64,000 bases of DNA from Anaerolineae bacterium (GTDB lineage: Bacteria; Chloroflexota; Anaerolineae; 4572-78; NAK82), in the NCBI GenBank assembly GCA_034436775.1, contig DAOTVI010000061.1, positions 125-64,124 on the forward strand. The letters run 5' to 3'. Within the stretch, counting starts at the first letter, position 1. Each line of letters begins with the position of its first letter. Made by a program: the position numbers and the translations under genes. The notes under the pieces were generated by a model. It ran no database searches, was not told the DNA's origin, and saw only the letters and a program-made list of their open reading frames with translations. Below are positions 1 to 64,000 of the stretch, piece by piece.

Positions 1-149
1 GTCTTGTCTGAAGGCGGATTTTTCGTTTCTTCCATCATTCTTCTGCTGCCCTGCGCACCGGCACTAAGGTCGCAGCGCCCTCCCTCTTCGATCGCGCGAG
101 GCGAAACACCTCGTGAAACGTTGGGAGCGGCAAGGTTCTAAGCGGATCA

Positions 150-1589
<1,440 letters not shown>

Positions 1590-1734
1590 AGGTTCCTCTC
1601 CCGACATTCAGAACGCTAAACAATACCAATCGTCCATTGACAACCTGGCGGGTTGGGACCGCCTGGCGGGATACGGATAACCCCCCTGTATTCACGCTGC
1701 GGGTTCCAACCCGAAAGCTGTACCAACATTCCGC

Positions 1735-2277
1735 TTAGTGCCAATGCAGCAGCTCGTCCTTCAGCTTGGGCATGCGCCCCTGTGCCAGCTCGGAAAGCAC
1801 GTAGTAAATGACATCGGCATCCGGCGGGCAACCGGGCACGGCCACGTCCACTTTCACCACCTCTTTGACCGCGCGCACGCGCGTCGGCCGGGCGATTTCA
1901 GGATCGCTGGGTATCTTGCCTTCGGCGTCTGTGCTTTCCGTTTCTACGTAGGCACGTTTGAGGGCATCTTCGATCTTGCCGAAGTTGCGCATCGCTACCA
2001 CGCCCCCGAAAACGGCGCAATCACCCAGCGCGACCAGGATCTTGCAACGTTCGCGCATGCGTTTAGCCACTTCCTCATTGGCCGTGTTGTTGACAGCACC
2101 TTCCAGAATCCCGATATCACACCCGTTCTCGTCCGGCTCCTTCAGATCCGTGATAGGGGTCGAACGTAAATCCACCAATTCCACCAGCTTAGCGATACGC
2201 TCGTCAATGTCGAGAAATGACATATGACATCCGGAACATCCGGCCAGCCAATCGGTTGCGACTTTTGGCTTCGGCAT
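1735..2277 (-). CDS. hoxY: [NiFe] hydrogenase small subunit (short, group 3 type)
   Basis: 180 aa. N-terminal WLAGCSGCHMSF proximal-cluster motif and C-terminal GCPP motif. AAGGAG lies upstream of the ATG. Position is immediately upstream of hoxH. Confidence 0.85.
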   Translation of the reverse strand: MPKPKVATDWLAGCSGCHMSFLDIDERIAKLVELVDLRSTPITDLKEPDENGCDIGILEGAVNNTANEEVAKRMRERCKILVALGDCAVFGGVVAMRNFGKIEDALKRAYVETESTDAEGKIPSDPEIARPTRVRAVKEVVKVDVAVPGCPPDADVIYYVLSELAQGRMPKLKDELLHWH

Positions 2278-2347
2278 TGCTAGACTCCTTTCAACACCCT
2301 TTTTCTACTATATTATATCTCAAATCTCTTCCACCGTCCACTATCAT

Positions 2348-4357
2348 TTATCGGCAAGCGTCCGGCTGGCCGATCCACACACGACTTTGCAGTGCCTCGC
2401 GCCAGTTCCCATCTAGAGCGATGCCCAACGCTTCCGCCAATGCCTGGAAGATGGCCAAATTGCTCCGCACATCGCGCGGTGGCGTCAACCCCTGACGCGC
2501 CTCTTGCAGACGCCCCTCAAGGTTCACGTAATGCCCTGCCTGCTCAGCCCAAATTGCGGCCGGCAGGACAACATCCGCACGGTCGGTCAAAGGAGAAGCG
2601 TAGCTGGCCTGCACCACCAGGAAGGGGACGCCCTCTACATGCTCAATGAGACGCGTGCTGGGGCGGTCGTCACCCAGTGCCAGGTAAGCCACTTGATGTC
2701 CCTTCAGGTCGAAGGCTTTGTCGAGCTCCAGCAGATAGGCAGCCGTGCTGTTCGCCTGACCCTTAGTGCCGATGACCGCGCTGCGCGTGTCATCCAGCGC
2801 GCCCGCCATGCGCGCCAGGTCGAGGAGCGCCTCCAAAGCGGTGGGGAAGCTGGCGCGCGTGAGCCCCTTGCCGTAGATGAACACCGGCCGCTCCGCCATA
2901 GCCAACAAACGTCCCACCTCGCGGATGGTCTCTGCCGGCACCCCGGTCATCCGACTGACGTTATCCGGCGTGTGTCTGGTCAGGTCGTGCGTGCCGATGG
3001 GGTGGGTGCGCACCATTCCCAAGCTGGCGATAACTTGCATGAGCCCGACGAGCAGATCATAATCGGTCTCCTTCTTGGGACGCAGCGAGAAATCGGCCAG
3101 AGCGTGCAAACCATTGTCATACGGATCAATGACCACCAGCTTGCAACCCTGTGGCAGGATGCGCTTCACAAAGAAGCCCGCCACCTGATGGTTCTCAACC
3201 AGATCCACCCCGATTGCCAAAACAAGATCCGCCTTATGAATCTCATCGAGCGTGCCCTCGAAGGGTTTGCCCAGTTTGCGCGCCACCCAACCGGGCAGCG
3301 CCGTCGTGACACCTTCCTCGATGCTGGTCACGATGCCGCTGTCCAGCTTGTCGGCAAAGAGCTGTTTGAAGCTGTACAGGGCTTCGACCGGCAGGCGCGT
3401 GGAAGCGAGTGCAGCGATGCCGCTGCCGTTGCGTCCTTTCATCGCCTGCAAACGAGAAGCCACCACGTGCAATGCCTCATCCCACGTAGCCGCCTTCAGC
3501 ACACCATTCCGGCGCACGAGCGGCGTGAGAATGCGCTCGCCCTGGTCGGTCAACGGCTCAAAGCGACCGATCTTGCACAGAACACCCTGATTCACCGGCG
3601 CGTCCCAGTCACCCTCAATGCGCAGCAGACGGTTATCGCGCACGATCATCTCGATGCCGCATCCGACGCTGCATCCCACGCAGGTTGACTTGATACGCGT
3701 CACGTCCTTAAGGCGACCCTGGTAGGCGCTCACACGGTCAATGATGGCGCCGGTGGGACACACCTGCAGACACGTGCCACACGAAATGCACGTGCTCTCG
3801 CCCAATGGCACATCCAGGTCGGCAATAATGCGGCTGCTGGCCCCGCGTTCCTGGACACCCAGCGTGAAATTGCCCACCAGCTCGCCACAGGCCCGCACGC
3901 AGCGACGACACATAATGCAACGGTTGTGATCCAGCACGATGAATTCGTGCGAGCCATCCACCGGATAAGGTTGCCAGTTGGGCTGGAGCGGCCATTCGGT
4001 CATCCCCTGTCCATATGCCGCGTTCTGCAGCTCACAATCCCCGCCGCTCACCGGACAGTACATGCAGAAATGATTGCGCTCGCTGAAGATCAGCGTCAGC
4101 ACGAAGGTGCGCGCTTCTTGCACTGCTGGGGTATTGGTGTATACAACCATGCCGTTCGCCGCGGGGAGGGTGCAGGAGGGCTGCAGTGTGCGTGCGCCCT
4201 CGACCTCCACCAGGCACATACGGCAACCGCCGTAGGGGAAGAGATGCTTGTGGTCACACAGGGTGGGAATATGAATACCTGCCTGCTGCGCAGCGCGCAA
4301 CACAGTGGTACCTTCAGGTACTTGAATTTCCTTACCATCGATTGTCAGCGTAATCAT
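2348..4357 (-). CDS. hoxU: NuoG-like iron-sulfur subunit in the HoxU position (2Fe-2S plus several 4Fe-4S sites plus a molybdopterin-oxidoreductase-like domain)
   Basis: ORF 2348..4375. N-terminal ITLTIDGKEIQVPEGTTVL...CDH...GGCRMC 2Fe-2S ferredoxin fold. Ferredoxin-type CxxCxxCxxxC motifs. CVGCSVGCG...C motif typical of the Mo-bisPGD family N-terminus. Start placed at ATG 4357, which has GGAGAGG 7 nt upstream. Confidence 0.8.
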   Translation of the reverse strand: MITLTIDGKEIQVPEGTTVLRAAQQAGIHIPTLCDHKHLFPYGGCRMCLVEVEGARTLQPSCTLPAANGMVVYTNTPAVQEARTFVLTLIFSERNHFCMYCPVSGGDCELQNAAYGQGMTEWPLQPNWQPYPVDGSHEFIVLDHNRCIMCRRCVRACGELVGNFTLGVQERGASSRIIADLDVPLGESTCISCGTCLQVCPTGAIIDRVSAYQGRLKDVTRIKSTCVGCSVGCGIEMIVRDNRLLRIEGDWDAPVNQGVLCKIGRFEPLTDQGERILTPLVRRNGVLKAATWDEALHVVASRLQAMKGRNGSGIAALASTRLPVEALYSFKQLFADKLDSGIVTSIEEGVTTALPGWVARKLGKPFEGTLDEIHKADLVLAIGVDLVENHQVAGFFVKRILPQGCKLVVIDPYDNGLHALADFSLRPKKETDYDLLVGLMQVIASLGMVRTHPIGTHDLTRHTPDNVSRMTGVPAETIREVGRLLAMAERPVFIYGKGLTRASFPTALEALLDLARMAGALDDTRSAVIGTKGQANSTAAYLLELDKAFDLKGHQVAYLALGDDRPSTRLIEHVEGVPFLVVQASYASPLTDRADVVLPAAIWAEQAGHYVNLEGRLQEARQGLTPPRDVRSNLAIFQALAEALGIALDGNWREALQSRVWIGQPDACR

Positions 4358-4406
4358 GATCCGACCTCTCCACATTTGGAATCTTCGCAGTCAACAACAA
4401 TGCAAC

Positions 4407-6056
4407 CTATGCCACCATTGCGCGGCGTCCGCTCATCGGACAGACGCCGGTGGGGCAAACACGTAATGAAATATGGGCTTCCACTTCCGCGCGGAAGTGT
4501 CTCATAATGTCTCGGATGGGCACCGCCGCTGTCTGGCCAAGACCGCAGTTGGAATAATTGGCCATGCCGTCTGCCAGCGCCAGAAGGTTTTTGAGATCGT
4601 CCATTTCTGCTGTGCCTTCGGCGATGGTGCTCAAAATTTGGTGGGCACGCTGTGTGCCGATGCGACATGGCGTGCATTTGCCACAGCTCTCCACCTTGAA
4701 GAAGTTGAGTAAAACCTTCGCCAGGTCAACGACACATGTATCTTCATCGCAGATCAGCAATGCCCCGGAGCCCAGAGAGACACCCGCACGTGTGAAAGAA
4801 TCGAAATCCATGGGGGTGTCTTGCAAGCTCGCCGGGATGATGGAGCCGCTGGAGCCACCCGTCTGGGCCAGCTTGAACGCAGCGCCATTTTTCATGCCCT
4901 TGCCGTAGATGGCGATCACCTCGCGCAGCGTAATGCCCATCGGCACCTCGATCAGGCCGGTGACGTTCACGGCACCCAGGATGGTGTACACTTTGGTGCC
5001 GGGGCTGTTCTTGGTGCCGAACTGGCGATACCAGGCGGCGCCGTTGCGGATGATGTGCGGCACGTTGGCCAGCGTCTCCACGTTATTGACCAGGGTGGGC
5101 TTGCCCCACAAGCCGTGCGTGGTGGGATACGGAGGACGCGAACGCGGCTCGCCGCGTTTGCCCTCGATCGATTCGATCAGCGCAGTTTCCTCGCCACAGA
5201 TGTAGGCGCCGGCCCCGGCGTGGATGTGGATGTTAAAGTCAAAATCGCTGCCGAAAATGCCACGTCCTAAAAAGCCCATCTGTCTGGCCTGATGGATCGC
5301 ACGCGACAGCCGTTCCAGCGCCAATCCATACTCGCCGCGCACATAGATATATCCCTCGTTGGCGCCAACGGCATAGCCGGCGATGGCCATCGCCTCGACA
5401 ATGCTATGTGGATCACCCTCCAGCACCAAGCGATCCTTGAAGGTACCTGGTTCGCTCTCATCCGCATTGCAAATCACGTATTTGCGATCGCCCTTAGCAC
5501 TGGCAACGAAACGCCACTTGGTGCCGGTAGGAAAGCCGGCGCCTCCCCGCCCGCGCAATCCCGAACGGCTGATCTCATCAATCACCTGAGCAGGTGTCAT
5601 CGTGGTGAGCGCCTTGCCCAGGGCTTCGTATCCGTCGTGCAGGATGTAGTCTTCGATGTCCTCAGGATCAATAAGGCCCACGCGGGAGAGCACAATGCGA
5701 TATTCGGCCGGAAGGGTGCCCTGACGTGCTGATAGCCAGGCAATCCTACCCGAGAGCTCCCGAACAGACGCTTGCAAACCTGCTGCAATACGCCCTTTGA
5801 GCAGGTGCTCTTCTACCAGGAAAGGCACGTCATCAGGGCGCACAGGACCGTAGACCACCGCCTCGGGATAGACAATCACCATCGGCAAAGCATCATGGCG
5901 GCCCACATCACCCACCATGGTGACCACCACTTCATCCTGAAGGCCGGTAGCACGGATCTCCTGCTGCAGGCGCTCAAACACCTGCCGCGCCCCGCGCTCC
6001 ATACTTTCGCGATCGCTGGAAACAAGCACCAAAGCGCGAGTCATTTGCATCGTCAT
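4407..6056 (-). CDS. hoxF: NAD(P)H-binding flavoprotein subunit of the hydrogenase diaphorase (NuoF family)
   Basis: ORF 4407..6158. GLRGRGGAGFPTGTKW FMN/NADH motif. ESCGKCTPCR 4Fe-4S (N3-type) motif. Start moved to ATG 6056 (GGAGAGG upstream), just after the hoxE stop at 6065. Confidence 0.85.
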   Translation of the reverse strand: MTMQMTRALVLVSSDRESMERGARQVFERLQQEIRATGLQDEVVVTMVGDVGRHDALPMVIVYPEAVVYGPVRPDDVPFLVEEHLLKGRIAAGLQASVRELSGRIAWLSARQGTLPAEYRIVLSRVGLIDPEDIEDYILHDGYEALGKALTTMTPAQVIDEISRSGLRGRGGAGFPTGTKWRFVASAKGDRKYVICNADESEPGTFKDRLVLEGDPHSIVEAMAIAGYAVGANEGYIYVRGEYGLALERLSRAIHQARQMGFLGRGIFGSDFDFNIHIHAGAGAYICGEETALIESIEGKRGEPRSRPPYPTTHGLWGKPTLVNNVETLANVPHIIRNGAAWYRQFGTKNSPGTKVYTILGAVNVTGLIEVPMGITLREVIAIYGKGMKNGAAFKLAQTGGSSGSIIPASLQDTPMDFDSFTRAGVSLGSGALLICDEDTCVVDLAKVLLNFFKVESCGKCTPCRIGTQRAHQILSTIAEGTAEMDDLKNLLALADGMANYSNCGLGQTAAVPIRDIMRHFRAEVEAHISLRVCPTGVCPMSGRRAMVA

Positions 6057-6064
6057 CCTCTCCC

Positions 6065-6547
6065 CTACGCATAACGCGCTAAGATTTGTGGCAGCTGTGC
6101 CCGGTCTACATTGCCATAAATGTCGTTGTCCACGATCACCACCGGTCCGACCGCGCACACGCCCAGGCAGCTGGTTGTCACCAGCGTCCAGCGCCCATCG
6201 GGGCTGGTTTCACCGGGTTGCAGGTGCAGCTCCTCCTGGAGCGCTTGCCACACCTCACGACCACCTACCACGTGACATGGGGCACTTTCACAGAACTGGA
6301 TGACATGGCGTCCGCGCGGCTTGGTTGAAAGCATCCGGTAAAAGCTGGCCACCGAGAACACTTGACTCTTCGGCACCCGCATCTGACGGCTGATCTCAGA
6401 AAGCGCCTCAGGCGACAGATAGCCCAATGCTTGGTTCACCTCGGACAAGACCGGGATCAGCCCTTCGCGCTCTCTGCCATGTCGGTTGATCGCCTGTTGC
6501 ACTATAGCATGCACTTCATCTACCTCTACCTGAGCGGCATTACTCAT
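6065..6547 (-). CDS. hoxE: NuoE-family thioredoxin-like [2Fe-2S] subunit of the hydrogenase diaphorase
   Basis: About 160 aa. FCESAPCH...SCLGVCAVGP four-cysteine NuoE pattern. GGGAGG lies 6 nt upstream of ATG 6547; ATG 6553 is an alternative. Confidence 0.85.
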   Translation of the reverse strand: MSNAAQVEVDEVHAIVQQAINRHGREREGLIPVLSEVNQALGYLSPEALSEISRQMRVPKSQVFSVASFYRMLSTKPRGRHVIQFCESAPCHVVGGREVWQALQEELHLQPGETSPDGRWTLVTTSCLGVCAVGPVVIVDNDIYGNVDRAQLPQILARYA

Positions 6548-6618
6548 ACTCATCCTCCCTAATCGAATGCTTGGAAGTCAGCTTATCTGCATACACGTTG
6601 CCCTTCGTGCTGTCCCGC

Positions 6619-9600
6619 TTATGCCGGCTGCGGCTGCAACTCCGCCTCAACCTCGGGGATCGGCAGCCCCACGCGCTGCATCCATTCCAGATCGCAGCGC
6701 AGGCAACGCTTTGCCTCCTCCTGGGCCATCATCTCATCCAGACCCAGCTCCACCTCGGCAAACCCACGACCGATGCGTCGTTCCGGAGGCAACACTCGCG
6801 GAGTCGGTCGGCGTGCATGGGCATAGTCCTCCACGTTGACGTAGCGCGGATAGTCATGCCGCTTGGGCTCGTACACCACCCGTTCCAACTTACCGGTGCG
6901 CAACCAGTTATCCACCGCCAGCGCCACCTTATTCCCCTGTGCGACGGCATGGATGACCGTCAGCGGGCCACTTACGGCATCGCCGGCAGCAAAGACCCCT
7001 TCGTACGAGGTCTCCATTGCCTTGCCCACCTTGATGGTGCTCAGACGATCTGTCTCAATGGCATCATCCTTCAGCCAATCGAAATCGGTGGTCTGGCCGA
7101 TGGCCGGGATCACCACATCGCAGGCGAGGTCGAACTCCGAGCCGACGATGGGGTGCACGATGCGCCGGCCAGTGTTGTCATACTCTGCCTGACGCTGACG
7201 CTGCACGCGCACACCCTCCACTCGGTCACGGCCCAGCACTGCCACCGGATTGACCAGGAAATGGAAGTGAATTCCTTCGTCCTTGGCCGCTTCGATTTCC
7301 TCGCGATGTGCCGGCATATCGCTTTCCTCGCGCCGATAGAGCACATGGACCTCCGCGGCGCCCAATCGCCACGCGGAACGCGCCGAGTCGATGGCAACAT
7401 CACCACCTCCGACGATGACCACGCGCTTCTGCTTCATATCGGGTGGGTTGCCACAGGCGATGTCGCGCAAGAATTGCACGCCCGGATACACGCCCGGCAG
7501 ATCGTCCCCAGGAATGCCCAGGCGGCGACTCTTGTGTGCCCCCAACGCCAGGATGATGGCAGCGTATCCTTGCTCCTTCAAGCTGCCGATGGTGAAGTCC
7601 TTACCCAGTTCCTGATTGCAGCGGATCTCGACCCCGGCGCGCTTGATGTGTTCGATCTCGGCAAACAGAGGTTCGCGCGGCAGCCGGTATGCCGGAATAC
7701 CATACGTCATCATCCCACCCGGCTGGGGCATCTTTTCGAACACGGTAACCTGATACCCTTGCTGTGCCAGGCGCAACGCCGCCGTCAAACCGGCCGGCCC
7801 TGCGCCGATAACGGCCACCTTCTGTTCCTTGGAGGGCGCCAAGCGCTCCGGCGTCCACGGCACCGCATATTCGTGATCGGCCATGAAGCGCTTGACCAGG
7901 CGGATGGCAATCGGCTCATCCAGCTTGCCGCGGCGACACTTGCGCTCGCAGAACGCCGGGCAAACGCGGCCGCAGATCAAGGCAAAGGGGTTGGCATCGC
8001 GGTGGACGGCCAGCCCTTCCGCATAACGTCCCTGACTGACCAGCGCCAGATATGCCGGGCTGTCCACCCCTGCGGGACAGGCATTGACGCACGGGGCGCG
8101 CACCAGATCCTGGCAAACACCCGCCGGACAATGGAGGTCGTAGATGTGTGCTTCATACTCGTGCAGGAAGTGTTTCAGCGTGCTCTCAACCGGATTCGGT
8201 GCACCCTGACCGAGGCCACACAAGCTGGTCGCCTTGATCTGGCGACACAGCATTCGGAGTGTCTCGATGTCGCTTTCCTGACCCTTGCCAGCGCAAATAC
8301 GCTGCAGGATTTCCAGGATGCGGCGCGTGCCGGCGCGGCAAGGGACGCACTTACCACAGCTCTCTTCCTGGGTGAATTCCATGAAAAAGCGGGCGATGTC
8401 CACCATGCAGGTGTCTTCGTTCATCACAATCATACCACCCGACCCCATGATGGAGCCCGCGGCAGCCAACGATTCGTAGTCCACCTCCATGTCAAGGTAC
8501 TCGGCCGGCAGACAACCGCCCATCGGGCCTCCGGTCTGCACCGCTTTGAAGCGCTTGCCGTCCTTGATCCCACCACCTACCTCGTAGATGACCTCGCGCA
8601 ACGTGATCCCCAGCGGCACTTCGATCAGGCCGGTGTTGCGGACATCGCCCGCAATGGCAAAAGTTTTGGTGCCCTTGCTGCGCTCGGTGCCCATGCTGGC
8701 AAACCATTCCGGCCCGCGCAGGATGATCTGGGGCACGTTGGCATAGGTTTCCACATTGTTGATGTTGGTGGGGCAATCCCATAGTCCCTTGACGGCCGGG
8801 AAGGGAGGGCGTGGACGCGGCTCGCCGCGCCTGCCCTCGATGGAAGCCATCAGCGCCGTCTCCTCGCCGCAGACGAACGCGCCGGCGCCCATGCGCACCT
8901 CAAGATCGAAGGAGAAGTCGCTGCCCAGGATGTTCTCGCCCAGGAAGCCAAACTCGCGTGCCTGCTGGATGGCGATGTTGAGCGTGCGCACCGCCACCGG
9001 ATACTCAGCGCGGCAGTAGATGTAACCCTGGCTCGCGCCGATGGCATAGGCCGCGATGATCATGCCTTCGATCACGGAGTGCGGATCGCCTTCCAGAACG
9101 CGCCGGTTCATAAAGGCGCCTGGATCGCCTTCATCTGCATTGCAGATCACATATTTGCGATCACCCGGCGCTTTGCGCGTGAACTCCCACTTCTTGGCGG
9201 TGGGGAAACCCGCACCGCCGCGCCCGCGCAACCCCGAGCGCGCAATTGCGTCAATCACCTGCTCCGGGGTCATCTCAGACAGCACCTTGCCCAAGGCCTG
9301 ATAACCGTCCTCAGCCAGGTAGTCCTCGATGTTTTCTGGGTCAATCACACCGCAGTTGCGCAACACCACACGCACTTCCTTCGGTTTGGGTGGTGCCAGC
9401 TCCTCATCCATCTGCTCACGCACCGGCGCCAGCAGACGGCCCACCACACGGCCCTTAAGGAAGTGTTCCTCCACCAGATGGGGTACATCATCAATGCGGA
9501 TACCGCAGTAGTGCACTGCCTCGGGATAGACCATCAGTTCCGGGCCATCGGTGCAGCGGCCCAGCCGCGGTGTCTGGAGGATGCGCACTTCTCCGCTCAA

Positions 9601-9708
9601 TCCCTGGCGTGCCAGTTCCTCAGAAAGCACCTCAATCAGCTCGCGTGCTCCCTTAGCCTGGCAGTCAGGGTCCATACACACCAATACGTGAGAACGATAG
9701 TATTTCAT
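6619..9708 (-). CDS. Fusion protein: thioredoxin-like domain + NuoF-like FMN/NADH module + 2x[4Fe-4S] + GltD/NfnB-like FAD/NADPH oxidoreductase
   Basis: 1029 aa. GLRGRGGAGFPTAKKW and ESCGKCVPCR (NuoF-type) motifs. These are followed by a Cys-rich CPAGVC...CVNACPAG...CGRVCP..C region and KVAVIGAGPAGLTAA plus VVIVGGGDVAID dinucleotide-binding folds typical of the glutamate synthase small subunit/NfnB family. Confidence 0.8.
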   Translation of the reverse strand: MKYYRSHVLVCMDPDCQAKGARELIEVLSEELARQGLSGEVRILQTPRLGRCTDGPELMVYPEAVHYCGIRIDDVPHLVEEHFLKGRVVGRLLAPVREQMDEELAPPKPKEVRVVLRNCGVIDPENIEDYLAEDGYQALGKVLSEMTPEQVIDAIARSGLRGRGGAGFPTAKKWEFTRKAPGDRKYVICNADEGDPGAFMNRRVLEGDPHSVIEGMIIAAYAIGASQGYIYCRAEYPVAVRTLNIAIQQAREFGFLGENILGSDFSFDLEVRMGAGAFVCGEETALMASIEGRRGEPRPRPPFPAVKGLWDCPTNINNVETYANVPQIILRGPEWFASMGTERSKGTKTFAIAGDVRNTGLIEVPLGITLREVIYEVGGGIKDGKRFKAVQTGGPMGGCLPAEYLDMEVDYESLAAAGSIMGSGGMIVMNEDTCMVDIARFFMEFTQEESCGKCVPCRAGTRRILEILQRICAGKGQESDIETLRMLCRQIKATSLCGLGQGAPNPVESTLKHFLHEYEAHIYDLHCPAGVCQDLVRAPCVNACPAGVDSPAYLALVSQGRYAEGLAVHRDANPFALICGRVCPAFCERKCRRGKLDEPIAIRLVKRFMADHEYAVPWTPERLAPSKEQKVAVIGAGPAGLTAALRLAQQGYQVTVFEKMPQPGGMMTYGIPAYRLPREPLFAEIEHIKRAGVEIRCNQELGKDFTIGSLKEQGYAAIILALGAHKSRRLGIPGDDLPGVYPGVQFLRDIACGNPPDMKQKRVVIVGGGDVAIDSARSAWRLGAAEVHVLYRREESDMPAHREEIEAAKDEGIHFHFLVNPVAVLGRDRVEGVRVQRQRQAEYDNTGRRIVHPIVGSEFDLACDVVIPAIGQTTDFDWLKDDAIETDRLSTIKVGKAMETSYEGVFAAGDAVSGPLTVIHAVAQGNKVALAVDNWLRTGKLERVVYEPKRHDYPRYVNVEDYAHARRPTPRVLPPERRIGRGFAEVELGLDEMMAQEEAKRCLRCDLEWMQRVGLPIPEVEAELQPQPA

Positions 9709-9741
9709 AGACCCTGTCTCAACCTCGCTATGTTGACACCA

Positions 9742-10110
9742 TTACGACGGGATGACGTACTCCTCGACCACGTGCGAATTCACCACATGCTCCTTCATAA
9801 TGCGGCGCGCCTTTTCTGGGTCCACCTTGCCATAGGTGACCTTGGGACCACCGCCCACAGTGACTTCTACGATGGGCTCCCATTCGCACAGACCGATGCA
9901 GCCCGTTTGTGTCACCACGACACCGCTTAGATTCTCCTTCTCGATGAACTCCAGAATTGCTTTCATCGTATCACGTGCGCCGGCGGCGATGCCGCAGGTG
10001 CCCATGCCCACTACAACCTGCGCATGCCCCGCAACTGTGCGTGCCTGCCGCTTTTCCAGCGCCTCTTCCCTCAGGCGCTTGAGCTCTTCCAGGGACTTGA
10101 TCTGTGGCAT
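9742..10110 (-). CDS. Small thioredoxin-like [2Fe-2S] ferredoxin
   Basis: 122 aa. GMGTCGIAAG...TGCIGLCEWEP pattern as in the ferredoxin-like genes of HydABC-type clusters. AGGAGG lies 8 nt upstream of the ATG. Confidence 0.7.
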   Translation of the reverse strand: MPQIKSLEELKRLREEALEKRQARTVAGHAQVVVGMGTCGIAAGARDTMKAILEFIEKENLSGVVVTQTGCIGLCEWEPIVEVTVGGGPKVTYGKVDPEKARRIMKEHVVNSHVVEEYVIPS

Positions 10111-10176
10111 TGTTGTTTCCTCCTATCCACGTTCTTTCCAGAGTTACATTAACTATACATTTGGAGCGATTCAGGG

Positions 10177-10728
10177 TTATCCTATATTCTGTTGCACGCG
10201 CGCAATTCCCTCGTGCAACAGCTGTTTCACAAAGCTGAGAATGATGGGTTCGGTGAGAGGGACACCATCGAGTTCCTTGAGGATGGGCTCGCTGTCGAAG
10301 CAAAACTCACGACCGTCCACAACGTGGCGGAACACCCAGCGCACCTGTGGAAAGGCGACCAGCAGGGTGAGCAACGTTCCCGCCAGGTCGCCGAGCGGCA
10401 TGCGGTCGATGTGACTGCGTTGGAACCGGGCTTCCAGACGGGTGCCCTTGCCTAGGGTCGATTCGATGCGCAGATAGCCATTACATGCCTCAGCGGCTGC
10501 TTTGAGCAGGGGAATGCCCAGCCCTACCTTGCGCGTCGTGCGCGTGGTGACAAATGGATCAGACACACGTTCCAGCAAGTCCTGATCCATTCCCTTGCCA
10601 TTGTCTTGCACCACGATGGTGAGTGTATCATCAGAGCTATCCTCACACACCGTAATGTCCACGCGTGTCGCGCCTGCGGCTACGCTGTTCTCGACGATGT
10701 CCAGCACGTGCAGCGCAATTTCCTTCAC
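10177..10728 (-). CDS. Stand-alone histidine-kinase-type ATPase domain protein (HATPase_c)
   Basis: 183 aa. HVLDIVENS (N-box-like), DNGKGM (G1) and GLGIPL (G2) motifs. No sensor or DHp domain. GTG start. Confidence 0.7.
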   Translation of the reverse strand: MKEIALHVLDIVENSVAAGATRVDITVCEDSSDDTLTIVVQDNGKGMDQDLLERVSDPFVTTRTTRKVGLGIPLLKAAAEACNGYLRIESTLGKGTRLEARFQRSHIDRMPLGDLAGTLLTLLVAFPQVRWVFRHVVDGREFCFDSEPILKELDGVPLTEPIILSFVKQLLHEGIARVQQNIG

Positions 10729-10797
10729 ACGACTATGCCCAACCCTTCACAACATCAACTAGACGTTCCTCACAAACCTTCTCCATCTGCTCAAAGA

Positions 10798-11313
10798 TCA
10801 CTTCTTGCTCTTACGATACTTGTTCAAAATGGCCGGCAACGTGTTGGGCTGTACACGTCCGTAGATGTCCCGATCCACCGTCACCGCGGGCGCCTGACTG
10901 CATGCACCGATGCAGCGGCACACCTCCAATGTAATCTGCCCGTCCGACGTCGTCTGTCCCACTTCGATGCCCAATTCCTCTTGTGCCTTACTGATCAAAG
11001 CGGGCGCACCACCAACATAACACGCTGTCCCCATGCAGAACTTGACAGTATGGCGACCACGCGGGGTGGTGGTGAAGAACGAATAGAACGAGACCACACC
11101 CCGCACGTGGGTCAACGGGATGCGCAACTTCTGGGCGACATAGGCCTGCATCGGGTTCGAGATATACCCGATCTGACTTTGTAACTCGTTGAGCACCACC
11201 ATGACCGCACCAGGCACATGGCGGTTCTCTTCTAGGATCTGGTCGATGAGCGCTCGTTGCTCGGGGACTGCAAGCGGATCATCAGCTGGAATGTTCTGAA
11301 ACGCGTTTGCCAT
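10798..11313 (-). CDS. NuoE/HydC-like thioredoxin-like [2Fe-2S] protein
   Basis: ORF 10798..11349. FCMGTACY...CIGACSQAP four-cysteine NuoE pattern. Start placed at ATG 11313, which has GGAGG 6 nt upstream. Confidence 0.85.
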   Translation of the reverse strand: MANAFQNIPADDPLAVPEQRALIDQILEENRHVPGAVMVVLNELQSQIGYISNPMQAYVAQKLRIPLTHVRGVVSFYSFFTTTPRGRHTVKFCMGTACYVGGAPALISKAQEELGIEVGQTTSDGQITLEVCRCIGACSQAPAVTVDRDIYGRVQPNTLPAILNKYRKSKK

Positions 11314-11349
11314 TACGGCCTCCGTTGTCGGCAAGAGTATCTGCAGCAC

Positions 11350-11367
11350 CTGTGAATTTTATCACGT
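11350..11367. promoter_or_regulatory. Imperfect Rex/CRP-type palindrome upstream of the NuoE-like gene
   Basis: CTGTGAATTTTATCACGT has a TGTGA-N6-TCAC core and lies 37 nt upstream of ATG 11313, in the 105-nt gap after the PHP gene. Confidence 0.3.
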
Positions 11368-11418
11368 TCTCTCTATAAGTCAAATAAGAGATCATACCAG
11401 TAAGACACCAGCCCTCTT

Positions 11419-12231
11419 TTACAGACTTTCCGGCTCGGATACAGGAGGGGCAAGGGTGGAGATATCATCCCCAGCTTCACTCCTGTCAACTCTCCGCAGC
11501 AAAACGGCAGAGCGTCCAGCACGATTCGCCAACGCCAGGCGCAACTCCGCCGTCGTGGGGGCCTCCAGGGTCAGGACCATGGGACCGGTTATCTCATCGA
11601 GTCGATGTGCATCGCCACTTTGTATGAGCGGGATATCGCCAATCTGTGGGAATCGCTGCCTGGCCTGTGTGGGCGTGATGTGTCGGGTGATCTCCAGCGC
11701 AGCAAAGGGAATACCCTCAGGCACAAATCCCAGGTTGGTGATCAAGCTGAACGCTTTGCGGTCAATATGGGCCGGGATCGCCAATCCACCCAGCGCGTTA
11801 ACGCGTACGGCAGCCTCTTCCAGCGTCATGCGTGTGGAAGCAAGCAGCAACCGTGTCTCGCGCCGGACGAACTCACCCACCTCATCTACTACAAACTGCT
11901 CGCCAAACAATTCTGCGTTGTTCTCCAAGTCAGGCAGGTGTGCATCCACCTGCCGCTGCCAATCCGCCAATTGCTCTAAGGTATCAAACAAGCACAGCAT
12001 GTGAACCTCTTCCCGGGTTTGCACTTCCATGCCGGGCAACACGCTCAGCGCACTGCCCTGTGCTGCGCGCATCACGGCCTCCACGTTGGCACTGGCGTTG
12101 TGGTCGGTGATCGCCAGCAGGTTGATTCCGCGTTCCAGCGCGGTGCGCACAATGAGCGGCGGGATCATTTCCACCGCGGCACAGGGCGAGAGCACCGTGT
12201 GCACGTGCAGCTCAGCCACATAGACTTGCAA
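11419..12231 (-). CDS. PHP-domain metal-dependent phosphoesterase
   Basis: 270 aa. N-terminal ELHVHTVLSPCA and ITDHN motifs characteristic of the PHP fold. Confidence 0.75.
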   Translation of the reverse strand: MQVYVAELHVHTVLSPCAAVEMIPPLIVRTALERGINLLAITDHNASANVEAVMRAAQGSALSVLPGMEVQTREEVHMLCLFDTLEQLADWQRQVDAHLPDLENNAELFGEQFVVDEVGEFVRRETRLLLASTRMTLEEAAVRVNALGGLAIPAHIDRKAFSLITNLGFVPEGIPFAALEITRHITPTQARQRFPQIGDIPLIQSGDAHRLDEITGPMVLTLEAPTTAELRLALANRAGRSAVLLRRVDRSEAGDDISTLAPPVSEPESL

Positions 12232-12232
12232 T

Positions 12233-12577
12233 TTAGCGATCGCGCACCCCCATCTCCCACAACTTACCCACCACCCAGAAGGTGGTTTTGTCGGTCAGAA
12301 ACAGGTTCACGCCTTCCTCGTCCGCCTTCTCGATCGTCTCCTGATCGGGGCGCGCGTTCTCGGTGATGATCACAGCGCTAAGCTCGAGCAGTGCGGCCAC
12401 CGCTACAATGTTGCTGTGCGATTGCAGGGTGACCCATATCCCGTGATGACGTGCACCCGCCATCACACAGCTCAAAAGATCTGAAGCATAGCCGCTTCGG
12501 ATCTCCACAGCGCTGAAATCACGCGGTTTGGTCAGGCATGTCAGGTTCAATTGAGCGACAATTTCCTGCAACGTCAT
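12233..12577 (-). CDS. DRTGG-domain protein
   Basis: 114 aa. Size and sequence pattern match the small DRTGG proteins found in hydrogenase regulatory clusters. ATGA start/stop overlap with the upstream CBS-kinase gene. Confidence 0.6.
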   Translation of the reverse strand: MTLQEIVAQLNLTCLTKPRDFSAVEIRSGYASDLLSCVMAGARHHGIWVTLQSHSNIVAVAALLELSAVIITENARPDQETIEKADEEGVNLFLTDKTTFWVVGKLWEMGVRDR

Positions 12578-13617
12578 CGGCTTTCCTGTCCTTCCTCCTT
12601 GCGGTCCTGTAGCGACCCCTTCGGCGAATGCAGATAGATGCGCACTGTCAAATGGGTGCCTTTGCCTGGGGTCGATTCGAGCTGCATGCTATCCGCGCAG
12701 CGTTCGATGTTTTTCAACCCCATGCCGGCGCCGAAGCCCATCTCCCGCACCTCTTCCGGCGCCGTGGAATAACCGGGTGTCATCGCCAGCTGAATATCCG
12801 GGATGCCAGGGCCATCATCAAACGTTTCGATCAAGATGTCGGTCGGCTCAATGCCCACCCGGATGACACCACCGTTGGTAGTGTGGATGATCAAGTTCAT
12901 CTCCGCTTCATACGCCGCAATGCCGCAGCGGCGCGCGACCTGAGGTGAAGCACCCAGACGTAATAACGCGCGCTTGATATGGTGCGACGCCTGCCCACCG
13001 TGGGCGAAGTCACGCGGCTTGATGTAATAACGCAACACCAAGCTGGTGCGGTCCGAGATGATGTCCTCAAACAAGTGGCTGGCGCGATAACGCTTGAGTT
13101 CTTCGAGCTGGATCTCGCGCTGGAGTGCCTTTAGCACCCCACGCGTGATGTCCCCTTTGGTGATGATGCCCACCAGCTGTCCACTCTCATCCAAAACAGG
13201 CAGACGCCCCACACGGGTCTGGGCGAAAGTTTTCAAAGCCTCGATCACCGGGCTCTGTGCCTGTACGGTGATGACTTTGTTTGTCATGTAGTGCTTGAGC
13301 GGGACATCCAGATCACCTCGGACGAGCGCACGGATGAGATCCTCAATGCTGATGATGCCCACCAGCGCACCCCGATCCACCACCGGTGCTCCCGAAATGC
13401 GGGTCTGGCGAAAGAGCTCCAGCACAGTACGCATTGGCACCTCAGGCGTTACCACCTTGGGATCGCGCGTCATCGAGTCGGCAATCTTGAGCTCGTAGAA
13501 GAGCTCCTCGACGCGGGTGATCTGCCCGATGGTCTCGTCGGTGATGCCACGCTCGACCTGCAGACGCGCGTCACCACGTCTTTCTTCTCTCAGTCCCTCA
13601 TCATTACTCTTTGCCAT
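12574..13617 (-). CDS. CBS-pair protein fused to an anti-sigma-factor-type Ser/Thr kinase ATPase domain (HATPase_c_2)
   Basis: 347 aa. Two CBS repeats (PVVDRGALVGIISIEDL and PVLDESGQLVGIITKGDI). C-terminal DDGPGI...GFGAGMGLKN...GKGTHL ATP-binding motifs of the RsbW/SpoIIAB type. Confidence 0.75.
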   Translation of the reverse strand: MAKSNDEGLREERRGDARLQVERGITDETIGQITRVEELFYELKIADSMTRDPKVVTPEVPMRTVLELFRQTRISGAPVVDRGALVGIISIEDLIRALVRGDLDVPLKHYMTNKVITVQAQSPVIEALKTFAQTRVGRLPVLDESGQLVGIITKGDITRGVLKALQREIQLEELKRYRASHLFEDIISDRTSLVLRYYIKPRDFAHGGQASHHIKRALLRLGASPQVARRCGIAAYEAEMNLIIHTTNGGVIRVGIEPTDILIETFDDGPGIPDIQLAMTPGYSTAPEEVREMGFGAGMGLKNIERCADSMQLESTPGKGTHLTVRIYLHSPKGSLQDRKEEGQESR

Positions 13618-13645
13618 TAGTTTATCCCATATACGGCCGGCAAGG

Positions 13646-13663
13646 TTGTGACAAATGTCACAA
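13646..13663. promoter_or_regulatory. Perfect 18-bp palindrome, candidate Rex (or CRP/FNR-family) operator
   Basis: TTGTGACAAATGTCACAA lies 28 nt upstream of the ATG of the CBS-kinase gene. It matches TTGTGAAnnnnTTCACAA at 12 of 14 specified positions and contains the TGTGA-N6-TCACA core. Confidence 0.45.
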
Positions 13664-13707
13664 TCTTGTATCGAAAAGACCCGGTTGGGAATGGGATAAC
13701 GATCAGA

Positions 13708-15639
13708 CTAACGGACAACTTGGACGGTTCCTAAAAATGCCGAAAAGTTATTCGGGCCGGCATTGCCGCCAACGGCCAGTGCCGTGAGTGTATCCGCTTC
13801 GTAGACCACCAGCTCCAACCGATATACGCCTGGGGATATATCAGGAGGAAGCGGCAGTGTATACACATTGAGTGCCTGGTTAAGACGCGCATCCTCGAGA
13901 GGCCAGGCTGCCGTGCGAAAGTGCCGATCGTTCAAGATATCCCGGTCAACCGAGGCACGTACATTCCCATCCGTGTCGTACAGACGCAGCGACGCTCGAT
14001 AGTCTACACCCGTCTGGCGTAACAACGCAAAGTGGAGTGTTGCCCAGGTCGTCCCGCCGGCACGTCCCCAAGCGCCATAGGCTAAGCCATCCACCAGCAC
14101 TGCGTCGCCGAACACGATGTGCAGCGGGTCTAACTCCTCCGGCAGGCTGAAGCGGACATCGCGCGGCAGTTGCCACCAGATCACGTGGTAGCCGCGGAAG
14201 TCCTTATCGCCGATGCGCTGCGCGGCTTTATCCAGCAAGAAGGGTATGACACCGCGCGGGTCGGTATCGCTGCCACGCCAGGTCACCCAGTAGAAATGCT
14301 CGTGGCCGGGCACCTCAGCGTTCAAAGTGGCGGCCGCGGTATGGATGTCCACGAATAGATACCGCAGCGGCGCCACAATACGCTCGGCATAATAGTGAAA
14401 GGGATGAGGCACATCCACATAGACGAGATCACGTGCCGTGACCCGCGCCGCCAGCCATGCGATCACACCGGCGCTGTCGTCCTTGAAGGTGGCTGTATTC
14501 GTGAAATAGCTGACGAGACCCAGCCCCAGCACGACCATCAATGCACCCGCCACGACATAACGCACCACATTTTCTATGAAAGGCCTGAGCGGCCGTGCCG
14601 ACGAGGAAAGAAGCAGAGCAGCTGTTCCCTCTCGCACCGACAATGTCATCCCCGACCACCACGCCGGCAAGGCGAGCGTGACGGCAATCAAATACCGCGG
14701 CTCGAACGAAGCGCGGCGTTGCAACACCAGGAAATAGAAAGCCAACGGAACACAGAGCCAGCCTGCCCAATACGCCCACTGGGATACCCTCATCCCACCG
14801 CGCCACACCCATAGCACCACTGCCGCCAACGTGAGAAACGCCACAATTCCTTCCAGACAGCTCCACGCCGGATAGATGCTCAGACCCACTGTATACGCCC
14901 GCCACGAACGGGTCAGAAATTCATCCCATGAAGGCGGTCGCAGGTTGGGATTGGCATAGGTCGTTGTCTGATGGAGCGCTAAGGGCAACTGGGGCGCGAA
15001 GAGGAGCAACACGGCCAGAGCGGCGAACAGGAAGCGCCATAGGCGCTGGAGTGCGCTCTCTCTGCGCGCGATGACCCAGACCAGCCAGACGAGGCCCTGA
15101 AAAGCGACCATCAAGAGGGCAAAGTAGTGCGTGTACAGACTCGCTGCTGTCGCCAACACGTAGATGCCCCACCAGCGCCAGGATGACCTATAAAACAAGA
15201 TGCGCCACTGGGCATATCCGCTGAGCGCGGTCAGGCATGTAACCAGGGCATACATGCGAATCTCTTGGGCATACGCGACATAAAGCGGGAGTAATGCGGC
15301 GAACATCCCACATCCGACTGCTGCTGCACCCGATAGAGTGTGCGCCAAGCGCATCATCAGAGCTACCGTCAGCGTGCTGAAGAACACGGAAAGATAGCGC
15401 AATGCGTACTCGCGCATACCAGCGATACCCATCCAAAAACGAAGCAGGACAAAGTAGCCGGGGGGATGAACGTCCATGCCGGGCTGGGTGGCAATTTGAG
15501 CGATCGGCGCAGAAGCCATCGCAATGGAATGCCCTTCATCCCACCATAGCGATTGAGCATCCAGCCGGTAGACACGTAATGAAAAAGCGATGAGCAGAAT
15601 AACCAGGGGGAAAATATGGATGACAGTGCGTCTCGGCAT
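13708..15639 (-). CDS. Polytopic membrane glycosyltransferase, GT39/ArnT-PMT-like
   Basis: 643 aa with about 12 predicted TM helices. N-terminal RVYRLDAQSLWWDEGHS motif typical of the dolichyl-phosphate-mannose/ArnT-type family. Large C-terminal soluble domain. Confidence 0.7.
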   Translation of the reverse strand: MPRRTVIHIFPLVILLIAFSLRVYRLDAQSLWWDEGHSIAMASAPIAQIATQPGMDVHPPGYFVLLRFWMGIAGMREYALRYLSVFFSTLTVALMMRLAHTLSGAAAVGCGMFAALLPLYVAYAQEIRMYALVTCLTALSGYAQWRILFYRSSWRWWGIYVLATAASLYTHYFALLMVAFQGLVWLVWVIARRESALQRLWRFLFAALAVLLLFAPQLPLALHQTTTYANPNLRPPSWDEFLTRSWRAYTVGLSIYPAWSCLEGIVAFLTLAAVVLWVWRGGMRVSQWAYWAGWLCVPLAFYFLVLQRRASFEPRYLIAVTLALPAWWSGMTLSVREGTAALLLSSSARPLRPFIENVVRYVVAGALMVVLGLGLVSYFTNTATFKDDSAGVIAWLAARVTARDLVYVDVPHPFHYYAERIVAPLRYLFVDIHTAAATLNAEVPGHEHFYWVTWRGSDTDPRGVIPFLLDKAAQRIGDKDFRGYHVIWWQLPRDVRFSLPEELDPLHIVFGDAVLVDGLAYGAWGRAGGTTWATLHFALLRQTGVDYRASLRLYDTDGNVRASVDRDILNDRHFRTAAWPLEDARLNQALNVYTLPLPPDISPGVYRLELVVYEADTLTALAVGGNAGPNNFSAFLGTVQVVR

Positions 15640-15853
15640 ATAGGACTCCTATCGCGTTTGAGGCGATGCCGCCATAGTATAACACGCGGAGATTCATCCC
15701 GCCAAGGTGCTCACGAACACTTGGCGCGGGATAGCACTTTCGGTTATACTCGACACCGAACGTGTTTTTTGCGCTCGTAGCGGCAACGTCCCTTGTTAGC
15801 CAGGTAGCAGCGAGCAAATCTGCGGAAGAAAGTGTAGACCATCGAAGAACAGA

Positions 15854-17050
15854 ATGGCATCACCCCTTGAGTGTATCAACTGTGGGGCCCGCCTGACAGG
15901 CAAAGAGCATCGCTGTCCGATCTGTGGTGCAGGCGTGGCTCTTGGACGCAGACAGCGTTTCTGCCCGTATTGTGGTGCCCGCGTGGCACAGCGTGCCCAA
16001 ACCTGTCTTATGTGCCATATGCCCCTCGACAACCTCTCCGCGCAAGGAGTACTGCGCGGCATTTCGTGGACGTGGGTCGTGGCAGTCGCATTGTCGGTGG
16101 TGTTGGGTGGTCTTGGCTGGAGCTGGTGGCGTGCCCTAGCGCTTCCCGATGCCCAAGCGCCGGCAGCAGCGGGGCAAAACGCAGTTCCATCAGTGGTGGC
16201 AACGCCCACGCCGTATCACCTGGCAACTCCAACTCCCATTCCCCCTACCCCCACGCCCCAGCTTGCCCTTACACCTGCCACGCCTTCCCCAACCCCTACA
16301 CCGGTCGTGCACGTGGTGAAATCCGGCGAAACGCTGTTGCTCATCGCTGCCTATTATCACGTCGCACTAAAAGACCTAATGCAAGCAAACGGGTTGAACG
16401 AGGAATCCGCGCGCCGGCTGCGTGTCGGGCAGGAGCTGATCATCCCAGGAGCCGTCGGGGTAAGTGGGACGGTGACGAAAGAGGCAACTAAAGTCGTACC
16501 CACTAGGCGCGTCATCCACACCGTGCAGCCGGGAGATACGCTGATCTCGATCGCAATACAATACGATGCCGATCTGGATGCTATCATCGCGGCTAATCCC
16601 GGCATCAATCCCGACCTGATCTACGTCAGCCAGAAGATTGTGGTGCCTCTGTTACCACCCACCTCCACCCCTACACCTACCTTTACGCCCACACCGACGA
16701 GCACCCCTGGCCCACCGTTGAAAGCCCCGATACTCCTTTACCCTGCCGATGGTCAGATATTCGAAGGCGCCGAGACATCTGTCGTGCTGAGCTGGGCGGC
16801 GGTGGAGACACTGAGCAAGGAGCAAATGTACCTGGTTGAGGTCGAGATACCCGGTCAACCGTCAGTCATCCCATATGTCACCCAAGGCACCGCGTGGCGG
16901 CTACCCGCCGAACTGCGACCGAACGTTGGTGAACACACCTGCCTATGGCGCGTCACCATTGTGGAACGACCGTCTGACGCCACAAGCGATCCTAGCAATT
17001 GGCCCCGCCTGAGCCCTCCATCTCCGGTGCGCCGTTTTGAGTGGCGTTAA
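15854..17050 (+). CDS. Zinc-ribbon, single-TM, double-LysM domain protein
   Basis: N-terminal CxxC pairs occur three times (CINCG..CPICG..CPYCG..CLMC). One TM segment, PT-rich linkers, and two LysM repeats (HVVKSGETLLLIAAYY... and HTVQPGDTLISIAIQY...). Confidence 0.7.
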   Translation: MASPLECINCGARLTGKEHRCPICGAGVALGRRQRFCPYCGARVAQRAQTCLMCHMPLDNLSAQGVLRGISWTWVVAVALSVVLGGLGWSWWRALALPDAQAPAAAGQNAVPSVVATPTPYHLATPTPIPPTPTPQLALTPATPSPTPTPVVHVVKSGETLLLIAAYYHVALKDLMQANGLNEESARRLRVGQELIIPGAVGVSGTVTKEATKVVPTRRVIHTVQPGDTLISIAIQYDADLDAIIAANPGINPDLIYVSQKIVVPLLPPTSTPTPTFTPTPTSTPGPPLKAPILLYPADGQIFEGAETSVVLSWAAVETLSKEQMYLVEVEIPGQPSVIPYVTQGTAWRLPAELRPNVGEHTCLWRVTIVERPSDATSDPSNWPRLSPPSPVRRFEWR

Positions 17051-17092
17051 ACCATACTTTCGGTCAAATCTTTTGTTTGAGATGTGTCTTTT

Positions 17093-17120
17093 TTGACTGT
17101 TATCGAACTGATGCTATAAT
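17093..17120 (+). promoter_or_regulatory. Sigma-70-type promoter of rpsF-ssb-rpsR
   Basis: TTGACT (17093-17098), a 16-nt spacer, then TATAAT (17115-17120). Lies 74 nt upstream of the rpsF ATG. The leader contains a CCTGG-N7-CCAGG hairpin. Confidence 0.5.
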
Positions 17121-17193
17121 TTTGCATGCGCATTCACTTTCTGCTCCTGGCACCGGACCAGGGGCAAGCCCAGAGAAAGGAGACGATACAACC

Positions 17194-17481
17194 ATGCGCA
17201 ACTATGAATTGAGTCTCGTCCTTCAGCCCACCCTCGACGAAACTGAGGTCACGCGCCTCATCGAAAAGATAGGCCAACAGCTCAGCGCCGACGGCGGAAA
17301 CGTGACGTCGGTGAACATCTGGGGCAAACGGCCTCTTGCATATCCCATCCGCAAGCAACGAGAGGGTATTTACGTCTTCCTGCAGGCTCAGATCGACCCA
17401 CGCAAGGTTGAGCAGCTGGAGCGCAGCCTCAAGCTGGACGAGAGCGTCTTGCGTCACCTTCTGGTCCGCACAGAAACGTAA
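17194..17481 (+). CDS. rpsF: 30S ribosomal protein S6
   Basis: MRNYELSLVLQP... is a canonical S6 N-terminus. 95 aa. AAAGGAG upstream. Taken from within ORF 17041..17481. Confidence 0.9.
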   Translation: MRNYELSLVLQPTLDETEVTRLIEKIGQQLSADGGNVTSVNIWGKRPLAYPIRKQREGIYVFLQAQIDPRKVEQLERSLKLDESVLRHLLVRTET

Positions 17482-17584
17482 GTGCGAATGCAGAGCATCG
17501 TATAGCTCTATTCTATAAGTAAAGTGGAAAAAACTGTTCAGAATTAAGGATGAGATCGGCACGTAAGTCTGAGGGAGGAGAGAA

Positions 17585-17989
17585 ATGTCACGCGGATTAA
17601 ACAAGGTGATGATCATTGGCAATCTCGGTCGTGATCCTGAAATGCGTTACACACCTGGAGGCAAACCGGTCACCTCTTTCAGTCTTGCCGCGAGCCGCAC
17701 ATGGATTGCCCCTGATGGCGAACGTCGCGAAGAAACCGAGTGGTTCAATGTGGTCACCTGGGGACCGTTGGCAGAGATTTGCCAACAATACCTCACTAAA
17801 GGACAACAGGTATATGTGGAGGGCAGGCTGCAGACGCGCGGTTGGGAGGACGACAACGGGCAGCGTCACTTCCGCACTGAGGTGGTGGCCAACGAGATGA
17901 TCATCCTGGGCAATCGTAGCACGCACGACGATCAGCCTGCGCATAGACATAATGGATACAACGTAAGAATTGAGGAGGCACCTTTTTGA
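17585..17989 (+). CDS. ssb: Single-stranded DNA-binding protein
   Basis: LNKVMIIGNLGRDPEMRYTPGGKPV OB-fold N-terminus. Acidic tail ending in EEAPF. GGGAGGAG upstream. Confidence 0.9.
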   Translation: MSRGLNKVMIIGNLGRDPEMRYTPGGKPVTSFSLAASRTWIAPDGERREETEWFNVVTWGPLAEICQQYLTKGQQVYVEGRLQTRGWEDDNGQRHFRTEVVANEMIILGNRSTHDDQPAHRHNGYNVRIEEAPF

Positions 17990-18047
17990 TCCACCGTGAT
18001 GGGGTGTTGGATGAAGTGTGCCTTTCTCGAAATGAAACCCCAAACAG

Positions 18048-18437
18048 ATGGAGACACCTATGATTGATGACTTTGTCGAAGAACTGGAGGAAGGCGCAGA
18101 AGATCAAATCGAAGAAGTAGAAGGGTTTGAGGCGGAGGAAGCGGCCATTCCAGAAGCTGCAGAGCAACCGGTAGCAGCACCTGGAGCGCGGCCTGGGGCA
18201 CTCGGCTTTCGCCCTCGTCGCCTGGTCTGTGCATTCTGCGTGGATAAGGTGAAAGTGATCGACTATAAGGATGTGAAGCTGTTGGAGGCGTACCTGGACA
18301 ACTACGGCAAGATAAAATCAGGCCGTAAGACCGGGACGTGTGCCAAGCACCAGCGCCGGCTGGCGGTCGCCATCAAACGTGCCCGTCATCTTGCTCTATT
18401 GCCCTTTACGGCTAGCCAATTGGGCTTCGGTGAGTAA
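18048..18437 (+). CDS. rpsR: 30S ribosomal protein S18 with an N-terminal extension of about 55 aa (acidic first half)
   Basis: C-terminal [60 protein letters not shown] is canonical S18. The N-terminal residues 1-55 include a D/E-rich first half. Confidence 0.85.
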
Positions 18438-18613
18438 CGTCAGCTTGTGCGACTAGATCGAGATAGGGCACTTGCGCCAGACCGGTTGACCGATGTCCTG
18501 GGTGCCAGATTGCCTCGTTGCGTGAGGGAGCGGGGTTGTTGTGGAGCGCCTGGGATGTCGGTCACTTTGTTTTGCGTTCGATCCCAAACTCTGTTCCGCT
18601 GCGAGAAGTGGCC

Positions 18614-19903
18614 ATGAAAAAGCAGAAAACGCGCGCCGATAAGAGTCCAACTAGGAAGCAAATTATGCTCAGCGGACGCCAGCGGCAGCAACAAAAACGT
18701 GTATATATCGGCTTGGCTGCTCTGGCAGGACTGGTCTTCCTGATCGTCCTGGTTGCCCTATACGATATGCTGATCGCCCAGCCGGCTCGTTCTGTAGCCA
18801 TCGTGAACGACGTCACCATCCGTCAGGATCAGTATCAGACGCGCTTGCGGTACGAGCGTTTTCTGCTGGACTCTTTGGAGCGCCAAATCGATGCCCAACT
18901 TGCTGCGCTCGATAGGACCAATCCTGAGAGTGACTTCATAACCCAATACCTGGAGCAAGTGCGTGCCCAGCTGACACAACAACGCACGATCCTGCCCCGC
19001 CAGGTTATTGACGATATGATCGAGGAGGAGCTGGCACGCCAGAAGGCCAAGGAAGTGGGTATCTCCGTCAGCGAGGAGGAAATACGCGAAGCGATTCGTG
19101 CGCGTCTCGCCCAGCAGCTGGGGTACCTGACCCCCACCGAAGCGACCGCGATCGCCCAGACAGCGGTGGCTGAAACCGCGACGGCCCAATGGTTCACGCC
19201 GACACCGATTCCCACCGCGACCCTGACCAACACGGCAGCCATCACTGCCACGCCGACGCTGACCTCGACGGAACAAGTGACGCCGGAACCCACCCCCACC
19301 CGTCCCATCATCACCGAAGAAGAATTTAGCCGGGAGTATGCGCGCTATGTTCAAATACTCACTGAACAAGCGCGTGTTTCTGAGACGGACTTACGCCAGT
19401 ACACCGAGGGCCAGCTACTGGTCAACGCATTGCGCAAGTGGTTTGCCGACCAAACACCTAAAGAGGCCGAGCAGGTCCATGTGAGCCATATCCAGGCCGC
19501 CAGCGAGGAACAGGCCAAGCTCGCACTGGCACGTTTGAATCAGGGCGAAGACTTTGCCTTAGTCGCTCAGCAGGTCTCCTCCAACACGGTTACCGCCGAA
19601 AAAGGGGGAGATCTCGGATGGTTTATGAAGGGTGAATTGGCATTGCGCTACAACCCAGAGATCGAGAATGTGGCCTTCTCTCTCGAGCCAGGGCGCTACT
19701 ATACCCAACCGATCACTTCTACCATGGGCTGGCAGATCATCAAGGTGAACGAGCGGGGCATTCATCCGCTCAGTGAAAACCAGCTCTACGCCAAACAAGT
19801 GGAAGCGTACTCTACCTGGTTACAAGAGGCGAAAAAGAACGTGCAAGATTTCTGGCAGTCCAGTATGGCACCGCCAGATCCCAAACTGCAACAGACTCGC
19901 TGA
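18614..19903 (+). CDS. Membrane-anchored parvulin-type peptidyl-prolyl isomerase (SurA/PrsA-like)
   Basis: ORF 18518..19903. Start placed at ATG 18614 (MKKQK...). One TM segment, a SurA-N-like helical region, and a C-terminal parvulin motif GGDLGWF...MGWQIIKV. Confidence 0.8.
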   Translation: MKKQKTRADKSPTRKQIMLSGRQRQQQKRVYIGLAALAGLVFLIVLVALYDMLIAQPARSVAIVNDVTIRQDQYQTRLRYERFLLDSLERQIDAQLAALDRTNPESDFITQYLEQVRAQLTQQRTILPRQVIDDMIEEELARQKAKEVGISVSEEEIREAIRARLAQQLGYLTPTEATAIAQTAVAETATAQWFTPTPIPTATLTNTAAITATPTLTSTEQVTPEPTPTRPIITEEEFSREYARYVQILTEQARVSETDLRQYTEGQLLVNALRKWFADQTPKEAEQVHVSHIQAASEEQAKLALARLNQGEDFALVAQQVSSNTVTAEKGGDLGWFMKGELALRYNPEIENVAFSLEPGRYYTQPITSTMGWQIIKVNERGIHPLSENQLYAKQVEAYSTWLQEAKKNVQDFWQSSMAPPDPKLQQTR

Positions 19904-19909
19904 TTCCTC

Positions 19910-22090
19910 CTAGCGCGTCTGGCGCACCGCTTCGACCACATTAGGCAGGCGTGCGATGCGCGTCAGAACACGCGCCAGTTGGTGAACATCGCTGATTTGG
20001 AGTGTCAGGGTCATCTTGGCCATATTGTTTTTGGGCTGCGTGGCCAAGGTGGCAGCGCTCATATTGATCGATTCCTCGGCGATGACGGCCGCGATATCGC
20101 GGAAGAGCCCTGGCCGATCGTAGGCGCGCACATGAACCACCACCGGATAAGTATCCGTTACCTCGTCACCCCAATCCACTTCGATCAATCGCTCGCCTTC
20201 ATCCATGCGCAACACGTTCAGACAGTCACGCCGATGAATAGTCACCCCGCGCCCACGTGTGACATAACCCACAATCGCGTCTCCCGGCACCGGATTACAA
20301 CAGTGCGCTAGATGGGTCATCAGCCCACCCGCTCCGCGCACACGCACACCGGTTGAGGGTTTCTTCGCAGGACGCGGCGCCGCGGTGGGCACTTCGAGAT
20401 CCGGTTGAGCGGGCCGGGTCAGGTCTAGGAGCCGTCCGACGATCTGCTGTGCGTTGATATCGCCCGCCCCTATGGCGGCTAACAAATCCTCCGTTTTCTC
20501 TAAATTGAACTTGCGTGCGATCTGGTCAAAGGGGATGTCACTCAATCCTAAACGTTTAAGCTCACGCTCCAACACCTCGCGTCCCTGTGCAATGTGCTGT
20601 TCGCGATTCTGGCGCTTAAACCACTGGCGAATCTTGCTCATCGCCCGCGAGGTTTTGACATAGCCCAGATGGGGATTGAGCCAGTCCAGGCTGGGACCAC
20701 CACGTTTGGCGGTCAGGATTTCCACCATGTCCCCACTTTTCAGCTGATAGTCCAGGCCCACCAGCTTGCCGTTTACCCGCGCCCCGCGACAGCGATTGCC
20801 CACCTCTGTGTGGACGTGATAGGCGAAGTCAATCGGTGTCGAACCGGCAGGCAGCTCGAAGATATCCCCTTTAGGTGAGAAGACATAGACGTGGTCTTGG
20901 AAAACGTCGGTCTTCAGCGAGTTGACGAACTCGTGCGCGTCGGTGAGATCTTGGCGCCACTCAATCAGTTGGCGCAGCCACGCAATCTTGTTGTCGAAAG
21001 TGGGATCGGGCTTGTGGCTTTCCTTGTAGCGCCAATGGGCCGCAATACCATACTCTGCCGTGTGGTGCATTTCGTAGGTGCGAATCTGCACCTCCAACGG
21101 CTTGCCGCCTGGCCCGATCACAGCGGTGTGGAGGGAACGATACATATTGTCCTTGGGCGTGGCGATATAGTCATCGAACTCACCTGGAATGGGGCTCCAC
21201 TTTCCATGGATCACCCCTAAGGCAGCATAGCAATCCCGCACCGAGGGGACAATGATGCGAATAGCACGCACGTCGTAAATCTGGTCGAAATCAACCCCCT
21301 TGCGTTGCATCTTGCGATAGATGCCGTAGACGTGCTTCGGCCGCCCGGATACTTCTGCTTTGATGCCCGCCTTCTCCAGCTCTTGTTGCACCTGAGCAAT
21401 CACCATCTCGATATAACGATCGCGGTCTGCTCCGCGTTCGTTGAGCAAGGTGGTGATCTCATGGTACTTCTCGGGATCGAGGTAACGGAATGCCAGGTCT
21501 TCCAGCTCCGACTTGATCTTCCAGATGCCCAGACGATTGGCGAGCGGGGCGAAAATTTCCAGCGTTTCGCGCGCAATTTGTTTGCGTTTTTCTTCTTCCA
21601 GCGAGCCCAGCGTGCGCATGTTGTGCAAGCGATCGGCCAGCTTGATGAGCACCACCCGGACATCGTCCACCATGGCAAGGAACATCTTGCGCAGACTTTC
21701 CGCCCGAGCGTCTTCGCGCACGTTGCGGTCACTCAGGCCGCTGAGATGGTCAATATGTCGCAGCTTGGTGACCCCGTCCACCAGCCGGGCGATTTCCGCG
21801 CCAAAATCTGCCTCGAGCTGGGCTTGGGTATATGGGGTGTCTTCGACCACGTCATGCAGAAGGGCAGCGGCCAAAGTGGGAGTATCCATGCGCAAATCCG
21901 CCAAGATCATCGCCGTAGCAAGACAATGGGTGATGTACGGCTCCCCAGAGGCACGCAGCTGACCGTGATGGGCCTGGCGGGCCACGTTGAAGGCACGACG
22001 CAAGAGCAGCCGATCCGCCTCCGGACGATCTTGACCCAGCTCTTCCACCAAGGTATCGTAATAGGTATCAGAGGTCACTTGAGTGATCAT
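19910..22090 (-). CDS. relA: Bifunctional (p)ppGpp synthetase/hydrolase
   Basis: 726 aa. HD hydrolase domain (HDVVEDT), synthetase domain (YRSLHT), TGS domain and a C-terminal ACT-like region. Confidence 0.9.
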   Translation of the reverse strand: MITQVTSDTYYDTLVEELGQDRPEADRLLLRRAFNVARQAHHGQLRASGEPYITHCLATAMILADLRMDTPTLAAALLHDVVEDTPYTQAQLEADFGAEIARLVDGVTKLRHIDHLSGLSDRNVREDARAESLRKMFLAMVDDVRVVLIKLADRLHNMRTLGSLEEEKRKQIARETLEIFAPLANRLGIWKIKSELEDLAFRYLDPEKYHEITTLLNERGADRDRYIEMVIAQVQQELEKAGIKAEVSGRPKHVYGIYRKMQRKGVDFDQIYDVRAIRIIVPSVRDCYAALGVIHGKWSPIPGEFDDYIATPKDNMYRSLHTAVIGPGGKPLEVQIRTYEMHHTAEYGIAAHWRYKESHKPDPTFDNKIAWLRQLIEWRQDLTDAHEFVNSLKTDVFQDHVYVFSPKGDIFELPAGSTPIDFAYHVHTEVGNRCRGARVNGKLVGLDYQLKSGDMVEILTAKRGGPSLDWLNPHLGYVKTSRAMSKIRQWFKRQNREQHIAQGREVLERELKRLGLSDIPFDQIARKFNLEKTEDLLAAIGAGDINAQQIVGRLLDLTRPAQPDLEVPTAAPRPAKKPSTGVRVRGAGGLMTHLAHCCNPVPGDAIVGYVTRGRGVTIHRRDCLNVLRMDEGERLIEVDWGDEVTDTYPVVVHVRAYDRPGLFRDIAAVIAEESINMSAATLATQPKNNMAKMTLTLQISDVHQLARVLTRIARLPNVVEAVRQTR

Positions 22091-22098
22091 AGGGATAT

Positions 22099-23511
22099 CT
22101 AAGACACAAGTTCCACCTTGTCCCCACGGTAGGGGATCTCAATGCAAGCTCCCTGGATTCGTTCGCCCAACGCTTGAGCCAGCGCTTGACAGCTCGGTTC
22201 TTCACCGTGCACGAGAAAAATGGCGCGTAGCGAGCCGGTACGGTGGATACGTTGCGCCCAGCGCACCAGCTCGGCTTGATCGGCGTGAGCACTATAGCCA
22301 TCCGCACGACGTACTTCTGCTCTCACGTGGAAGTGTTCTCCCAAAATGGGCACCGGGTTCTGGCCATCCAGTAGCTTGCGCCCCAATGTATTCTCGGCCT
22401 GAAATCCGACGAACAGTATCATCGTACGTGAATCTTCGATGTTGTTCTTGAGATGGTGCAAGATACGTCCTGCCTCGCACATGCCCGAAGCACTGATAAT
22501 GATAGCCGGCCCGGCAAGCGTGTTCAGCTCCTTCGATGCTTCCACGCTGCGGACATAGCGCAGCCGACTGAAGCCAAAGGGATCACGGTCATGCTCGCGC
22601 AACATCAGATCAAGCATCTCTTCGTCGAAGCATTCGGGATGCATCCGGAATATTTCCGTGGCATTTGCCGCTAAGGGGCTGTCCACAAACACGTCCATAT
22701 GCGGCAGCCGGTCTTCCTCCCACAATTGATTCAGCCGATAGACGATCTCTTGCGTGCGCCCGACCGCAAAGCAAGGGATGAGCAATTTGCCGCTGCGTTG
22801 GTACGTCGTCTCAGCTGCCTGACGCAACGCTTCCTTGGCCTGATCGGGGGTCTCGTGCAGGCGATCCCCATAGGTGCTCTCCATCACGAGGAAGTCCACC
22901 TGCTCAGCCGTTTGCGGATCGCGCAGGATGGGAAGACCTTTGCGTCCGATGTCGCCGCTGAAAAGCACACGCAATGAGTGCCCGTTTTCGTTGATATCCA
23001 GGACAAGCGATGCTGACCCTAAGATATGGCCGGCGTCGATAAACTGGGCGACGAGACCCAGCACAACCTCGAAAGGACGACCATACTCGACAGAACGGAA
23101 CAAAGGCAGCACGGCCATCACATCCGCTTGCGTATAGAGAGGTTCGAAGGGGCGCTTGCCCTGACGCAGACGGCGCTTATTCACATAGGCAACATCTTGC
23201 TCCTGGATGTGCGCCGAGTCGAGCAGCATCAAGCCAGCCAAATCACGTGTCGCCGAAGTGGCGTAGATGTGTCCGCGGAAGCCAGCGCGCACGAGCGACG
23301 GCAGGTTGCCACTGTGATCAATGTGGGCATGGGTCAGCAGTACCGCGTCCACATCCTCTGCTTGAAAAGGCAGATTGCGGTTTATCTCAAACGCTTCTTT
23401 GCGCCTGCCTTGCATCAAACCACAATCGATCAACACTTGCCGGCCATGAATGGTGAGCATATGCATCGTGCCGGTTACCGAGCGCGCGCCACCCCAAAAA
23501 TGTACCCACAC
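22099..23511 (-). CDS. Metallo-beta-lactamase/beta-CASP family RNA-metabolising nuclease
   Basis: 470 aa. THAHIDHSG motif, beta-CASP region, C-terminal GYSAHAD motif. GTG start with GGAGG upstream. Stop lies 8 nt before the relA start. Confidence 0.8.
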   Translation of the reverse strand: MWVHFWGGARSVTGTMHMLTIHGRQVLIDCGLMQGRRKEAFEINRNLPFQAEDVDAVLLTHAHIDHSGNLPSLVRAGFRGHIYATSATRDLAGLMLLDSAHIQEQDVAYVNKRRLRQGKRPFEPLYTQADVMAVLPLFRSVEYGRPFEVVLGLVAQFIDAGHILGSASLVLDINENGHSLRVLFSGDIGRKGLPILRDPQTAEQVDFLVMESTYGDRLHETPDQAKEALRQAAETTYQRSGKLLIPCFAVGRTQEIVYRLNQLWEEDRLPHMDVFVDSPLAANATEIFRMHPECFDEEMLDLMLREHDRDPFGFSRLRYVRSVEASKELNTLAGPAIIISASGMCEAGRILHHLKNNIEDSRTMILFVGFQAENTLGRKLLDGQNPVPILGEHFHVRAEVRRADGYSAHADQAELVRWAQRIHRTGSLRAIFLVHGEEPSCQALAQALGERIQGACIEIPYRGDKVELVS

Positions 23512-23530
23512 ACCTACCTCCTATTAGCGC

Positions 23531-23559
23531 ATTGTACCTCATGATGCGCCCGGATGCAA
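23531..23559 (-). promoter_or_regulatory. Sigma-70-type promoter for the beta-CASP/relA unit
   Basis: On the minus strand: TTGCAT (23559-23554), a 17-nt spacer, then TACAAT (23536-23531). About 20 nt upstream of the GTG at 23511. Confidence 0.45.
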
Positions 23560-23811
23560 CCTTTTGGACGAAAAGCCTTAAAAAATCTATAATCCTTTCA
23601 TTATCTAATGAAATATCAGAAAAGATTCAGCGCTCACTCGCAAACGCTGAACAGAGCCAAGGTGCATGACCACCGAGGAATCGTCAGATTAGCTGCAATG
23701 TCGGCCACTTGGGCAGCGACACAATTGCGCGCATGCCACAGGCCGGCAACGAGCTTGAGGGATTATCTATGGGCAGGTATTGTTTTCAAACCCGATTGGG
23801 GATTGGAATGC

Positions 23812-24099
23812 TCACGCGACCTTGCGCAGCGCGAATTGGCTGCATGAACGACACTCGGTCGCTAAACTGCCCTCGGCTTGACGACGCGCGACCCAACAGA
23901 CCGGATTGGTTTGCCCGGCATACGGGCATCGAGCCGCGATCGCCTGACCCAAGGATGCAAGTCGGAGCTCCGCCTCCCGTTGCCATCGAGCGTCCAAGCG
24001 CTTCAACGCCCACGCAATGGCCAAGATGACGGCCAGAGGCACTCCCAGTCGTAACAAGAACATCCCAAGCATGACTGCGGTGTCTGCCAACCATTCCAT
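23812..24099 (-). CDS. Hypothetical small membrane protein with Cys-rich C-terminus
   Basis: ORF 23812..24141. Start placed at MEWLADTAV. One TM helix, then CPY...C...CRSC. No recognisable family. Confidence 0.35.
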   Translation of the reverse strand: MEWLADTAVMLGMFLLRLGVPLAVILAIAWALKRLDARWQREAELRLASLGQAIAARCPYAGQTNPVCWVARRQAEGSLATECRSCSQFALRKVA

Positions 24100-24168
24100 T
24101 GGTTTCACCCCCTCTCTGTCTGCATATCCAGCATAACACAAAAAAGGGGAAAAAGTCCATAGGAAGAG

Positions 24169-24244
24169 GTTAGAAAAGCCCTTGATTGCTCGGATTTTGT
24201 AGGAAAATGGGCCGGTAAATCAGGTGACTAAAGGCTTTTGCAAC
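24169..24244. repeat. Copy A of a conserved intergenic element of about 77 nt (candidate structured RNA or miniature repeat)
   Basis: GTTAGAAAAGCC...TTTTGTAGGAAAATGGGCCGGTAAATCAGGTGACTAAAGGCTTTTGCAAC. The core is shared with 45656..45734. The terminal arms are complementary. Confidence 0.5.
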
Positions 24245-24423
24245 ACGTTCCCCTAGGACAGTCCGTTGGGAACGCATTTCAGCTCGGGGACAAGGTTCCG
24301 CCGTGCACGCGCCAAACGGCTCGAACGCTCACAAAAACGGCCGAGAAACCGTCTTAGCAGTCCAAAAGTATCTCAGGGTCTCCCCGGTGCGAAGCATGCC
24401 CCAGGATCAAAATGCATCTGTCC

Positions 24424-24446
24424 GTTGAAAAAGTGGAGCGCTGCAT
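24424..24446. repeat. Partial third copy (5-prime arm only) of the same element
   Basis: GTTGAAAAAGTGGAGCGCTGCAT compared with copy B GTTGAAAAAGTCCCTGGACCGCTCAT. Confidence 0.3.
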
Positions 24447-24632
24447 GCAATGTGCCGGAACAGGCACTCGCTCAGCCAGCCCATGGTGAAATGCTGACCG
24501 GTTTCACGCATCCAGCAAGGCGATCCGCACAGCCCGGCACAGTCGCCACCCTATGGAGAGGTGTTCACATATGAAGCCTCAATGCAAGGACGCATCCACA
24601 GGGTACCCCCAAGATGTCCGCACGCCATAGGA

Positions 24633-24965
24633 TTATTCAGTTCTGACGATGGGAGGAAGGTTTTCTTGAATCTCTTCCGCCTTTCTTTTCGCTTCGGCGA
24701 TAATGTCCTCCGCTCGTTGACGCGCCTCGGCCAGGATTTCCTCTGCGCGGCGGCGTGCATCGGCCGTGATCGCTTCGGCCTTCTCCTGGGCTTCGGCAAT
24801 CGTCTCGTTCACGCGCTCTTTTAACTCCAGCCCGGCGTTGCGGATCTGCGCGCGTGTCTGGGGTCCAGACTGCGGGGCCAGGAGCAAACCCAAAGCTGCT
24901 CCGATCATACCACCGACAATCAGACCCGCGAAAAATTCACCAAAACCGTTTTCTCGCTCTGCCAT
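24633..24965 (-). CDS. YtxH-like general-stress membrane-anchored protein
   Basis: 110 aa. N-terminal Gly-rich TM segment (FFAGLIVGGMIGAALGLLLAPQSG) followed by an A/E/R-rich coiled coil. Confidence 0.7.
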   Translation of the reverse strand: MAERENGFGEFFAGLIVGGMIGAALGLLLAPQSGPQTRAQIRNAGLELKERVNETIAEAQEKAEAITADARRRAEEILAEARQRAEDIIAEAKRKAEEIQENLPPIVRTE

Positions 24966-25011
24966 GTGATCCCTCCTTTAATCCGATATTCCACTCCCAA
25001 AGTTTGGGATT

Positions 25012-25512
25012 TCATTGCTGCGACCGGGTGAACGATCGGATGATGCTCTTCACTGCAGCCACACAAGCCATGACCTCAATGATCGGTTTGACTGCCGAAT
25101 CGCTGATAAAGATGGCTCGACTGCGCACCGTGCGTACGGTGTCATCAGCTTGTTGCATGATCGGGTGTAGCTCAGTTTGGAGCAGGTGGATCAGGTCATG
25201 CAGCTTCAGAACAACATAGACGATCGCGGTCAGGATAGCGAGCAGCAACAAGCCAATCATCATAGACTGGACGCCCAATACCACCAGAAAAATGTCGCGC
25301 AACGTGGCCGCCGTAGCAGGATTACGAAACATGAACACACTGAACAGGATAACCCCTGCGATCAGAACCACCGCCAAGGCCAACGCTGCCAACATCGGCA
25401 GCCGTCTACCCGCGGCACCGCGCCGCTGCATTTCGGGCAAGTTGGGGTCTGTTGGATGGGGAGCGGGGGGAATATCAAAAACGCCGGTATACTGGGTGTA
25501 GTTTTCAGGCAT
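25012..25512 (-). CDS. Membrane protein, DUF948-like
   Basis: 166 aa. Two TM segments, then a helical region resembling DUF948 proteins that often neighbour YtxH genes. Confidence 0.45.
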   Translation of the reverse strand: MPENYTQYTGVFDIPPAPHPTDPNLPEMQRRGAAGRRLPMLAALALAVVLIAGVILFSVFMFRNPATAATLRDIFLVVLGVQSMMIGLLLLAILTAIVYVVLKLHDLIHLLQTELHPIMQQADDTVRTVRSRAIFISDSAVKPIIEVMACVAAVKSIIRSFTRSQQ

Positions 25513-25566
25513 AGTGGATCGCTCCTCTCAACATGCTGAACCCCTGATGTGCTATGGGAAATTTTA

Positions 25567-25815
25567 TTACAGTCTCAACCATCTGGCAATGAAGAGCGAG
25601 ATGCCGCTGCCCAAGCTCCCTTCCACCGGGTGCAGGCGCCCCATCGTGAAAATTTCGAGGCCGGCGAGCTCCCCGATCAGCTGTCCGAGGGCGAAGCCCA
25701 CCGTAGAGGCCAACAAGAAGGCCAGGAGTTGGCGCAGCTTGCGCCCAAAATATAAGTGAAATAGCGCTCCGTAGCTTGCTCCAAAGAGCACGATCAGCAA
25801 GAGCTCTGGTGACAT
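25567..25815 (-). CDS. Hypothetical small membrane protein
   Basis: 82 aa with about three hydrophobic helices. No recognisable motif. Confidence 0.4.
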   Translation of the reverse strand: MSPELLLIVLFGASYGALFHLYFGRKLRQLLAFLLASTVGFALGQLIGELAGLEIFTMGRLHPVEGSLGSGISLFIARWLRL

Positions 25816-25824
25816 ATTGCGGTG

Positions 25825-26895
25825 CTACTCAATGAAACCGCCTCCCAGGACAACCTCATCTTGATAGAACACCACCGCCTGACCAGGGGTGATATCGCGC
25901 AGGGGCCGGTCGAACTGGACATAGGCGCGATCACCCTCCAGGCAGGTCAACGTCGCCGGGATGTCTGGGGACTTATAGCGAATGCGTGCGGTGACACGCG
26001 CAGGCGAAGGGGGCGCCTGCCCACTGATATAGTGGACCGAGCTGGCGAACAACGCATCACGCCCCAGCTCTTCCGCATTCCCGACGATGACCGCATTACG
26101 GGCCGGGTCGAGCTGTACCACATATGTGCGCTGTGCACGCGCGATCCCCAACCCTTTGCGCTGTCCGATCGTGTAAAATGCCAGACCCCGATGCTGGCCC
26201 AAGAGCGTTCCGCTGGTGTCCAACATGGGACCCGGACGCAATAGCTGCGGAGCATACTGCGCAATAAAGGCACGATAGTCACCATTTTCGCCGGCAAAGC
26301 ACAGATCTTGACTGTCGTTTCTGTCGTGGACCATCAATCCGCGTTGCAAAGCCGCGCGGCGCACATCGGACTTCAGCCAATCTCCCAAAGGAAACAGCAC
26401 GTGCTGGAGCTGCCATTGGGTCAGGCGATGAAGGACATAGCTTTGATCCTTGGTAAGGTCTAGCCCTCGCAAGAGCTGGTACTCTCCGGTCTCCGTGCGG
26501 CGCACCCGGGCATAATGACCCGTGGCCAGGTACTGTGCGCCCAGCGCCAGAGCTTCCTTGAGCAGCAACCCGAAGCGAACGTGCGCATTGCATAGAATGC
26601 AGGGGTTAGGTGTGCGACCGGCCGCATAGGTGGAGACAAAGTAATCCACCACGATGTGTCTGAACGCCTCCCGATAGTCCAGCACATAGAAGGGTATGTT
26701 CAACTGGGCGGCCACCTGACGTGCCGCTGCTATACTGTCCGGCGTGCAACAGCGGTTGTCCCTTGTGCTGCACGCTGCCCACAGGCGCAGCATAACCCCA
26801 ATCACCCCGTACCCTTGTTCGACCAGGAGTGCAGCGGCCATCGAGCTGTCCACGCCGCCGCTCATAGCGACCACGACGGTGCCCCGTTCTGCCAT
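25825..26895 (-). CDS. mnmA: tRNA 2-thiouridine(34) synthase
   Basis: VVVAMSGGVDSS PP-loop. Conserved catalytic Cys context (CILCN). Start ATG 26895; GTG 26910 is an alternative. Confidence 0.9.
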   Translation of the reverse strand: MAERGTVVVAMSGGVDSSMAAALLVEQGYGVIGVMLRLWAACSTRDNRCCTPDSIAAARQVAAQLNIPFYVLDYREAFRHIVVDYFVSTYAAGRTPNPCILCNAHVRFGLLLKEALALGAQYLATGHYARVRRTETGEYQLLRGLDLTKDQSYVLHRLTQWQLQHVLFPLGDWLKSDVRRAALQRGLMVHDRNDSQDLCFAGENGDYRAFIAQYAPQLLRPGPMLDTSGTLLGQHRGLAFYTIGQRKGLGIARAQRTYVVQLDPARNAVIVGNAEELGRDALFASSVHYISGQAPPSPARVTARIRYKSPDIPATLTCLEGDRAYVQFDRPLRDITPGQAVVFYQDEVVLGGGFIE

Positions 26896-26914
26896 CACCG
26901 TACCACCCACCTGT

Positions 26915-28117
26915 TCACCTTGGTTGCAACGTGCTCAACCGCCTCACCACTGTGGGTAACACCTCCAACACCGTTTCGATGTCCTCAGCCGTGGTGGAAC
27001 GGCCCAGGGTCAAACGCAGGGCTCCCAAGGCCAGCTGTGGGGGAATGCCCATTGCGAGCAGCACATCGCTCGGTTCGGCGGCGCCTGTGTTACAGGCGCT
27101 CCCACTGGCAGCACAGATGCCGGCCAAATCGAGGTGCATCAAAAGCGCATTCGCTTCCACCCCCGGGATGACAAAGCTAGCATGATGTGGCAATCTTTGA
27201 GCAGGATGGCCGGTCAGCTGGACATCAGGCAACGCCGCTTGAATGCCCTGGATGAGATGATCGCGCAATCGGGCGAGGCGCTCATTCTCCGTAGGACGCA
27301 CATCCTGGGCCAATTTGAGCGCTTTTGCCAGACCGACGATATAAGGGACATTCTCTGTCCCGGCACGCCGTCCTCCCTCGTGTCCACCTCCGGTTTGTTG
27401 CGGCAACAGGGCAATCCCTTCGCGCACAAACAGCACGCCCACCCCTTTGGGCGCGTAGAATTTGTGCCCCGACAGGGAGAGCAAGTCCACGTTCAGGCGG
27501 TCCACATTTAAATCCAGATAGCCGCCTGCCTGTACGGCATCGGTGTGCAGAGGGATACCATGCTCTCGGGCAATTTCACCCATCGCAGCCAGGGGTTGTA
27601 TGGTACCTACTTCGTTGTTGGCATATATGATGCTGATCAACACGGTATCAGACCGAATCGCGCGCTTCACATCCGCTGGATCAACCATTCCCCAGCGATC
27701 AACAGGTACGATAGTCTGCTCGAAGCCAAAATTTTCGCACAGCTGGGCAATGGTATGCGTAACGGCATGATGTTCACACGCACTGGTGATAATATGCCGG
27801 CCTTTCCCCGCTTGGGCCGCAGCAAAGGCCACCCCCCGAATGGCCAGATTGTCGCTCTCTGTGCCGCAACTGGTAAAGACGACTTCCTTGGGTTTGCACC
27901 CGAGGATCTCTGCCACTTCTCTTCTCGACTGCTCTAATGCCTGTGCCGAAGCACGTGCCTGAACGTGGATGCCGGATGGGTTACCATAGTGCTCAGCGAA
28001 GAACGGCATCATAGCCTCCAGTACGCGTGCATCCACAGGCGTAGAGGCCGCGTGATCTAAATAGATGACCCGTCCCACAGACATTCTGCTCGAAAGCACC
28101 GAGATACCTGTCTCCAT
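26915..28117 (-). CDS. Cysteine desulfurase (class V aminotransferase, NifS/IscS-like)
   Basis: IYLDHAASTP N-terminus, SGHKFYAPKG PLP-lysine motif, GSACN active-site Cys loop. Start ATG 28117 (GAGG upstream); alternatives are 28123 and 28084. Confidence 0.9.
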   Translation of the reverse strand: METGISVLSSRMSVGRVIYLDHAASTPVDARVLEAMMPFFAEHYGNPSGIHVQARASAQALEQSRREVAEILGCKPKEVVFTSCGTESDNLAIRGVAFAAAQAGKGRHIITSACEHHAVTHTIAQLCENFGFEQTIVPVDRWGMVDPADVKRAIRSDTVLISIIYANNEVGTIQPLAAMGEIAREHGIPLHTDAVQAGGYLDLNVDRLNVDLLSLSGHKFYAPKGVGVLFVREGIALLPQQTGGGHEGGRRAGTENVPYIVGLAKALKLAQDVRPTENERLARLRDHLIQGIQAALPDVQLTGHPAQRLPHHASFVIPGVEANALLMHLDLAGICAASGSACNTGAAEPSDVLLAMGIPPQLALGALRLTLGRSTTAEDIETVLEVLPTVVRRLSTLQPR

Positions 28118-28177
28118 ATTCACCTCATATCGCTACGCTCGTCGTTCCTCACCTGCCAGTGATTCACTACACGACAT

Positions 28178-28206
28178 ACCTTAGATTGGTAGAGTATATT
28201 TGTCAA
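28178..28206 (-). promoter_or_regulatory. Candidate sigma-70-type promoter for the cysteine desulfurase/mnmA unit
   Basis: On the minus strand: TTGACA (28206-28201), a 17-nt spacer, then TAAGGT (28183-28178). Confidence 0.35.
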
Positions 28207-28404
28207 GAAAATGTCAGAGAGTTTCTGAAAAATTCTCCCGGTCACCCAAGTTTCGCCCAACTTTCTTACGGAAGGACGTTACCGGGCCGATGGATCTGGA
28301 AGCTTGTCAGCAAGTTCGACCGGAGAGGTGACGTTTTAAAAATTCCGTTGCGCAGGACAGATCTGCCAGGCAGGAACCCTATGCCGCGTTTTGCCGAGGC
28401 CCGG

Positions 28405-29985
28405 CTACCACTGAATGATCACCGGCGTGCCGACCTGAGCCCACTCGAAGAGCGTGCGCGCGTTTTCATCGCTCAGGATGACACAGCCATATGAAACGCG
28501 CCTGCCCAGCAATCCTTCCCACAGCTTGACGCCGGTGGCACGGTTGATGGGAAGCGCATGGATGCCGTTTTCTAGAGGACCGGAGTAATAGATGCCAAGC
28601 CAGTAGGGCATGTCCAGATTCCAGGTGCTGGCATACGCCATCTCGATTTTGTCCAGCACACGAAAGTGCCCTGTGGCAGTATCTCTCCCAGGCTCTCCTG
28701 TGGAGACGACCCAATTCCACAACAAGCGACCGTTTTCATACACGTACATGCGCTGCTCGGAGATGTCCACCAGAATGAGCTGATCCTCCGGGCCGGCTGT
28801 CGGTGTAGCGGTAGGGAGTGGTGTGGCGGTGGGAGTGGGCGAGGGCGTGGGTGTGGGCGGCCGCAATAACGCGGCAATCTCCTGCACTTTTTGCTGCGCG
28901 TCGGGTTGGTCCGGTCGTATCGAAAGCGCGGATTGGAACGCCTGCTGTGCCTCCACCAGTTGACCGGCATTTTGCAGGGCAATTCCCAGGTTGAAATAAG
29001 CACCATACAACCAACTGTCCACCTCGGCAAAGGTGGGTTCCTCCGCGGAAACGCGCGAGAACGCCTCGATCGCTGCTTGCCACTCGCCGCGATGATACCA
29101 TTGGAGGCCCTCCAACATGTGCATCAGCAGACGGCGTTCCTGAAGGACGGAAGCCTCATGGGGTGCCAGGCGCAGCGCTTGATCCAACGCCACCAGGGCC
29201 TCCGGCAATTTGCCTTCCTTGCGCCGCATGACACCAAGCTGCAAGTAAGCGTTTGCCGCGCTGTGCCGCCAGATCGGATCAGAAGGGTTGATTTGGCGGA
29301 GCGTTTCCAACATCGAGACAGCCTCGACCCAGCGCGCTTCGCTCAGTGCCACGTTCAACGCTGTCCGCAAGGCGCTTATGTGCGTATCCTGCTCAGGCGC
29401 TACCACGGGAGCAGATCTTGCGGTGCTGGAACGCAACCATATCGCGAACGCCAATAGGAAGAGCGCAATGATCAGGGCTAAGATCAGCAGGATGGTGATC
29501 CACCTCGGCCAAGGACGTTGCCGCCCGGCAACTTTGGGCCTTGCGAGCACCTCGTGAGGCGCTGTGTCTGTCTCGTCGAGGAGCTCGGATGTTTCCTCTC
29601 CGAGCTTATCCGGAGCGGACGGAACAAGGGGCTGTGCCGGTCGCTCCTCATCATGAGGCACTGACTCTGCCGGCGCGCCGGCGACCTCAACCGGTGATGG
29701 ATGGTCAGCGGGCATAGCCGGCGCAGTGGATAAGCGGGTTTCCAACCATCGCCTTGCCTCAGGGAGCTTGGGATGGTTCGGGTTGAGTTGCTCCACTTGG
29801 CGTAATGCAATGCGGGCCTCGCGCGGATTTTCAGCAACCGCTACCAACCATAACCAGGCCATCTCGTTCACCGGGTCGTTCATGAGCACCTGGCGCAGCA
29901 GGAGATAGGCCTGGCTTCGATCACCCGTTGTCGCCGCTTGGACAGCCCGCTTCAGCAGTTGGCGTGGACTCTGTTCGCGTTCCAT
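28405..29985 (-). CDS. TPR-repeat membrane protein with C-terminal L,D-transpeptidase (YkuD) domain
   Basis: ORF 28405..30054 has a TTG start; ATG 29985 with GGAG upstream is preferred. TPR-like repeats, one TM segment, a PT-rich linker, and a C-terminal HALP...SYGCVIL YkuD catalytic motif. Confidence 0.75.
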   Translation of the reverse strand: MEREQSPRQLLKRAVQAATTGDRSQAYLLLRQVLMNDPVNEMAWLWLVAVAENPREARIALRQVEQLNPNHPKLPEARRWLETRLSTAPAMPADHPSPVEVAGAPAESVPHDEERPAQPLVPSAPDKLGEETSELLDETDTAPHEVLARPKVAGRQRPWPRWITILLILALIIALFLLAFAIWLRSSTARSAPVVAPEQDTHISALRTALNVALSEARWVEAVSMLETLRQINPSDPIWRHSAANAYLQLGVMRRKEGKLPEALVALDQALRLAPHEASVLQERRLLMHMLEGLQWYHRGEWQAAIEAFSRVSAEEPTFAEVDSWLYGAYFNLGIALQNAGQLVEAQQAFQSALSIRPDQPDAQQKVQEIAALLRPPTPTPSPTPTATPLPTATPTAGPEDQLILVDISEQRMYVYENGRLLWNWVVSTGEPGRDTATGHFRVLDKIEMAYASTWNLDMPYWLGIYYSGPLENGIHALPINRATGVKLWEGLLGRRVSYGCVILSDENARTLFEWAQVGTPVIIQW

Positions 29986-30163
29986 TTTGCCCGCTCCACG
30001 GAGTGTGGGTATCTTACTTATGTCTAATATACAGCTGTTTTGATTCCAGTGCAATACCTGAACGGTTCTTACCGTCAGAGTGCGCGTTACCCATCCAGGT
30101 GTCTAATTGTCGTGTCTCCCCCTCACATGCTATATTAGAGCATCATCGCCGATGAGAGGTCCT

Positions 30164-30709
30164 ATGGTCGAAATCGTCGAGTCGCCCCACATTCGTGGGG
30201 TTCGATTGGTGCACTTACATGCCTTCACCGATGCGCGTGGAGTCTTTATTGAAACGTTTCGCAAGGAGTGGTTTCCCGACCAATCCTGGGAGGTCATCCA
30301 GACGAACTGCAGCCACAGCCGCGCCGGTGTGCTGCGCGGGCTGCATTACCATTTGCATCAGGCCGACTACTGGTATGTCGTCCAGGGGACGATCCGCGCG
30401 GGAATGGTGGATTTGCGCCGCAGCTCCCCCACGTATCGCGCAACCCAAATTGTGGAGCTCTCTGACCAGATCCCTATGGGGCTTCTGCTGCCGTGTGGTG
30501 TCGCCCATGGCTTCCTGGCCCTCAGCGATGTGATTCTCACCTATCTGGTCAATCGCTATTATGATGCGAGCGACGAATACGGACTTGCCTGGAATGATCC
30601 CGAGTTGCGGTTAGATTGGGGGCTTCAAGACCAAGAGCCGCTCATCTCAGAGCGTGACCGGAGCAATCCCCCGTTTGCTCAGATTCCAACTCAGTCGCTG
30701 CCCGATTGA
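30164..30709 (+). CDS. rfbC: dTDP-4-dehydrorhamnose 3,5-epimerase
   Basis: FTDARGVF...LRGLHYH...GVAHGF...WNDPEL motifs of the RmlC cupin. Start ATG 30164; 30152 is possible. Confidence 0.85.
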   Translation: MVEIVESPHIRGVRLVHLHAFTDARGVFIETFRKEWFPDQSWEVIQTNCSHSRAGVLRGLHYHLHQADYWYVVQGTIRAGMVDLRRSSPTYRATQIVELSDQIPMGLLLPCGVAHGFLALSDVILTYLVNRYYDASDEYGLAWNDPELRLDWGLQDQEPLISERDRSNPPFAQIPTQSLPD

Positions 30710-30777
30710 AACCACAATGCTATATGCTATGATGTGGGAGGACAGCGACATCTTCCATACAAAAGGAGGTTCTGAAA

Positions 30778-31524
30778 TTGGCACCTGGCATCGGCCATCA
30801 GTTTATGGTGCAGACTTATTACCGCTACCTCGAACCATCGGATCAAAGCAAAGGACTGCCTCAGCCCCCTTTGCAACTGGCATACGATCCCGCTCTGCCG
30901 ACCATCACGTTGCCCACCCCCGCGGCGGTCGAAGTGCGATCGGTGAGCCTTCGCGAAGCGATCGAGACACGACGCAGCGTGCGTCACTACGCCTCAACGC
31001 CTCTGTCTTTGGAGGAGCTCTCCTTCCTGCTCTGGTGTACGCAGGGTGTTAAGGAGGTGAGTGGCCGGCAGGTCACCTTACGCACCGTGCCGTCGGCGGG
31101 CGCCCGCCATGCCTTCGAAACCTACCTGCTCGTCCATCGCGTCGCCGATCTGCCGCGCGGACTTTATCGTTTTCTGGCGCTTGAGCACCAATTGCTGCAG
31201 CTCAATCTCGACCCGCAGTTGAGCGACAAGATCACGGAAGCATGCTGGAACCAACAGTTCGTCAAGCAGAGCGCTGTCACCTTCATCTGGAGCGCTGTGG
31301 TCTATCGCATGACCTGGCGCTACAGTGAACGCGGCTACCGCTATCTCCACCTGGACGCAGGCCACGTCTGTCAAAACCTCTACCTGGCCGCCGCAGCGGT
31401 GGACTGTGGCGTCTGCGCCATCGCCGCTTTTAACGATGAAGCGATGAACGCCTTGTTAGGCCTGGACGGTGCGGAGCAATTTGTGATTTATCTGGCGACA
31501 GTGGGCAAGCGCGACAGAGTATGA
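30778..31524 (+). CDS. SagB-type / nitroreductase-family FMN oxidoreductase
   Basis: RRSVRHY...PSAGARHAFETYL...QNLYLAA pattern of the SagB/ThcOx nitroreductase subfamily. TTG start, with AAAGGAGG ending 7 nt upstream of it. Confidence 0.65.
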   Translation: MAPGIGHQFMVQTYYRYLEPSDQSKGLPQPPLQLAYDPALPTITLPTPAAVEVRSVSLREAIETRRSVRHYASTPLSLEELSFLLWCTQGVKEVSGRQVTLRTVPSAGARHAFETYLLVHRVADLPRGLYRFLALEHQLLQLNLDPQLSDKITEACWNQQFVKQSAVTFIWSAVVYRMTWRYSERGYRYLHLDAGHVCQNLYLAAAAVDCGVCAIAAFNDEAMNALLGLDGAEQFVIYLATVGKRDRV

Positions 31525-31584
31525 GAGCAACTTGATAGTTTTTGACAGCTGCTTTGTGGTATTAGTTATTTAAGAAAGCTGATC

Positions 31585-31609
31585 AAGCAGCCAGATTGGC
31601 TGCTTTTTT
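31585..31609 (+). terminator. Rho-independent terminator
   Basis: AAGCAGCCA-GAT-TGGCTGCTT hairpin followed by TTTT, immediately after the SagB-type gene and before the HMG-CoA reductase gene. Confidence 0.65.
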
Positions 31610-31623
31610 CGCGCATTTCAGCG

Positions 31624-32825
31624 ATGTCAGAGACGCAAAGTTCACGGATACCAGATTTTTATAAACGCAACGTCGCGGAACGGCTTGCCATCGTTGCAGA
31701 ATGGGCTTCGTTGACTCCTCAAGAGCGTGAGCTCCTGCAGAGCGGGGGACTTTCCCTGCGCATAGCCGACCATATGATCGAGAATGTGGTCGGTGTGTAT
31801 GGCCTGCCGCTGGGAATCGCTACCAATTTTCTGATCAATGGACGGGATGTGCTGATCCCGATGGTGGTCGAGGAACCCAGCGTGGTTGCCGGAGCCAGCT
31901 TCGCCGCTAAATTGGCCCGTACGGGTGGTGGCTTCAAAGCGGTTTCCACCGCGCCGGAGATGATCGGGCAGATCCAGGTGCTCGACGTGCCCAATCTGCA
32001 CAAAGCGCGTTTCGACCTGTTGATGCACGCGGAAGAACTGTTGGCGCTTGCCAACCGTTGTGACCCTGTCCTGGTCAATTTGGGAGGTGGCGCGCGTGAA
32101 TTGGAGGTGCGTCTGGTTGAACAAAGCCCGGTCGGGGGCATGCTGGTGGTACACGTGATCTACGACACGCGCGATGCAATGGGCGCCAATGCGGTCAACA
32201 CCGTGTGCGAAGCGCTGGCACCGCGCGTCAAGGAAATCACGGGCGGACGCGTGGTGTTGCGCATCCTGAGCAACCTGGCGGAACGCCGGCTGGTGCGCGT
32301 GCAATGTACCGTGCCTGCCGAGGCGCTGACTTTCACCTCGGACGGACATCTCTATCCCGGCCAGCAGGTCGTGCTTCGCATTGTGGAGGCAAGTGCTCTT
32401 GCGGTGGTTGATCCATACCGCGCTGCCACGCACAACAAGGGTATCATGAACGGCATAGATGCGGTGGTCATCGCGACAGGAAATGACTGGCGTGCCGTCG
32501 AGGCGGGCGCCCACGCTTATGCAGCGCGCACCGGGCGTTACACCGCCCTGTCACATTGGGAACAGACACCCGGTGGTGACCTGGTCGGAACACTGGAGAT
32601 GCCGATGGCCGTGGGCGTCGTGGGTGGCACAGCGCGTTCACACCCGACTGCTCAGGTCGCGCTCAAAATACTCGGCGTCCACACCGCCCAAGAATTGGCG
32701 GAGATCATCGCCGCAGTAGGGCTGGCTCAGAACCTGGCGGCATTGCGCGCGCTGGCCACCGAGGGCATCCAGCGCGGACACATGCGGCTGCATGCGCGAC
32801 AGCAGCGGCTCGCCGAGGAAGAAAG

Positions 32826-32829
<4 letters not shown>
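31624..32829 (+). CDS. HMG-CoA reductase, class II
   Basis: 401 aa. [19 protein letters not shown] and class II C-terminal motifs. Size matches class II (bacterial/archaeal) enzymes. Confidence 0.85.
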
Positions 32830-33869
<1,040 letters not shown>

Positions 33870-33943
33870 AGGGGGAGCAAAGCTGCTGACGAGATGCGGA
33901 GTATCAGATACCGGCTGAATCAAGGCTTGGGAACAGGACAGAT

Positions 33944-35101
33944 ATGCGTGGGGTGAGCATTATCGGCGTGGGACAGACGCCAGTGGGAGAACATTGGGAT
34001 CGCAGTCTGCGCCATCTGGCTTATGAGGCGGTATCGGCCGCGATGCAAGATGCCGGCATCGAAGGCGCGCATGCGATGTATGTGGGAAATATGTTGTCTG
34101 GAGAGATCAGCAATCAATCTCACCTGGGCGCGTTGATCGCGGATTTCTGCGGGCTGCGCGGCATCGAAGCGGTCAAGATCGAAGCGGCCTGCGGCTCGGG
34201 CGCGGCGGCGGTGCGGATGGGCTATCTGGCCGTCGCCAGCGGTGTCCACGACCTGGTCATCTGTGTAGGTGTCGAGAAGATGACCGACGATGTAGGCGGC
34301 AAGCTCACTGCCGCGCTGGCCCAGGCAGCGGATGCAGAGTATGAGCTGGCACATGGCATCACCTTCGTGGGACTCAACGCCCTGCTGATGCGCCGTTACA
34401 TGTACGAATATGGGGTGCGTCACGAGGATTTTGCTGAGTTCTCCATCAACGCCCATGCCAATGCGGTGGGCAACTCTTATGCTATGTTTCGCAGACCCAT
34501 CACTTTGGAGGATTTCAAGCATGCGGATATGATCTGTGACCCGATCAATCTGCTGGACTCGTCCCCTATGGCAGATGGCGCTGCTGCGGTGGTGCTTTGT
34601 CCCACCGAACAGGCCCATGCCTTCAAAGGGAAGCCGGTGCGCATTGTGGGGAGTGCATTGACGACCGACTGCCTCAGCATCCATGACCGTCGTGATCCGC
34701 TCTGGCTCCAGGCGGCTGAGGATTCGGCGCGGCGCGCCTATGTCCAGGCCGGCGTAACGCCCCAAGACATTGATCTGTTCGAACTGCACGACGCCTTCAC
34801 CATTATGAGTGCATTGAGTCTGGAGGCGTGTGGCTTTGCCGAACGGGGCAAGGGCTGGCAGCTGGCGGTGGAAGGGCAGATCCGGCCGGACGGCCGCATC
34901 CCCATCTGCACTATGGGAGGATTGAAAGCTCGCGGTCATCCGGTGGGGGCCACCGGGGTTTACCAGATCGTCGAAGCAGTGCTCCAACTTCGTGGCGAGG
35001 CCGGAGCATGTCAGATCCCAAACGCCCGTCTGGCAATGACGCAGAATATCGGGGGCAGTGGTGCGACGATTATCACCCATATCTTGGAGGCTGAGGAATA
35101 G
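33944..35101 (+). CDS. Thiolase (archaeal-type acetoacetyl-CoA thiolase)
   Basis: 385 aa. VSIIGVGQTPVGEH N-terminus, EAACGSG active-site Cys motif, C-terminal NIGGSG motif. Confidence 0.8.
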   Translation: MRGVSIIGVGQTPVGEHWDRSLRHLAYEAVSAAMQDAGIEGAHAMYVGNMLSGEISNQSHLGALIADFCGLRGIEAVKIEAACGSGAAAVRMGYLAVASGVHDLVICVGVEKMTDDVGGKLTAALAQAADAEYELAHGITFVGLNALLMRRYMYEYGVRHEDFAEFSINAHANAVGNSYAMFRRPITLEDFKHADMICDPINLLDSSPMADGAAAVVLCPTEQAHAFKGKPVRIVGSALTTDCLSIHDRRDPLWLQAAEDSARRAYVQAGVTPQDIDLFELHDAFTIMSALSLEACGFAERGKGWQLAVEGQIRPDGRIPICTMGGLKARGHPVGATGVYQIVEAVLQLRGEAGACQIPNARLAMTQNIGGSGATIITHILEAEE

Positions 35102-35198
35102 CGCTGCTTCGCTTTCATCGTTCGGGGTCATCACGGCGCCGAAATTTGGTATATCACCCAAAATGGTATATTACTAGAAATTGGAGGTATGAGACAGT

Positions 35199-35600
35199 AT
35201 GGGAATTCCTGGCACTTGGCGATTGCGCAATCAGCGATTGGCGTTGATCGGTGAGGTATGCCACACATGTGGCAAAAAGATTTTTCCGCCTCGTGACGTG
35301 TGTCCGGACTGTGCGCGTGAGGCGCAGCATGTTTTCCGCTTCAGCGGACGTGGCGAAATCTATTCCTTCACCACGGTGTTCAATCCACCGGCCGGTTTTG
35401 AGGAATATGCGCCCTACACCGTCGCGCTGGTAAAACTCGAGGAAGGGCCGATCGTGACGGCTCAGTTGACAGACGTGGAGCCGGATCAAGTGGCCATTGG
35501 GCAGCCGGTCGAGATGGTCACGCGTAAATTGCAGGATGAAAGTCACGCAGGTGTAATCAGCTACGGCTACAAATTCCGCCCCCGCATGCAAGCCACATAG
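35199..35600 (+). CDS. DUF35 OB-fold / zinc-ribbon protein (scaffold of the thiolase-HMGS complex)
   Basis: 133 aa. CHTCGKKIFPPRDVCPDC rubredoxin-like zinc ribbon followed by an OB-fold region (YTVALVKLEEGP). Confidence 0.8.
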   Translation: MGIPGTWRLRNQRLALIGEVCHTCGKKIFPPRDVCPDCAREAQHVFRFSGRGEIYSFTTVFNPPAGFEEYAPYTVALVKLEEGPIVTAQLTDVEPDQVAIGQPVEMVTRKLQDESHAGVISYGYKFRPRMQAT

Positions 35601-35620
35601 TTGCCGCGAGGACGCAGCCC

Positions 35621-35669
35621 CCGGTGGCATGCACTGGCCAGCCAGAAAGCAGTCAGTGCATGCCACCGG
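35621..35669. repeat. Perfect 16-bp inverted repeat with 17-nt spacer
   Basis: CCGGTGGCATGCACTG (35621-35636) and CAGTGCATGCCACCGG (35654-35669). Lies 20 nt after the DUF35 stop. No U-tract follows. Confidence 0.6.
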
Positions 35670-35960
35670 TGCAGATAGGGTGAAACCTCAAAGGCAAGGG
35701 ATTCCACCAACACATCTGCCGTGCTCTCGCTTGGCCTGAGCAAGGCATACGTCTCCGTCGAAATGTATCTGGCATACCCGGTACCAAAACTTCTGCGCTG
35801 AAGGGTGGAACGTGTCCCATTGAGGTCATCGAACTACTTCGTGCCTGTATCAACCGCAAACTGAGGACAGCGGCTTCGGCGAATCCTCCAGGGTGCGTTG
35901 GCGTTGGAGCATCATAAGATATAGGGGGATCAGGACGGCGGAGTGCCAAGGGTGGTGCAA

Positions 35961-36034
35961 CGCCCCGGGTGGGACTCGAACCCACAGCACACGGCTTAGA
36001 AGGCCGTTGCTCTGTCCGCTTGAGCTACCGGGGC
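35961..36034 (-). tRNA. tRNA-Arg (anticodon TCT)
   Basis: Hand-folded cloverleaf. Acceptor GCCCCGG/CCGGGGC, D stem GCTC/GAGC, anticodon stem ACGGC/GCCGT with loop CTTCTAA, T arm GTGGG-TTCGAGT-CCCAC. 74 nt, CCA not encoded. Confidence 0.85.
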
Positions 36035-36195
36035 ACTACAACCTCTATTCTATGCTCTTATAGGAAGCACGCAAGTCAAGCGAAGATCTTTGCACCCCTT
36101 TTTTTGCTTCGCACCGCACAATGTGCTAATCTGGACTAACCTTGGTCCATCAATTCCCCAATATGTGCCCTCAAGGCTAGATTAAGGAGCTACCA

Positions 36196-37092
36196 ATGTT
36201 CGATTTCCTCAAAGGCGGCAAAGCGACCGTAGCTGTCACGGTCGACCGTCCTGCCCAGCCCTACTTCGCAGGTGAGACAGTCCAGGCCAAGATTGAAGTC
36301 CAAGTGCAAAAGGAACTCAAGATCACCGAAGCACGCGCGCAGCTGGTCTGTCAAGAGAAATATCAATACCGTGATGAGAGCAGGGACATGGACGATGACG
36401 GGGGTGTAAGCTCCAGCATCGAAAAGAAATGGGCAACGGTTGGACAGGTGGTCCAGCAACAACAGCTCTTGCCAGAAGGCAGTCTTCCAACCGGTTTCCG
36501 TCGCTCTTTCGAATTCGTGGCCCCCATCCCCGCTGACGCGCCCCCGACCTGCCAAAACGGCAAGATCGTGAATGTCGAGTGGTTTGTCAAGGCCACGCTC
36601 GCCCGTCATCTGGCTCGGGATATCGAAGCCCTGGTGCCCATCCGGCTGCTTTCCGCCCCGACTGGTGAAGCGGCCAGGGAAGGGGTGTATGGGTTTTCCA
36701 ATGGGCCGGAAGAAACAACCCTCCATTTTGCCTTGAGCTCGCTGGAATGGTGCCTGGGTGACACGGTACAAGGCACATTCGTGGTACAGCCTCAGAAAGG
36801 TTTCGACGTGTCCGAAGTGCGTTTGGAGCTGGTGCGTCAGGAGTACGTGCCAGAGGGCAAAGGCAACACATTTCGTGAGGCGAAACCGGTCAAGCTGGCC
36901 GGTCGAACTCGCCTGCAACCCGGCCAGGAACTGGCCATCCCTTTCAGCATTGTCATCCCAGAAGCTGCGCCGGCGACGATGCGCACCCATCACAGCTCGG
37001 TGACATGGTCCCTGGTGGGAGTCCTGGCACGGTCACTGCGGCGGGATACATACGCAGAGCAGGAAATCTTCGTCTTCAGCAGGCGTCGTTGA
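36196..37092 (+). CDS. SpoOM-like / arrestin-fold protein
   Basis: 298 aa. N-terminal MFDFLKGG..ATVAV...AGETVQAKIEV resembles the SpoOM family. A second similar half (LGDTVQGTFVV...) gives a two-lobe arrestin-like layout. Confidence 0.45.
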   Translation: MFDFLKGGKATVAVTVDRPAQPYFAGETVQAKIEVQVQKELKITEARAQLVCQEKYQYRDESRDMDDDGGVSSSIEKKWATVGQVVQQQQLLPEGSLPTGFRRSFEFVAPIPADAPPTCQNGKIVNVEWFVKATLARHLARDIEALVPIRLLSAPTGEAAREGVYGFSNGPEETTLHFALSSLEWCLGDTVQGTFVVQPQKGFDVSEVRLELVRQEYVPEGKGNTFREAKPVKLAGRTRLQPGQELAIPFSIVIPEAAPATMRTHHSSVTWSLVGVLARSLRRDTYAEQEIFVFSRRR

Positions 37093-37183
37093 GATATCCT
37101 TGCAATGAAGCGATCATAGACCGTCCTTTGTTCGTGGGCATCCCATCGTTGTATAAGGATTCTACGCATTAAGTTAAGGAGAT

Positions 37184-38659
37184 GTGAGCACAATGAAGAC
37201 AGGAGCAAAAGGCGGCAACTTAAGGATCCTCTCCGATGAAGAGATGATGCGCATTCATCAGGCAGCTTTAGATCTGTTATGGGACCCGGGTCTGTTTAGC
37301 GAATCCGACCTTTTCCTGGACATCTTTGCGAAAGGTGGTGCCCGTGTCGATCGCGATGCACGTGTCATCCGGGTGCCGGCCGAGATGGTTGATGCGGCGC
37401 TCGCCTCGGCGCCGCACTCTTTTGTCTTGTACGGACGGTTTGACCCGGCGATGGACATGCTGTTGGAACACGGCCGGGTCTATTACGGCATGGGGGGCAC
37501 TTCCGAACCACTGTTCTGGGATTATGCGCTATGGCAGGCACGTCAACCGACCAAGCAGGATATGATCACCAGCACGCGCATCGGCCATGCGTTGCCCAAC
37601 ATTGACTTCGTGCAGACCCTGTGCATGTCGGGTGACTATCCGACGGATGTCATCTTCTTCCACGATTTTGACGCCATCTTCCGCAACACCACCAAGCCCA
37701 CTGTGATCAACATCCTGGAGAGACCGTTCACGGTTCGCTTGCTGGAGATGACCGCCGCTGCGTCCGGTGGAGAAAGCGCCTTGCGGGAAAAGCCCAGTGT
37801 GTTGGGCATCGTCACACCGGTCTCGCCACTCAAAGTGGCTGTCATGAACGAAGGGATCGTGGATGCGGTTCAGGCGGGTGTTCCTATCCTCTACTCCCCT
37901 GGCCCGTTGATGGGTGCCACCGGCCCGGCGACGGTGGCCGGCACGGTTGTGTTGACCATCGCCGAGGTGCTGTTTGGGGTGGTGCTTACCCAGTTGATCC
38001 GGCCCGGCGCACCGGTGGTGCTCAAACCGGACACGGATGTGTTTGACATGAAAACCACCCAATGCACCTATGGCAGTCCGGAGCAGAGTCTGGGCAAGCT
38101 GGCCGTGACGCAACTGGCTCGACACTACAATCTGCCCATCTATGGATTGGGTGGTGGCGTGGAGGCGAAGGTACCAGACGCTGAGGCCGCTGCTGAAGCG
38201 ATGATGAACATGTTGCTCAATGCACTGGCCGGCATGACAATGTCGCAGAGCTTAGGCACACTGTCGTGGGGACAGTATGGCTGCCAGGAGATGGTAGTCA
38301 TCTGCGATGAACTGGTACATACGATCAAACGCATCCTGAAAGGCATCAACGTCAACGAGGATACCCTGGCCATCGATGTCATCCGCGAGGTGGGGCATGG
38401 GGGCAGTTTCCTGCAACATGAACACACGGTGCGTTATTTTCGGGAGGAGCTCTTCTTCCCCGTGCTTTTCCGTCGCCAGACCATCGAGCAATGGCTGAAG
38501 AGCGGAGGGAAGATGATCCACGAGGTGGCGCATGAGCGCGTGCAGGAGATTCTGGCCCAGGCCGGCCCTGTACCCCTGCCCCCCGAGGTAGATGCCGAGC
38601 TGGAACGCGCTCTCAACAAGGCGATCCACGAGACGGAGCAGGAACGTCGCTCATCGTAG
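37184..38659 (+). CDS. MttB-superfamily methyltransferase, non-pyrrolysine type
   Basis: 491 aa. N-terminal LSDEEMMRIHQAALDLL and overall TIM-barrel-length similarity to trimethylamine/glycine-betaine methyltransferases. No in-frame TAG. Start GTG 37184 or ATG 37193. Confidence 0.75.
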   Translation: MSTMKTGAKGGNLRILSDEEMMRIHQAALDLLWDPGLFSESDLFLDIFAKGGARVDRDARVIRVPAEMVDAALASAPHSFVLYGRFDPAMDMLLEHGRVYYGMGGTSEPLFWDYALWQARQPTKQDMITSTRIGHALPNIDFVQTLCMSGDYPTDVIFFHDFDAIFRNTTKPTVINILERPFTVRLLEMTAAASGGESALREKPSVLGIVTPVSPLKVAVMNEGIVDAVQAGVPILYSPGPLMGATGPATVAGTVVLTIAEVLFGVVLTQLIRPGAPVVLKPDTDVFDMKTTQCTYGSPEQSLGKLAVTQLARHYNLPIYGLGGGVEAKVPDAEAAAEAMMNMLLNALAGMTMSQSLGTLSWGQYGCQEMVVICDELVHTIKRILKGINVNEDTLAIDVIREVGHGGSFLQHEHTVRYFREELFFPVLFRRQTIEQWLKSGGKMIHEVAHERVQEILAQAGPVPLPPEVDAELERALNKAIHETEQERRSS

Positions 38660-38671
38660 GAGGAGCAGGTT

Positions 38672-39514
38672 ATGCAACTCAGCTGCTTGCCGGTCTCATT
38701 CTTCTCCGATATCATTGCCGGCCGTATGACGGTCAGCGAATGGGCCCGGATGGGGGCTGCGTTGGGGCTGAATGGCATTGACTTGAGCATCCTGTTCGTT
38801 CCGGATCGTTCTCCACAAGCCGTCAAAGCGATGCGCCGCGACATCGAAGCGGCCGGCATCCAGGTGGTCATGGTGACCAGCTACCCCGATTTCACCCACC
38901 CTGATGCCGCCCAACGCGCGCGGGAGTTAGACCTGGAGGTGGAGGTTTTCCGCGTCGCCGCCGATCTGGGCGCCAAGTATGTGCGTGTCACAGATGGCCA
39001 GGCACATCCCGAAACAGGGCGCGCCGAGGGGATCGTATGGGCAGTGGAAGGGCTCAGCCGACTGGTCGAGCGCGTGCGCGACAGCGGGGTCATCCCTGTC
39101 TTTGAGAATCACGCCAAGCCGGGAGCCTGGCAATACACCGATTTTTCTCAATCACCTGACATCTTCCTGGAGATCGTGCGTCAGACAGAAGGGATCGGGC
39201 TGGGCATCAATTTCGACACCGGCAATGCCGCTGCCTATGCAGACGATCCGCTTGCGCTGCTGAACGCAGTGCTCCACCGTGTTGTCACCGTACACGCAGC
39301 CGACACTGCGGTGAAAGGCGAATTGCGACATGTCTTGCTCGGCACGGGTGTCACCCCGTTCCTGGAGCTGTTTGAACACTTGGTGCGCTTCGGGTGGGAT
39401 GGCTGGATCTGCATGGAAGAAGCTTCCTACCAGGGGCGCGAAGGGATAGAGAAAGCCGCGCGCTTTGTGCGCCAGACATGGGAGGAGGCAAAACGGCGTG
39501 CGGCAAGGGGCTAA
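38672..39514 (+). CDS. Sugar phosphate isomerase/epimerase (xylose isomerase-like TIM barrel)
   Basis: 280 aa. Pattern of the AP endonuclease 2/xylose isomerase-like TIM barrel (GLNGIDL..., VRV..G, ENH, FDTGN). Confidence 0.7.
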   Translation: MQLSCLPVSFFSDIIAGRMTVSEWARMGAALGLNGIDLSILFVPDRSPQAVKAMRRDIEAAGIQVVMVTSYPDFTHPDAAQRARELDLEVEVFRVAADLGAKYVRVTDGQAHPETGRAEGIVWAVEGLSRLVERVRDSGVIPVFENHAKPGAWQYTDFSQSPDIFLEIVRQTEGIGLGINFDTGNAAAYADDPLALLNAVLHRVVTVHAADTAVKGELRHVLLGTGVTPFLELFEHLVRFGWDGWICMEEASYQGREGIEKAARFVRQTWEEAKRRAARG

Positions 39515-39547
39515 CCAGGCAGATCCCTTGGGGTGTAAGCCGCTCGG

Positions 39548-41467
39548 TTATGTGTCCGCGCGAGGAGATGTTGGCGCAACGGGAGGACATTGCCATCCGG
39601 CAGTGAGGCCGGTGCGGCGCATCTCGGCAAATGTGCGGAGTATGCCGCAGCCATGACAGACGTGACGACAATCCACCTTGACTTCGCCGCGCAGAGCCGC
39701 TTGCCAGTCCGCCCACAGCCAGGCCCGTGAAACCCCTGTCTCGATGTGATCCCAGGGGAAGACCTCGTCCGCATCCCGGGGTCGCGTGGCATACCAATGC
39801 ATATCCAGGTTGTGCGTGCGGAATGCAGCCTCCCAGATTTCGGGCTTGAAGTGTTCGTGCCACGCATCGAAGCGACAGCCGTTTTGCCACGCCGTCAAGA
39901 TCGCCCGGCCGACCCGCCGATCGCCACGCGTCAGGGCCGCTTCGAGCAAGGACTCTTGCGGGTCGTTCCAATTGTAGATGATCCCTCGAGTGTGACCGAA
40001 GGCCTGGCGCAGCAACCTTTGTTTGTGCCGGATGAGATCAGGGGGATCCAACGCAGCCCATTGAAAGGGAGTGTGTGGCTGAGGGACGAACGTGCTGACA
40101 CTCACGCGCACTTGAGCCTTGTTGCGATGATATTTTCGCCCGACATCGAGCACCGCCCGGGCCAGATGGGCGATGGCGAGCACATCCTCTTCGGTCTCGG
40201 TAGGTTGCCCGATCATAAAATACAGCTTGATCTGTCGCCAGCCACGGCGATATACTGCGTCCACCAATTCAAGCAGCTCCTGCGAGGGGATCGGTTTGTT
40301 GATCACCTCGCGCAGGCGGTCGCTGGCCGCTTCGGGAGCGAAGGTGAAACCGGTGCGGCGCCCCTGGGTCAACAGGTCAACCATCTCGACCGTGACACTT
40401 TCCACTCGCGAGCTGGGCAGCGAGAGCGAAACGTGCTGCGCACGCGTACTTTCTAACAACGTGCGGACGAGCGTTTCAATGGCGCGATAATCTGTGCTCG
40501 AGAGGCTGAGCAGACCGATTTCACTGTGACCGGTGTGTCGGACGATCTCCTGCGCCGCCTCGACGATCTCCGCTACGGGGCGCTCGCGTACCGGACGATA
40601 GACGACTCCTGCCTGGCAAAACCGGCAGCCACGTGTGCAGCCCCGCTGGATTTCCACAGCAGCACGGTCGAACACGATATCCAGATAGGGCACCACAAAT
40701 CGCGTGACCGGCTTGGGCAGAACGGGGACGATGCGCCTGACAATTTTCTGCGGTGCCTCGGCGCAGATCGGCTCAATCGCTTCCAGTCTTCCGTCCGGGG
40801 CATAGCGTGGCTGATAGAAGCGTGGCACATACACGCCAGGGATCTGGGCAAAGCGGCGCAACTGGGTCTCGCGATCGGCGTTTCGCACTTCGCGAAATGC
40901 CTCCACAATTTCCAGGATGACCTCTTCCCCCTCGCCGATGACGAAGAAATCGATGAACTCGGCTAAGGGTTCTGGGTTGTACGCAGCACATCCCCCTGCC
41001 ATCACCAACGGATAACGTGCATCACGCGCAGCGCTCAACAGCGGCAGCCCGCCCAGCTGGAGCAGTGTCAACGTGTTGGTATAGAGCTGAGGATACGGCA
41101 GGCTGATACCGATCAGATCGAAATCAGCAAGTGCATGGCGGCTTTCCAACGAATAGAGCGGAATCCCCGCACGGAGCAGCGCCTGCTCCATGTCTGGCCA
41201 AGGTGTATAGACGCGCTCAGCCAGGACATCCGGGCGCCGGTTGAGAATGTCGTATAGGATCGCCAGGCCCAGGTTGCTCATCCCCAGCTCGTAAATATCC
41301 GGGAACGCCAGGGCCACTTTGACGTCCACCTGTTGCCAGTCCTTGGTGACGCTGTTATATTCGCCCCCAACATAACGCGCCGGCTTCTCAACCTCAGGGA
41401 GAATGGCGTCCAACTCGCGTTCGTCCACAACCATAGGCTTGGGAACCAATCTGATTTTATTTCTCAT
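39548..41467 (-). CDS. Radical SAM protein with B12-binding-like N-terminal domain (TIGR03960-like)
   Basis: 639 aa. VEKPARYVGGEYNS N-terminus and CTRGCRFCQAG radical SAM cluster motif. Confidence 0.8.
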   Translation of the reverse strand: MRNKIRLVPKPMVVDERELDAILPEVEKPARYVGGEYNSVTKDWQQVDVKVALAFPDIYELGMSNLGLAILYDILNRRPDVLAERVYTPWPDMEQALLRAGIPLYSLESRHALADFDLIGISLPYPQLYTNTLTLLQLGGLPLLSAARDARYPLVMAGGCAAYNPEPLAEFIDFFVIGEGEEVILEIVEAFREVRNADRETQLRRFAQIPGVYVPRFYQPRYAPDGRLEAIEPICAEAPQKIVRRIVPVLPKPVTRFVVPYLDIVFDRAAVEIQRGCTRGCRFCQAGVVYRPVRERPVAEIVEAAQEIVRHTGHSEIGLLSLSSTDYRAIETLVRTLLESTRAQHVSLSLPSSRVESVTVEMVDLLTQGRRTGFTFAPEAASDRLREVINKPIPSQELLELVDAVYRRGWRQIKLYFMIGQPTETEEDVLAIAHLARAVLDVGRKYHRNKAQVRVSVSTFVPQPHTPFQWAALDPPDLIRHKQRLLRQAFGHTRGIIYNWNDPQESLLEAALTRGDRRVGRAILTAWQNGCRFDAWHEHFKPEIWEAAFRTHNLDMHWYATRPRDADEVFPWDHIETGVSRAWLWADWQAALRGEVKVDCRHVCHGCGILRTFAEMRRTGLTAGWQCPPVAPTSPRADT

Positions 41468-41518
41468 ATATCATCATAACATTACTGCTGTATTGTGCCA
41501 ACTTGAGCGGGGCGTTTG

Positions 41519-42088
41519 TCACGGCAGGTACAAGCTAGGATCGACCAGCTCACTGCCCAGGCGAATCTCAAAATGGAGATGAGGGCCGGTGGAGAAACCG
41601 GTGTTGCCCATCAGCCCCAACACTGTTCCGCCAGATACCCATTGACCATTTGACACACTGGGGGCTTGTTGAAGGTGCGCATAAAGGGTTTGGTATTCGC
41701 CGTGGTCGAGCACCACCATGTAGCCGTAGCCGCGATCACTCCAGCCGGCGAAGCGCACGATGCCTCCCGCCACAGCGCGTACCGGAACACCTTCATCGTT
41801 GGCGATGTCCAGCCCCTTGTGGCAAAACCAGTAGCTCTGCGTAACTGTGCCATCAGCAGGACGCTGGCTGAGGATTGGCGGACTGGACGCAGGAGTTCCC
41901 TCGCCGGCATAGCTGCGAAATGTCTCAGCACTTACCTGGCCACAGCCGAACTGCAGCGCTTCCGCGATACCGTAGAAGACGGTGTACAAATTGCGCCCCA
42001 GGATGAAAGCAGCACCGATCACGGCTATGGCGATCAAAGCAATGAGCAAAGCATATTCTACCAGCCCTTGTCCTCGACGATTTTTCAC
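41519..42088 (-). CDS. M23 family metallopeptidase with Flp-pilin-like N-terminus
   Basis: 189 aa. N-terminal RRGQGLVEYALLIALIAIAVIGAAFILG (Flp/Fap prepilin pattern). C-terminal HKGLDIA...YAHL...GNTGFSTGPHLHFE (LytM/M23 zinc motifs). Confidence 0.75.
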   Translation of the reverse strand: MKNRRGQGLVEYALLIALIAIAVIGAAFILGRNLYTVFYGIAEALQFGCGQVSAETFRSYAGEGTPASSPPILSQRPADGTVTQSYWFCHKGLDIANDEGVPVRAVAGGIVRFAGWSDRGYGYMVVLDHGEYQTLYAHLQQAPSVSNGQWVSGGTVLGLMGNTGFSTGPHLHFEIRLGSELVDPSLYLP

Positions 42089-42244
42089 GATGGCACCTCA
42101 ACTTTCGCGGCCTCCCGAGCTATGAGGCACATACCCGGACCGGGTCGCGCACAACGGCCGATCATCCGCTTTGACGTCTGACACCTCGGCAAGGACGACC
42201 GTCTACGTGACACAGGATAAGAGCTTGTCGCTCCGAAATCAAGT

Positions 42245-43378
42245 CTAGAGCATCTGGCGGTATGCATCCAGTGTGGCAGCAGCGGTATGCTTCCAGGTGA
42301 AGGTGGCGGCACGCGCCAATCCTCGACGACGCATCTCCTCACGCAACCCTTCATCCACGCATAGTGCGATGATGGCAGCACCCATGCTGCGCGTATCCTC
42401 TGGGGATACCTGGAAGGCAGCATCACCGGCCAGCTCAGGAAGCGAGCTGGTGTTGCTGGTGACTACAGGGGTGCCACATGCCATCGCCTCCAGGATGGGC
42501 AGGCCGAAGCCTTCATAGCGTGAGGGGTAGACAAACACGCTCGCAGCGCTGTACACCGCCGGCTTGTCCTCCTCGGCGATGAAACCGGGATACAACACGG
42601 CCGTGGCGATTTCCAGCTCTCTGGCGATGCGACGTGGATCGGGGAAGAGAGGGGTGTCCCGCTCCGGCAATCTGCCGGCCATCACCAGGGGATACGTATC
42701 ACCCAGGGCGTGCACCACCCATGTGTAGGCATGCAGCAATGCGGCTGCGTTCTTACGCACATCAAAGCCAGAAAGCCATAACACGAAACGTTCGGGAAGA
42801 TGATATTTCTCGCGCACCGCACTTAGGACAGCGACATCGTTGACCGGGCGGTAATAGGGTGCTGCTGCTAGATAGATAACGCGCACCCGGTCGTGCGGAA
42901 TATGCAGATGCTCTTGGATATCTCGGCGGCTGGCCTGTGAATCGGTCAAGATGAGGTGAGCACGATGCGCTGCCGTGGCAACCAATGCGGTGTACAGGCG
43001 CACCAGCGGCCCCCCGCGGTATGCCGGCAACACCAACGGGATCAGGTCATGGATGGTGACCAGGGTCGGCTGGAGAGGATGCAAGGGCGGTGCAAAGTAG
43101 GGAATATGGACCAGATCAACCTGCCGTTGGGCACAGAGACGAGGAAACGTGACTTGTTCGAACCATACTTTGCCGAGATGGCCACGAGGCGATGGTGCTG
43201 CTATCACCTGTACACGCGGGAACCAGGTTGGGGCATGATCCGCCGCCCAATGGGGCAGCACCAGCAGGATCTCAAGCGACTCGTCTGCCTCGAGCAATGC
43301 AGGCACCAGATGGCGCACCATCTGGCCACTGCCGGTGGTCGGTTGATCCCAGAACCAGCCACTTATCGCAATCCGCAT
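42245..43378 (-). CDS. Glycosyltransferase family 4 (GT-B, RfaB-like)
   Basis: 377 aa. C-terminal PSRYEGFGLPILEAMACGTPVV motif. Confidence 0.8.
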   Translation of the reverse strand: MRIAISGWFWDQPTTGSGQMVRHLVPALLEADESLEILLVLPHWAADHAPTWFPRVQVIAAPSPRGHLGKVWFEQVTFPRLCAQRQVDLVHIPYFAPPLHPLQPTLVTIHDLIPLVLPAYRGGPLVRLYTALVATAAHRAHLILTDSQASRRDIQEHLHIPHDRVRVIYLAAAPYYRPVNDVAVLSAVREKYHLPERFVLWLSGFDVRKNAAALLHAYTWVVHALGDTYPLVMAGRLPERDTPLFPDPRRIARELEIATAVLYPGFIAEEDKPAVYSAASVFVYPSRYEGFGLPILEAMACGTPVVTSNTSSLPELAGDAAFQVSPEDTRSMGAAIIALCVDEGLREEMRRRGLARAATFTWKHTAAATLDAYRQML

Positions 43379-43600
43379 AACAGGTGTTGGGCCGGATTAT
43401 CGATTTCTCTGAGGTCGATCACCTCTTTCATCTTAACACTTCCCTCATGGCGCAGTCAAAGGAAGGCGTCAAGGATTGGCTTAGGATTGCCGCGACGCTG
43501 AAGAATGGGATCTTCATCTCCTACTGTGAACAGAGAGTCGACCAGCCTGGTACTCAATTTGACTGCACCAAAGAACTGATTAGAATATAGAGTTGAATAT

Positions 43601-43673
43601 GGCCCATTCGTCTAGAGGCCTAGGACGCGGCCCTCTCAAGGCTGAAACAGGGGTTCGAATCCCCTATGGGCCA
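43601..43673 (+). tRNA. tRNA-Glu (anticodon CTC)
   Basis: Hand-folded cloverleaf. Acceptor GGCCCAT/ATGGGCC, D arm GTC-TAGAGGCCTAG-GAC, anticodon stem CGGCC/GGCTG with loop CTCTCAA, T arm AGGGG-TTCGAAT-CCCCT. 73 nt, CCA not encoded. Confidence 0.85.
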
Positions 43674-43717
43674 TCACGGGTGCTACCAAGTTTTCCTGAT
43701 GGGTAGCACCCTTTCTG

Positions 43718-44308
43718 TTATCTCGGACGACGCGGCGGGGGCACTTCGTGGCAGCGACGACAGCGTGCCTGGTAGACTTCGCTGGCGCCCACCAGGATTT
43801 GAGGATCATCGTAGTTGGCCGGCACGCCATTGATAAGGCGTTGTGTGCGGCTGGCTGGGGCTCCGCACACTGCACAAATCGCTTGCAGCTTGTCCACCAT
43901 CTCAGCCTGGGCCATCAACACCGGCATGGGGCCGAAAGGCTCGCCACGAAAATCCATGTCAAGGCCGGCCACTATGACACGTTTGCCCTTTTGGGCCAGT
44001 TGTTCACACACTTCCACAACCGCCCAATCGAAAAACTGGGCTTCATCAATGGCCACTACATCGGTGTTGTCCCGTACCAGTTCCAGGATCTCAGCCGCAG
44101 AGTGGACCGCTATTGCATCCCACTGCAGCCCGTCGTGCGAGCTGACCCGTTCGGTCGCATAGCGGTCGTCAAGGAGGGGCTTGAAAACCTGTACGCGCTG
44201 GCGTGCGATGACAGCACGTTTCACCCGGCGGATCAGTTCTTCGGTTTTTCCGCTGAACATGCTGCCGCAGATCACTTCAATCCAGCCACCCTCGTAGCGA
44301 TGGTACAT
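43718..44308 (-). CDS. tdk: Thymidine kinase
   Basis: ORF 43718..44389. Start ATG 44308 (GGAGG upstream). [15 protein letters not shown]-loop and a C-terminal CAVCG...CRRCH zinc ribbon. Confidence 0.9.
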
Positions 44309-44392
44309 GCCTGTCCTCCAAACACAAAGGGCAGATATTGACATCTGCCCTTTGAGATACTCGCCTATTCCATTTCCCGTCCGACACACTGC

Positions 44393-44860
44393 TTATTCGG
44401 TGGTTAGACCGAGCATCTGCAGGCGTTCCTTGATCTCACGGATGGAACGAGCGCTCAACCCTTCGATGGACTGTAATGCTGCGTCGCCTTCTTCCATCTT
44501 TTTCAACAAATCGCCGATGGTGACCATGCCGGCGTCCACTAACACCTTATGCACGCGGTCACCCAGGTCCAAGGCTTCGATCTGTTGCCGGAGCAAGGCC
44601 TCGCGCCGCTTGCGTAGCGCCAGCTCAAGGCGTGCTTTCTCCTCCGCCTCATGCAAATTGCGCTGTTTCACGCGCTTGTGATAGCGGTCTACCTGACCGG
44701 CGGTGTCAATAATGCGTTGTTCGCCGGTGAAAAAGGGGTGGCAGTTTGAGCAGACGTCCGTACGAATCAGCTCGACCGTGGAACCCGTCGTCCACGTCGC
44801 TCCGCAGCTACACACCACCTTAGCATTCGGATAGTACTTGGGGTGAATACCTTCTTTCAT
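44393..44860 (-). CDS. rpmE: 50S ribosomal protein L31 (type A) with C-terminal alpha-CTD-like helix-hairpin-helix extension
   Basis: Residues 1-65: MKEGIHPKYY...CSCG...CSNCHPFFTG is canonical zinc-binding L31. Residues from about 85 to 155: LDLGDRVHKVLVDAGMVTIGDLL...IEGLSARSIREIKERLQMLGL follows the RpoA C-terminal domain pattern. Confidence 0.85.
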   Translation of the reverse strand: MKEGIHPKYYPNAKVVCSCGATWTTGSTVELIRTDVCSNCHPFFTGEQRIIDTAGQVDRYHKRVKQRNLHEAEEKARLELALRKRREALLRQQIEALDLGDRVHKVLVDAGMVTIGDLLKKMEEGDAALQSIEGLSARSIREIKERLQMLGLTTE

Positions 44861-44922
44861 AAGGACCTAATGTGCCTTTCGCAGATCAGAAAAAGATTTG
44901 CCGGGATCAAACCGCCAGATAT

Positions 44923-45180
44923 CTATTGCAAAGGATAGACGCTCACGCGTCTCCTGTCACCGCGTACAGTCTCGAAGCGGACAACACCATCGATGATGGC
45001 AAACAGGGTGTGATCCTTGCCCACACCTACATTGGCGCCGGGTTGAAACTTGGTGCCGCGTTGTCGCACCAAAATGTTCCCAGCGCGCACCTGTTGTCCA
45101 CCAAATATCTTAACTCCTAGTCGCTTCGACGCGCTGTCACGGCCGTTGCGGCTGGAACCACCACCTTTCTTGTGCGCCAT
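44923..45180 (-). CDS. rpmA: 50S ribosomal protein L27
   Basis: [16 protein letters not shown]... is canonical L27 with no N-terminal propeptide. Confidence 0.9.
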
Positions 45181-45235
45181 TCGTTATACCTCCTCTACCA
45201 TCGTTGATGTACCTTCGTTGATGGAACCTGCCTGC

Positions 45236-45547
45236 TCAATGCACGATCTTCTCGATGCGCAATCGCGAGAAGACCTGCCGGTGCCCTTGACGACGGCGAT
45301 AACGCTGTTTGGGCCGATATTTCCATACTAGCAGCTTTTCGCCTTTTTCGAGTGCTTCTACACGGGCAATCACCTTCGCCCCCTGTACTAAGGGACGACC
45401 CACTTTTACGCCTGAGTCATGGGCCAGGAGCAGCACCTTTTCGATTTCGACGTGAGCACCCACCGGGTGCGGCATGAGATCAACCTGGATCACATCCCCC
45501 TCACTTACGCGATACTGTTTACTACCAGTCTCGATAATTGCGTACAT
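45236..45547 (-). CDS. rplU: 50S ribosomal protein L21
   Basis: ORF 45236..45571. Start ATG 45547 (GGGAGG upstream). [14 protein letters not shown] is a canonical L21 N-terminus. Confidence 0.9.
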
Positions 45548-45655
45548 CCGTGCCTCCCAAAGATAGCTCAACGCCGCGTATGCATAGGGTTCGATTCTCG
45601 CAAACTCTTATTATACCCTGGGGTAGAAGAGGAGTCAAATTATCGTAGTGAGGGT

Positions 45656-45734
45656 GTTGAAAAAGTCCCTGGACCGCTCATATTTTTGTAGGAAAATGGG
45701 CCAATAAAGTGGGTAACTAAAAACTTTTTTCAAC
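45656..45734. repeat. Copy B of the conserved intergenic element of about 77 nt
   Basis: GTTGAAAAAGTCC...TTTTTGTAGGAAAATGGGCCAATAAAGTGGGTAACTAAAAACTTTTTTCAAC, in the rplU / modE-like divergent intergenic region. Confidence 0.5.
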
Positions 45735-45963
45735 AACCTCCGTTATAGCACCCTCTGAGAACAGCCAAGAGGCAAGAAATGTCACGATCTATCGGAAGGG
45801 CTCTTCGTCCGCGCCACTTCCCACAACGTGAGATTGATCACGCCTCACTCAAACGATCATCCCACATCATTGCACCCTCTTTTCCGGTGTATTATACTTC
45901 CCTACGGAAGTCACTTCCTGACAACTGCACAATCGGAAACAGCTGTAGAAGTCCCACAAACCT

Positions 45964-46386
45964 ATGGGTACGCAAAGCGGGGGGAGTTTGCAAGCCAAAG
46001 CGAATGTGTGGATCGAACGGCACGGTCAGGTGGCGCTCAGCCGTTGGCGCGTCGCTTTGTTATTGGCTGTGCAGGAAACCGGATCCATCTCTGCCGCTGC
46101 CCAGCGCCTGAATATTCCCTATCATCGCGCCTGGGACAAGATACGGGAATGCGAACACTGTCTGGGCGTCTCGCTGCTGATCACTCAAACAGGTGGTGTG
46201 GGGGGTGGCGGAGCGCGTTTGACACCTGCTGCCATTGACTACATACAGCGTTTTCAGCAGTTTGAGCGCGGTCTGGACGAGCTGATCCAACAGCGCTTCC
46301 AGGCAGCTTTTGGTGACCTGCTATCTCAATCGGACGAATCGTCTGTTCTCGGGAGAGAGACGTGCGCGAATCACCCTACCCAATGA
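45964..46386 (+). CDS. ModE N-terminal-domain-like winged-helix regulator (no Mop domains)
   Basis: 140 aa. LLLAVQETGSISAAAQRLNIPYHRAWDKI...TGGVGGGGARLT closely follows the ModE DNA-binding domain pattern. ATGA overlap with moeA. Confidence 0.7.
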   Translation: MGTQSGGSLQAKANVWIERHGQVALSRWRVALLLAVQETGSISAAAQRLNIPYHRAWDKIRECEHCLGVSLLITQTGGVGGGGARLTPAAIDYIQRFQQFERGLDELIQQRFQAAFGDLLSQSDESSVLGRETCANHPTQ

Positions 46387-47606
46387 TCTCCGTGGAGGCC
46401 GCTCTCCATATCATCTTGCAACATGTAGCCCCTCTACAGCCAGTGCGGATGCAGTTTGTAGATGCATGGGGTTTGGTGGTGGCGGAGGATGTATATGCTG
46501 CGGAGGCAATACCCCCCTTTGCTGCCTCTGCAGTGGACGGCTACGCCGTGATTGCCGCTGACCCATCCCCAGTACGCCGGATTATTGGAGCACAACCGGC
46601 TGGTGCGATGGGTACACTCACCGTCACGCCGGGCAGTGCGGTACACGTGATGACCGGCGCACCGCTCCCCGCTGGCGCCGACGCTGTGGTGATGATCGAA
46701 CACACCAGCTTGGAGGATGACGGTTACATCCGTCTCCACACTCAGCCTGCTGTGGGCGACAATGTGCGACCGATTGGACAGGACGTAGCAGCCGGCCAGC
46801 TGGTGCTCTCGCGCGGCACGGTGTTGGGCGCCGCCGAAGTTGGCTTGTTAGCAACGATTGGCAAGACCCACATTGCGGTTTATCCACGTCCGCGCGTGGC
46901 CGTCCTTTCTACAGGTGACGAGCTGGTTGATCCGCATGAGCCACTGAAACCCGGACAGATCCGCGATGCCAACCGCTATAGCTTACTGAGCGCCGTGCGC
47001 GAGGCAGGCGGTCAGCCGCTCGATTGGGGACGCATCCCCGACCGGGCGGAAGCGGTGCACGAAGCGCTGGAAAGTGCCCTGCGCGAGGCGGATGCCGTGC
47101 TGACCTCAGGTGGGGTCAGTATGGGTGAGCTCGATCTGATCAAGCCCTATCTGGCCGAGCGGGGTACAGTCCATTTTGGCCGTGTGCGTGCCCGACCAGG
47201 CAAGCCGGTCACCTTTGCCACGGTGGACGGTGTGCCGGTGTTTGCTATGCCGGGCTTTCCGGTCAGTGCATTGGTGAGCTTCGAGGTTTATGTGCGTCCT
47301 GCCTTGCTCAAGATGGCCGGACACATTTATGTGCACCGCCCGCGTCAACGCGTCATTATCGAACATGCCATCCGGCACGAACCCGATCGTACTGAATTCC
47401 AGCGCGCCATAGTGACGCGGCGTGCCGATGGCCGCTATACTGCGCACACTACCGGTTATCAGGGCTCCGGCCGTCTGCTCTCTATGGTGGGTGCCAACGC
47501 ACTGTTGGTGCTGCCGGCCGAGCAAGAGATGTTTCCCGCCGGCAGCGAGCTCGAGGCGTGGCTTATCGCCCCCGTGCGCGAAGAGGAAACTCCGGCAAAC
47601 AGCTGA
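46383..47606 (+). CDS. moeA: Molybdopterin molybdenumtransferase
   Basis: ORF 46362..47606. Start ATG 46383 (MISVEAAL...). MoeA domains with SAVDGYAV, MTGAPLP, LSTGDEL and TSGGVSMGE motifs. Confidence 0.85.
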   Translation: MISVEAALHIILQHVAPLQPVRMQFVDAWGLVVAEDVYAAEAIPPFAASAVDGYAVIAADPSPVRRIIGAQPAGAMGTLTVTPGSAVHVMTGAPLPAGADAVVMIEHTSLEDDGYIRLHTQPAVGDNVRPIGQDVAAGQLVLSRGTVLGAAEVGLLATIGKTHIAVYPRPRVAVLSTGDELVDPHEPLKPGQIRDANRYSLLSAVREAGGQPLDWGRIPDRAEAVHEALESALREADAVLTSGGVSMGELDLIKPYLAERGTVHFGRVRARPGKPVTFATVDGVPVFAMPGFPVSALVSFEVYVRPALLKMAGHIYVHRPRQRVIIEHAIRHEPDRTEFQRAIVTRRADGRYTAHTTGYQGSGRLLSMVGANALLVLPAEQEMFPAGSELEAWLIAPVREEETPANS

Positions 47607-47637
47607 GCAATATACCTCAAAACGGGGACGGTTGGTG

Positions 47638-49152
47638 ATGCACTATCTGCTCGGGATTGATGTCGGCACATCCAATACCAAGGCGGTGTTGGTTGACGAG
47701 GCAGGTCACATTGTCGCCGGCGCCGCCCATAGCCACCCTACCCTCACCCCCGCACCCGGACATCAAGAGCAAAAGGCTGAGGATTGGTGGCAAGGCGTGT
47801 GCTATACCGTGCGTCGAAGTATGGAGGAAAGCCAGATCAACCCCGATCAGATCGCAGGCATCAGCTTCAGCGCTCAAGGGTGTGCCTGCCAGCCTGTAGA
47901 CGCACAGGGGCAACCGCTCGGCAATGCACTCATCTGGACGGACACCCGCGCTACGGCACAACAGGCGCGCATCCGCCAGATCTTCGGAGAACAGCTGGGG
48001 CATGTAACCGGCAACAACATCTATGACCAGCCGGAGCCGCGCATGATGTGGATATGTGAGCACGAGCCGGAGCGCTACGCGCGCACTCACAAGTTTCTCA
48101 CCACCCTCAGCTACCTGGTTTATCGTTTCACCGGCAACTTTGTGGCGACCACATCTGATTGGGGCTTTCATCTCTCCTTCGATCGGAAAAAGCGTTCATG
48201 GAACGACTACTTTGTGCGTGCCATCGGTCTGGATGCGGAGAAGTTCCCCACCCTATGCGAATCGCACGCCCTGGTGGGACAGGTGACCAAAGCGGCTGCG
48301 CAGGATACCGGTTTGCTTGAGGGGACACCTGTGGTGGCAGGTGCGCAGGACTCGGTGATCGTGGCATTGGCGGTAGGTGCGTTGGACGTTGGGCAGTCGG
48401 TGGTGATGCGTGGCACGACCGAACTGTTATGTTTCTCCACTGCGGAGGGCGAGTACCATCCTGACCTCTACACGACCTGCTCAGTCATCCCCGGACTATT
48501 CGTGCGTTATGACATGCGTGAGGTGGTCGCCTCGGGTGGTAGTTATCGCTGGTTGGCGATGATGCTTTTCGGTGCAGCGCGCGAATCCGAGTTCACGCAG
48601 ATGAACGAATGGGCCGCTGCCTCCCCGGCTGGCTCGCATGGTTTGCTCTATCTCCCATACCTGCTCATCTCCACCAATCCCGACCCTGAGCAACAACGCG
48701 CCGGCTGCTACTTTGGTCTCTCCGCGACCACGACGCGCGGCGACCTGTGCCGCGCGGTGATGGAGGGCACTGCCTATGCACTGCGCGAGACGATTGCGCG
48801 TCTGGAAGGGATAGGGATCACGATCCGTGAACTACGTCTGACAGGTGGCCCGGCGGAGAGCACCTTGTGGAATCAGATCACGGCCGACGTGACCGGCTTG
48901 CCGGTTATGGTGCCGGCAGTGGGTGGCGCAGCGGCTGCCTATGGCGCCGCGTTGCTGGCAGGGATGGGTTGCGGGCTGATCCCGATGGACGACGGGTACG
49001 CAACCCTGCGCCGCATGATCCAATTGCGCCAGCGCTATGAGCCGCAGCCAGCGCAACAAGCCATATATGACCGTTTCTATGCAGAATTCTGCCGCTTAAC
49101 CGCCCATACGCTCGGTATTGCCGCGCGCTTGAGACAGCCAGGGGTTGGCTGA
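47638..49152 (+). CDS. FGGY-family carbohydrate kinase (xylulokinase-like)
   Basis: Taken from within ORF 47422..49152. MHYLLGIDVGTSNTKAVL N-terminus and the two FGGY domains. Confidence 0.8.
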   Translation: MHYLLGIDVGTSNTKAVLVDEAGHIVAGAAHSHPTLTPAPGHQEQKAEDWWQGVCYTVRRSMEESQINPDQIAGISFSAQGCACQPVDAQGQPLGNALIWTDTRATAQQARIRQIFGEQLGHVTGNNIYDQPEPRMMWICEHEPERYARTHKFLTTLSYLVYRFTGNFVATTSDWGFHLSFDRKKRSWNDYFVRAIGLDAEKFPTLCESHALVGQVTKAAAQDTGLLEGTPVVAGAQDSVIVALAVGALDVGQSVVMRGTTELLCFSTAEGEYHPDLYTTCSVIPGLFVRYDMREVVASGGSYRWLAMMLFGAARESEFTQMNEWAAASPAGSHGLLYLPYLLISTNPDPEQQRAGCYFGLSATTTRGDLCRAVMEGTAYALRETIARLEGIGITIRELRLTGGPAESTLWNQITADVTGLPVMVPAVGGAAAAYGAALLAGMGCGLIPMDDGYATLRRMIQLRQRYEPQPAQQAIYDRFYAEFCRLTAHTLGIAARLRQPGVG

Positions 49153-49189
49153 CGGGCTGCCGGCGATACCCGGCGAAACCGGCATGCCG

Positions 49190-49520
49190 TCAAACGAAGA
49201 TACTCAGCGGTAAATAAGCCGATACCATCCAGTTTGGCGTGTCCACGATCTGGCTGATCTTGAGATCCAGCACCACGCCGCACAGACAATAAGCTTCCTC
49301 GCGTGTCAGACCATATTCCATTGTTGTGTGGTCAATATACACTCGTATATGCTCAGTGGATGCAATGTGACCCACTTCGTTCGCCCAAAGTGGAAGCTTG
49401 GATTTATAATGGACACCAAAGCAAAGAAGGCGATCAGACGTCTCGATTGGAGGAACGATCAGGTTTAAACCGAAGATCGCCTGGTAGATGCTCAGCTTCA
49501 ATTCGATGCGAAAGGATTTC
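49190..49520 (-). pseudogene. C-terminal remnant of an acetamidase/formamidase-family gene
   Basis: The last 110 aa or so of ORF 49190..49723 (...MEYGLTREEAYCLCGVVLDLKISQIVDTPNWMVSAYLPLSIF) match the conserved C-terminus of the FmdA/AmiF family. The upstream 200-300 aa are missing. Locally AT-richer DNA. The 5-prime part of the ORF overlaps the next gene. Confidence 0.45.
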
Positions 49521-49524
49521 ACCC

Positions 49525-50400
49525 ATGCGGCCGACATTACGCGACCTGCTAGTTGAACCCGGAGTATTGATCGCAGACGGCGCCACCGGCACATTTTTAC
49601 AACAAGCCGGTCTGCCCAGGGGTGTGGCACCAGAGCGGTGGAACCTGGAGAATCCCGAGGCAATTCTGTCACTACACAAGAGCTACCTGGATGCGGGAGC
49701 CCAGCTGATTCTGACCAATTCATTTGGTGGCAATCGCTACCGTCTGGCAGGGCATGGGTTGGCGCAACAAGTGCGCGAGATCAATCTGATCGCAGCGCAA
49801 TTGGCACGTCGGTCAGCCGGTACAACCGCCTGGGTGCTCGGCGATATTGGGCCACTGGGACAATTGCTGGCACCCCTTGGCCCGGTTTCCTATGAAGACG
49901 CAGTGGCCGCGTTCTCCGAGCAAGCCGCTGCACTGGCCGAGGGAGGCGTGGATGCCATTCTCATCGAAACGATGAGCGACCTGGAGGAAGCAAAAGCGGC
50001 TGTTGAGGGCGCACGTCGTGCGAGCGACTTGCCTATTTTGGTGACAATGAGCTTCGACACCCACGGGCGCACGATGATGGGCGTCACTCCGGTGCGGGCA
50101 GCACATGAACTATGGGCGATGGGCGTAGATGTCATCGGCGCTAACTGTGGGCGCAGCTTGCCGGAAAACCTGGAAGCGATACGTGCGATGCGTGATGCGC
50201 AGCCACAGGCGGTGTTAATGGCCAAACCCAATGCCGGCCTTCCCCGCACAGAGGGTGACACTCTCCACTATGAGGTAACACCGGAGATTATGGCAGACTA
50301 CGCCTTGCGTTTCGTTGCATTGGGGATCAAAATATTCGGCGGATGCTGTGGTTCGACGCCCGAACACATCCGGGCAGTCGCGCGTGCATTGCACAGATGA
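49525..50400 (+). CDS. Homocysteine S-methyltransferase-domain protein (stand-alone Hcy-binding domain)
   Basis: Taken from within ORF 49303..50400. LIADGATGT, ILTNSFGGN, GANCG and GGCCGSTPEHI zinc-ligand motifs. Confidence 0.8.
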   Translation: MRPTLRDLLVEPGVLIADGATGTFLQQAGLPRGVAPERWNLENPEAILSLHKSYLDAGAQLILTNSFGGNRYRLAGHGLAQQVREINLIAAQLARRSAGTTAWVLGDIGPLGQLLAPLGPVSYEDAVAAFSEQAAALAEGGVDAILIETMSDLEEAKAAVEGARRASDLPILVTMSFDTHGRTMMGVTPVRAAHELWAMGVDVIGANCGRSLPENLEAIRAMRDAQPQAVLMAKPNAGLPRTEGDTLHYEVTPEIMADYALRFVALGIKIFGGCCGSTPEHIRAVARALHR

Positions 50401-50413
50401 GACACCCGTCGCT

Positions 50414-51328
50414 ATGGAGCGATCAGCCGGGCACATCATACAGCTATGGGTACGCCCGCGTGCACCCATCTGGCATGTCGGGGCAGGATGGGCTGCACTG
50501 AGCGGTGCCATAGCGAGTGGCCTCCTTTGGGAAAATGAGGCGCCGCTGTTGATGCGCATCAGCACCATTTTGCTCATCTGGTTGCTGGCCGATCCGATAC
50601 TGGGCACGCTGTGGGAGCTGGGCACAATGCCCAACGGGGTCTGGAGGCAGCTCTGGTGCGCTACTAGGGGTGCGAGTGACAACGTACCACTGACTCTACT
50701 GCCCTATACCCAACCGGGCTCATCGGCATGGCGGCTGGCGAACTGGCTGGGACGCCAGAGTGCCTGGTGGCGGGCGGTGTTCTGGCCCCAGAACGGGGAA
50801 GCTTTCATCACGATATGCAGCTTATTCCCGGCAGCCCTGATCGTCGGAGCGTTGCTGAACCACGCCATCCCTATACTGATATGCGCACAAGTAGTGCTTG
50901 CCTGGCTGGTCGCGTTGTGGCGCAGGAAGCCATCCTCATCAAGCAGTGACCATCCATGGCGGGTGACAGCGGCAGGCGCGTGGGGACAGTTCGGCATTCC
51001 CTGGATGATCGGTTGTGCAGCTTCTGGTGAATCCCGTTGGCTCGGCATTCTATTGGGGGTATGCATGACTTTTAGCTACATGGGGTTGTTACGAGAACCG
51101 ATATGGCGGCCAGGCGTATTGGCAGGTCAGCTGGCAGCGTTTGCCATCGTGCTGGGTGCGCGTCAATTGCTTGCCCTCTCGGGGATTGCCGTGCTGCTGG
51201 TCGCCGAGGGAGGCTTGTGGTTCACGAAGGGGTTAAATGGCAATCCGAATACGCAATTGCTAACAGGAGTATATCTCCTCATCTTGGGCATCATGCTGAC
51301 AGCGTCTTTTGCGGTCGGTCTTGGGTGA
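50414..51328 (+). CDS. Hypothetical polytopic membrane protein
   Basis: Taken from within ORF 50315..51328. About 8 hydrophobic helices, Trp-rich. No recognisable family. Confidence 0.45.
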   Translation: MERSAGHIIQLWVRPRAPIWHVGAGWAALSGAIASGLLWENEAPLLMRISTILLIWLLADPILGTLWELGTMPNGVWRQLWCATRGASDNVPLTLLPYTQPGSSAWRLANWLGRQSAWWRAVFWPQNGEAFITICSLFPAALIVGALLNHAIPILICAQVVLAWLVALWRRKPSSSSSDHPWRVTAAGAWGQFGIPWMIGCAASGESRWLGILLGVCMTFSYMGLLREPIWRPGVLAGQLAAFAIVLGARQLLALSGIAVLLVAEGGLWFTKGLNGNPNTQLLTGVYLLILGIMLTASFAVGLG

Positions 51329-51539
51329 AGGGTGTTACTTTTATCGGGTTTTGGTGTTGTTACGTGTAGCAGGTGGGCAGCACGTTGCTAATGGCGGGGA
51401 GTATTTCTTCTCGAAATGAAAGGGGGTGAGCAGAGGCGTTTGATCCTACTTGTACATGTTGTGCCTGTTTCACATACAATAGTAGTGGATGCATTTGTAC
51501 TTTGATCACACTTGAGATCATGGGAGGGAGATTCGCTTT

Positions 51540-52094
51540 ATGGAAGCAACAACTTCGACCACACTCAATACGCGTCGCATTGTGATTGCAGGTGTCCTTG
51601 GCGCCATCTCGATCCTGCTGGGATGGACACGTCTGGGATATATCCCGGTGCCCAATTTGGCCGCTAATGCCACTATCATGCACGTGCCGGTGATCATCGG
51701 TGCTGTGATGGAAGGTTGGCTGGTCGGCGCCATCATCGGTCTGCTGTTCGGTTTGTCCAGCTTTGCGCTGGCTACCATTCCACTGTTCAAGAACCCGCTG
51801 GTGGCGATTGTGCCGCGCATTATCATCGGCATCACCTCCTATTTCGCCTATGCAGCGCTAAAGAAGAACAATGAGTACCTGGCACTTGTGGCGGCTGCGA
51901 TCGTGGGCACGCTCACCAACACCATCCTGGTCTTGAGTTTAGCCGGATTGTTCAACTATATACCGTGGGAGCTGATGCCGCCCATCCTGGTGACCAATGC
52001 GCTGCCGGAGGTGATCATCGCCATCATCCTGGTGGTGGCAGTCGTGGCGGCCTGGAAACGCATTGAGACGGGCAGCGTCAAGGCGAAGATGTGA
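51540..52094 (+). CDS. ECF-transporter S (substrate-capture) component, pantothenate-type by context
   Basis: 184 aa with 5-6 TM helices. RIVIAGVLGAISILLG...IPVP...ATIMHVPVIIGA pattern of ECF S components. Sits directly upstream of coaX-coaBC. Confidence 0.65.
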   Translation: MEATTSTTLNTRRIVIAGVLGAISILLGWTRLGYIPVPNLAANATIMHVPVIIGAVMEGWLVGAIIGLLFGLSSFALATIPLFKNPLVAIVPRIIIGITSYFAYAALKKNNEYLALVAAAIVGTLTNTILVLSLAGLFNYIPWELMPPILVTNALPEVIIAIILVVAVVAAWKRIETGSVKAKM

Positions 52095-52124
52095 CCTTCG
52101 CATCTCGATCAGGATCACCTCGTC

Positions 52125-52165
52125 GAACCCCGTTGCCCTGCGAACGGGGTTCATTATTTATTTAA
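52125..52165 (+). terminator. Rho-independent terminator
   Basis: GAACCCCGTT (52125-52134) and AACGGGGTTC (52143-52152) form a 10-bp stem with an 8-nt loop, followed by ATTATTTATTT. Confidence 0.6.
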
Positions 52166-52201
52166 GAGGGCTATGGTAAAATGAGCCCATGGAGGATTCC
52201 A

Positions 52202-52978
52202 ATGCTCTTTTGCGTTGACTTGGGTAATACCAACATCACGTTAGGGTTATATGATGGGGATACGTTGCGTGGTCACTGGCGCATACGCACGGATCACCAC
52301 AAGATGCCGGACGAGTATGGCATCTTGATCGTCAGCTTGCTGCGCCACGCCGGATTTGCCTTAGAAGCAGTGCGCGGTGTGTGCATGTGCAGCGTTGTAC
52401 CACCCCTCACAAGCATTTTGGACGAAGCATGTCGTGCCTATCTAGGTCACGCGCCGCTCATCGTTGATGCCAATGTCAACACAGGGGTCAAAATAGGTTA
52501 CGACAATCCGCGTGAGGTAGGGGCTGATCGCGTTGTCGATGCCGTAGCCGTGTATCGGTTGTACGGGGCGCCGGCATGTGTGGTGGATTTTGGCACAGCG
52601 ACTACCTTCGATGCTATCTCACGCACAGGCGAGTACCTGGGCGGTGCCATCGCACCGGGTATCGGCATCGCGGCGGAGGCGCTTTTCAGCCGCACAGCCA
52701 AATTGCCGCGCATTGATTTCGTGCGTCCACCCGGCCCGATCGGCCGTAACACAGTACATTCGATGCAATCAGGGTTGATCTTCGGGTACGTGGGACTGGT
52801 GGAGGGCATGGTAGCGCGCTTCCGTAAGGAATTGGGAGACGATATGCGCGTGGTCGGCACCGGAGGACTTGTGGAGATCATCGCGCGCGAGACGGACGTG
52901 ATTCAGACGATTGATCCGTGGTTGACGCTCCACGGCTTGCGCATTCTCTGGGAGATGAACCGTCCTGCGGCAGCGTAA
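52202..52978 (+). CDS. coaX: Type III pantothenate kinase
   Basis: ORF 52181..52978. Start ATG 52202 (GGAGG upstream). LFCVDLGNTNITLGL, GADR and DFGTATTFD motifs. Confidence 0.85.
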   Translation: MLFCVDLGNTNITLGLYDGDTLRGHWRIRTDHHKMPDEYGILIVSLLRHAGFALEAVRGVCMCSVVPPLTSILDEACRAYLGHAPLIVDANVNTGVKIGYDNPREVGADRVVDAVAVYRLYGAPACVVDFGTATTFDAISRTGEYLGGAIAPGIGIAAEALFSRTAKLPRIDFVRPPGPIGRNTVHSMQSGLIFGYVGLVEGMVARFRKELGDDMRVVGTGGLVEIIARETDVIQTIDPWLTLHGLRILWEMNRPAAA

Positions 52979-52993
52979 GGGAGAAAGCGCGCG

Positions 52994-54235
52994 ATGGAAG
53001 ATCGGCTGCTGAGGAGCAAACGCGTCCTGTTAGGTGTAACCGGCGGGGTGGCGGCCTACAAGGCAGTGGCGCTTGCCAGTCGCCTGACTCAGGCAGGCGC
53101 TGTGGTGGATGTGGTGCTGAGCGAGGCGGCCATGCGCTTTGTGACGCCGTTGAGTTTTGAGTCGGTGACACGGCGTCGCGCGTATCACGATATGTTCGCA
53201 CTGTCTGCGGACACTGGCCCGCAGGCTCGTGCAGGGGACGTGCTGATCTCCCACGTTGCGCTGGCCAGGAGCGCCGACCTGATCATCATTGCGCCTGCTA
53301 CGGCCAACACGCTGGCCAAATTGGCGCACGGCATCGCCGACAACCTGCTAACCGCTGTGGTGTTGGCGGCGACGGCACCATTGGTGATCGCGCCCGCTAT
53401 GGAAAGCCATATGTGGGAGAATCCTGCTACACAAGCGAACCTGGCAGCATTACGAGCGCGGGGGGTGGTACAGGTTGGGCCGGCAACCGGCCACTTGGCT
53501 TCCGGTGCGTCGGGTGTGGGGCGTATGAGCGAGCCGGAGGAGATCCTCGCCGTGGCGCGGTTGGTGCTGGCGCGTGACGGCGACCTCGCCGGACGACGCG
53601 TGGTGGTGTCGGCAGGGGGCACGCGCGAAGCGATCGACCCGGTGCGCTTCATCGGCAATCGCTCCAGCGGCAAGATGGGCTACGCACTGGCGACTGCGGC
53701 GCGCGATCGCGGTGCGCAGGTTGTGCTGGTCACGGCGCCAACCGCCCTGCCCGATCCCTACGGGGTGCAGCTGGCGCGGGTCGAGTCGGCGTCAGAAATG
53801 CGCGATGCCATTCTGGCAGCGCTGGAAGGGGCCGATGCGCTGGTGATGGCTGCTGCCGTGGCGGATTACCAACCGGTTCAGGTCAGTGCGCAAAAGATCA
53901 AGAAGACAGCGGAGCGTTTGACCCTGGAGATGACACGCACGCCGGACATCCTGGGAGAAGTGGCCGATCTGCGCGCAGCCGGACGCGGACCGCGTGTGGT
54001 GGTTGGCTTTGCCGCCGAGACCGCTGACCTGTTGGCCAATGCCCAAGCCAAGCTGCACCAAAAACGCCTTGATATGATCGCGGCGAACGATGTGAGCGCA
54101 CCGGATGCCGGCTTTGGGGTGGACACCAACCGCGTCACGCTGCTTTGGGCGGACGGCACGGTCGAGCCGTTGCCGCTGATGAGCAAAGAGGAGCTTGCCC
54201 ACGTCATCTGGGATCGCGTGCAGCGTTTGTGGTGA
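52994..54235 (+). CDS. coaBC: Bifunctional phosphopantothenoylcysteine decarboxylase / phosphopantothenate-cysteine ligase
   Basis: 413 aa. N-terminal flavoprotein domain (VLLGVTGGVAAYK, PATANTLAK) and C-terminal CoaB domain (FIGNRSSGKMG, AAVADY). Confidence 0.9.
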   Translation: MEDRLLRSKRVLLGVTGGVAAYKAVALASRLTQAGAVVDVVLSEAAMRFVTPLSFESVTRRRAYHDMFALSADTGPQARAGDVLISHVALARSADLIIIAPATANTLAKLAHGIADNLLTAVVLAATAPLVIAPAMESHMWENPATQANLAALRARGVVQVGPATGHLASGASGVGRMSEPEEILAVARLVLARDGDLAGRRVVVSAGGTREAIDPVRFIGNRSSGKMGYALATAARDRGAQVVLVTAPTALPDPYGVQLARVESASEMRDAILAALEGADALVMAAAVADYQPVQVSAQKIKKTAERLTLEMTRTPDILGEVADLRAAGRGPRVVVGFAAETADLLANAQAKLHQKRLDMIAANDVSAPDAGFGVDTNRVTLLWADGTVEPLPLMSKEELAHVIWDRVQRLW

Positions 54236-54324
54236 TTCACTGCGGTGTGGGAAGGTTTTTGGATATGTTTTTGCTCAGTTGCAAACATGAGGTGACTTCT
54301 AAAGGTCACGCACAGGGTAAAGTG

Positions 54325-54627
54325 ATGAGTATCAGGATGAGAAAGGAAGAGGTCATTCGACGGCTAACTGACCACCGGCAGGAACTCGTTCAATTTGGCG
54401 TCAAATCTCTGGCCTTGTTTGGTTCGGTGGTCCGGGATGAAACCCGGCCGACCAGCGATGTGGATCTCTTGGTGGAATTCCGGGACCGGGCAACTTTTGA
54501 CCAATACATAGAGCTCAAGTTCTACCTGGAGCAATTGCTGGGGTGTCGTGTGGATCTCGTCACACGCGAAGCCCTCAAGCCCCGTTTGCGCCCCGTGGTG
54601 GAAGAGGAGGCACTTTATGTCACGTGA
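54325..54627 (+). CDS. MNT-type nucleotidyltransferase (antitoxin-like partner of a HEPN/DUF86 toxin)
   Basis: Taken from within ORF 54145..54627. GSVVRDETRPTSDVDLLV minimal nucleotidyltransferase motif. 100 aa. Confidence 0.75.
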   Translation: MSIRMRKEEVIRRLTDHRQELVQFGVKSLALFGSVVRDETRPTSDVDLLVEFRDRATFDQYIELKFYLEQLLGCRVDLVTREALKPRLRPVVEEEALYVT

Positions 54628-54739
54628 TGCCCGGCTGTATCTGGATAACCCGATCAGATTTGAGAGATTCTGGTCGCAGGAGGTAGATAGGCGATGGAAC
54701 GCATACCCCAGGTCATCGCCGAGGCGAGGCGTGAAATAG
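54617..54739 (+). pseudogene. Truncated HEPN/DUF86 toxin remnant
   Basis: MSRDARLYLDN... begins like DUF86 proteins and overlaps the MNT stop, as in intact pairs. It diverges after about 11 aa and stops at 40 aa, against an expected length of about 115 aa. Confidence 0.35.
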
Positions 54740-54747
54740 GAGGCACA

Positions 54748-55029
54748 ATGATGAGTGAGAAAATGAACGTTGTGGAAAAACAAATTCGGCTGTCTGTGCA
54801 GCACGCAGACCGCTTGAGCCGCCTGGCCAGAGCCAAGGCTCTCAGCGAAGACCAGATTATTGAAAAAGCCCTGGAGATTCTCTTCAGCCTGACAGATCTC
54901 CTGGACCAAGAAGTCGAGCGACAGGGATGGTCGTTCCTGTCGGAAGGCTCCTTGCAGCGGGTGTGGGATAACGAAGAGGATGCCCGCTACGACCACTGGA
55001 GGGAACTCTATGGCATTCCAGCGCGGTGA
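54748..55029 (+). CDS. Antitoxin of the MazEF-like pair
   Basis: Taken from within ORF 54694..55029. TAGGAGG lies upstream of ATG 54748. Small acidic protein. Its 3-prime end overlaps the mazF-like start by 20 nt. Confidence 0.5.
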   Translation: MMSEKMNVVEKQIRLSVQHADRLSRLARAKALSEDQIIEKALEILFSLTDLLDQEVERQGWSFLSEGSLQRVWDNEEDARYDHWRELYGIPAR

Positions 55030-55348
55030 TGTCGTTCTGGTGCCGTTTCCGTTCAGCGACCTGAGCACAACAAAGGTGAGGCCGGCTGTAGTGGTGAGCA
55101 GTTCGCTCTACCATGCCACAGAACCTGACCTGATTCTGGCAGCAATCACATCCAAAGTTGCTGCGGCCAATGGACCGTTGGACTATGTGTTGAGGGATTG
55201 GCAAGCCGCCGGTTTACGCTATCCTTCTGCTGTCAAACCGGCACTGTTTACCTTTGATCCTACGCGGGTGATTTACCATGTCGGTACTCTGACCCCATCA
55301 GATTTGGCCGAGGTGGGTCAACGACTACGTCGTGCATTGGAGTTGTAG
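55010..55348 (+). CDS. mazF: MazF/PemK-family endoribonuclease toxin
   Basis: Taken from within ORF 54980..55348. MAFQRGDVVLVPFPFSDLSTTKVRPAVVVS is a canonical PemK/MazF N-terminus. Confidence 0.8.
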   Translation: MAFQRGDVVLVPFPFSDLSTTKVRPAVVVSSSLYHATEPDLILAAITSKVAAANGPLDYVLRDWQAAGLRYPSAVKPALFTFDPTRVIYHVGTLTPSDLAEVGQRLRRALEL

Positions 55349-55358
55349 AGAAGGCTTG

Positions 55359-55610
55359 ATGTTGCACCGTCATCTTACGCACCAGCAGTTCACCCTGGCC
55401 GCCATTGACGACATCATCGCTCGTGGCAGGCGGCAGGATTGGGCCGAATTGCGCAAGGCCGCGCTGGCCGATCGCACCGTGCTGGAAAAGATTCTGCGCG
55501 TCTGTCAGGTGTATGTTGCCGACCCCTATGCCCAGCGTTACCACTTTTGGAAAGCCTATGCCGAACGATACCTTTTAGCACAGAGGGGGACCAATGAAGG
55601 TAATATATGA
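55359..55610 (+). CDS. Hypothetical protein
   Basis: Taken from within ORF 55332..55610. 83 aa, no recognisable motif. Overlaps the start of the DUF2283 gene by 17 nt. Confidence 0.3.
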   Translation: MLHRHLTHQQFTLAAIDDIIARGRRQDWAELRKAALADRTVLEKILRVCQVYVADPYAQRYHFWKAYAERYLLAQRGTNEGNI

Positions 55611-55816
55611 TACTGAAGTAGACGCCCTATACATCCGCCTGAGCGATGAGCCGGCCGAGGTGACCCCCCCAGCGGCTGAGCGAAGAAGTCGCCATCAACT
55701 ACGCTCCCAACGGGCGCATCGTGGGCATTGAGATTCTGGACGCCTCCGAATACATCTTCGGGCTGAAAACGGAATGCAAGATCGCCTTGGAGAATCTCAT
55801 CCCGGTCGTTGGGTAG
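55594..55816 (+). pseudogene. DUF2283-family gene interrupted by a frameshift in a C7 run
   Basis: MKVIYDTEVDALYIRLSDEPAEVT is in one frame, and LSEEVAINYAPNGRIVGIEILDASEYIFG... is in the next frame. The switch occurs at CCCCCCC 55664-55670. Removing one C restores a 73-aa DUF2283-like protein. Confidence 0.55.
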
Positions 55817-55879
55817 CGGCTGGAACCTCCTGTACTGACAACGGAAGGGGTAGTGGATACCAAGATGAGAGAAGAAGAA

Positions 55880-56118
55880 ATCATTCGCCCTCGACTTTTG
55901 AGCGGCGTGCCCGTAGCACCCCGCGGCGGGGTCGGATCGTTCGGTTGGACGCAAGGTACGCACAACGTCGGAAGGTGGAATGCTGCTTCGCCTAGATGGA
56001 CAACTGTCGCCGCTTGGTCGTGCGTTATGAACGGCATTTCACATCAATTATGTGTTTTGTTTATTGGCCATCATCTTTATGGACTATCAACCGAATTTTG
56101 AAAATATGTTCTATATAG
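55880..56118 (+). mobile_element. 3-prime remnant of an IS5-family (DDE) transposase gene, with an in-frame stop
   Basis: The translation ...RLDARYAQRRKVECCFA*MDNCRRLVVRYERHFTSIMCFVYWPSSLW follows the conserved IS5/IS4 C-terminal pattern Y..RN.VER.F..LK.FRRIATRY.K. A TAG lies at 55993. The N-terminal three quarters of the gene are absent. Confidence 0.45.
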
Positions 56119-56255
56119 GACTAAAGAGGGATTAAGGGTCGGTATCACCGAGCAATCTGGTCGGGCTAGCTCTTTCTGCTGATCATCTTTGGCGGTCCGC
56201 GCAATGTTGCAAATATGTGATTTCGGTCTAGAGTATCTGTTGGGAGAATAGACCC

Positions 56256-57755
56256 GTGTACTGCGTTCCGTTCGGCAAAGGCCAGCTCGAGTTTGGGCTG
56301 TGGCCTTCCATGCGGGGTACGCTTCTGGAGTCAAAGGAGATACCTCCGCTGACGGCGCCTGCCACCGCCATTCAACAGGCATTGGCCAAGCCGGTCGGCA
56401 GCGTACCATTGCGTCAGCTGGCCAGGCCAGGTGATCGCGTTTGCCTGGTCTTCACCGACGCGACGCGCGCCTGCCCCGATGCCCTTCTGGTGCCTGCCCT
56501 CCTTGAGGAGCTGCACAGGGCAGGGGTGCCCGATGAGCACATCACCTTGTTGTGCGGCACCGGATTACACCGTCCCAGCACGCGTGACGAAAAAGTTGCC
56601 AAGCTCGGCGTGTCTGTGGTGGATCGCTACCGTGTCGTGGATCACGCCGCACAGGACAACGCACAACTGGTGTATTTGGGCACGACCGCGTCCGGCACAC
56701 CCGTCTGGCTCAATCGGCTGGTCGCAGAAGCGGATCTGGTCATCGCGACCGGTGTGGTGGAGCCCCATCTCTACGCCGGCTACTCCGGCGGACCCAAGAC
56801 GGTGGCGGTGGGTGCTGCCGGTGCGCCCACGATTGCCGATACGCACGGTATCCGGTTTATTGATCATCCTGACACGCGACTGGGATGCATTGAAGGGAAC
56901 CCATTTCATCAGATATTATGCGAAATCGCCCAACAGGCGGGGTTGCGCTTCGTGCTCAACGTGGCGCTTGATGACCAGGAACGCATTGTGGCGGCACGTG
57001 CTGGTGATCCCAGGCAGGCTTTTCAAGAGCTGGTCGCGCTGGCACGTGAACGCTATGAAGTGCCCGTGACCCAGCAATATGATGTCGTGATAGCAGGTGT
57101 TGGATACCCGAAGGATGTCAATCTCTATCAAGCCTCCCGTGCCGCGACCTATGTATTTCGTGCACCGAAGCCGGTATTGCGGCATGGTGGCTGCATCATC
57201 GTGCCGGCCCCCTGTCCAGAGGGTGTGGGGCTTGGCGCCGGAGAGCAACATTTTTATGAGATCATGCGCTCGGCTAAGGATGTGCCCACGTTATTGGCGG
57301 AGTTGCGCCGTACCGGCTATCCTGCCGGTGCTCAGCGCGCTTATCTCATGGCGCAGGTGCTCCTCCATCACAAAGTGATCATCGTGGGCGCAGAACATCC
57401 TGATGCAGTGCGCCAGCTGCATATGACGCCAGCACACACTGTGGAGGAGGCTTTGCAAATCGCCGTGGAAGAGATCGGTAGATCGGATTTGGAGGTGTTG
57501 ATTATGCCCCATGCACTTCATACCCTGCCGAGCGAACAGCAGATCGAACCGCTTCATGTCGCAGTGGGAACGGTTCGTCTGCAGCTGCGCCGTCGTGGTG
57601 AAGACCCGGCCGCAGTGGATGCGCAAGAGGCTTTGCGCGTCCTTGAAGCGCTGAGCCAGGAGGAACCTGAACTGCCTGCTTCCAAATGGTATGCCTCGGC
57701 ACAGCCGGAGCAGCGAGCACAATTCGCAGAGATGTGGGAGAGCTTGAGGCGCTGA
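56256..57755 (+). CDS. LarA-like (lactate racemase / DUF2088 family) protein with C-terminal extension
   Basis: 499 aa with a GTG start. VPFGKGQLEFGL N-terminus, FTDATRA, GTGLHRP and PHLYAGYSGG motifs of the nickel-pincer racemase family. An extra 70 aa or so at the C-terminus. Confidence 0.7.
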   Translation: MYCVPFGKGQLEFGLWPSMRGTLLESKEIPPLTAPATAIQQALAKPVGSVPLRQLARPGDRVCLVFTDATRACPDALLVPALLEELHRAGVPDEHITLLCGTGLHRPSTRDEKVAKLGVSVVDRYRVVDHAAQDNAQLVYLGTTASGTPVWLNRLVAEADLVIATGVVEPHLYAGYSGGPKTVAVGAAGAPTIADTHGIRFIDHPDTRLGCIEGNPFHQILCEIAQQAGLRFVLNVALDDQERIVAARAGDPRQAFQELVALARERYEVPVTQQYDVVIAGVGYPKDVNLYQASRAATYVFRAPKPVLRHGGCIIVPAPCPEGVGLGAGEQHFYEIMRSAKDVPTLLAELRRTGYPAGAQRAYLMAQVLLHHKVIIVGAEHPDAVRQLHMTPAHTVEEALQIAVEEIGRSDLEVLIMPHALHTLPSEQQIEPLHVAVGTVRLQLRRRGEDPAAVDAQEALRVLEALSQEEPELPASKWYASAQPEQRAQFAEMWESLRR

Positions 57756-58112
57756 CTCCACCCAGCTCGCGCGATGCTTATGGCTTCCGCAACCATATGC
57801 GTTGAGGCCGCTATTTCCGCCACTTTATGGATCGTGTCCGTCCCAACTATCTCAGACGCCCTAGCAATACATCTGACCCTTCTTGCATGAGCACCGTCAG
57901 ACGGACGATCCGGCGTGCCATTTGCGGATTGTTGCGGCAGTGCCACCAGAGGCGAAACGCCATATAATGTTGGAAAAGGGTACGACACAGAATCTTCATC
58001 GCTGAGTTAACGCTTGCGCTCTTGTTCGATTCATAGTTTACCATAAAATGGGCGGGGAGTCTATCCGTGTCAACCTGGGTTGTCGTTCGAAGCGATCTCG
58101 GAAGAGGTAGCT

Positions 58113-58643
58113 ATGCCCGATCTCTCATTGTGGCTGATACCTGATGAAGAATGGTGCCATTTCCTGGGGCGCATCATCGTGCGTCTGAGCCAGCAATATG
58201 AAACGCCCCGTTTTGAGCCTCATCTCACCTTGCTCGGCCAGATCGCGATGGAACACGGAGATGCTGCCAACCGCACAGCCCGGCTGGCGTCCCGGTTGAG
58301 AACATTTCAGGTTGTCCTGAACGGATTGAGCTACCGGGGCGAATTTTTCAGGGCACTTTTTCTGGAAGCTGAGCGCACGCTTCCACTGATGGAGGCCTAT
58401 CGAACGGCCTGCGTGATCTTTGACCGTAAGCCAGAGGAAACATTTCTGCCCCATATCAGCGTGTTGTACGGCGACCTTCCTGCCACGACAAAGGATGCGC
58501 TGATCAGCCGGCTCGCCTCGGAGCTCAAGCTGCCCCTCTCTGTCAGGATATCGCGGCTGGATCTGATGATCGCCTCGTCGCGCCTTCCGGTCTCCAGCTG
58601 GCACTGTCTCGCGAGTTATGCGCTTGGCGGAGAGGCAGCCTAG
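58113..58643 (+). CDS. 2H phosphoesterase superfamily protein (LigT/cyclic phosphodiesterase-like)
   Basis: Taken from within ORF 58080..58643. Two H-x-T/S motifs (PHLTLLG and PHISVLY) at the appropriate spacing. Confidence 0.6.
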   Translation: MPDLSLWLIPDEEWCHFLGRIIVRLSQQYETPRFEPHLTLLGQIAMEHGDAANRTARLASRLRTFQVVLNGLSYRGEFFRALFLEAERTLPLMEAYRTACVIFDRKPEETFLPHISVLYGDLPATTKDALISRLASELKLPLSVRISRLDLMIASSRLPVSSWHCLASYALGGEAA

Positions 58644-58666
58644 CGAATCTGCCCCATACGGGAATA

Positions 58667-59443
58667 TCAGAGGATCTCCGCTGCTGCGTCGCGATCCAGG
58701 TACAGATGTGCGTGGGGCGTACGGCGCAGGATGGAAGCCGGACACGCCGTGCCCACAGGTTCTAACAGGGCACGACGCACCGCGTCTGCTTTGCGCCGTT
58801 CGGGCACGATGCACAACATCCGCCTGGCGCTGCGCAGTGCCGGTATGGTCAAGGTGATGGCATGCGTGGGAACCTCATCCAGGCTGCTGAAATGTCCCTC
58901 CCCGACCTGCTGACGTCGGCTCGCTTCCTCGAGTGCGACCACCTTGACCCATACCGGGTCATCGAAGTCGGCCACGGGTGGATCGTTGAAGGCGAGATGG
59001 CCATTTTCGCCGATCCCCAGACAACACAAGTCCGCCGGGTGGGCGCGCAACAACAGTTCATATCCGCGGCAAGCTGCCTCGACATCCTCAGCGTGACCGG
59101 GCACCGGAAAAAAGTACCCCACCAGCACATGGTCTAGCAAATGTCGGCGCAGAAAGAGCGGGAAACTCGCCGGATGGCCTGCTTTCAGGTGCAGGTACTC
59201 GTCCATATGGAAGACGTTCACCGCCGGCCATGGGATGTCGGACAGCTTGCGCAAGGCGTGCAAAAAGCTCAGCTGCGAATTGCCGGTGGCTAGGATGATG
59301 TTCGCAACACCCCTTTCGGAAACCGCCTGGACGATGATTTTCGCCGCCTCTTGTGCTGCAGCCAGGCCGAGCGATTCATTGTCGGCGTAGACGCTCACGT
59401 CAAGTTGATCGTACCGCAGCTTGTGAATGGGTTGAATCTCCAT
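58667..59443 (-). CDS. Glucosamine-6-phosphate deaminase / 6-phosphogluconolactonase family protein
   Basis: 258 aa. LATGNSQ, FHMDEY and GIGENGHLAFNDP motifs of the NagB family. Confidence 0.8.
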   Translation of the reverse strand: MEIQPIHKLRYDQLDVSVYADNESLGLAAAQEAAKIIVQAVSERGVANIILATGNSQLSFLHALRKLSDIPWPAVNVFHMDEYLHLKAGHPASFPLFLRRHLLDHVLVGYFFPVPGHAEDVEAACRGYELLLRAHPADLCCLGIGENGHLAFNDPPVADFDDPVWVKVVALEEASRRQQVGEGHFSSLDEVPTHAITLTIPALRSARRMLCIVPERRKADAVRRALLEPVGTACPASILRRTPHAHLYLDRDAAAEIL

Positions 59444-59524
59444 ATAGGCCTCCGTGAGGACTTTCCGCGATAAAAGGTGCGGTCAACTATCAATTTTGCC
59501 CGGGCTGGGGGCAATTTCCCAGTC

Positions 59525-60373
59525 TTACTGTGCCAGCCTGGCTATCGCAATAACACGGTCATCGTAAACGCGGCGCTCGCGGTTCCAGTTGGCGCAGGTG
59601 ATCAGGGTCAGCGTGGGGTCAGCCGTCGGAAACGTCACCTGAACGTCCTCCGGTGACACAACCCGCACTTCGTTGACCACATAGCGGTAGGGCTGCTCTC
59701 CGGCGAATACCAGCACCTCGTCGCCCTGGCGCAGTTGCGAGAGATAGCGGAACGGGCCATCTCCCCCTCGCGCCAACGTCACGTGTCCGGCGATCGCGAT
59801 GTTGCTGGAGTCGCCCGGGCTGGCGGTGCCCTGTAAATGACCGACCTCATAGGTCAATTGATCCACCTGCCAGATGCCATCGCGCAGCGCAATTAACACC
59901 ACCGGCGCGTCCACTCCCAGCTTGGGGATCACGAGGCGCGTGGCGGGCACCCTCGGTTGGTCGGCCGGCAGTCCCATCAGCGGCGCTGCAGCGGCTTGGG
60001 ACGTCCCCGCCCCCCCTGTGGAGGCTGCTGTGCCAATATCAGAGCGCGGTTCATCCTGCGGCAGGTTGGTCAACGCCTCTGCCGTTCGCAGGGGTGGCGT
60101 CGGTGTCACGATGGCTTCCTCGCCCGTCTTTTTAGGGGGTGGAGTATGCCTCCAGCCAGATGGTGCCCGGGTTGTGACACGCGGCGGCACCCTGTCCACC
60201 GCGTGTCGTTCACCTTCGCGCGACAATCCCCCTGTCAGCTTGCCGATCAGAACGCCGCTCCCCAGCCCAACCATGCAACATACCACGGTGCTCACCAGCA
60301 GAAGCAGCACCAGAACCAGCGGCGCTCGATTGGACCTGCGCGCTCCAGGCATAGCGTCGTGCTTCAATGTCAT
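59525..60373 (-). CDS. Sortase family transpeptidase
   Basis: ORF 59525..60442. Start ATG 60373 forms an ATGA overlap with the stop of the upstream LPETG protein. N-terminal TM segment and Pro-rich linker. IAGHV and TLITC catalytic motifs. Confidence 0.8.
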   Translation of the reverse strand: MTLKHDAMPGARRSNRAPLVLVLLLLVSTVVCCMVGLGSGVLIGKLTGGLSREGERHAVDRVPPRVTTRAPSGWRHTPPPKKTGEEAIVTPTPPLRTAEALTNLPQDEPRSDIGTAASTGGAGTSQAAAAPLMGLPADQPRVPATRLVIPKLGVDAPVVLIALRDGIWQVDQLTYEVGHLQGTASPGDSSNIAIAGHVTLARGGDGPFRYLSQLRQGDEVLVFAGEQPYRYVVNEVRVVSPEDVQVTFPTADPTLTLITCANWNRERRVYDDRVIAIARLAQ

Positions 60374-63300
60374 CGTGTCCGTCGTCGCCTGATCATGACC
60401 CCTATCAGCAACGCTGCAGACACCAGCCCGGCTAACCACCACGTATCGTGTGGCGCATCGCCGTTGGGACGAGCGCCCGTCTCAGGCAACCTGTGCACCG
60501 GCAACAAGGTAGGGAGCGTCGGCGTCGCAATCACCGAAGCAGGTGGCAGCGGCGTCGGTGTCGCCTCAGGTTTATGTCTGGGTTTCTTCTCAGACGGAGG
60601 CGCAGGCGTTGTGGTGGGTGTAGGAGTCGGTGTGAAAGTGGGAGTGGGGGTGGGATAAGGCACAACGCGCACAATCACCACCTCGGACTCCACCGGCGAG
60701 CCCTGATCAAACTCCAGCACGGCTTGATTGTCCATTTGCATAGGGGGCGTGGCGTTCTCGTTGACCTGCGTGCGGATGACTATGGTGACCAACTCGGATG
60801 GCGCCAGCTGGCCGATTGTCACAGTAACTGTCTGTGGCGGAGGAGGCGCACTGATGTCAACCGTCCCCTTCGTACTGGTGACTTCCAGGACGTCCAGATA
60901 CACCGGCAGGGGATCCACCACACGCACGTCGGTAGCAATGCTATCACCGCGATTGCCGACGTTGATAGTGAAGATCACTTCATCTCCCACATACGCCTGA
61001 GACGGCTCACCGCGCTTGGTGACGTAGGGATCCACACTGCTCACAAGCGGGTTGCTGTGCGTGTCTGTGATGATGATGGTCTGATCGCTGCTGAGCATTG
61101 CAACGTTGACGATGGAAGTTGTGATCACTGCCAGGAACGTCAATGGTGGTGCCTCCTCTGTCGGGGGCGCTTCCGTCGAGATCTCCGGCGTGGGGAGCTC
61201 CAAAGTGGGCGTTTCCACAGGCTCTACGGTTGCCAAAACTTCTGGTGTCGGTGTCTCTCCGATGGGCGCTATAGACGTCTCAGTTGTCGCCGGGGTCTCT
61301 GTCAGCATGGGTATCTCGGTTGGTATCTCCGTCGGTATCTCGGTGGTCGGTATAAGGGTTGTTTCTTCTAGTACTGGCACCTCCTCTGTCTCTAAGGGTG
61401 ATGCAGGCTGTGGCTCTACGTCTGTGGACAGCGTGGGTGTCGGCACCGCTTCTGGCGTGGGCTCCACTTGTGCCGGCGCCGGCTCCATCAGCGCGTTAAA
61501 CACCAGCAAGGTGGCCATGAAGGGCCACCAGCCACTCTGCTGGTTTGAAGACTCATCGGTGGGTGGTGTCTCCGGCGACGCGGGGGTCTCGGTTGGCGTG
61601 GGTTCTGGCGCAGCCGTCTCGGTCGGCGTGGGCTCCGGCATAGCTGTCTCAGTTGGTGTGGCCTCTGGCGTGGCCGTCTCGGTCGGCGTGGGTTCCGGCG
61701 TGGGTGTCTCGGCCGGTGTCTCTGACGTAGGCGTCCCGGCTGGCATCTCCGGTGTGAGTGTCTCGGTCGGCGTGGGTTCCGGCATGGCTGTCTCAGTTGG
61801 TGTGGCCTCTGGCGTAGCCGTCTCGGTCGGAGTGAGCATCTCGGTGGGCGCCTCTGTCGGTATGGGCTCCGTTATAGCTGTCTCAGTTGGTGTAGGCTCC
61901 GGCGTGGGTGTCTCAAGGACAATCGGCCCAACCGTTTCCAGAGCCTCCGGGGTTGGCGTTGGTGATGGCGTGACGGCCATAGCCCAACCATCACCCGTGT
62001 ATAGCAACGCACGACCACCCACTACAATCAACGTGTTGACCCGCACGCTGAACGCCACACACGCCGTCTCACCTGTGGCCGGCACGCTGGGGATGGTCCA
62101 GCGCAACCCGATCACCGTTTCGGGTTCCTTACTTGACCATGCACTGCCATCATAGTATTCCAAATCGCCAGTGTCGGGCTGCGCGCTGCCCGGCACATAG
62201 GTGGTGTTCGCCGGTATCCCATCGGTGATCACCACATTGGTCGCCTCCGAAGAGCCGGTGTTGGAGTAGCATATCTGATACTTGATCACCTCTCCCGGTG
62301 CCACCACGCCCGCCGGGATGCCGTGTTTGGCGAGGTGCATGACCGGCGCCCGCGCGGTGACGGTATACGTGTCCTCGTCCACCTGCCATCCGTCGTGGAT
62401 GGCGGCCGTGTTGGGCAGCGGCTGCCCATCCGTCACCACATCGCTCAGCTGCACCACCAACGTCACCACCCCTGTCACCGACACCTCCCGGGTCGGGGTC
62501 AGGGTGCCCAGATACCAGAGCACATCACCGCGCTGACCAGGGTCAGGATGCTCAATCGTGATGCCGCCGCTCGCTTCCACGAACGAGAAGGGAGAGCGCA
62601 CTTCATCCCGGATCCACGGCGTCACGGGCTCATCGCCGGAGACCGTGTACGCAATAGTATACGTGATCCAATCCCCCCGCCTCGCCTCGGCCACCGATCC
62701 CTCTTTGTGCACCTGCAGACTATGGCCGCTTGTCACCGTTGAGGTGGCCGTATCCGTGTCACTCAGGTCGGACGCATCGCTGATCACCACCGTGTTCGCG
62801 ATCGCCAGGCCGTTCGGCAGCGCGTCATCCACCCGTACCACCAGCGTCAGCACCCCGCTCTGTTCCACCACTCCCGAACCCGCCGGCAACATATCTCCCA
62901 GCTGCCAGAGCACCGTCCCACGCGCGCCCACAGCAGGCGCGCTGGAGGGCGGCGGTTGGGCTTCCCAGAACGTGGTATGTTGCGGCGTCTCATCCGTGAT
63001 GGTCACGTCAAATGCGGGTTCGTTGCCCGACACGGTATAGTACAGCGTATAGGTGAGCCTATCACCTGGGGCAACTTCCTCCGGATACACCGCTTTGCTG
63101 ACCTGCAAATGATGCCGTGCCTCCACCGGCGTCACCGTCTCGGACGTCCGGCTGATCCCATCTGCATCCGTGATCCACGCCACATTGGAAATCAGCGTGC
63201 CGCTGATCAACGGAGAGGTGACCACCAATGTGAGGGTCAGGCGACCGGAGGCGTTGTAGGGCTGATCGCCCAACGTCCACGACACCACCTCGCCATCCAC

Positions 63301-64000
63301 CAGCGCACACGGCGGTTCACACGCCTGGAACACCGTGTTGAGTGGCAGCCGGTCGGTGACCACCAGGCCGGGTGCATCCTCGTTTCCTGTCACGGCCCAC
63401 TCCAGCGTGTATGTCAGAGTGCCGCCCGCCTCCACCGGGCTGGGTTCGGCGTCCTTGAACAAGGTGAGCCCGTGCCCGCTCTCCACCGGTGTGACCACCT
63501 GCGCACTGTCGCTCAGGCCTTCATTGCTGGTCACAACCGCACTGTTGGTGATGAGCGTCCCATTGCGCAGCCCACCGTCCACCCGCACCACCAGAGACAA
63601 CATTATGGAAGCACCCACGTCAAAGGTGCCCACCGTATAGGTCACCACGTCTCTTCCGACGCTGCATGCGGGCGCACAGGAGACGAATTGGGTGTTTTCA
63701 GGCAGACTCTCTTCCACGATGACCCCGGTGGCGCTCACAATGCCGCTGTTGGTGACAAACAGGGTGTAGGTGAGCAGCTCGCCCGCCGCGACCGGCGATG
63801 GCTCGGCCCACTTCGCGAGCTCGAGTGCAGGGTAGCCCGTTTGCACCGGCGCGGTCACCTCCGCCGTGCGATACTCGCGTTCTTGATCGGAGGGACTGCC
63901 GGGCAGCCCATCATATCGCGCGACAGCGCTGTTGGTCAACCTCAAACCGCTGCCGATAGCGGGCGACACCTGTGCGGTGAATATCACCCATGCTGCACCG
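60370..64000 (-). CDS. Large cell-surface protein with multiple DUF11 repeats, PT/E-rich linkers and a C-terminal LPETG sorting signal (5-prime end outside the window)
   Basis: More than 1205 aa, with the frame open to the window edge. Repeated LTYTL...N.G...A..V.V.D.LP modules. C-terminus is LPETG + hydrophobic WWLAGLVSAALLIGVMI + RRRRTR. Confidence 0.8.
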   Translation of the reverse strand, partial: GAAWVIFTAQVSPAIGSGLRLTNSAVARYDGLPGSPSDQEREYRTAEVTAPVQTGYPALELAKWAEPSPVAAGELLTYTLFVTNSGIVSATGVIVEESLPENTQFVSCAPACSVGRDVVTYTVGTFDVGASIMLSLVVRVDGGLRNGTLITNSAVVTSNEGLSDSAQVVTPVESGHGLTLFKDAEPSPVEAGGTLTYTLEWAVTGNEDAPGLVVTDRLPLNTVFQACEPPCALVDGEVVSWTLGDQPYNASGRLTLTLVVTSPLISGTLISNVAWITDADGISRTSETVTPVEARHHLQVSKAVYPEEVAPGDRLTYTLYYTVSGNEPAFDVTITDETPQHTTFWEAQPPPSSAPAVGARGTVLWQLGDMLPAGSGVVEQSGVLTLVVRVDDALPNGLAIANTVVISDASDLSDTDTATSTVTSGHSLQVHKEGSVAEARRGDWITYTIAYTVSGDEPVTPWIRDEVRSPFSFVEASGGITIEHPDPGQRGDVLWYLGTLTPTREVSVTGVVTLVVQLSDVVTDGQPLPNTAAIHDGWQVDEDTYTVTARAPVMHLAKHGIPAGVVAPGEVIKYQICYSNTGSSEATNVVITDGIPANTTYVPGSAQPDTGDLEYYDGSAWSSKEPETVIGLRWTIPSVPATGETACVAFSVRVNTLIVVGGRALLYTGDGWAMAVTPSPTPTPEALETVGPIVLETPTPEPTPTETAITEPIPTEAPTEMLTPTETATPEATPTETAMPEPTPTETLTPEMPAGTPTSETPAETPTPEPTPTETATPEATPTETAMPEPTPTETAAPEPTPTETPASPETPPTDESSNQQSGWWPFMATLLVFNALMEPAPAQVEPTPEAVPTPTLSTDVEPQPASPLETEEVPVLEETTLIPTTEIPTEIPTEIPMLTETPATTETSIAPIGETPTPEVLATVEPVETPTLELPTPEISTEAPPTEEAPPLTFLAVITTSIVNVAMLSSDQTIIITDTHSNPLVSSVDPYVTKRGEPSQAYVGDEVIFTINVGNRGDSIATDVRVVDPLPVYLDVLEVTSTKGTVDISAPPPPQTVTVTIGQLAPSELVTIVIRTQVNENATPPMQMDNQAVLEFDQGSPVESEVVIVRVVPYPTPTPTFTPTPTPTTTPAPPSEKKPRHKPEATPTPLPPASVIATPTLPTLLPVHRLPETGARPNGDAPHDTWWLAGLVSAALLIGVMIRRRRTR
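61560..61925. repeat. Tandem/direct repeats encoding the TPEPTPTETA-type linker
   Basis: Two 71-bp direct repeats at 61616-61686 and 61760-61830 share 68 of 71 identical bases (144-bp period). They are embedded in degenerate repeats of about 30-36 bp encoding PTETA/PEPTPTET units. Confidence 0.7.

What the first reader, a model, noticed from the sequence alone, without database searches (positions are those of the whole stretch)
6619..13663. An [FeFe]-hydrogenase-style accessory and sensor gene set, with no [FeFe] hydrogenase, sits directly upstream of a [NiFe] Hox operon
On the minus strand the gene order is: CBS-pair/RsbW-type kinase, DRTGG protein, PHP phosphoesterase, a gap, NuoE-like protein, stand-alone HK-type ATPase, thioredoxin-like ferredoxin, NuoF-like protein, then hoxEFUYH. 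To my knowledge the NuoE / HK-ATPase / ferredoxin / NuoF order is the hallmark of HydABC-type electron-bifurcating [FeFe] hydrogenase operons in Thermotogae and Firmicutes. The kinase/DRTGG/PHP set usually accompanies the sensory HydS-type hydrogenase there. In this window neither HydA nor HydS is encoded. The position normally held by HydA is occupied by a GltD-like NADPH module fused to NuoF, followed by a full [NiFe] group 3 enzyme that already has its own HoxE/HoxF diaphorase. The locus therefore carries two complete NADH-flavoprotein modules and a putative phospho-signalling set. This suggests an undescribed redox-sensing and electron-routing assembly (H2 / NADH / NADPH / ferredoxin) built around a [NiFe] rather than an [FeFe] catalytic subunit.
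Basis: partly seen in the sequence, partly recalled or inferred. Interest (0 to 1): 0.8.

Follow-up and report, generated by a model that had tools for sequence, protein, structure and literature searches.

The report
NiFe hydrogenase operon with NADPH-module flavoprotein
This is one conserved operon for a [NiFe] hydrogenase of the NuoEF-based 'Bfu' family in which the flavoprotein has swapped its ferredoxin-docking domain for an NADPH-binding GltD module, a widespread but apparently undescribed variant that probably links H2 directly to both NAD and NADP.

Summary
The labels need correcting. The downstream genes are not a Hox (group 3d) operon. All five subunits of the Acetomicrobium mobile bifurcating NiFe-HydABCSL enzyme (PDB 7T2R) are the best solved-structure matches here. 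"HoxU" is a 669-aa HydA-like protein. That operon is already known to carry hisK and hydD, so the NuoE/HK/Fd/NuoF order is not specific to [FeFe] enzymes.

What looks new is the 1029-aa NuoF::GltD protein. It is a HydB (BfuB) whose C-terminal ferredoxin-like 2x[4Fe-4S] domain, the published ferredoxin site, is replaced at the same junction by a GltD module (two [4Fe-4S], FAD, NADPH).

The fusion occurs in 79 sequence clusters from more than 12 phyla:
- 44 sit beside [FeFe] HydA.
- 7 sit beside NiFe sets. In four of these lineages it is the only flavoprotein.
- At least 9 sit beside FdhA-like genes.

The second pair, NuoE2/HydB2, belongs to a distinct short clade of the non-bifurcating type. 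The kinase has a CBS pair exactly where relatives carry a HydS sensor gene.

Best reading: a ferredoxin-independent enzyme linking H2 to NAD(H) and NADP(H). The chemistry is inferred, not shown.

The parts
12574..13617 (-). CBS-pair fused to a GHKL (RsbW/SpoIIAB-like) ATPase/kinase domain, 347 aa
   Evidence: Pfam CBS x2 (7.5e-31), HATPase_c and HATPase_c_2. The CBS part matches solved CBS proteins. CBS-fused kinases never have an adjacent HydS-like gene (0/11 loci). Short kinases without CBS have one in 21/24 loci.
12233..12577 (-). DRTGG-domain protein, 114 aa; overlaps the kinase gene by 4 nt
   Evidence: Pfam DRTGG 8e-6 and Hpr_kinase_N 4e-5. Conserved next to the kinase in L003, L004, L027, L096/97 and the Firmicutes loci.
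11419..12231 (-). PHP-family phosphoesterase, 270 aa
   Evidence: Pfam PHP 1.5e-7. Weak NCBIfam and PDB matches to nucleotide phosphatases and RNase AM. dN/dS 0.10.
11356..11383 (-). Promoter-like site (TTGACT-16-TAAAAT, TG extended) in the 105-nt PHP-NuoE1 gap, followed by GGAGG before the ATG at 11313
   Evidence: This is only a consensus match. The overall hit count is not above shuffles.
10798..11313 (-). HydC1/BfuC (NuoE-like, [2Fe-2S] C1 cluster), 171 aa. The ORF could start at 11349, but ATG 11313 has a Shine-Dalgarno sequence.
   Evidence: Pfam 2Fe-2S_thioredx 1.2e-46. Best PDB matches are HydC of bifurcating hydrogenases.
10177..10728 (-). HisK-like stand-alone GHKL ATPase, 183 aa, with no DHp/His phosphoacceptor domain
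   Evidence: Pfam HATPase_c only, residues 8-103. PDB matches cover only the ATP-binding domains of histidine kinases. hisK is in the A. mobile NiFe-Bfu operon but not in the holoenzyme (PMC9304861).
9742..10110 (-). HydD-like thioredoxin-fold [2Fe-2S] ferredoxin, 122 aa, with three Cys
   Evidence: Pfam 2Fe-2S_thioredx 4e-4 and NCBIfam 2Fe-2S ferredoxin 5e-10. hydD is named in the A. mobile operon.
8098..9708 (-). HydB1/BfuB part of the fusion (aa 1-537): N-terminal thioredoxin-like domain, FMN and NAD(H) site (ADEGDPG), B1 [4Fe-4S], His/Cys 'B2' site
   Evidence: 800 bits to 7T2R_B over residues 1-537. Motifs shown.
6619..8097 (-). GltD/NfnB-like part of the fusion (aa 538-1029): two [4Fe-4S] Cys motifs, FAD GxGxxG, NADPH GxGxxA plus YRR, C-terminal RCLRC. 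It replaces the BfuB ferredoxin-like B3/B4 domain.
   Evidence: Pfam Fer4_20 and Pyr_redox_2. PDB matches to NfnA 9N5U_A, StnC 8OH5_C and 9BOV_A. Junction alignment. Invariant residues.
6065..6547 (-). HydC2/BfuC paralogue (NuoE-like), 160 aa
   Evidence: Pfam 1.1e-45. Best PDB match is 7T2R_C. 36% identical to HydC1.
4407..6056 (-). HydB2, a short NuoF-like flavoprotein of 549 aa. It has FMN, an NADH site and B1, but lacks the N-terminal [2Fe-2S] cysteines and the C-terminal ferredoxin-like domain.
   Evidence: 611 bits to 7T2R_B. 53% identical to the fusion. Alignment. Falls in a monophyletic 'short' clade. dN/dS 0.024.
2348..4357 (-).
   Evidence: Pfam Fer2_4, NADH-G_4Fe-4S_3, Fer4, Molybdop_Fe4S4 and Molybdopterin; no Molydop_binding. 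Best PDB match 7T2R_A at 9e-97, full length.
1735..2277 (-). [NiFe] hydrogenase small subunit HydS, 180 aa
   Evidence: Pfam Oxidored_q6. Best PDB match 7T2R_E at 6e-53, full length.
150..1580 (-). [NiFe] hydrogenase large subunit HydL, 476 aa, with [11 protein letters not shown] and DPCLSCSTH motifs and a 26-aa C-terminal extension
   Evidence: 7T2R_D 574 bits, against SH HoxH 5XF9_D 418 and MvhA 403. Sequence.
1..38 (-). First codons of a 172-aa gene for a maturation-endopeptidase-like protein; the rest lies outside the window
   Evidence: L081:19674-20192 carries GFGNPDRQDDGVAW. No Pfam hit. The function is inferred from the motif only.

Best explanation
The region and the 'hox' genes together form one modular operon for a Bfu-family (HydABCSL-type) cytoplasmic [NiFe] hydrogenase.

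Proposed electron path:
- H2 is split or formed at HydL.
- Electrons pass through HydS and the Fe-S chain of the HydA-like protein to the B1 cluster and FMN of a NuoF-type flavoprotein, where NAD(H) binds.
- In canonical Bfu enzymes the low-potential branch runs from the NuoE cluster C1 to the B3/B4 ferredoxin-like domain of HydB, and then to ferredoxin.
- Here that domain is replaced, at the same junction, by a GltD module (two [4Fe-4S], FAD, NADPH site).
- NADP(H) is therefore predicted to take the place of ferredoxin. The net reaction would be 2 H2 + NAD+ + NADP+ <-> NADH + NADPH + 2 H+, independent of ferredoxin.

The second pair, NuoE2 plus short HydB2, is a NADH-only module of the non-bifurcating type. 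It shares the same HydA/HydS/HydL, either as an alternative isoenzyme or as part of a larger complex.

CBS-kinase, DRTGG and PHP form a regulatory set. In it the CBS pair, a sensor of adenine-nucleotide type, stands where relatives have a HydS H2 sensor. HisK-like and HydD are operon-associated accessories, as in A. mobile.

Shown: gene content, homology, domain replacement, co-conservation and purifying selection.
Inferred: electron path, substrates, stoichiometry, complex composition and the signalling logic.
For: 1. All five 7T2R chains are the best solved-structure matches: A, B, C, D and E.
2. The fusion aligns to HydB over residues 1-537. It keeps the FMN and NAD motifs, B1 and the His/Cys B2 site. 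It then continues directly into GltD cysteine motifs where canonical HydB proteins have CxxCxxCxxxCP twice. The FAD motif, the GxGxxA NADPH motif and YRR are invariant in 12 diverse homologues.
3. Published structures place the ferredoxin site at the B3/B4 domain, with the low-potential path C1 to B3/B4 to Fd (PMC12018979).
4. In L001, L004, L090 and L043 the fusion plus one NuoE is the only flavoprotein module next to HydA/HydS/HydL. It must therefore be able to serve the NiFe module.
5. The fusion sits next to a BfuA-type catalytic partner in at least 60 of 65 resolvable clusters: [FeFe] HydA 44, NiFe 7, FdhA-like at least 9.
6. Near-orthologous BfuB proteins carry either the ferredoxin-like domain or GltD. 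The window-lineage third BfuB is 78% identical over 570 aa to the second fusion of L004, which holds the same syntenic position. L087 against L089 gives 74%. The two C-terminal modules are therefore interchangeable.
7. The short HydB2 clade is monophyletic and recurs between the fusion and HydA in both FeFe and NiFe contexts. Its dN/dS is 0.024.
8. Kinase dichotomy: CBS-fused kinases have an adjacent HydS-like gene in 0 of 11 loci, short kinases in 21 of 24.
9. Physiological potentials NAD -280 mV, NADPH -380 mV and H2 -414 mV (PMC9304861 Table 1) make NADPH a plausible low-potential partner at low H2.
Against: - There are no biochemical data for any NuoF::GltD protein, and none was found in the searched literature.
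- Both NAD+ and NADP+ are more positive than H2 at 1 bar. Energy coupling is therefore not required, and the enzyme may simply be a dual-cofactor hydrogenase.
- Ferredoxin might still dock on the GltD clusters, as it does on NfnL in NfnSL. The stand-alone HydD might also act as an adaptor.
- In this window a complete NuoE2/HydB2 pair lies between the fusion and HydA. The fusion is therefore not necessarily part of the hydrogenase complex in this organism.
- Two clusters (L103, L157) show the fusion with no adjacent BfuA gene.
- The window fusion has only 3 of the 4 N-terminal [2Fe-2S] cysteines.
- Transcription units are untested. A promoter-like site lies between PHP and NuoE1.
- The NJ tree does not resolve whether the fusion arose once.
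Confidence: 0.55

Rival explanations
1. Two independent enzymes lie side by side. (i) NuoE1 plus NuoF::GltD would be a ferredoxin-independent NADH:NADP+ transhydrogenase or NAD(P)H oxidoreductase. (ii) NuoE2/HydB2/HydA/HydS/HydL would be a plain, non-bifurcating NAD+-linked [NiFe] hydrogenase that works like the soluble hydrogenase or the S. wolfei-type enzyme. They would be clustered only for co-regulation.
For: - The window lineage has a complete second flavoprotein pair directly upstream of hydA.
- Short HydB lacks B3-B5, like characterised non-bifurcating homologues (PMC9304861).
- In L010 and L013 the short HydB2 and the fusion each have their own [FeFe] HydA.
- L103 and L157 have the fusion without an adjacent BfuA.
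Against: - In L001, L004, L090 and L043 the NiFe module has no flavoprotein other than the fusion.
- The fusion almost always abuts a BfuA-type catalytic gene.
- The order fusion/NuoE2/HydB2/single HydA recurs in seven clusters with either FeFe or NiFe partners. This argues for functional linkage.
- The gaps are short (31-70 nt) and no terminator-like site falls between the genes.
Confidence: 0.2
2. The enzyme is still ferredoxin-dependent. The GltD domain would add NADP(H) as a fourth substrate (hydrogenase plus Nfn in one complex). Ferredoxin would dock on the GltD [4Fe-4S] clusters as in NfnSL, or electrons would be relayed by the HydD ferredoxin. Alternatively, the GltD FAD itself could be a second bifurcation site.
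For: - GltD/NfnB-type FAD is the bifurcating flavin of NfnSL, and its two [4Fe-4S] clusters lead to ferredoxin (PMC12018979; PMC5861303).
- A HydD ferredoxin gene is present here and in a minority of fusion loci.
- The fusion retains the His/Cys 'B2' ligands typical of bifurcating BfuB.
Against: - In the fusion the GltD clusters are the covalent continuation of BfuB and are probably buried at the interface.
- HydD is absent from most fusion operons. The commonest form is only NuoE, fusion and HydA.
- HydD is not part of the A. mobile holoenzyme.
Confidence: 0.15
3. One reading: an [FeFe]-hydrogenase accessory and sensor set was grafted in front of a conventional Hox (group 3d) hydrogenase, creating a wholly new redox-sensing assembly.
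For: - The kinase/DRTGG/PHP set is typical of HydS-containing [FeFe] loci in Firmicutes.
- A precomputed Pfam HoxH hit exists for the large subunit.
Against: - The subunit set and best structural homologues are NiFe-HydABCSL, not Hox. 'HoxU' is 669 aa, and HydL scores 574 bits against 7T2R_D versus 418 against HoxH.
- The A. mobile NiFe-Bfu operon already carries hisK and hydD.
- The regulatory set also accompanies FDH-linked fusions (L003, L018). It is therefore associated with Bfu operons in general, not with [FeFe] enzymes specifically.
Confidence: 0.05

Closest known systems
Acetomicrobium mobile electron-bifurcating NiFe-HydABCSL (NiFe-Bfu; PDB 7T2R/7T30)
   Same: The five subunit types HydA (H-cluster-less, NuoG-like), HydB, HydC, HydS and HydL are each the best PDB match. 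hisK and hydD genes are in the operon. It is a cytoplasmic group 3-type NiFe module.
   Different: Here the closest HydB homologue has lost the ferredoxin-like B3/B4 domain and carries a GltD FAD/NADPH module instead. A second, truncated HydB/HydC pair is inserted. A CBS-kinase/DRTGG/PHP set lies upstream. The host is Chloroflexota (Anaerolineae), not Synergistota.
Nfn-Bfu / StnABC transhydrogenases (Sporomusa ovata 8OH5; Caldicellulosiruptor 9N5U; Thermococcus sibiricus)
   Same: They combine a NuoE/NuoF (BfuCB) core with a GltD/NfnL-like FAD/NADPH domain of the same subfamily. The GltD part of the fusion matches StnC and NfnA at about residues 100-567.
   Different: In Stn/Nfn-Bfu the GltD domain sits at the N-terminus of BfuA and feeds the mid-potential path, and BfuB keeps its B3/B4 ferredoxin site. 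Here GltD is fused to the C-terminus of BfuB in place of that site, and a hydrogenase (or FDH) module is also present.
NfnSL/NfnAB transhydrogenase
   Same: The GltD-type subunit has two [4Fe-4S] clusters, FAD and an NADPH site.
   Different: There is no NfnS/NfnA subunit. The partner flavin is the FMN of a NuoF homologue within the same polypeptide.
Non-bifurcating NADH-dependent hydrogenases (Syntrophomonas wolfei Hyd1ABC; Syntrophus aciditrophicus HydAB)
   Same: HydB2 here lacks the extra Fe-S domains, as their beta subunits do.
   Different: Those are [FeFe] enzymes. HydB2 here still keeps the His/Cys 'B2' ligands and co-occurs with the GltD fusion.
NAD-reducing soluble [NiFe] hydrogenase / bidirectional Hox (group 3d; PDB 5XF9)
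   Same: A cytoplasmic NiFe dimer coupled to NuoE/F-type diaphorase.
   Different: HoxU is about 240 aa, whereas the Fe-S subunit here is 669 aa with a molybdopterin-fold domain. HoxH is a clearly weaker match than A. mobile HydL.
HydS-linked kinase/phosphatase sets of Firmicutes (hfs operon, Ruminococcus albus HydS model)
   Same: A GHKL kinase-like protein, DRTGG protein(s) and a PHP protein lie upstream of hydC-hisK-hydD-hydB.
   Different: There is no HydS gene here. The kinase instead carries an N-terminal CBS pair.

Membership tests
Bfu family (BfuABC; Schut et al. 2022) | BfuB with FMN/NAD(H) site and B1 [4Fe-4S] | tested here: met
   GRGGAGFPT, ADEGDPG and ESCGKCxPCR are conserved in the fusion and in HydB2.
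Bfu family (BfuABC; Schut et al. 2022) | BfuB 'B2' site ligands (His plus Cys; His absent from non-bifurcating homologues) | tested here: met
   H521, C527, C532 and C434 are invariant in the fusion alignment. AHI...CPxGVC is present in the fusion and in the window HydB2. Criterion taken from PMC9304861.
Bfu family (BfuABC; Schut et al. 2022) | BfuB C-terminal ferredoxin-like domain with B3/B4 [4Fe-4S] (ferredoxin site); 'absolutely conserved BfuBC core' | tested here: not met
   It is absent from the fusion (replaced by GltD) and from HydB2 (truncated). It is present in the third BfuB outside the window and in Firmicutes HydB.
Bfu family (BfuABC; Schut et al. 2022) | BfuB N-terminal [2Fe-2S] (four Cys) | tested here: inconclusive
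   The window fusion has 3 of 4 Cys, whereas relatives have 4. HydB2 has none. StnB also lacks two of them and is active (PMC7483475).
Bfu family (BfuABC; Schut et al. 2022) | BfuC with C1 [2Fe-2S], and BfuA with an N-terminal Fe-S chain | tested here: met
   Pfam 2Fe-2S_thioredx for both NuoE proteins. Fer2_4, NADH-G_4Fe-4S_3 and Fer4 in HydA'.
Bfu family (BfuABC; Schut et al. 2022) | Tightly coupled electron bifurcation with ferredoxin and NAD(H) | not testable with these tools
   This needs enzyme assays.
NiFe-HydABCSL (NiFe-Bfu) | Five subunit types A, B, C, S and L, with HydA lacking an H-cluster | tested here: met
   Best PDB matches are 7T2R_A to 7T2R_E. There is no Fe_hyd_lg_C domain in the window.
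Hox / group 3d NAD-coupled [NiFe] hydrogenase | HoxU of about 240 aa, and HoxH-type large subunit as the closest relative | tested here: not met
   The Fe-S subunit is 669 aa and matches HoxU only over residues 7-228. HydL scores 574 bits to 7T2R_D against 418 to SH HoxH. HydDB itself could not be run.
Nfn-Bfu / Stn transhydrogenase | GltD-like NADPH domain located in BfuA, with BfuB keeping the ferredoxin domain | tested here: not met
   GltD is C-terminal in BfuB, and HydA' has no Pyr_redox domain.
GltD/NfnB-type Fe-S flavoprotein domain | Two [4Fe-4S] Cys motifs, FAD GxGxxG, and NADPH GxGxxA plus Arg pair | tested here: met
   C540/C544, C579/C583/C587/C591, G635-x-G637-xx-G640, G767-G769/A772 and Y791-R792-R793 are invariant. 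Fer4_20 6.7e-22 and Pyr_redox_2 8e-40. Cofactor binding itself is not tested.
Two-component sensor histidine kinase (for the 183-aa 'HK') | DHp/HisKA domain with the phospho-accepting His | tested here: not met
   Only HATPase_c (residues 8-103) is detected. No HisKA hit.
HydS-linked regulatory set | Adjacent HydS-type (group C) [FeFe] sensory hydrogenase gene | tested here: not met
   No HydS-like sequence is in the window. 0 of 11 CBS-fused kinase loci have one, against 21 of 24 short-kinase loci.

The most novel reading that the evidence does not exclude
NuoF::GltD (BfuB::GltD) proteins may define a widespread, ferredoxin-independent class of Bfu enzymes. These would bifurcate or confurcate electrons between the NAD(H) and NADP(H) pools, with H2 (via FeFe or NiFe modules) or formate as the third substrate. 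NADPH, not ferredoxin, would be the low-potential partner. The fusion joins two flavoprotein types that are each the bifurcating subunit of their own family. In this Anaerolineae lineage such an enzyme would additionally be combined with a NADH-only flavoprotein pair. Its control would rest on a CBS-domain (energy or nucleotide) sensor instead of an H2 sensor.
Probability: 0.25. Interest if true: 0.85.

Novelty: new variant of a known kind. Interest (0 to 1): 0.62.

Why it matters
The Bfu family is currently defined by an 'absolutely conserved' BfuBC core that reduces ferredoxin. A large natural group in which the ferredoxin domain is exchanged for an NADPH module gives a direct test of where and how the low-potential branch works.

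The group spans 79 clusters and more than 12 phyla, including termite-gut and human-gut metagenomes.

If NADPH replaces ferredoxin, these organisms could make H2 from NADH plus NADPH. By my Nernst estimate the tolerable H2 level would rise from about 3 Pa to about 150 Pa. Alternatively they could make NADPH directly from H2 or formate. Either would change how H2 budgets and hydrogenase classes (for example HydDB A3) are interpreted.

The proteins are currently annotated only as 'NuoF' or 'FAD-dependent oxidoreductase'.

Tried and rejected
- The look-up of encoding contigs with the 485-aa HydL ORF found nothing because the called start differs. The fusion protein P0001 worked instead.
- Promoter and terminator scan: hit counts are no higher than in shuffles, so transcription units remain open.
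- Rfam: only two unrelated tRNAs.
- NJ tree of 182 BfuB N-domains: internal branches are too short to decide whether the fusion arose once or several times. Only the short HydB2 clade is clearly separate.
- Six of the full-text searches (one search was for the HydS/DRTGG/PHP set and for the hfs literature) looked for a description of a NuoF/HydB-GltD fusion and found none. Searches read the candidate papers those searches returned. The nearest hint is the HydDB rule 'A2 if GltD but not NuoF'. The library covers open-access papers only, so absence is not proof.
- The automatic partner tally misfiled L037 and L080 (FdhA-like) and the second L004 fusion. These were corrected by hand.
- Structure prediction was not run. 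The tools return no coordinates, so cluster-to-cluster distances could not have been measured.
- Considered and rejected: that the 1029-aa ORF is an assembly or frameshift artefact. It is a single ORF in 125 independently assembled loci.

Full report
**1. What is in the sequence**

Thirteen consecutive minus-strand genes run from 13617 down to position 1 of the window. Domain scans give the following:
- a protein with two CBS domains and a GHKL ATPase domain (12574-13617);
- a DRTGG protein (12233-12577);
- a PHP phosphoesterase (11419-12231);
- a NuoE-like protein (10798-11313);
- a 183-aa protein consisting only of a HATPase_c domain (10177-10728);
- a thioredoxin-like [2Fe-2S] ferredoxin (9742-10110);
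- a 1029-aa protein with a complete NuoF architecture followed by Fer4_20 and Pyr_redox_2, that is, GltD (6619-9708);
- a second NuoE (6065-6547);
- a second NuoF (4407-6056);
- a 669-aa NuoG-like Fe-S protein (2348-4357);
- a [NiFe] small subunit (1735-2277) and large subunit (150-1580).

The large subunit has intact [11 protein letters not shown] and DPCLSCSTH motifs and a C-terminal extension. The thirteenth gene, the maturation-endopeptidase-like ORF described in section 4, has only its first codons inside the window. Intergenic gaps are 1-154 nt.

No [FeFe] H-cluster or HydS-like sequence occurs anywhere in the window.

**2. The 'hox' genes are a NiFe-HydABCSL (NiFe-Bfu) set**

- large subunit: 574 bits, against 418 for the soluble-hydrogenase HoxH and 403 for MvhA;
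- small subunit: 6e-53;
- the 669-aa 'HoxU': full-length match to HydA at 9e-97;
- NuoE2: best match HydC;
- both NuoF-like proteins: best match HydB.

The paper that defines the Bfu family states that the A. mobile operon also holds hisK and hydD, which are not part of the holoenzyme (PMC9304861). The NuoE/HK/Fd/NuoF order is therefore already documented for a [NiFe] enzyme. It is not an [FeFe] hallmark.

**3. The unusual element is the fusion protein**

Its first 537 residues are the closest HydB homologue in the locus: 800 bits to 7T2R_B, against 611 for the second NuoF. The two paralogues are 53% identical.

An alignment with canonical HydB proteins shows the following.
- After the conserved AHI..xCPxGVC segment, canonical proteins continue with two CxxCxxCxxxC(P) motifs. 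This is the ferredoxin-like B3/B4 domain.
- The fusion continues instead with the GltD cysteine motifs (APCxxACP...ICGRVCPxxCExxCRRG), an FAD GxGxxG, an NADPH-type GxGxxA with YRR, and a C-terminal RCLRC. All of these are invariant in 12 diverse homologues.
- The GltD part matches the NADPH-binding domains of NfnA (9N5U_A) and StnC (8OH5_C).

Cryo-EM work places the low-potential path of Bfu enzymes as C1 to B3/B4 to ferredoxin, with ferredoxin docking at the BfuB ferredoxin-like domain (PMC12018979). The fusion has exchanged exactly that domain for an NADP(H) module.

The second NuoF (HydB2) lacks both the N-terminal [2Fe-2S] cysteines and the C-terminal domain. Characterised non-bifurcating homologues share that state (PMC9304861).

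**4. Beyond the window**

A near-identical 204-kb contig (L081) shows what follows HydL:
- a 172-aa ORF with a GFGNPDRQDDGVAW motif typical of hydrogenase maturation endopeptidases;
- a third NuoE;
- a canonical 635-aa BfuB with the Fer4 domain;
- a 950-aa FdhA-like protein.

The locus is in fact a row of three NuoEF-based modules.

**5. Comparative census**

Scans of one-genome-per-species contigs and of metagenome contigs gave 164 loci. ORF-level annotation found 125 fusion ORFs in 79 clusters at 90% identity. They come from Anaerolineae, Dehalococcoidia, Desulfobacterales, Verrucomicrobiota, Spirochaetes, Bacteroidales, Firmicutes, Planctomycetota, Acidobacteria and others, and from termite-gut and human-gut metagenomes.

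The adjacent catalytic gene is:
- a true [FeFe] HydA in 44 clusters (Fe_hyd_lg_C and Fe_hyd_SSU confirmed for L005 and L027);
- a NiFe HydA/S/L set in 7 clusters;
- an FdhA/NuoG-like gene in at least 9 clusters (L003 looks selenocysteine-interrupted);
- nothing identifiable in about 5 clusters (for example L103 and L157).

The remaining 14 clusters sit on contigs too short to judge.

In L001, L004, L090 and L043 the fusion plus one NuoE directly precedes HydA/HydS/HydL, with no other flavoprotein. The arrangement seen in the window, fusion/NuoE2/short HydB2/single HydA, recurs in seven clusters. Five of these carry an [FeFe] HydA (L027, L092, L095-L099) and two carry NiFe. L027 and L096/97 also carry the CBS-kinase, DRTGG, PHP, HK and Fd genes upstream.

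The short HydB2 proteins form one clade.

All 12 genes have dN/dS of 0.013-0.10 against L087. Synonymous sites are saturated, so the ratios are approximate but clearly far below 1.

**6. Domain interchange**

The window lineage's third BfuB is of the ferredoxin-domain type and lies next to FdhA. It is 78% identical over 570 residues to the second fusion of L004, which occupies the same syntenic position but carries GltD. L087's third BfuB is 74% identical to the L089 fusion. Closely related BfuB proteins therefore differ mainly in which C-terminal module they carry. This supports functional equivalence of position.

**7. The regulatory set**

In Firmicutes loci the order is DRTGG, short kinase (about 145 aa), a 440-470-aa gene, DRTGG, PHP, then hydC-hisK-hydD-hydB-hydA. 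The 440-470-aa protein has Fe_hyd_lg_C plus PF04060 and degenerate H-cluster motifs, so it is HydS-type.

Of 24 short kinases, 21 have such a neighbour. None of the 11 CBS-fused kinases, from about six independent lineages, has one. The CBS pair therefore appears to take the sensor position of HydS.

The proposal that HydS signals through an adjacent Ser/Thr kinase and phosphatase is itself only a hypothesis in the literature (PMC5707799).

The set also accompanies FDH-linked fusions (L003, L018). It belongs to Bfu operons in general.

The 'HK' has no phospho-accepting domain and should not be called a histidine kinase.

What the PHP protein hydrolyses is unknown. Candidates are a phosphoprotein or a nucleotide ligand. 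Its only sequence relatives with known function are nucleotide phosphatases and RNase AM.

**8. Mechanism proposed**

Shown: a NiFe-Bfu-type hydrogenase module. It has a flavoprotein with FMN and an NAD-type ADEGDPG loop (motif meaning from PMC9304861's companion analysis in PMC9431212). A GltD FAD/NADPH module sits where ferredoxin normally docks.

Inferred: electrons from H2 reach B1/FMN through HydS and HydA. NAD+ is reduced at FMN. The branch that normally goes to ferredoxin ends at FAD/NADP+.

The published physiological potentials are NAD -280 mV, NADPH -380 mV and H2 -414 mV at 1 bar. With these values, running the reaction in reverse (NADH + NADPH to 2 H2) would be feasible up to roughly 150 Pa H2, against about 3 Pa for NADH alone. 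This is my own Nernst calculation.

HydB2/NuoE2 would provide a NADH-only entry.

Alternatives are two separate enzymes, or retained ferredoxin dependence through the GltD clusters or HydD. They are listed as rivals.

**9. Novelty**

NiFe-Bfu, Nfn-Bfu and non-bifurcating short HydB are all known. A BfuB::GltD fusion lacking the ferredoxin domain was not found in six targeted full-text searches and the candidate papers read from them. The Bfu classification describes the BfuBC core as invariant and places the NADPH domain in BfuA. The HydDB rule 'A2 if GltD but not NuoF' suggests such proteins were seen but filed as ordinary NuoF.

No curated NCBIfam model reaches its cut-off over the full length. 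Source names are 'NuoF' or 'FAD-dependent oxidoreductase'.

I rate this a new variant of a known kind. The window itself is one of the rarer NiFe-linked, double-flavoprotein forms.

Noticed in passing
L081:20189-23090 (just beyond window position 1, same strand as the operon): A third NuoE (170 aa), a canonical BfuB (635 aa, with a C-terminal 2x[4Fe-4S] domain) and a 950-aa FdhA-like gene follow the hydrogenase. Three NuoEF-based modules therefore lie in a row.
   Followed up: partly
L081:20698-22605 vs L004:13307-16480; L087:20698-22545 vs L089:4204-7311: BfuB proteins that are 74-78% identical over about 550-570 aa carry either a ferredoxin-like C-terminal domain or a GltD module. This implies recent domain exchange at one junction.
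   Followed up: partly
window 1-38 / L081:19674-20192: A 172-aa ORF after HydL has the GxGNxxxxDDGxG motif of hydrogenase maturation endopeptidases but no Pfam hit at E<0.1. It is a divergent protease candidate.
   Followed up: partly
L100-L164 (e.g. L104, L112, L148-L155): The three-gene operon NuoE, NuoF::GltD, [FeFe] HydA is very common in termite-gut, bioreactor and human-gut metagenome contigs. It is by far the commonest context of the fusion.
   Followed up: partly
L003:13096-15885: The FdhA-like gene after the fusion is split by a single in-frame stop between 14217 and 14233. This is probably a selenocysteine codon. The same split pattern occurs in L018, L057, L069 and L071.
   Followed up: no
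window 6619-6720 (fusion residues ~995-1029): The conserved motif EEAKRCLRCD lies at the C-terminus of the GltD part. It resembles the RCLxC motif that begins canonical GltD (compared from memory of E. coli GltD). This suggests a permuted cluster ligand arrangement shared with StnC-type proteins.
   Followed up: no
L028:3805-16213: A Balneolales contig carries the fusion between two different NiFe sets. It includes an apparent HydS::HydA fusion ORF (494 aa) and a second HydB/HydA/HydS/HydL set.
   Followed up: no
window 9742-10110 and L081:20698-20900: The HydD ferredoxin and the N-terminal domain of the third BfuB both have only three cysteines (GMGTCG...GCxGxC), where BfuB N-domains usually have four.
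   Followed up: no
window 37184-38659, 56256-57755, 60370-63987, 19910-22090: Unrelated neighbours were seen: an MttB-family methyltransferase homologue, a LarA-type (nickel-pincer) lactate racemase homologue, a 1205-aa DUF11-repeat protein, and RelA/SpoT. No hyp or hydEFG maturation genes were found among the ten large ORFs of the rest of the window that were scanned.
   Followed up: no

Follow-up and report, generated by a model that had tools for sequence, protein, structure and literature searches.

The fusion gene and its neighbourhood

The window, by which we mean the whole analysed stretch of 64,000 nucleotides, carries the operon of a [NiFe] hydrogenase of the Acetomicrobium mobile HydABCSL type, together with a gene in which a HydB/BfuB-like and a GltD-like part are joined in one reading frame (Table 1). 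This fusion gene starts with ATG, its 1029-residue product was reproduced by an independent JGI gene call, and an identical protein is present in a public protein collection (P0001). The original prediction was exact as to the existence and the coordinates of the gene, which lies on the minus strand; translated on the plus strand, 6619-9708 is riddled with stops. The AF2 model of the protein has a pLDDT of 87.8 and a pTM of 0.78. Its Pfam domains are Complex1_51K (residues 155-326, E 5e-47), SLBB (350-399), NADH_4Fe-4S (437-521, E 5e-35), Fer4_20 (531-614, E 7e-22) and Pyr_redox_2 (630-925, E 8e-40). Among solved structures residues 1-537 match 7t2r_B (E 4e-239), and residues 537-1006 match 9n5u_A, 9bov_A and 8oh5_C. 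Judged by these similarities, residues 1-537 are a bifurcating-type HydB/BfuB and residues 538-1010 a GltD-like NADPH/FAD module of the StnC/NfnA type. The domain inventory and the intact cofactor ligands that had been proposed were borne out by Pfam, by the motifs and by the conservation of all these motifs across 198 homologues.

Table 1. Position of the fusion gene, its domains and the neighbouring genes in the window
Feature	Position	Strand	Evidence
HydB/BfuB-GltD fusion gene, 1029 aa	6619..9708	-	ORF, Pfam, PDB matches, AF2 model
N-terminal thioredoxin-like domain (Bfu "B5" site), residues 1-95	9424..9708	-	alignment to A. mobile HydB
NuoF/BfuB core, residues 113-537	8098..9372	-	Pfam, alignment, family conservation
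Fer4_20 two-[4Fe-4S] domain, residues 538-614	7867..8097	-	Pfam, alignment, 198-sequence conservation
FAD and NADP(H) Rossmann domains, residues 626-940	6889..7833	-	Pfam Pyr_redox_2; alignment to NfnA, StnC, NfnL
C-terminal segment with C1002/C1005, residues 980-1010	6679..6771	-	second alignment domains
NuoE/HydC (BfuC)-like partner, [2Fe-2S] C1 cluster	10798..11313	-	Pfam 2Fe-2S_thioredx (PF01257), 1e-46
HATPase_c protein (HisK-like)	10177..10728	-	Pfam
Small thioredoxin-like [2Fe-2S] ferredoxin (HydD-like)	9742..10110	-	weak Pfam and NCBIfam matches
Second NuoE-like gene (E2)	6065..6547	-	Pfam, PDB, gene call
Second NuoF-like gene (F2)	4407..6056	-	Pfam, motif reading, gene call
NuoG-like HydA/BfuA conduit subunit, Fdh-like domain, no H-cluster	2348..4357	-	Pfam; PDB 7t2r_A
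[NiFe]-hydrogenase small subunit (HydS)	1735..2277	-	NCBIfam; Pfam Oxidored_q6 in gene call
[NiFe]-hydrogenase large subunit (HydL)	150..1580	-	PDB 7t2r_D; NCBIfam
PHP, putative regulatory gene upstream	11419-12231	-	Pfam
DRTGG, putative regulatory gene upstream	12233-12577	-	Pfam
CBS+HATPase, putative regulatory gene upstream	12574-13617	-	Pfam

The gene set is that by which NiFe-HydABCSL enzymes are defined: a NuoG-like HydA without H-cluster, HydS and HydL, and a HydB/HydC pair. The A. mobile enzyme (PDB 7t2r/7t30; PMC8880783) is the best solved match for the N-terminal half of the fusion, for HydA (7t2r_A, E 9e-97, residues 8-655) and for HydL (7t2r_D, E 1.8e-171), and it is among the top matches of the NuoE-like partner. 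The latter gene had been predicted correctly, and its best PDB matches are all HydC or NfnC of the Bfu type (7q4v_C with 141 bits versus about 86 for NuoE). The A. mobile operon encodes the subunits Anamo_1675-1678 and 1681 plus HydD, HisK and HydP, of which HisK is not a hydrogenase subunit (PMC8880783). In our family the position of the HisK-like gene is conserved in loci L001-L007 and in PVC-group loci, and the same position is also occupied in HydABC/HydABCSL operons; the HydD-like gene is kept immediately upstream of NuoE or of the fusion in Chloroflexota and PVC-group loci. The PHP, DRTGG and CBS+HATPase genes likewise stand upstream, as the same set, in loci of Chloroflexota and in several of the PVC group. 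The window operon differs from that of A. mobile by an extra NuoE/NuoF pair, E2/F2, situated between the fusion and HydA. This pair is of the non-bifurcating type: F2 has the motif ESEPGTFK instead of EGDPGAFM, its N-terminal domain is without Cys and it has no C-terminal cluster domain. E2/F2 may be the actual NADH module of the window hydrogenase, and the fusion pair would then have a peripheral place. A canonical NfnS/NfnL pair was called about 10 kb from the fusion on the same contig, and no NfnS (PyrK-like) gene adjoins the fusion.

The N-terminal half is a Bfu-type core

The N-terminal half of the fusion scores 801 bits with A. mobile HydB and 748 with A. woodii HydB, versus approximately 416-420 with the non-bifurcating Nqo1 and FdsB, and chain comparison with the PDB also matches it to StnB/NfnB. 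The FMN loop reads GRGGAGFPT, and the FMN/NAD(H) site includes the Bfu-type motif EGDPGAFM, which is identical in A. mobile HydB and kept in 197/197 family sequences. The residues specific for bifurcating BfuB lie inside this motif, A202 and M204 in A. mobile HydB (Schut 2022, Li 2025), and A198 and M200 of the fusion align with them. With ligand identities taken from PMC9304861 and PMC12018979, the B1 [4Fe-4S] cluster is held by C451, C454, C457 and C497, essentially invariant, with Ser in place of C497 in one of 197 sequences. The B2/Zn hinge site consists of C434, C472, H521, C527 and C532, the same ligands as in A. mobile HydB; in the Bfu family this site, made of a conserved His and of Cys residues, belongs to the linker behind the four-helix bundle (Schut 2022, Li 2025). 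Four of these, C434, H521, C527 and C532, are invariant in the family and correspond to C437, H524, C529 and C534, which hold Zn in T. sibiricus NfnB (PMC12018979), while C472, the equivalent of the fifth A. mobile ligand C476, varies. The Bfu flavobicluster [B1-FMN-C1] is made of the B1 [4Fe-4S] of BfuB and the [2Fe-2S] of the NuoE-like BfuC (Schut 2022, Li 2025), and both are represented here, by the B1 ligands and by the NuoE-like gene upstream.

The thioredoxin-like N-terminal domain of the original prediction is present, although in alignment to A. mobile HydB its cluster site holds only three of four Cys (C11, C16, C52), position 48 being Arg. Within the Chloroflexota clade this position is C in 62, R in 51 and H in 7 sequences, and outside the Chloroflexota group all four Cys were found in 75/75. 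The B5 site of the Bfu family carries a [2Fe-2S] cluster, or Zn in some members (Schut 2022, Li 2025).

A GltD-like module in place of the ferredoxin domain

Every alignment of HydB, NfnB or StnB to the fusion ends at residue 537, where the Fer4_20 domain begins. The spacer from C532, the last B2/Zn ligand, to C540 is exactly 7 residues in 198/198 sequences; canonical BfuB has about 12 residues before the first B3/B4 Cys. The C-terminal B3/B4 ferredoxin-like domain (IPR017896) is absent from the fusion, in which no Fer4-type Pfam match was found, and the GltD module stands exactly where this 2x[4Fe-4S] domain of HydB would be. The B3/B4 domain is the site of ferredoxin reduction in Stn and in T. 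sibiricus NfnABC (PMC10482914, PMC12018979).

What had been described as a two-cluster ferredoxin-like linker is no additional part, as a Fer4_20 domain is proper to every GltD/NfnL-type protein. Its ligand residues are C540, C544, C579, C583, C587, C591 and K606, and two Cys ligands are supplied by the C-terminal tail. Of these C1002 is Cys in 196/198 sequences and C1005 in 194/197 counted (122/122 of the Chloroflexota group and 72/75 from other phyla), and the chain ends 24 residues past C1005. The tail segment aligns to the N-terminus of NfnL, a circular permutation common to StnC/NfnA. The first nucleotide-binding motif is GxGxxG (635/637/640), as had been proposed for both; the second is in fact GxGxxA (767/769/772), followed by YRR at 791-793, and agrees in both elements with NADPH-binding homologues. 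These motifs and R675 are invariant in 198 sequences.

As had been suggested, both halves are related to subunits of Stn/NfnABC. The C-terminal half is nearer to StnC/NfnA than to NfnL or GltD, with 396 bits for T. sibiricus NfnA, 368 for C. saccharolyticus NfnA, 312 for StnC, 280 and 273 for NfnL and 211 for GltD. The type of cluster ligand and the shared permutation support the same relationship: the FAD-proximal [4Fe-4S] is bound by Lys in StnC (K170) and by Glu in NfnL (PMC10482914, PMC12018979), and K606 and R675 of the fusion, invariant in 197 sequences, align with K170 and R239 of StnC. NfnL is a homologous FAD/NADPH large subunit with two [4Fe-4S] clusters; it differs by its Glu ligand and by the N-terminal position of its CxxC segment, which is C-terminal in the fusion, and it requires the partner NfnS and bifurcates at its own FAD. 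C579 of the fusion family is found in NfnL and GltD and is missing from StnC/NfnA.

Comparison with known enzymes

The B/C core of StnABC/NfnABC (PDB 8oh5, 9bov, 9n5u) is of the same Bfu type as the fusion, and their GltD-like module shares with it the Lys ligand, the Arg, the C-terminal CxxC segment and the permutation. In Stn/Nfn, however, this module is inserted in a NuoG-like subunit, between its N-terminal [2Fe-2S] domain and its C-terminal Fdh-like domain, and feeds B1 via 3-5 further clusters (PMC10482914, PMC11829005, PMC12018979); by way of the NuoG-like scaffold of StnC the electrons of the GltD module reach B1, and this scaffold also builds up the tetramer (PMC10482914). The fusion matches StnC at residues 100-566 only, with nothing at 1-99 or beyond 570. 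In the fusion the module belongs to the B subunit and stands in for B3/B4; the chain has no NuoG-like part, and the third partner is a hydrogenase. Stn/NfnABC act as Fd-dependent NADPH:NAD+ oxidoreductases that need no further catalytic partner; for the fusion, the locus context speaks for a hydrogenase in this role. In A. mobile the C-terminus of HydB is a 2x[4Fe-4S] ferredoxin-like domain and the enzyme uses ferredoxin, whereas the fusion has a GltD-like FAD/NADP(H) module of about 490 residues.

A GltD-bearing HydB has two passing mentions in the literature, where its activity was never characterised. An enlarged HydB with a GltD domain was noted in the trimeric [FeFe] hydrogenase of Vallitalea guaymasensis (PMC6163223), and a HydB with a "glutamate synthase domain" in an archaeal hybrid [FeFe]/[NiFe] hydrogenase (PMC11216029). 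By published description these have the same architecture as the fusion, with GltD in place of the two-[4Fe-4S] domain. Both reports are annotations or models, and their guesses at its role differ (a second NAD(P)H site, a link to glutamate, a ferredoxin site). Bacterial loci with NuoE, the fusion and [FeFe] HydA are, going by these descriptions, of the same kind; in the window the fusion is instead paired with bacterial NiFe HydA-S-L and a second NuoE/NuoF pair.

Locus context across the family

We compared 69 informative loci drawn from Chloroflexota, the PVC group, Planctomycetota, Bacillota and Bacteroidota. A hydrogenase, either [FeFe] HydA or NuoG-like plus NiFe S/L, lies directly downstream of the fusion in 63 of them, practically every locus has a NuoE gene on the upstream side, and in five genomes HydB, GltD and HydA form a single in-frame ORF. 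The earlier guess, by which the fusion would supply electrons to the hydrogenase or take them from it, is supported by this. The sister loci L002 and L003 have no B/C pair other than the fusion with its NuoE ahead of NuoG-like-HydS-HydL, and their order C-HisK-HydD-B-A-S-L-protease fits the reported A. mobile operon. No hydrogenase was found within 10 kb of the fusion in L001, L035, L039 and L045.

Proposed function

We consider it somewhat better than even (probability about 0.55) that the fusion is the diaphorase (beta, HydB/BfuB-type) subunit of a soluble multi-subunit hydrogenase, with NADP(H) probably in the place of ferredoxin. It keeps the whole Bfu core, that is the FMN/NAD(H) site, the B1 [4Fe-4S], the Zn/B2 hinge and the BfuC-type NuoE partner with a mobile [2Fe-2S] C1, and the ferredoxin-reducing domain is replaced by a StnC/NfnA-type module with two [4Fe-4S], FAD and an NADP(H) site. 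Since the core is kept and the ferredoxin domain swapped, a link of H2 to both pyridine-nucleotide pools is predicted, with NADP(H) for ferredoxin on the low-potential branch. Electrons could pass between NADP(H), FAD, the proximal cluster (3 Cys and Lys606) and the distal cluster, from there by C1 of the NuoE partner to FMN/B1, with NAD(H) bound at FMN, and finally by the NuoG-like HydA chain to the NiFe site. By analogy the reaction would be 2 H2 + NAD+ + NADP+ <-> NADH + NADPH + 2 H+. The anatomy, the conserved ligands, the exchange of the ferredoxin-like domain and the link to a hydrogenase are direct observations; the electron path, the stoichiometry and any energetic coupling of the two nucleotide reactions are inferred. 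It is possible, but in our opinion doubtful, that this is a ferredoxin-independent and obligately coupled Bfu-type hydrogenase, whose flavobicluster would split H2 electrons to NAD+ (at FMN, high-potential) and NADP+ (at the GltD module, low-potential) and in reverse form H2 from NADH and NADPH.

Under standard conditions H2 reduces NAD+ as well as NADP+ exergonically, so that energetic coupling is not required a priori. An uncoupled, dual-specificity NAD(P)-linked hydrogenase, in which the diaphorase has independent sites for NADH at FMN and NADPH at FAD, would fit anatomy and context equally well, and once the ferredoxin site is gone, an obvious partner of strongly low potential is lacking. 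We regard it as unlikely, as the family invariantly keeps the residues and the Zn hinge which mark bifurcating BfuB in comparison with the NuoF/HoxF type, retains the Bfu-type NuoE, and meets the need for a plain NADH module, where there is one, by a distinct non-Bfu NuoE/NuoF pair in the same operons. Distinctly unlikely is the single-chain, ferredoxin-dependent NADH/NADPH transhydrogenase of the Stn/NfnABC kind that the original prediction proposed, taken here as a self-contained unit of fusion and NuoE merely beside hydrogenase genes. In its favour are the closeness of the two halves to subunits of Stn/NfnABC and of Bfu enzymes, the four loci with the NuoE-fusion unit away from any nearby hydrogenase, and the separate NuoE/NuoF pair of the window hydrogenase. 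Nevertheless, the NuoG-like scaffold, the deletion of which abolishes the Stn complex, is missing, as is the B3/B4 ferredoxin site, whose position the GltD module fills. The frequency of adjoining hydrogenases, the in-frame HydA fusions, the place of the fusion as the only B subunit in L002 and L003, and the canonical NfnSL already on the same contig also argue against it.

The GltD-like domain could also be itself a ferredoxin-interacting or bifurcating site working like NfnL, as was already suggested in the literature. In NfnSL (NfnAB) the homologous subunit has two [4Fe-4S] clusters that form the route to ferredoxin, and the retained C579 is a Cys of NfnL/GltD. We find this very unlikely: the proximal ligand is the Lys of StnC/NfnA and not the Glu of NfnL, an NfnS-type partner is not found adjoining the fusion, and full conservation of the NADPH-binding motifs makes a mere ferredoxin dock improbable.

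Significance and distribution

The electron-bifurcating complexes of the Bfu type form a large class whose understanding is recent and, to our knowledge, ferredoxin at the B3/B4 domain is the low-potential partner of all characterised members. The fusion family drops this domain and has an NADPH flavoprotein instead, at an invariant junction and in many anaerobes. If NADP(H) replaces ferredoxin, H2 metabolism would be wired straight to the anabolic NADPH pool, models of redox balance in the carrier organisms would need revision, and the family would be a natural test of flavobicluster bifurcation between two pyridine nucleotides. An obligately coupled H2:NAD+/NADP+ enzyme, if true, would add a new triad of substrates to those of flavin/FeS-based electron bifurcation. 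In the published Bfu census BfuB sequences were chosen by a domain set which includes IPR017896, and metagenomic data were left out (PMC9304861); the fusion, having no Fer4-type Pfam domain, was therefore probably missed. It is present in at least six phyla and spans Chloroflexota, PVC-group bacteria, Dehalobacter, gut Bacillota and Bacteroidales, with carriers that include the gut genera Christensenella and Flavonifractor and Chloroflexota from hot springs.

Architecture of the fusion protein

The fusion of a HydB/BfuB-type half with a GltD-like module is encoded on the minus strand by a real ORF of 1029 aa with an ATG start (see the table); a plus-strand reading of the same interval was rejected because it has stops throughout. 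An independent JGI gene call on the source contig gave an identical 1029-aa product, and the identical protein is present in a public protein collection. A NuoF pseudo-fusion or assembly artefact was rejected on the strength of this independent call, more than 100 full-length relatives, 80 GTDB loci and an invariant junction. Pfam domains and a confident AlphaFold2 single-chain model (mean pLDDT 87.8, pTM 0.78, 101 homologues) indicate that all four parts which the original prediction placed in one polypeptide are present, with some corrections. The two clusters of its ferredoxin-like linker stand, but the linker is not a separate part, being the Fer4_20 domain common to all GltD/NfnL-type proteins; of the two claimed GxGxxG Rossmann motifs the first is correct and the second is GxGxxA, followed by YRR; and the thioredoxin-like N-domain has only three of four cluster Cys (C11, C16 and C52, with R48). 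A 737-aa ORF antisense to the fusion gene is taken to be a putative shadow ORF of a GC-rich coding region.

Coordinates of genes, domains and alignments (the L084 genes all lie within the one stretch given)
Feature	Position	Strand	Basis or score
Fusion gene	window 6619-9708	-	ORF
Complex1_51K	fusion 155-326		Pfam
SLBB	fusion 350-399		Pfam
NADH_4Fe-4S	fusion 437-521		Pfam
Fer4_20	fusion 531-614		Pfam
Pyr_redox_2	fusion 630-925		Pfam
A. mobile NiFe-HydABCSL HydB (7t2r_B)	fusion 1-537		801 bits
A. woodii HydB (7q4v_B)	fusion 1-537		748 bits
T. sibiricus NfnB (9n5u_B)	fusion 1-537		672 bits
C. saccharolyticus NfnB (9bov_B)	fusion 1-537		666 bits
S. ovata StnB (8oh5_B)	fusion 1-537		657 bits
Non-bifurcating FdsB / Nqo1	fusion 1-537		about 416-420 bits
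T. sibiricus NfnA	fusion 538-1010		396 bits
C. saccharolyticus NfnA	fusion 538-1010		368 bits
StnC	fusion 538-1010		312 bits
NfnL (4ylf_B, 5jca_L)	fusion 538-1010		280, 273 bits
GltD	fusion 538-1010		211 bits
Codon 48 of fusion	window 9565-9567	-	
Antisense ORF, 737 aa	window 6571-8784	+	
NuoF2	window 4407-6056	-	
NuoE2	window 6065-6547	-	
First NuoE	window 10798-11313	-	
PHP, DRTGG, CBS + HATPase genes	window 11419-13617	-	
Multi-pass membrane protein, 643 aa	window 13708-15639	-	translation
rpsF-ssb-rpsR	window 17041-18437	+	translation
RelA/SpoT-type (p)ppGpp synthetase	window 19910-22090	-	translation
Second fusion copy	L003 19130-22219		
Protease, directly after HydL	L084 12243-20543		gene call
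Third NuoE	L084 12243-20543		gene call
Canonical BfuB, 635 aa, 2x[4Fe-4S] C-terminal domain	L084 12243-20543		gene call
FdhA-like protein, 950 aa, Molydop_binding	L084 12243-20543		gene call
ORF, 120 aa, between FdhA-like and NfnS-like genes	L084 12243-20543		gene call
Canonical NfnS-like (295 aa) + NfnL-like (467 aa) pair	L084 12243-20543		gene call

Over its whole length the N-terminal half aligns with B subunits from solved enzymes of the bifurcating Bfu family. Residues A202 and M204 of the Acetomicrobium mobile NiFe-HydABCSL hydrogenase, said to tell bifurcating BfuB from non-bifurcating homologues (PMC9304861), have their counterparts in A198 and M200, within EGDPGAFM. The B2-site residues C438, C476, H525, C531 and C536 of the same enzyme correspond to C434, C472, H521, C527 and C532, and C451, C454, C457 and C497 are the Cys residues of B1. 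Across 198 aligned family members, 122 of them Chloroflexota-type and 75 belonging to other phyla, there is no or almost no variation in the B1 Cys, EGDPGAFM, the FMN loop and C434/H521/C527/C532; the last four are exact counterparts of C437, H524, C529 and C534, which hold Zn in T. sibiricus NfnB (PMC12018979), and position 472 is Cys or Thr. The eight cluster Cys of the C-terminal half (540, 544, 579, 583, 587, 591, 1002 and 1005), K606, GxGxxG, GxGxxA and YRR are likewise invariant or nearly so, and the cofactor motifs named in the original prediction are kept across the family. At the B5 site the fourth Cys is Arg in the fusion; in the Chloroflexota clade this position (48) is occupied by Cys 62 times, by Arg 51 times and by His 7 times, and in other phyla it is Cys in 75/75 sequences. 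Metal binding at this N-terminal [2Fe-2S]/Zn site may be disappearing in the Chloroflexota clade.

In the C-terminal half, K606 aligns with StnC K170, the Lys ligand of the FAD-proximal cluster, which StnC keeps strictly and for which NfnL has Glu (PMC10482914, PMC12018979), and R675 aligns with StnC R239. The tail of the fusion (...EEAKRCLRCD) aligns with the N-terminus of NfnL, which means that the module has the same circular permutation as StnC/NfnA. K606, R675 and the permuted tail tie this predicted module to the StnC/NfnA type and not to the NfnL type.

The proposed reading of the fusion as a single-chain Stn/Nfn-like transhydrogenase is not supported. StnC/NfnA is a NuoG-like protein with an inserted GltD module, which delivers electrons to B1 through the NuoG-like clusters. 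The Fdh-like domain of StnC builds the tetramer, and its deletion abolishes the Stn complex (PMC10482914). The fusion matches only StnC residues 100-566, and the NuoG-like part is absent. Also absent is the B3/B4 ferredoxin-like C-terminal domain of BfuB, all B-subunit alignments ending at residue 537. It is at this domain that ferredoxin is reduced in Stn (PMC10482914), and in T. sibiricus NfnABC ferredoxin was seen bound 12.8 A from B3/B4 (PMC12018979). The GltD module starts exactly where the B3/B4 domain would: 7 residues separate C532, the last Zn-site Cys, from C540, the first Fer4_20 Cys, in 198/198 sequences, compared with ~12 residues ahead of the first B3/B4 Cys in canonical BfuB. 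Lacking a NuoG-like part and carrying a GltD module in place of B3/B4, the protein does not have the topology of "Stn in one chain"; its putative NADPH module is on the branch that normally goes to ferredoxin. No solved chain matched both halves, either by sequence against the PDB or by fold (Foldseek against the PDB, best TMq 0.42). The original observation is confirmed and its interpretation partly supported: the parts and the relatives were right, the enzyme class was probably wrong.

Distribution and linkage to hydrogenases

More than 100 full-length relatives (59-89% identity) were found in Chloroflexota/Anaerolineae metagenome bins of the public protein collection, annotated only as "NuoF" or "FAD-dependent oxidoreductase". 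A scan of GTDB species representatives yielded 80 loci spanning the junction, ~45-55% identical to the fusion except for five Anaerolineae/Ardenticatenia bins at 96-98%. Their hosts belong to Lentisphaerota/Victivallales, Kiritimatiellia, Verrucomicrobiota, Planctomycetota, Bacteroidales and Bacillota (Dehalobacter, Christensenella, Flavonifractor, Pseudoflavonifractor and Peptococcaceae). A NuoE-like gene is upstream of the fusion in essentially all loci. Downstream DNA was long enough for judgement in 69 of 83 loci, and in 63 of these a hydrogenase follows on the same strand: [FeFe] HydA immediately behind the fusion (47 loci), a second NuoE/NuoF pair and then [FeFe] HydA (12 loci, PVC-group), or a NuoG-like gene with NiFe small and large subunits (4 loci). 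H-cluster domains were confirmed by Pfam in five example loci. Moreover, in L041, L056, L071, L072 and L081, from Bacillota, Christensenellaceae and Paludibacter bins, the GltD module runs in frame into [FeFe] HydA, whose part begins with its N-terminal 2Fe-2S domain, to give single ORFs of ~1600-1700 aa, which is a Rosetta-stone argument for physical association. A further in-frame case, with the ORF cut, was seen in L079.

The minus-strand gene order in the window is CBS-HATPase, DRTGG, PHP, NuoE, HATPase, small [2Fe-2S] ferredoxin, fusion, NuoE2, NuoF2, NuoG-like HydA, HydS and HydL. The best matches of HydA (E 9e-97) and HydL (E 1.8e-171) are the A. mobile subunits. The first NuoE, already noticed as a nearby HydC/NuoE-like gene, indeed matches Bfu HydC chains best (141 bits versus about 86 to NuoE chains). 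Two Chloroflexota sister loci (L002 and L003) read NuoE-HATPase-Fdx-fusion-HydA-HydS-HydL-protease, the second NuoE/NuoF pair being absent; this agrees with the published description of the A. mobile operon (subunits Anamo_1675-1678 and 1681, plus HydD, HisK and HydP; PMC8880783), where the correspondence in order is inferred from gene numbers. L003 also has a second fusion copy downstream of the hydrogenase, with its own NuoE ahead and split over several reading frames, which is either a decaying paralogue or a product of assembly frameshifts. The window's NuoF2, encoded with NuoE2 between the fusion and the NuoG-like HydA, has the non-Bfu motif ESEPGTFK, an N-terminal thioredoxin-like domain without Cys and no C-terminal cluster domain, and keeps 4/5 B2-site ligands; NuoF2 of the PVC-group loci is similar and in addition is without Zn-site ligands. 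This non-Bfu pair may be the plain NADH module of the window's hydrogenase. Promoter and terminator scans of window positions 1-14500 gave 5 hits versus 5.3 and 10 versus 10.1 in shuffled expectation, and are thus uninformative on operon boundaries.

Proposed function

In solved Bfu enzymes mid-potential electrons arrive at B1 via the A subunit, NAD(H) reacts at FMN, and ferredoxin is reduced by B3/B4, to which the C subunit's C1 [2Fe-2S] domain swings over from FMN. In the fusion a GltD module with two clusters, FAD and a putative site for NADP(H) takes the position of B3/B4. By analogy with the solved enzymes, the simplest reading would be a three-way junction with H2 reacting via HydA, NAD(H) at FMN, and NADP(H) via C1 and this module. 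The assignment of the fusion as a hydrogenase diaphorase subunit is well supported and very probable. Much less certain is the step drawn from the analogy, that NADP(H) would replace ferredoxin as the coupled low-potential partner, and to the full statement, a hydrogenase diaphorase subunit with NADP(H) in ferredoxin's place, we assign a probability of roughly 0.55.

The fusion could instead be an uncoupled dual-nucleotide diaphorase, which we regard as unlikely, and docking of ferredoxin on the GltD domain seems very unlikely. A stand-alone ferredoxin-dependent transhydrogenase, as in the original prediction, is quite improbable given that both the NuoG-like scaffold and the B3/B4 domain are absent, that a hydrogenase comes next in nearly all informative loci and that HydA is in frame in five, although four loci speak for it. 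In L001, L035, L039 and L045 the fusion is the last gene of the operon, unrelated genes follow (acyl-CoA dehydrogenase and ETF, P5C reductase, a sigma-70 factor, an integrase) and a hydrogenase is absent over 10 kb; the NuoE-fusion unit may therefore also occur without a hydrogenase, or else its partner may be encoded at another site.

Gene calls on the source contig (L084) beyond the window's left edge describe a dense "redox island" with a canonical Fdh-Bfu and a canonical NfnSL. The adjoining BfuB/FdhA-like and NfnS/NfnL genes indicate that the organism already owns an ordinary Nfn and an ordinary ferredoxin-using Bfu enzyme.

Relation to previous work

The Bfu census picked BfuB by a domain set including IPR017896 and left out metagenomic data (PMC9304861); as the fusion has no Fer4-type Pfam domain, such proteins were probably not retrieved, and fusions and GltD go unmentioned in that paper. 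The trimeric [FeFe] hydrogenase of Vallitalea guaymasensis was described with an "enlarged beta-subunit with a GltD binding domain" in place of the two-[4Fe-4S] domain, from which its authors drew the suggestion of a second NAD(P)H site (PMC6163223). HydB of an archaeal hybrid [FeFe]/[NiFe] hydrogenase has been noted to carry a "glutamate synthase domain" (PMC11216029). A connection with glutamate synthesis, put forward for the Vallitalea enzyme, was rejected here because a GltB-like large subunit is absent from the locus. Open-access papers and bioRxiv preprints yielded these two passing genomic mentions and no biochemical study of any hydrogenase subunit of the HydB-GltD or NuoF-GltD kind, and nothing relevant to this architecture was found in the Hydrogenedentota Bfu paper, the butyrivibrio paper or the multimeric [FeFe] review. 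Among Bfu hydrogenase B subunits the fusion is a widespread variant, already noticed but uncharacterised, to which the window adds a new NiFe-linked member from Chloroflexota. Not categorically new, it poses a sharp, testable question: could NADP(H) serve instead of ferredoxin in Bfu-type bifurcation?

Neighbouring genes

PHP, DRTGG and CBS-HATPase genes lie ahead of the operon in the window, and Chloroflexota loci as well as several Lentisphaerota/Victivallales loci have the same trio in front of theirs, which suggests a conserved regulatory module. Farther out, the multi-pass membrane protein, the rpsF-ssb-rpsR cluster and the RelA/SpoT-type gene look, from their translations, like ordinary neighbours.
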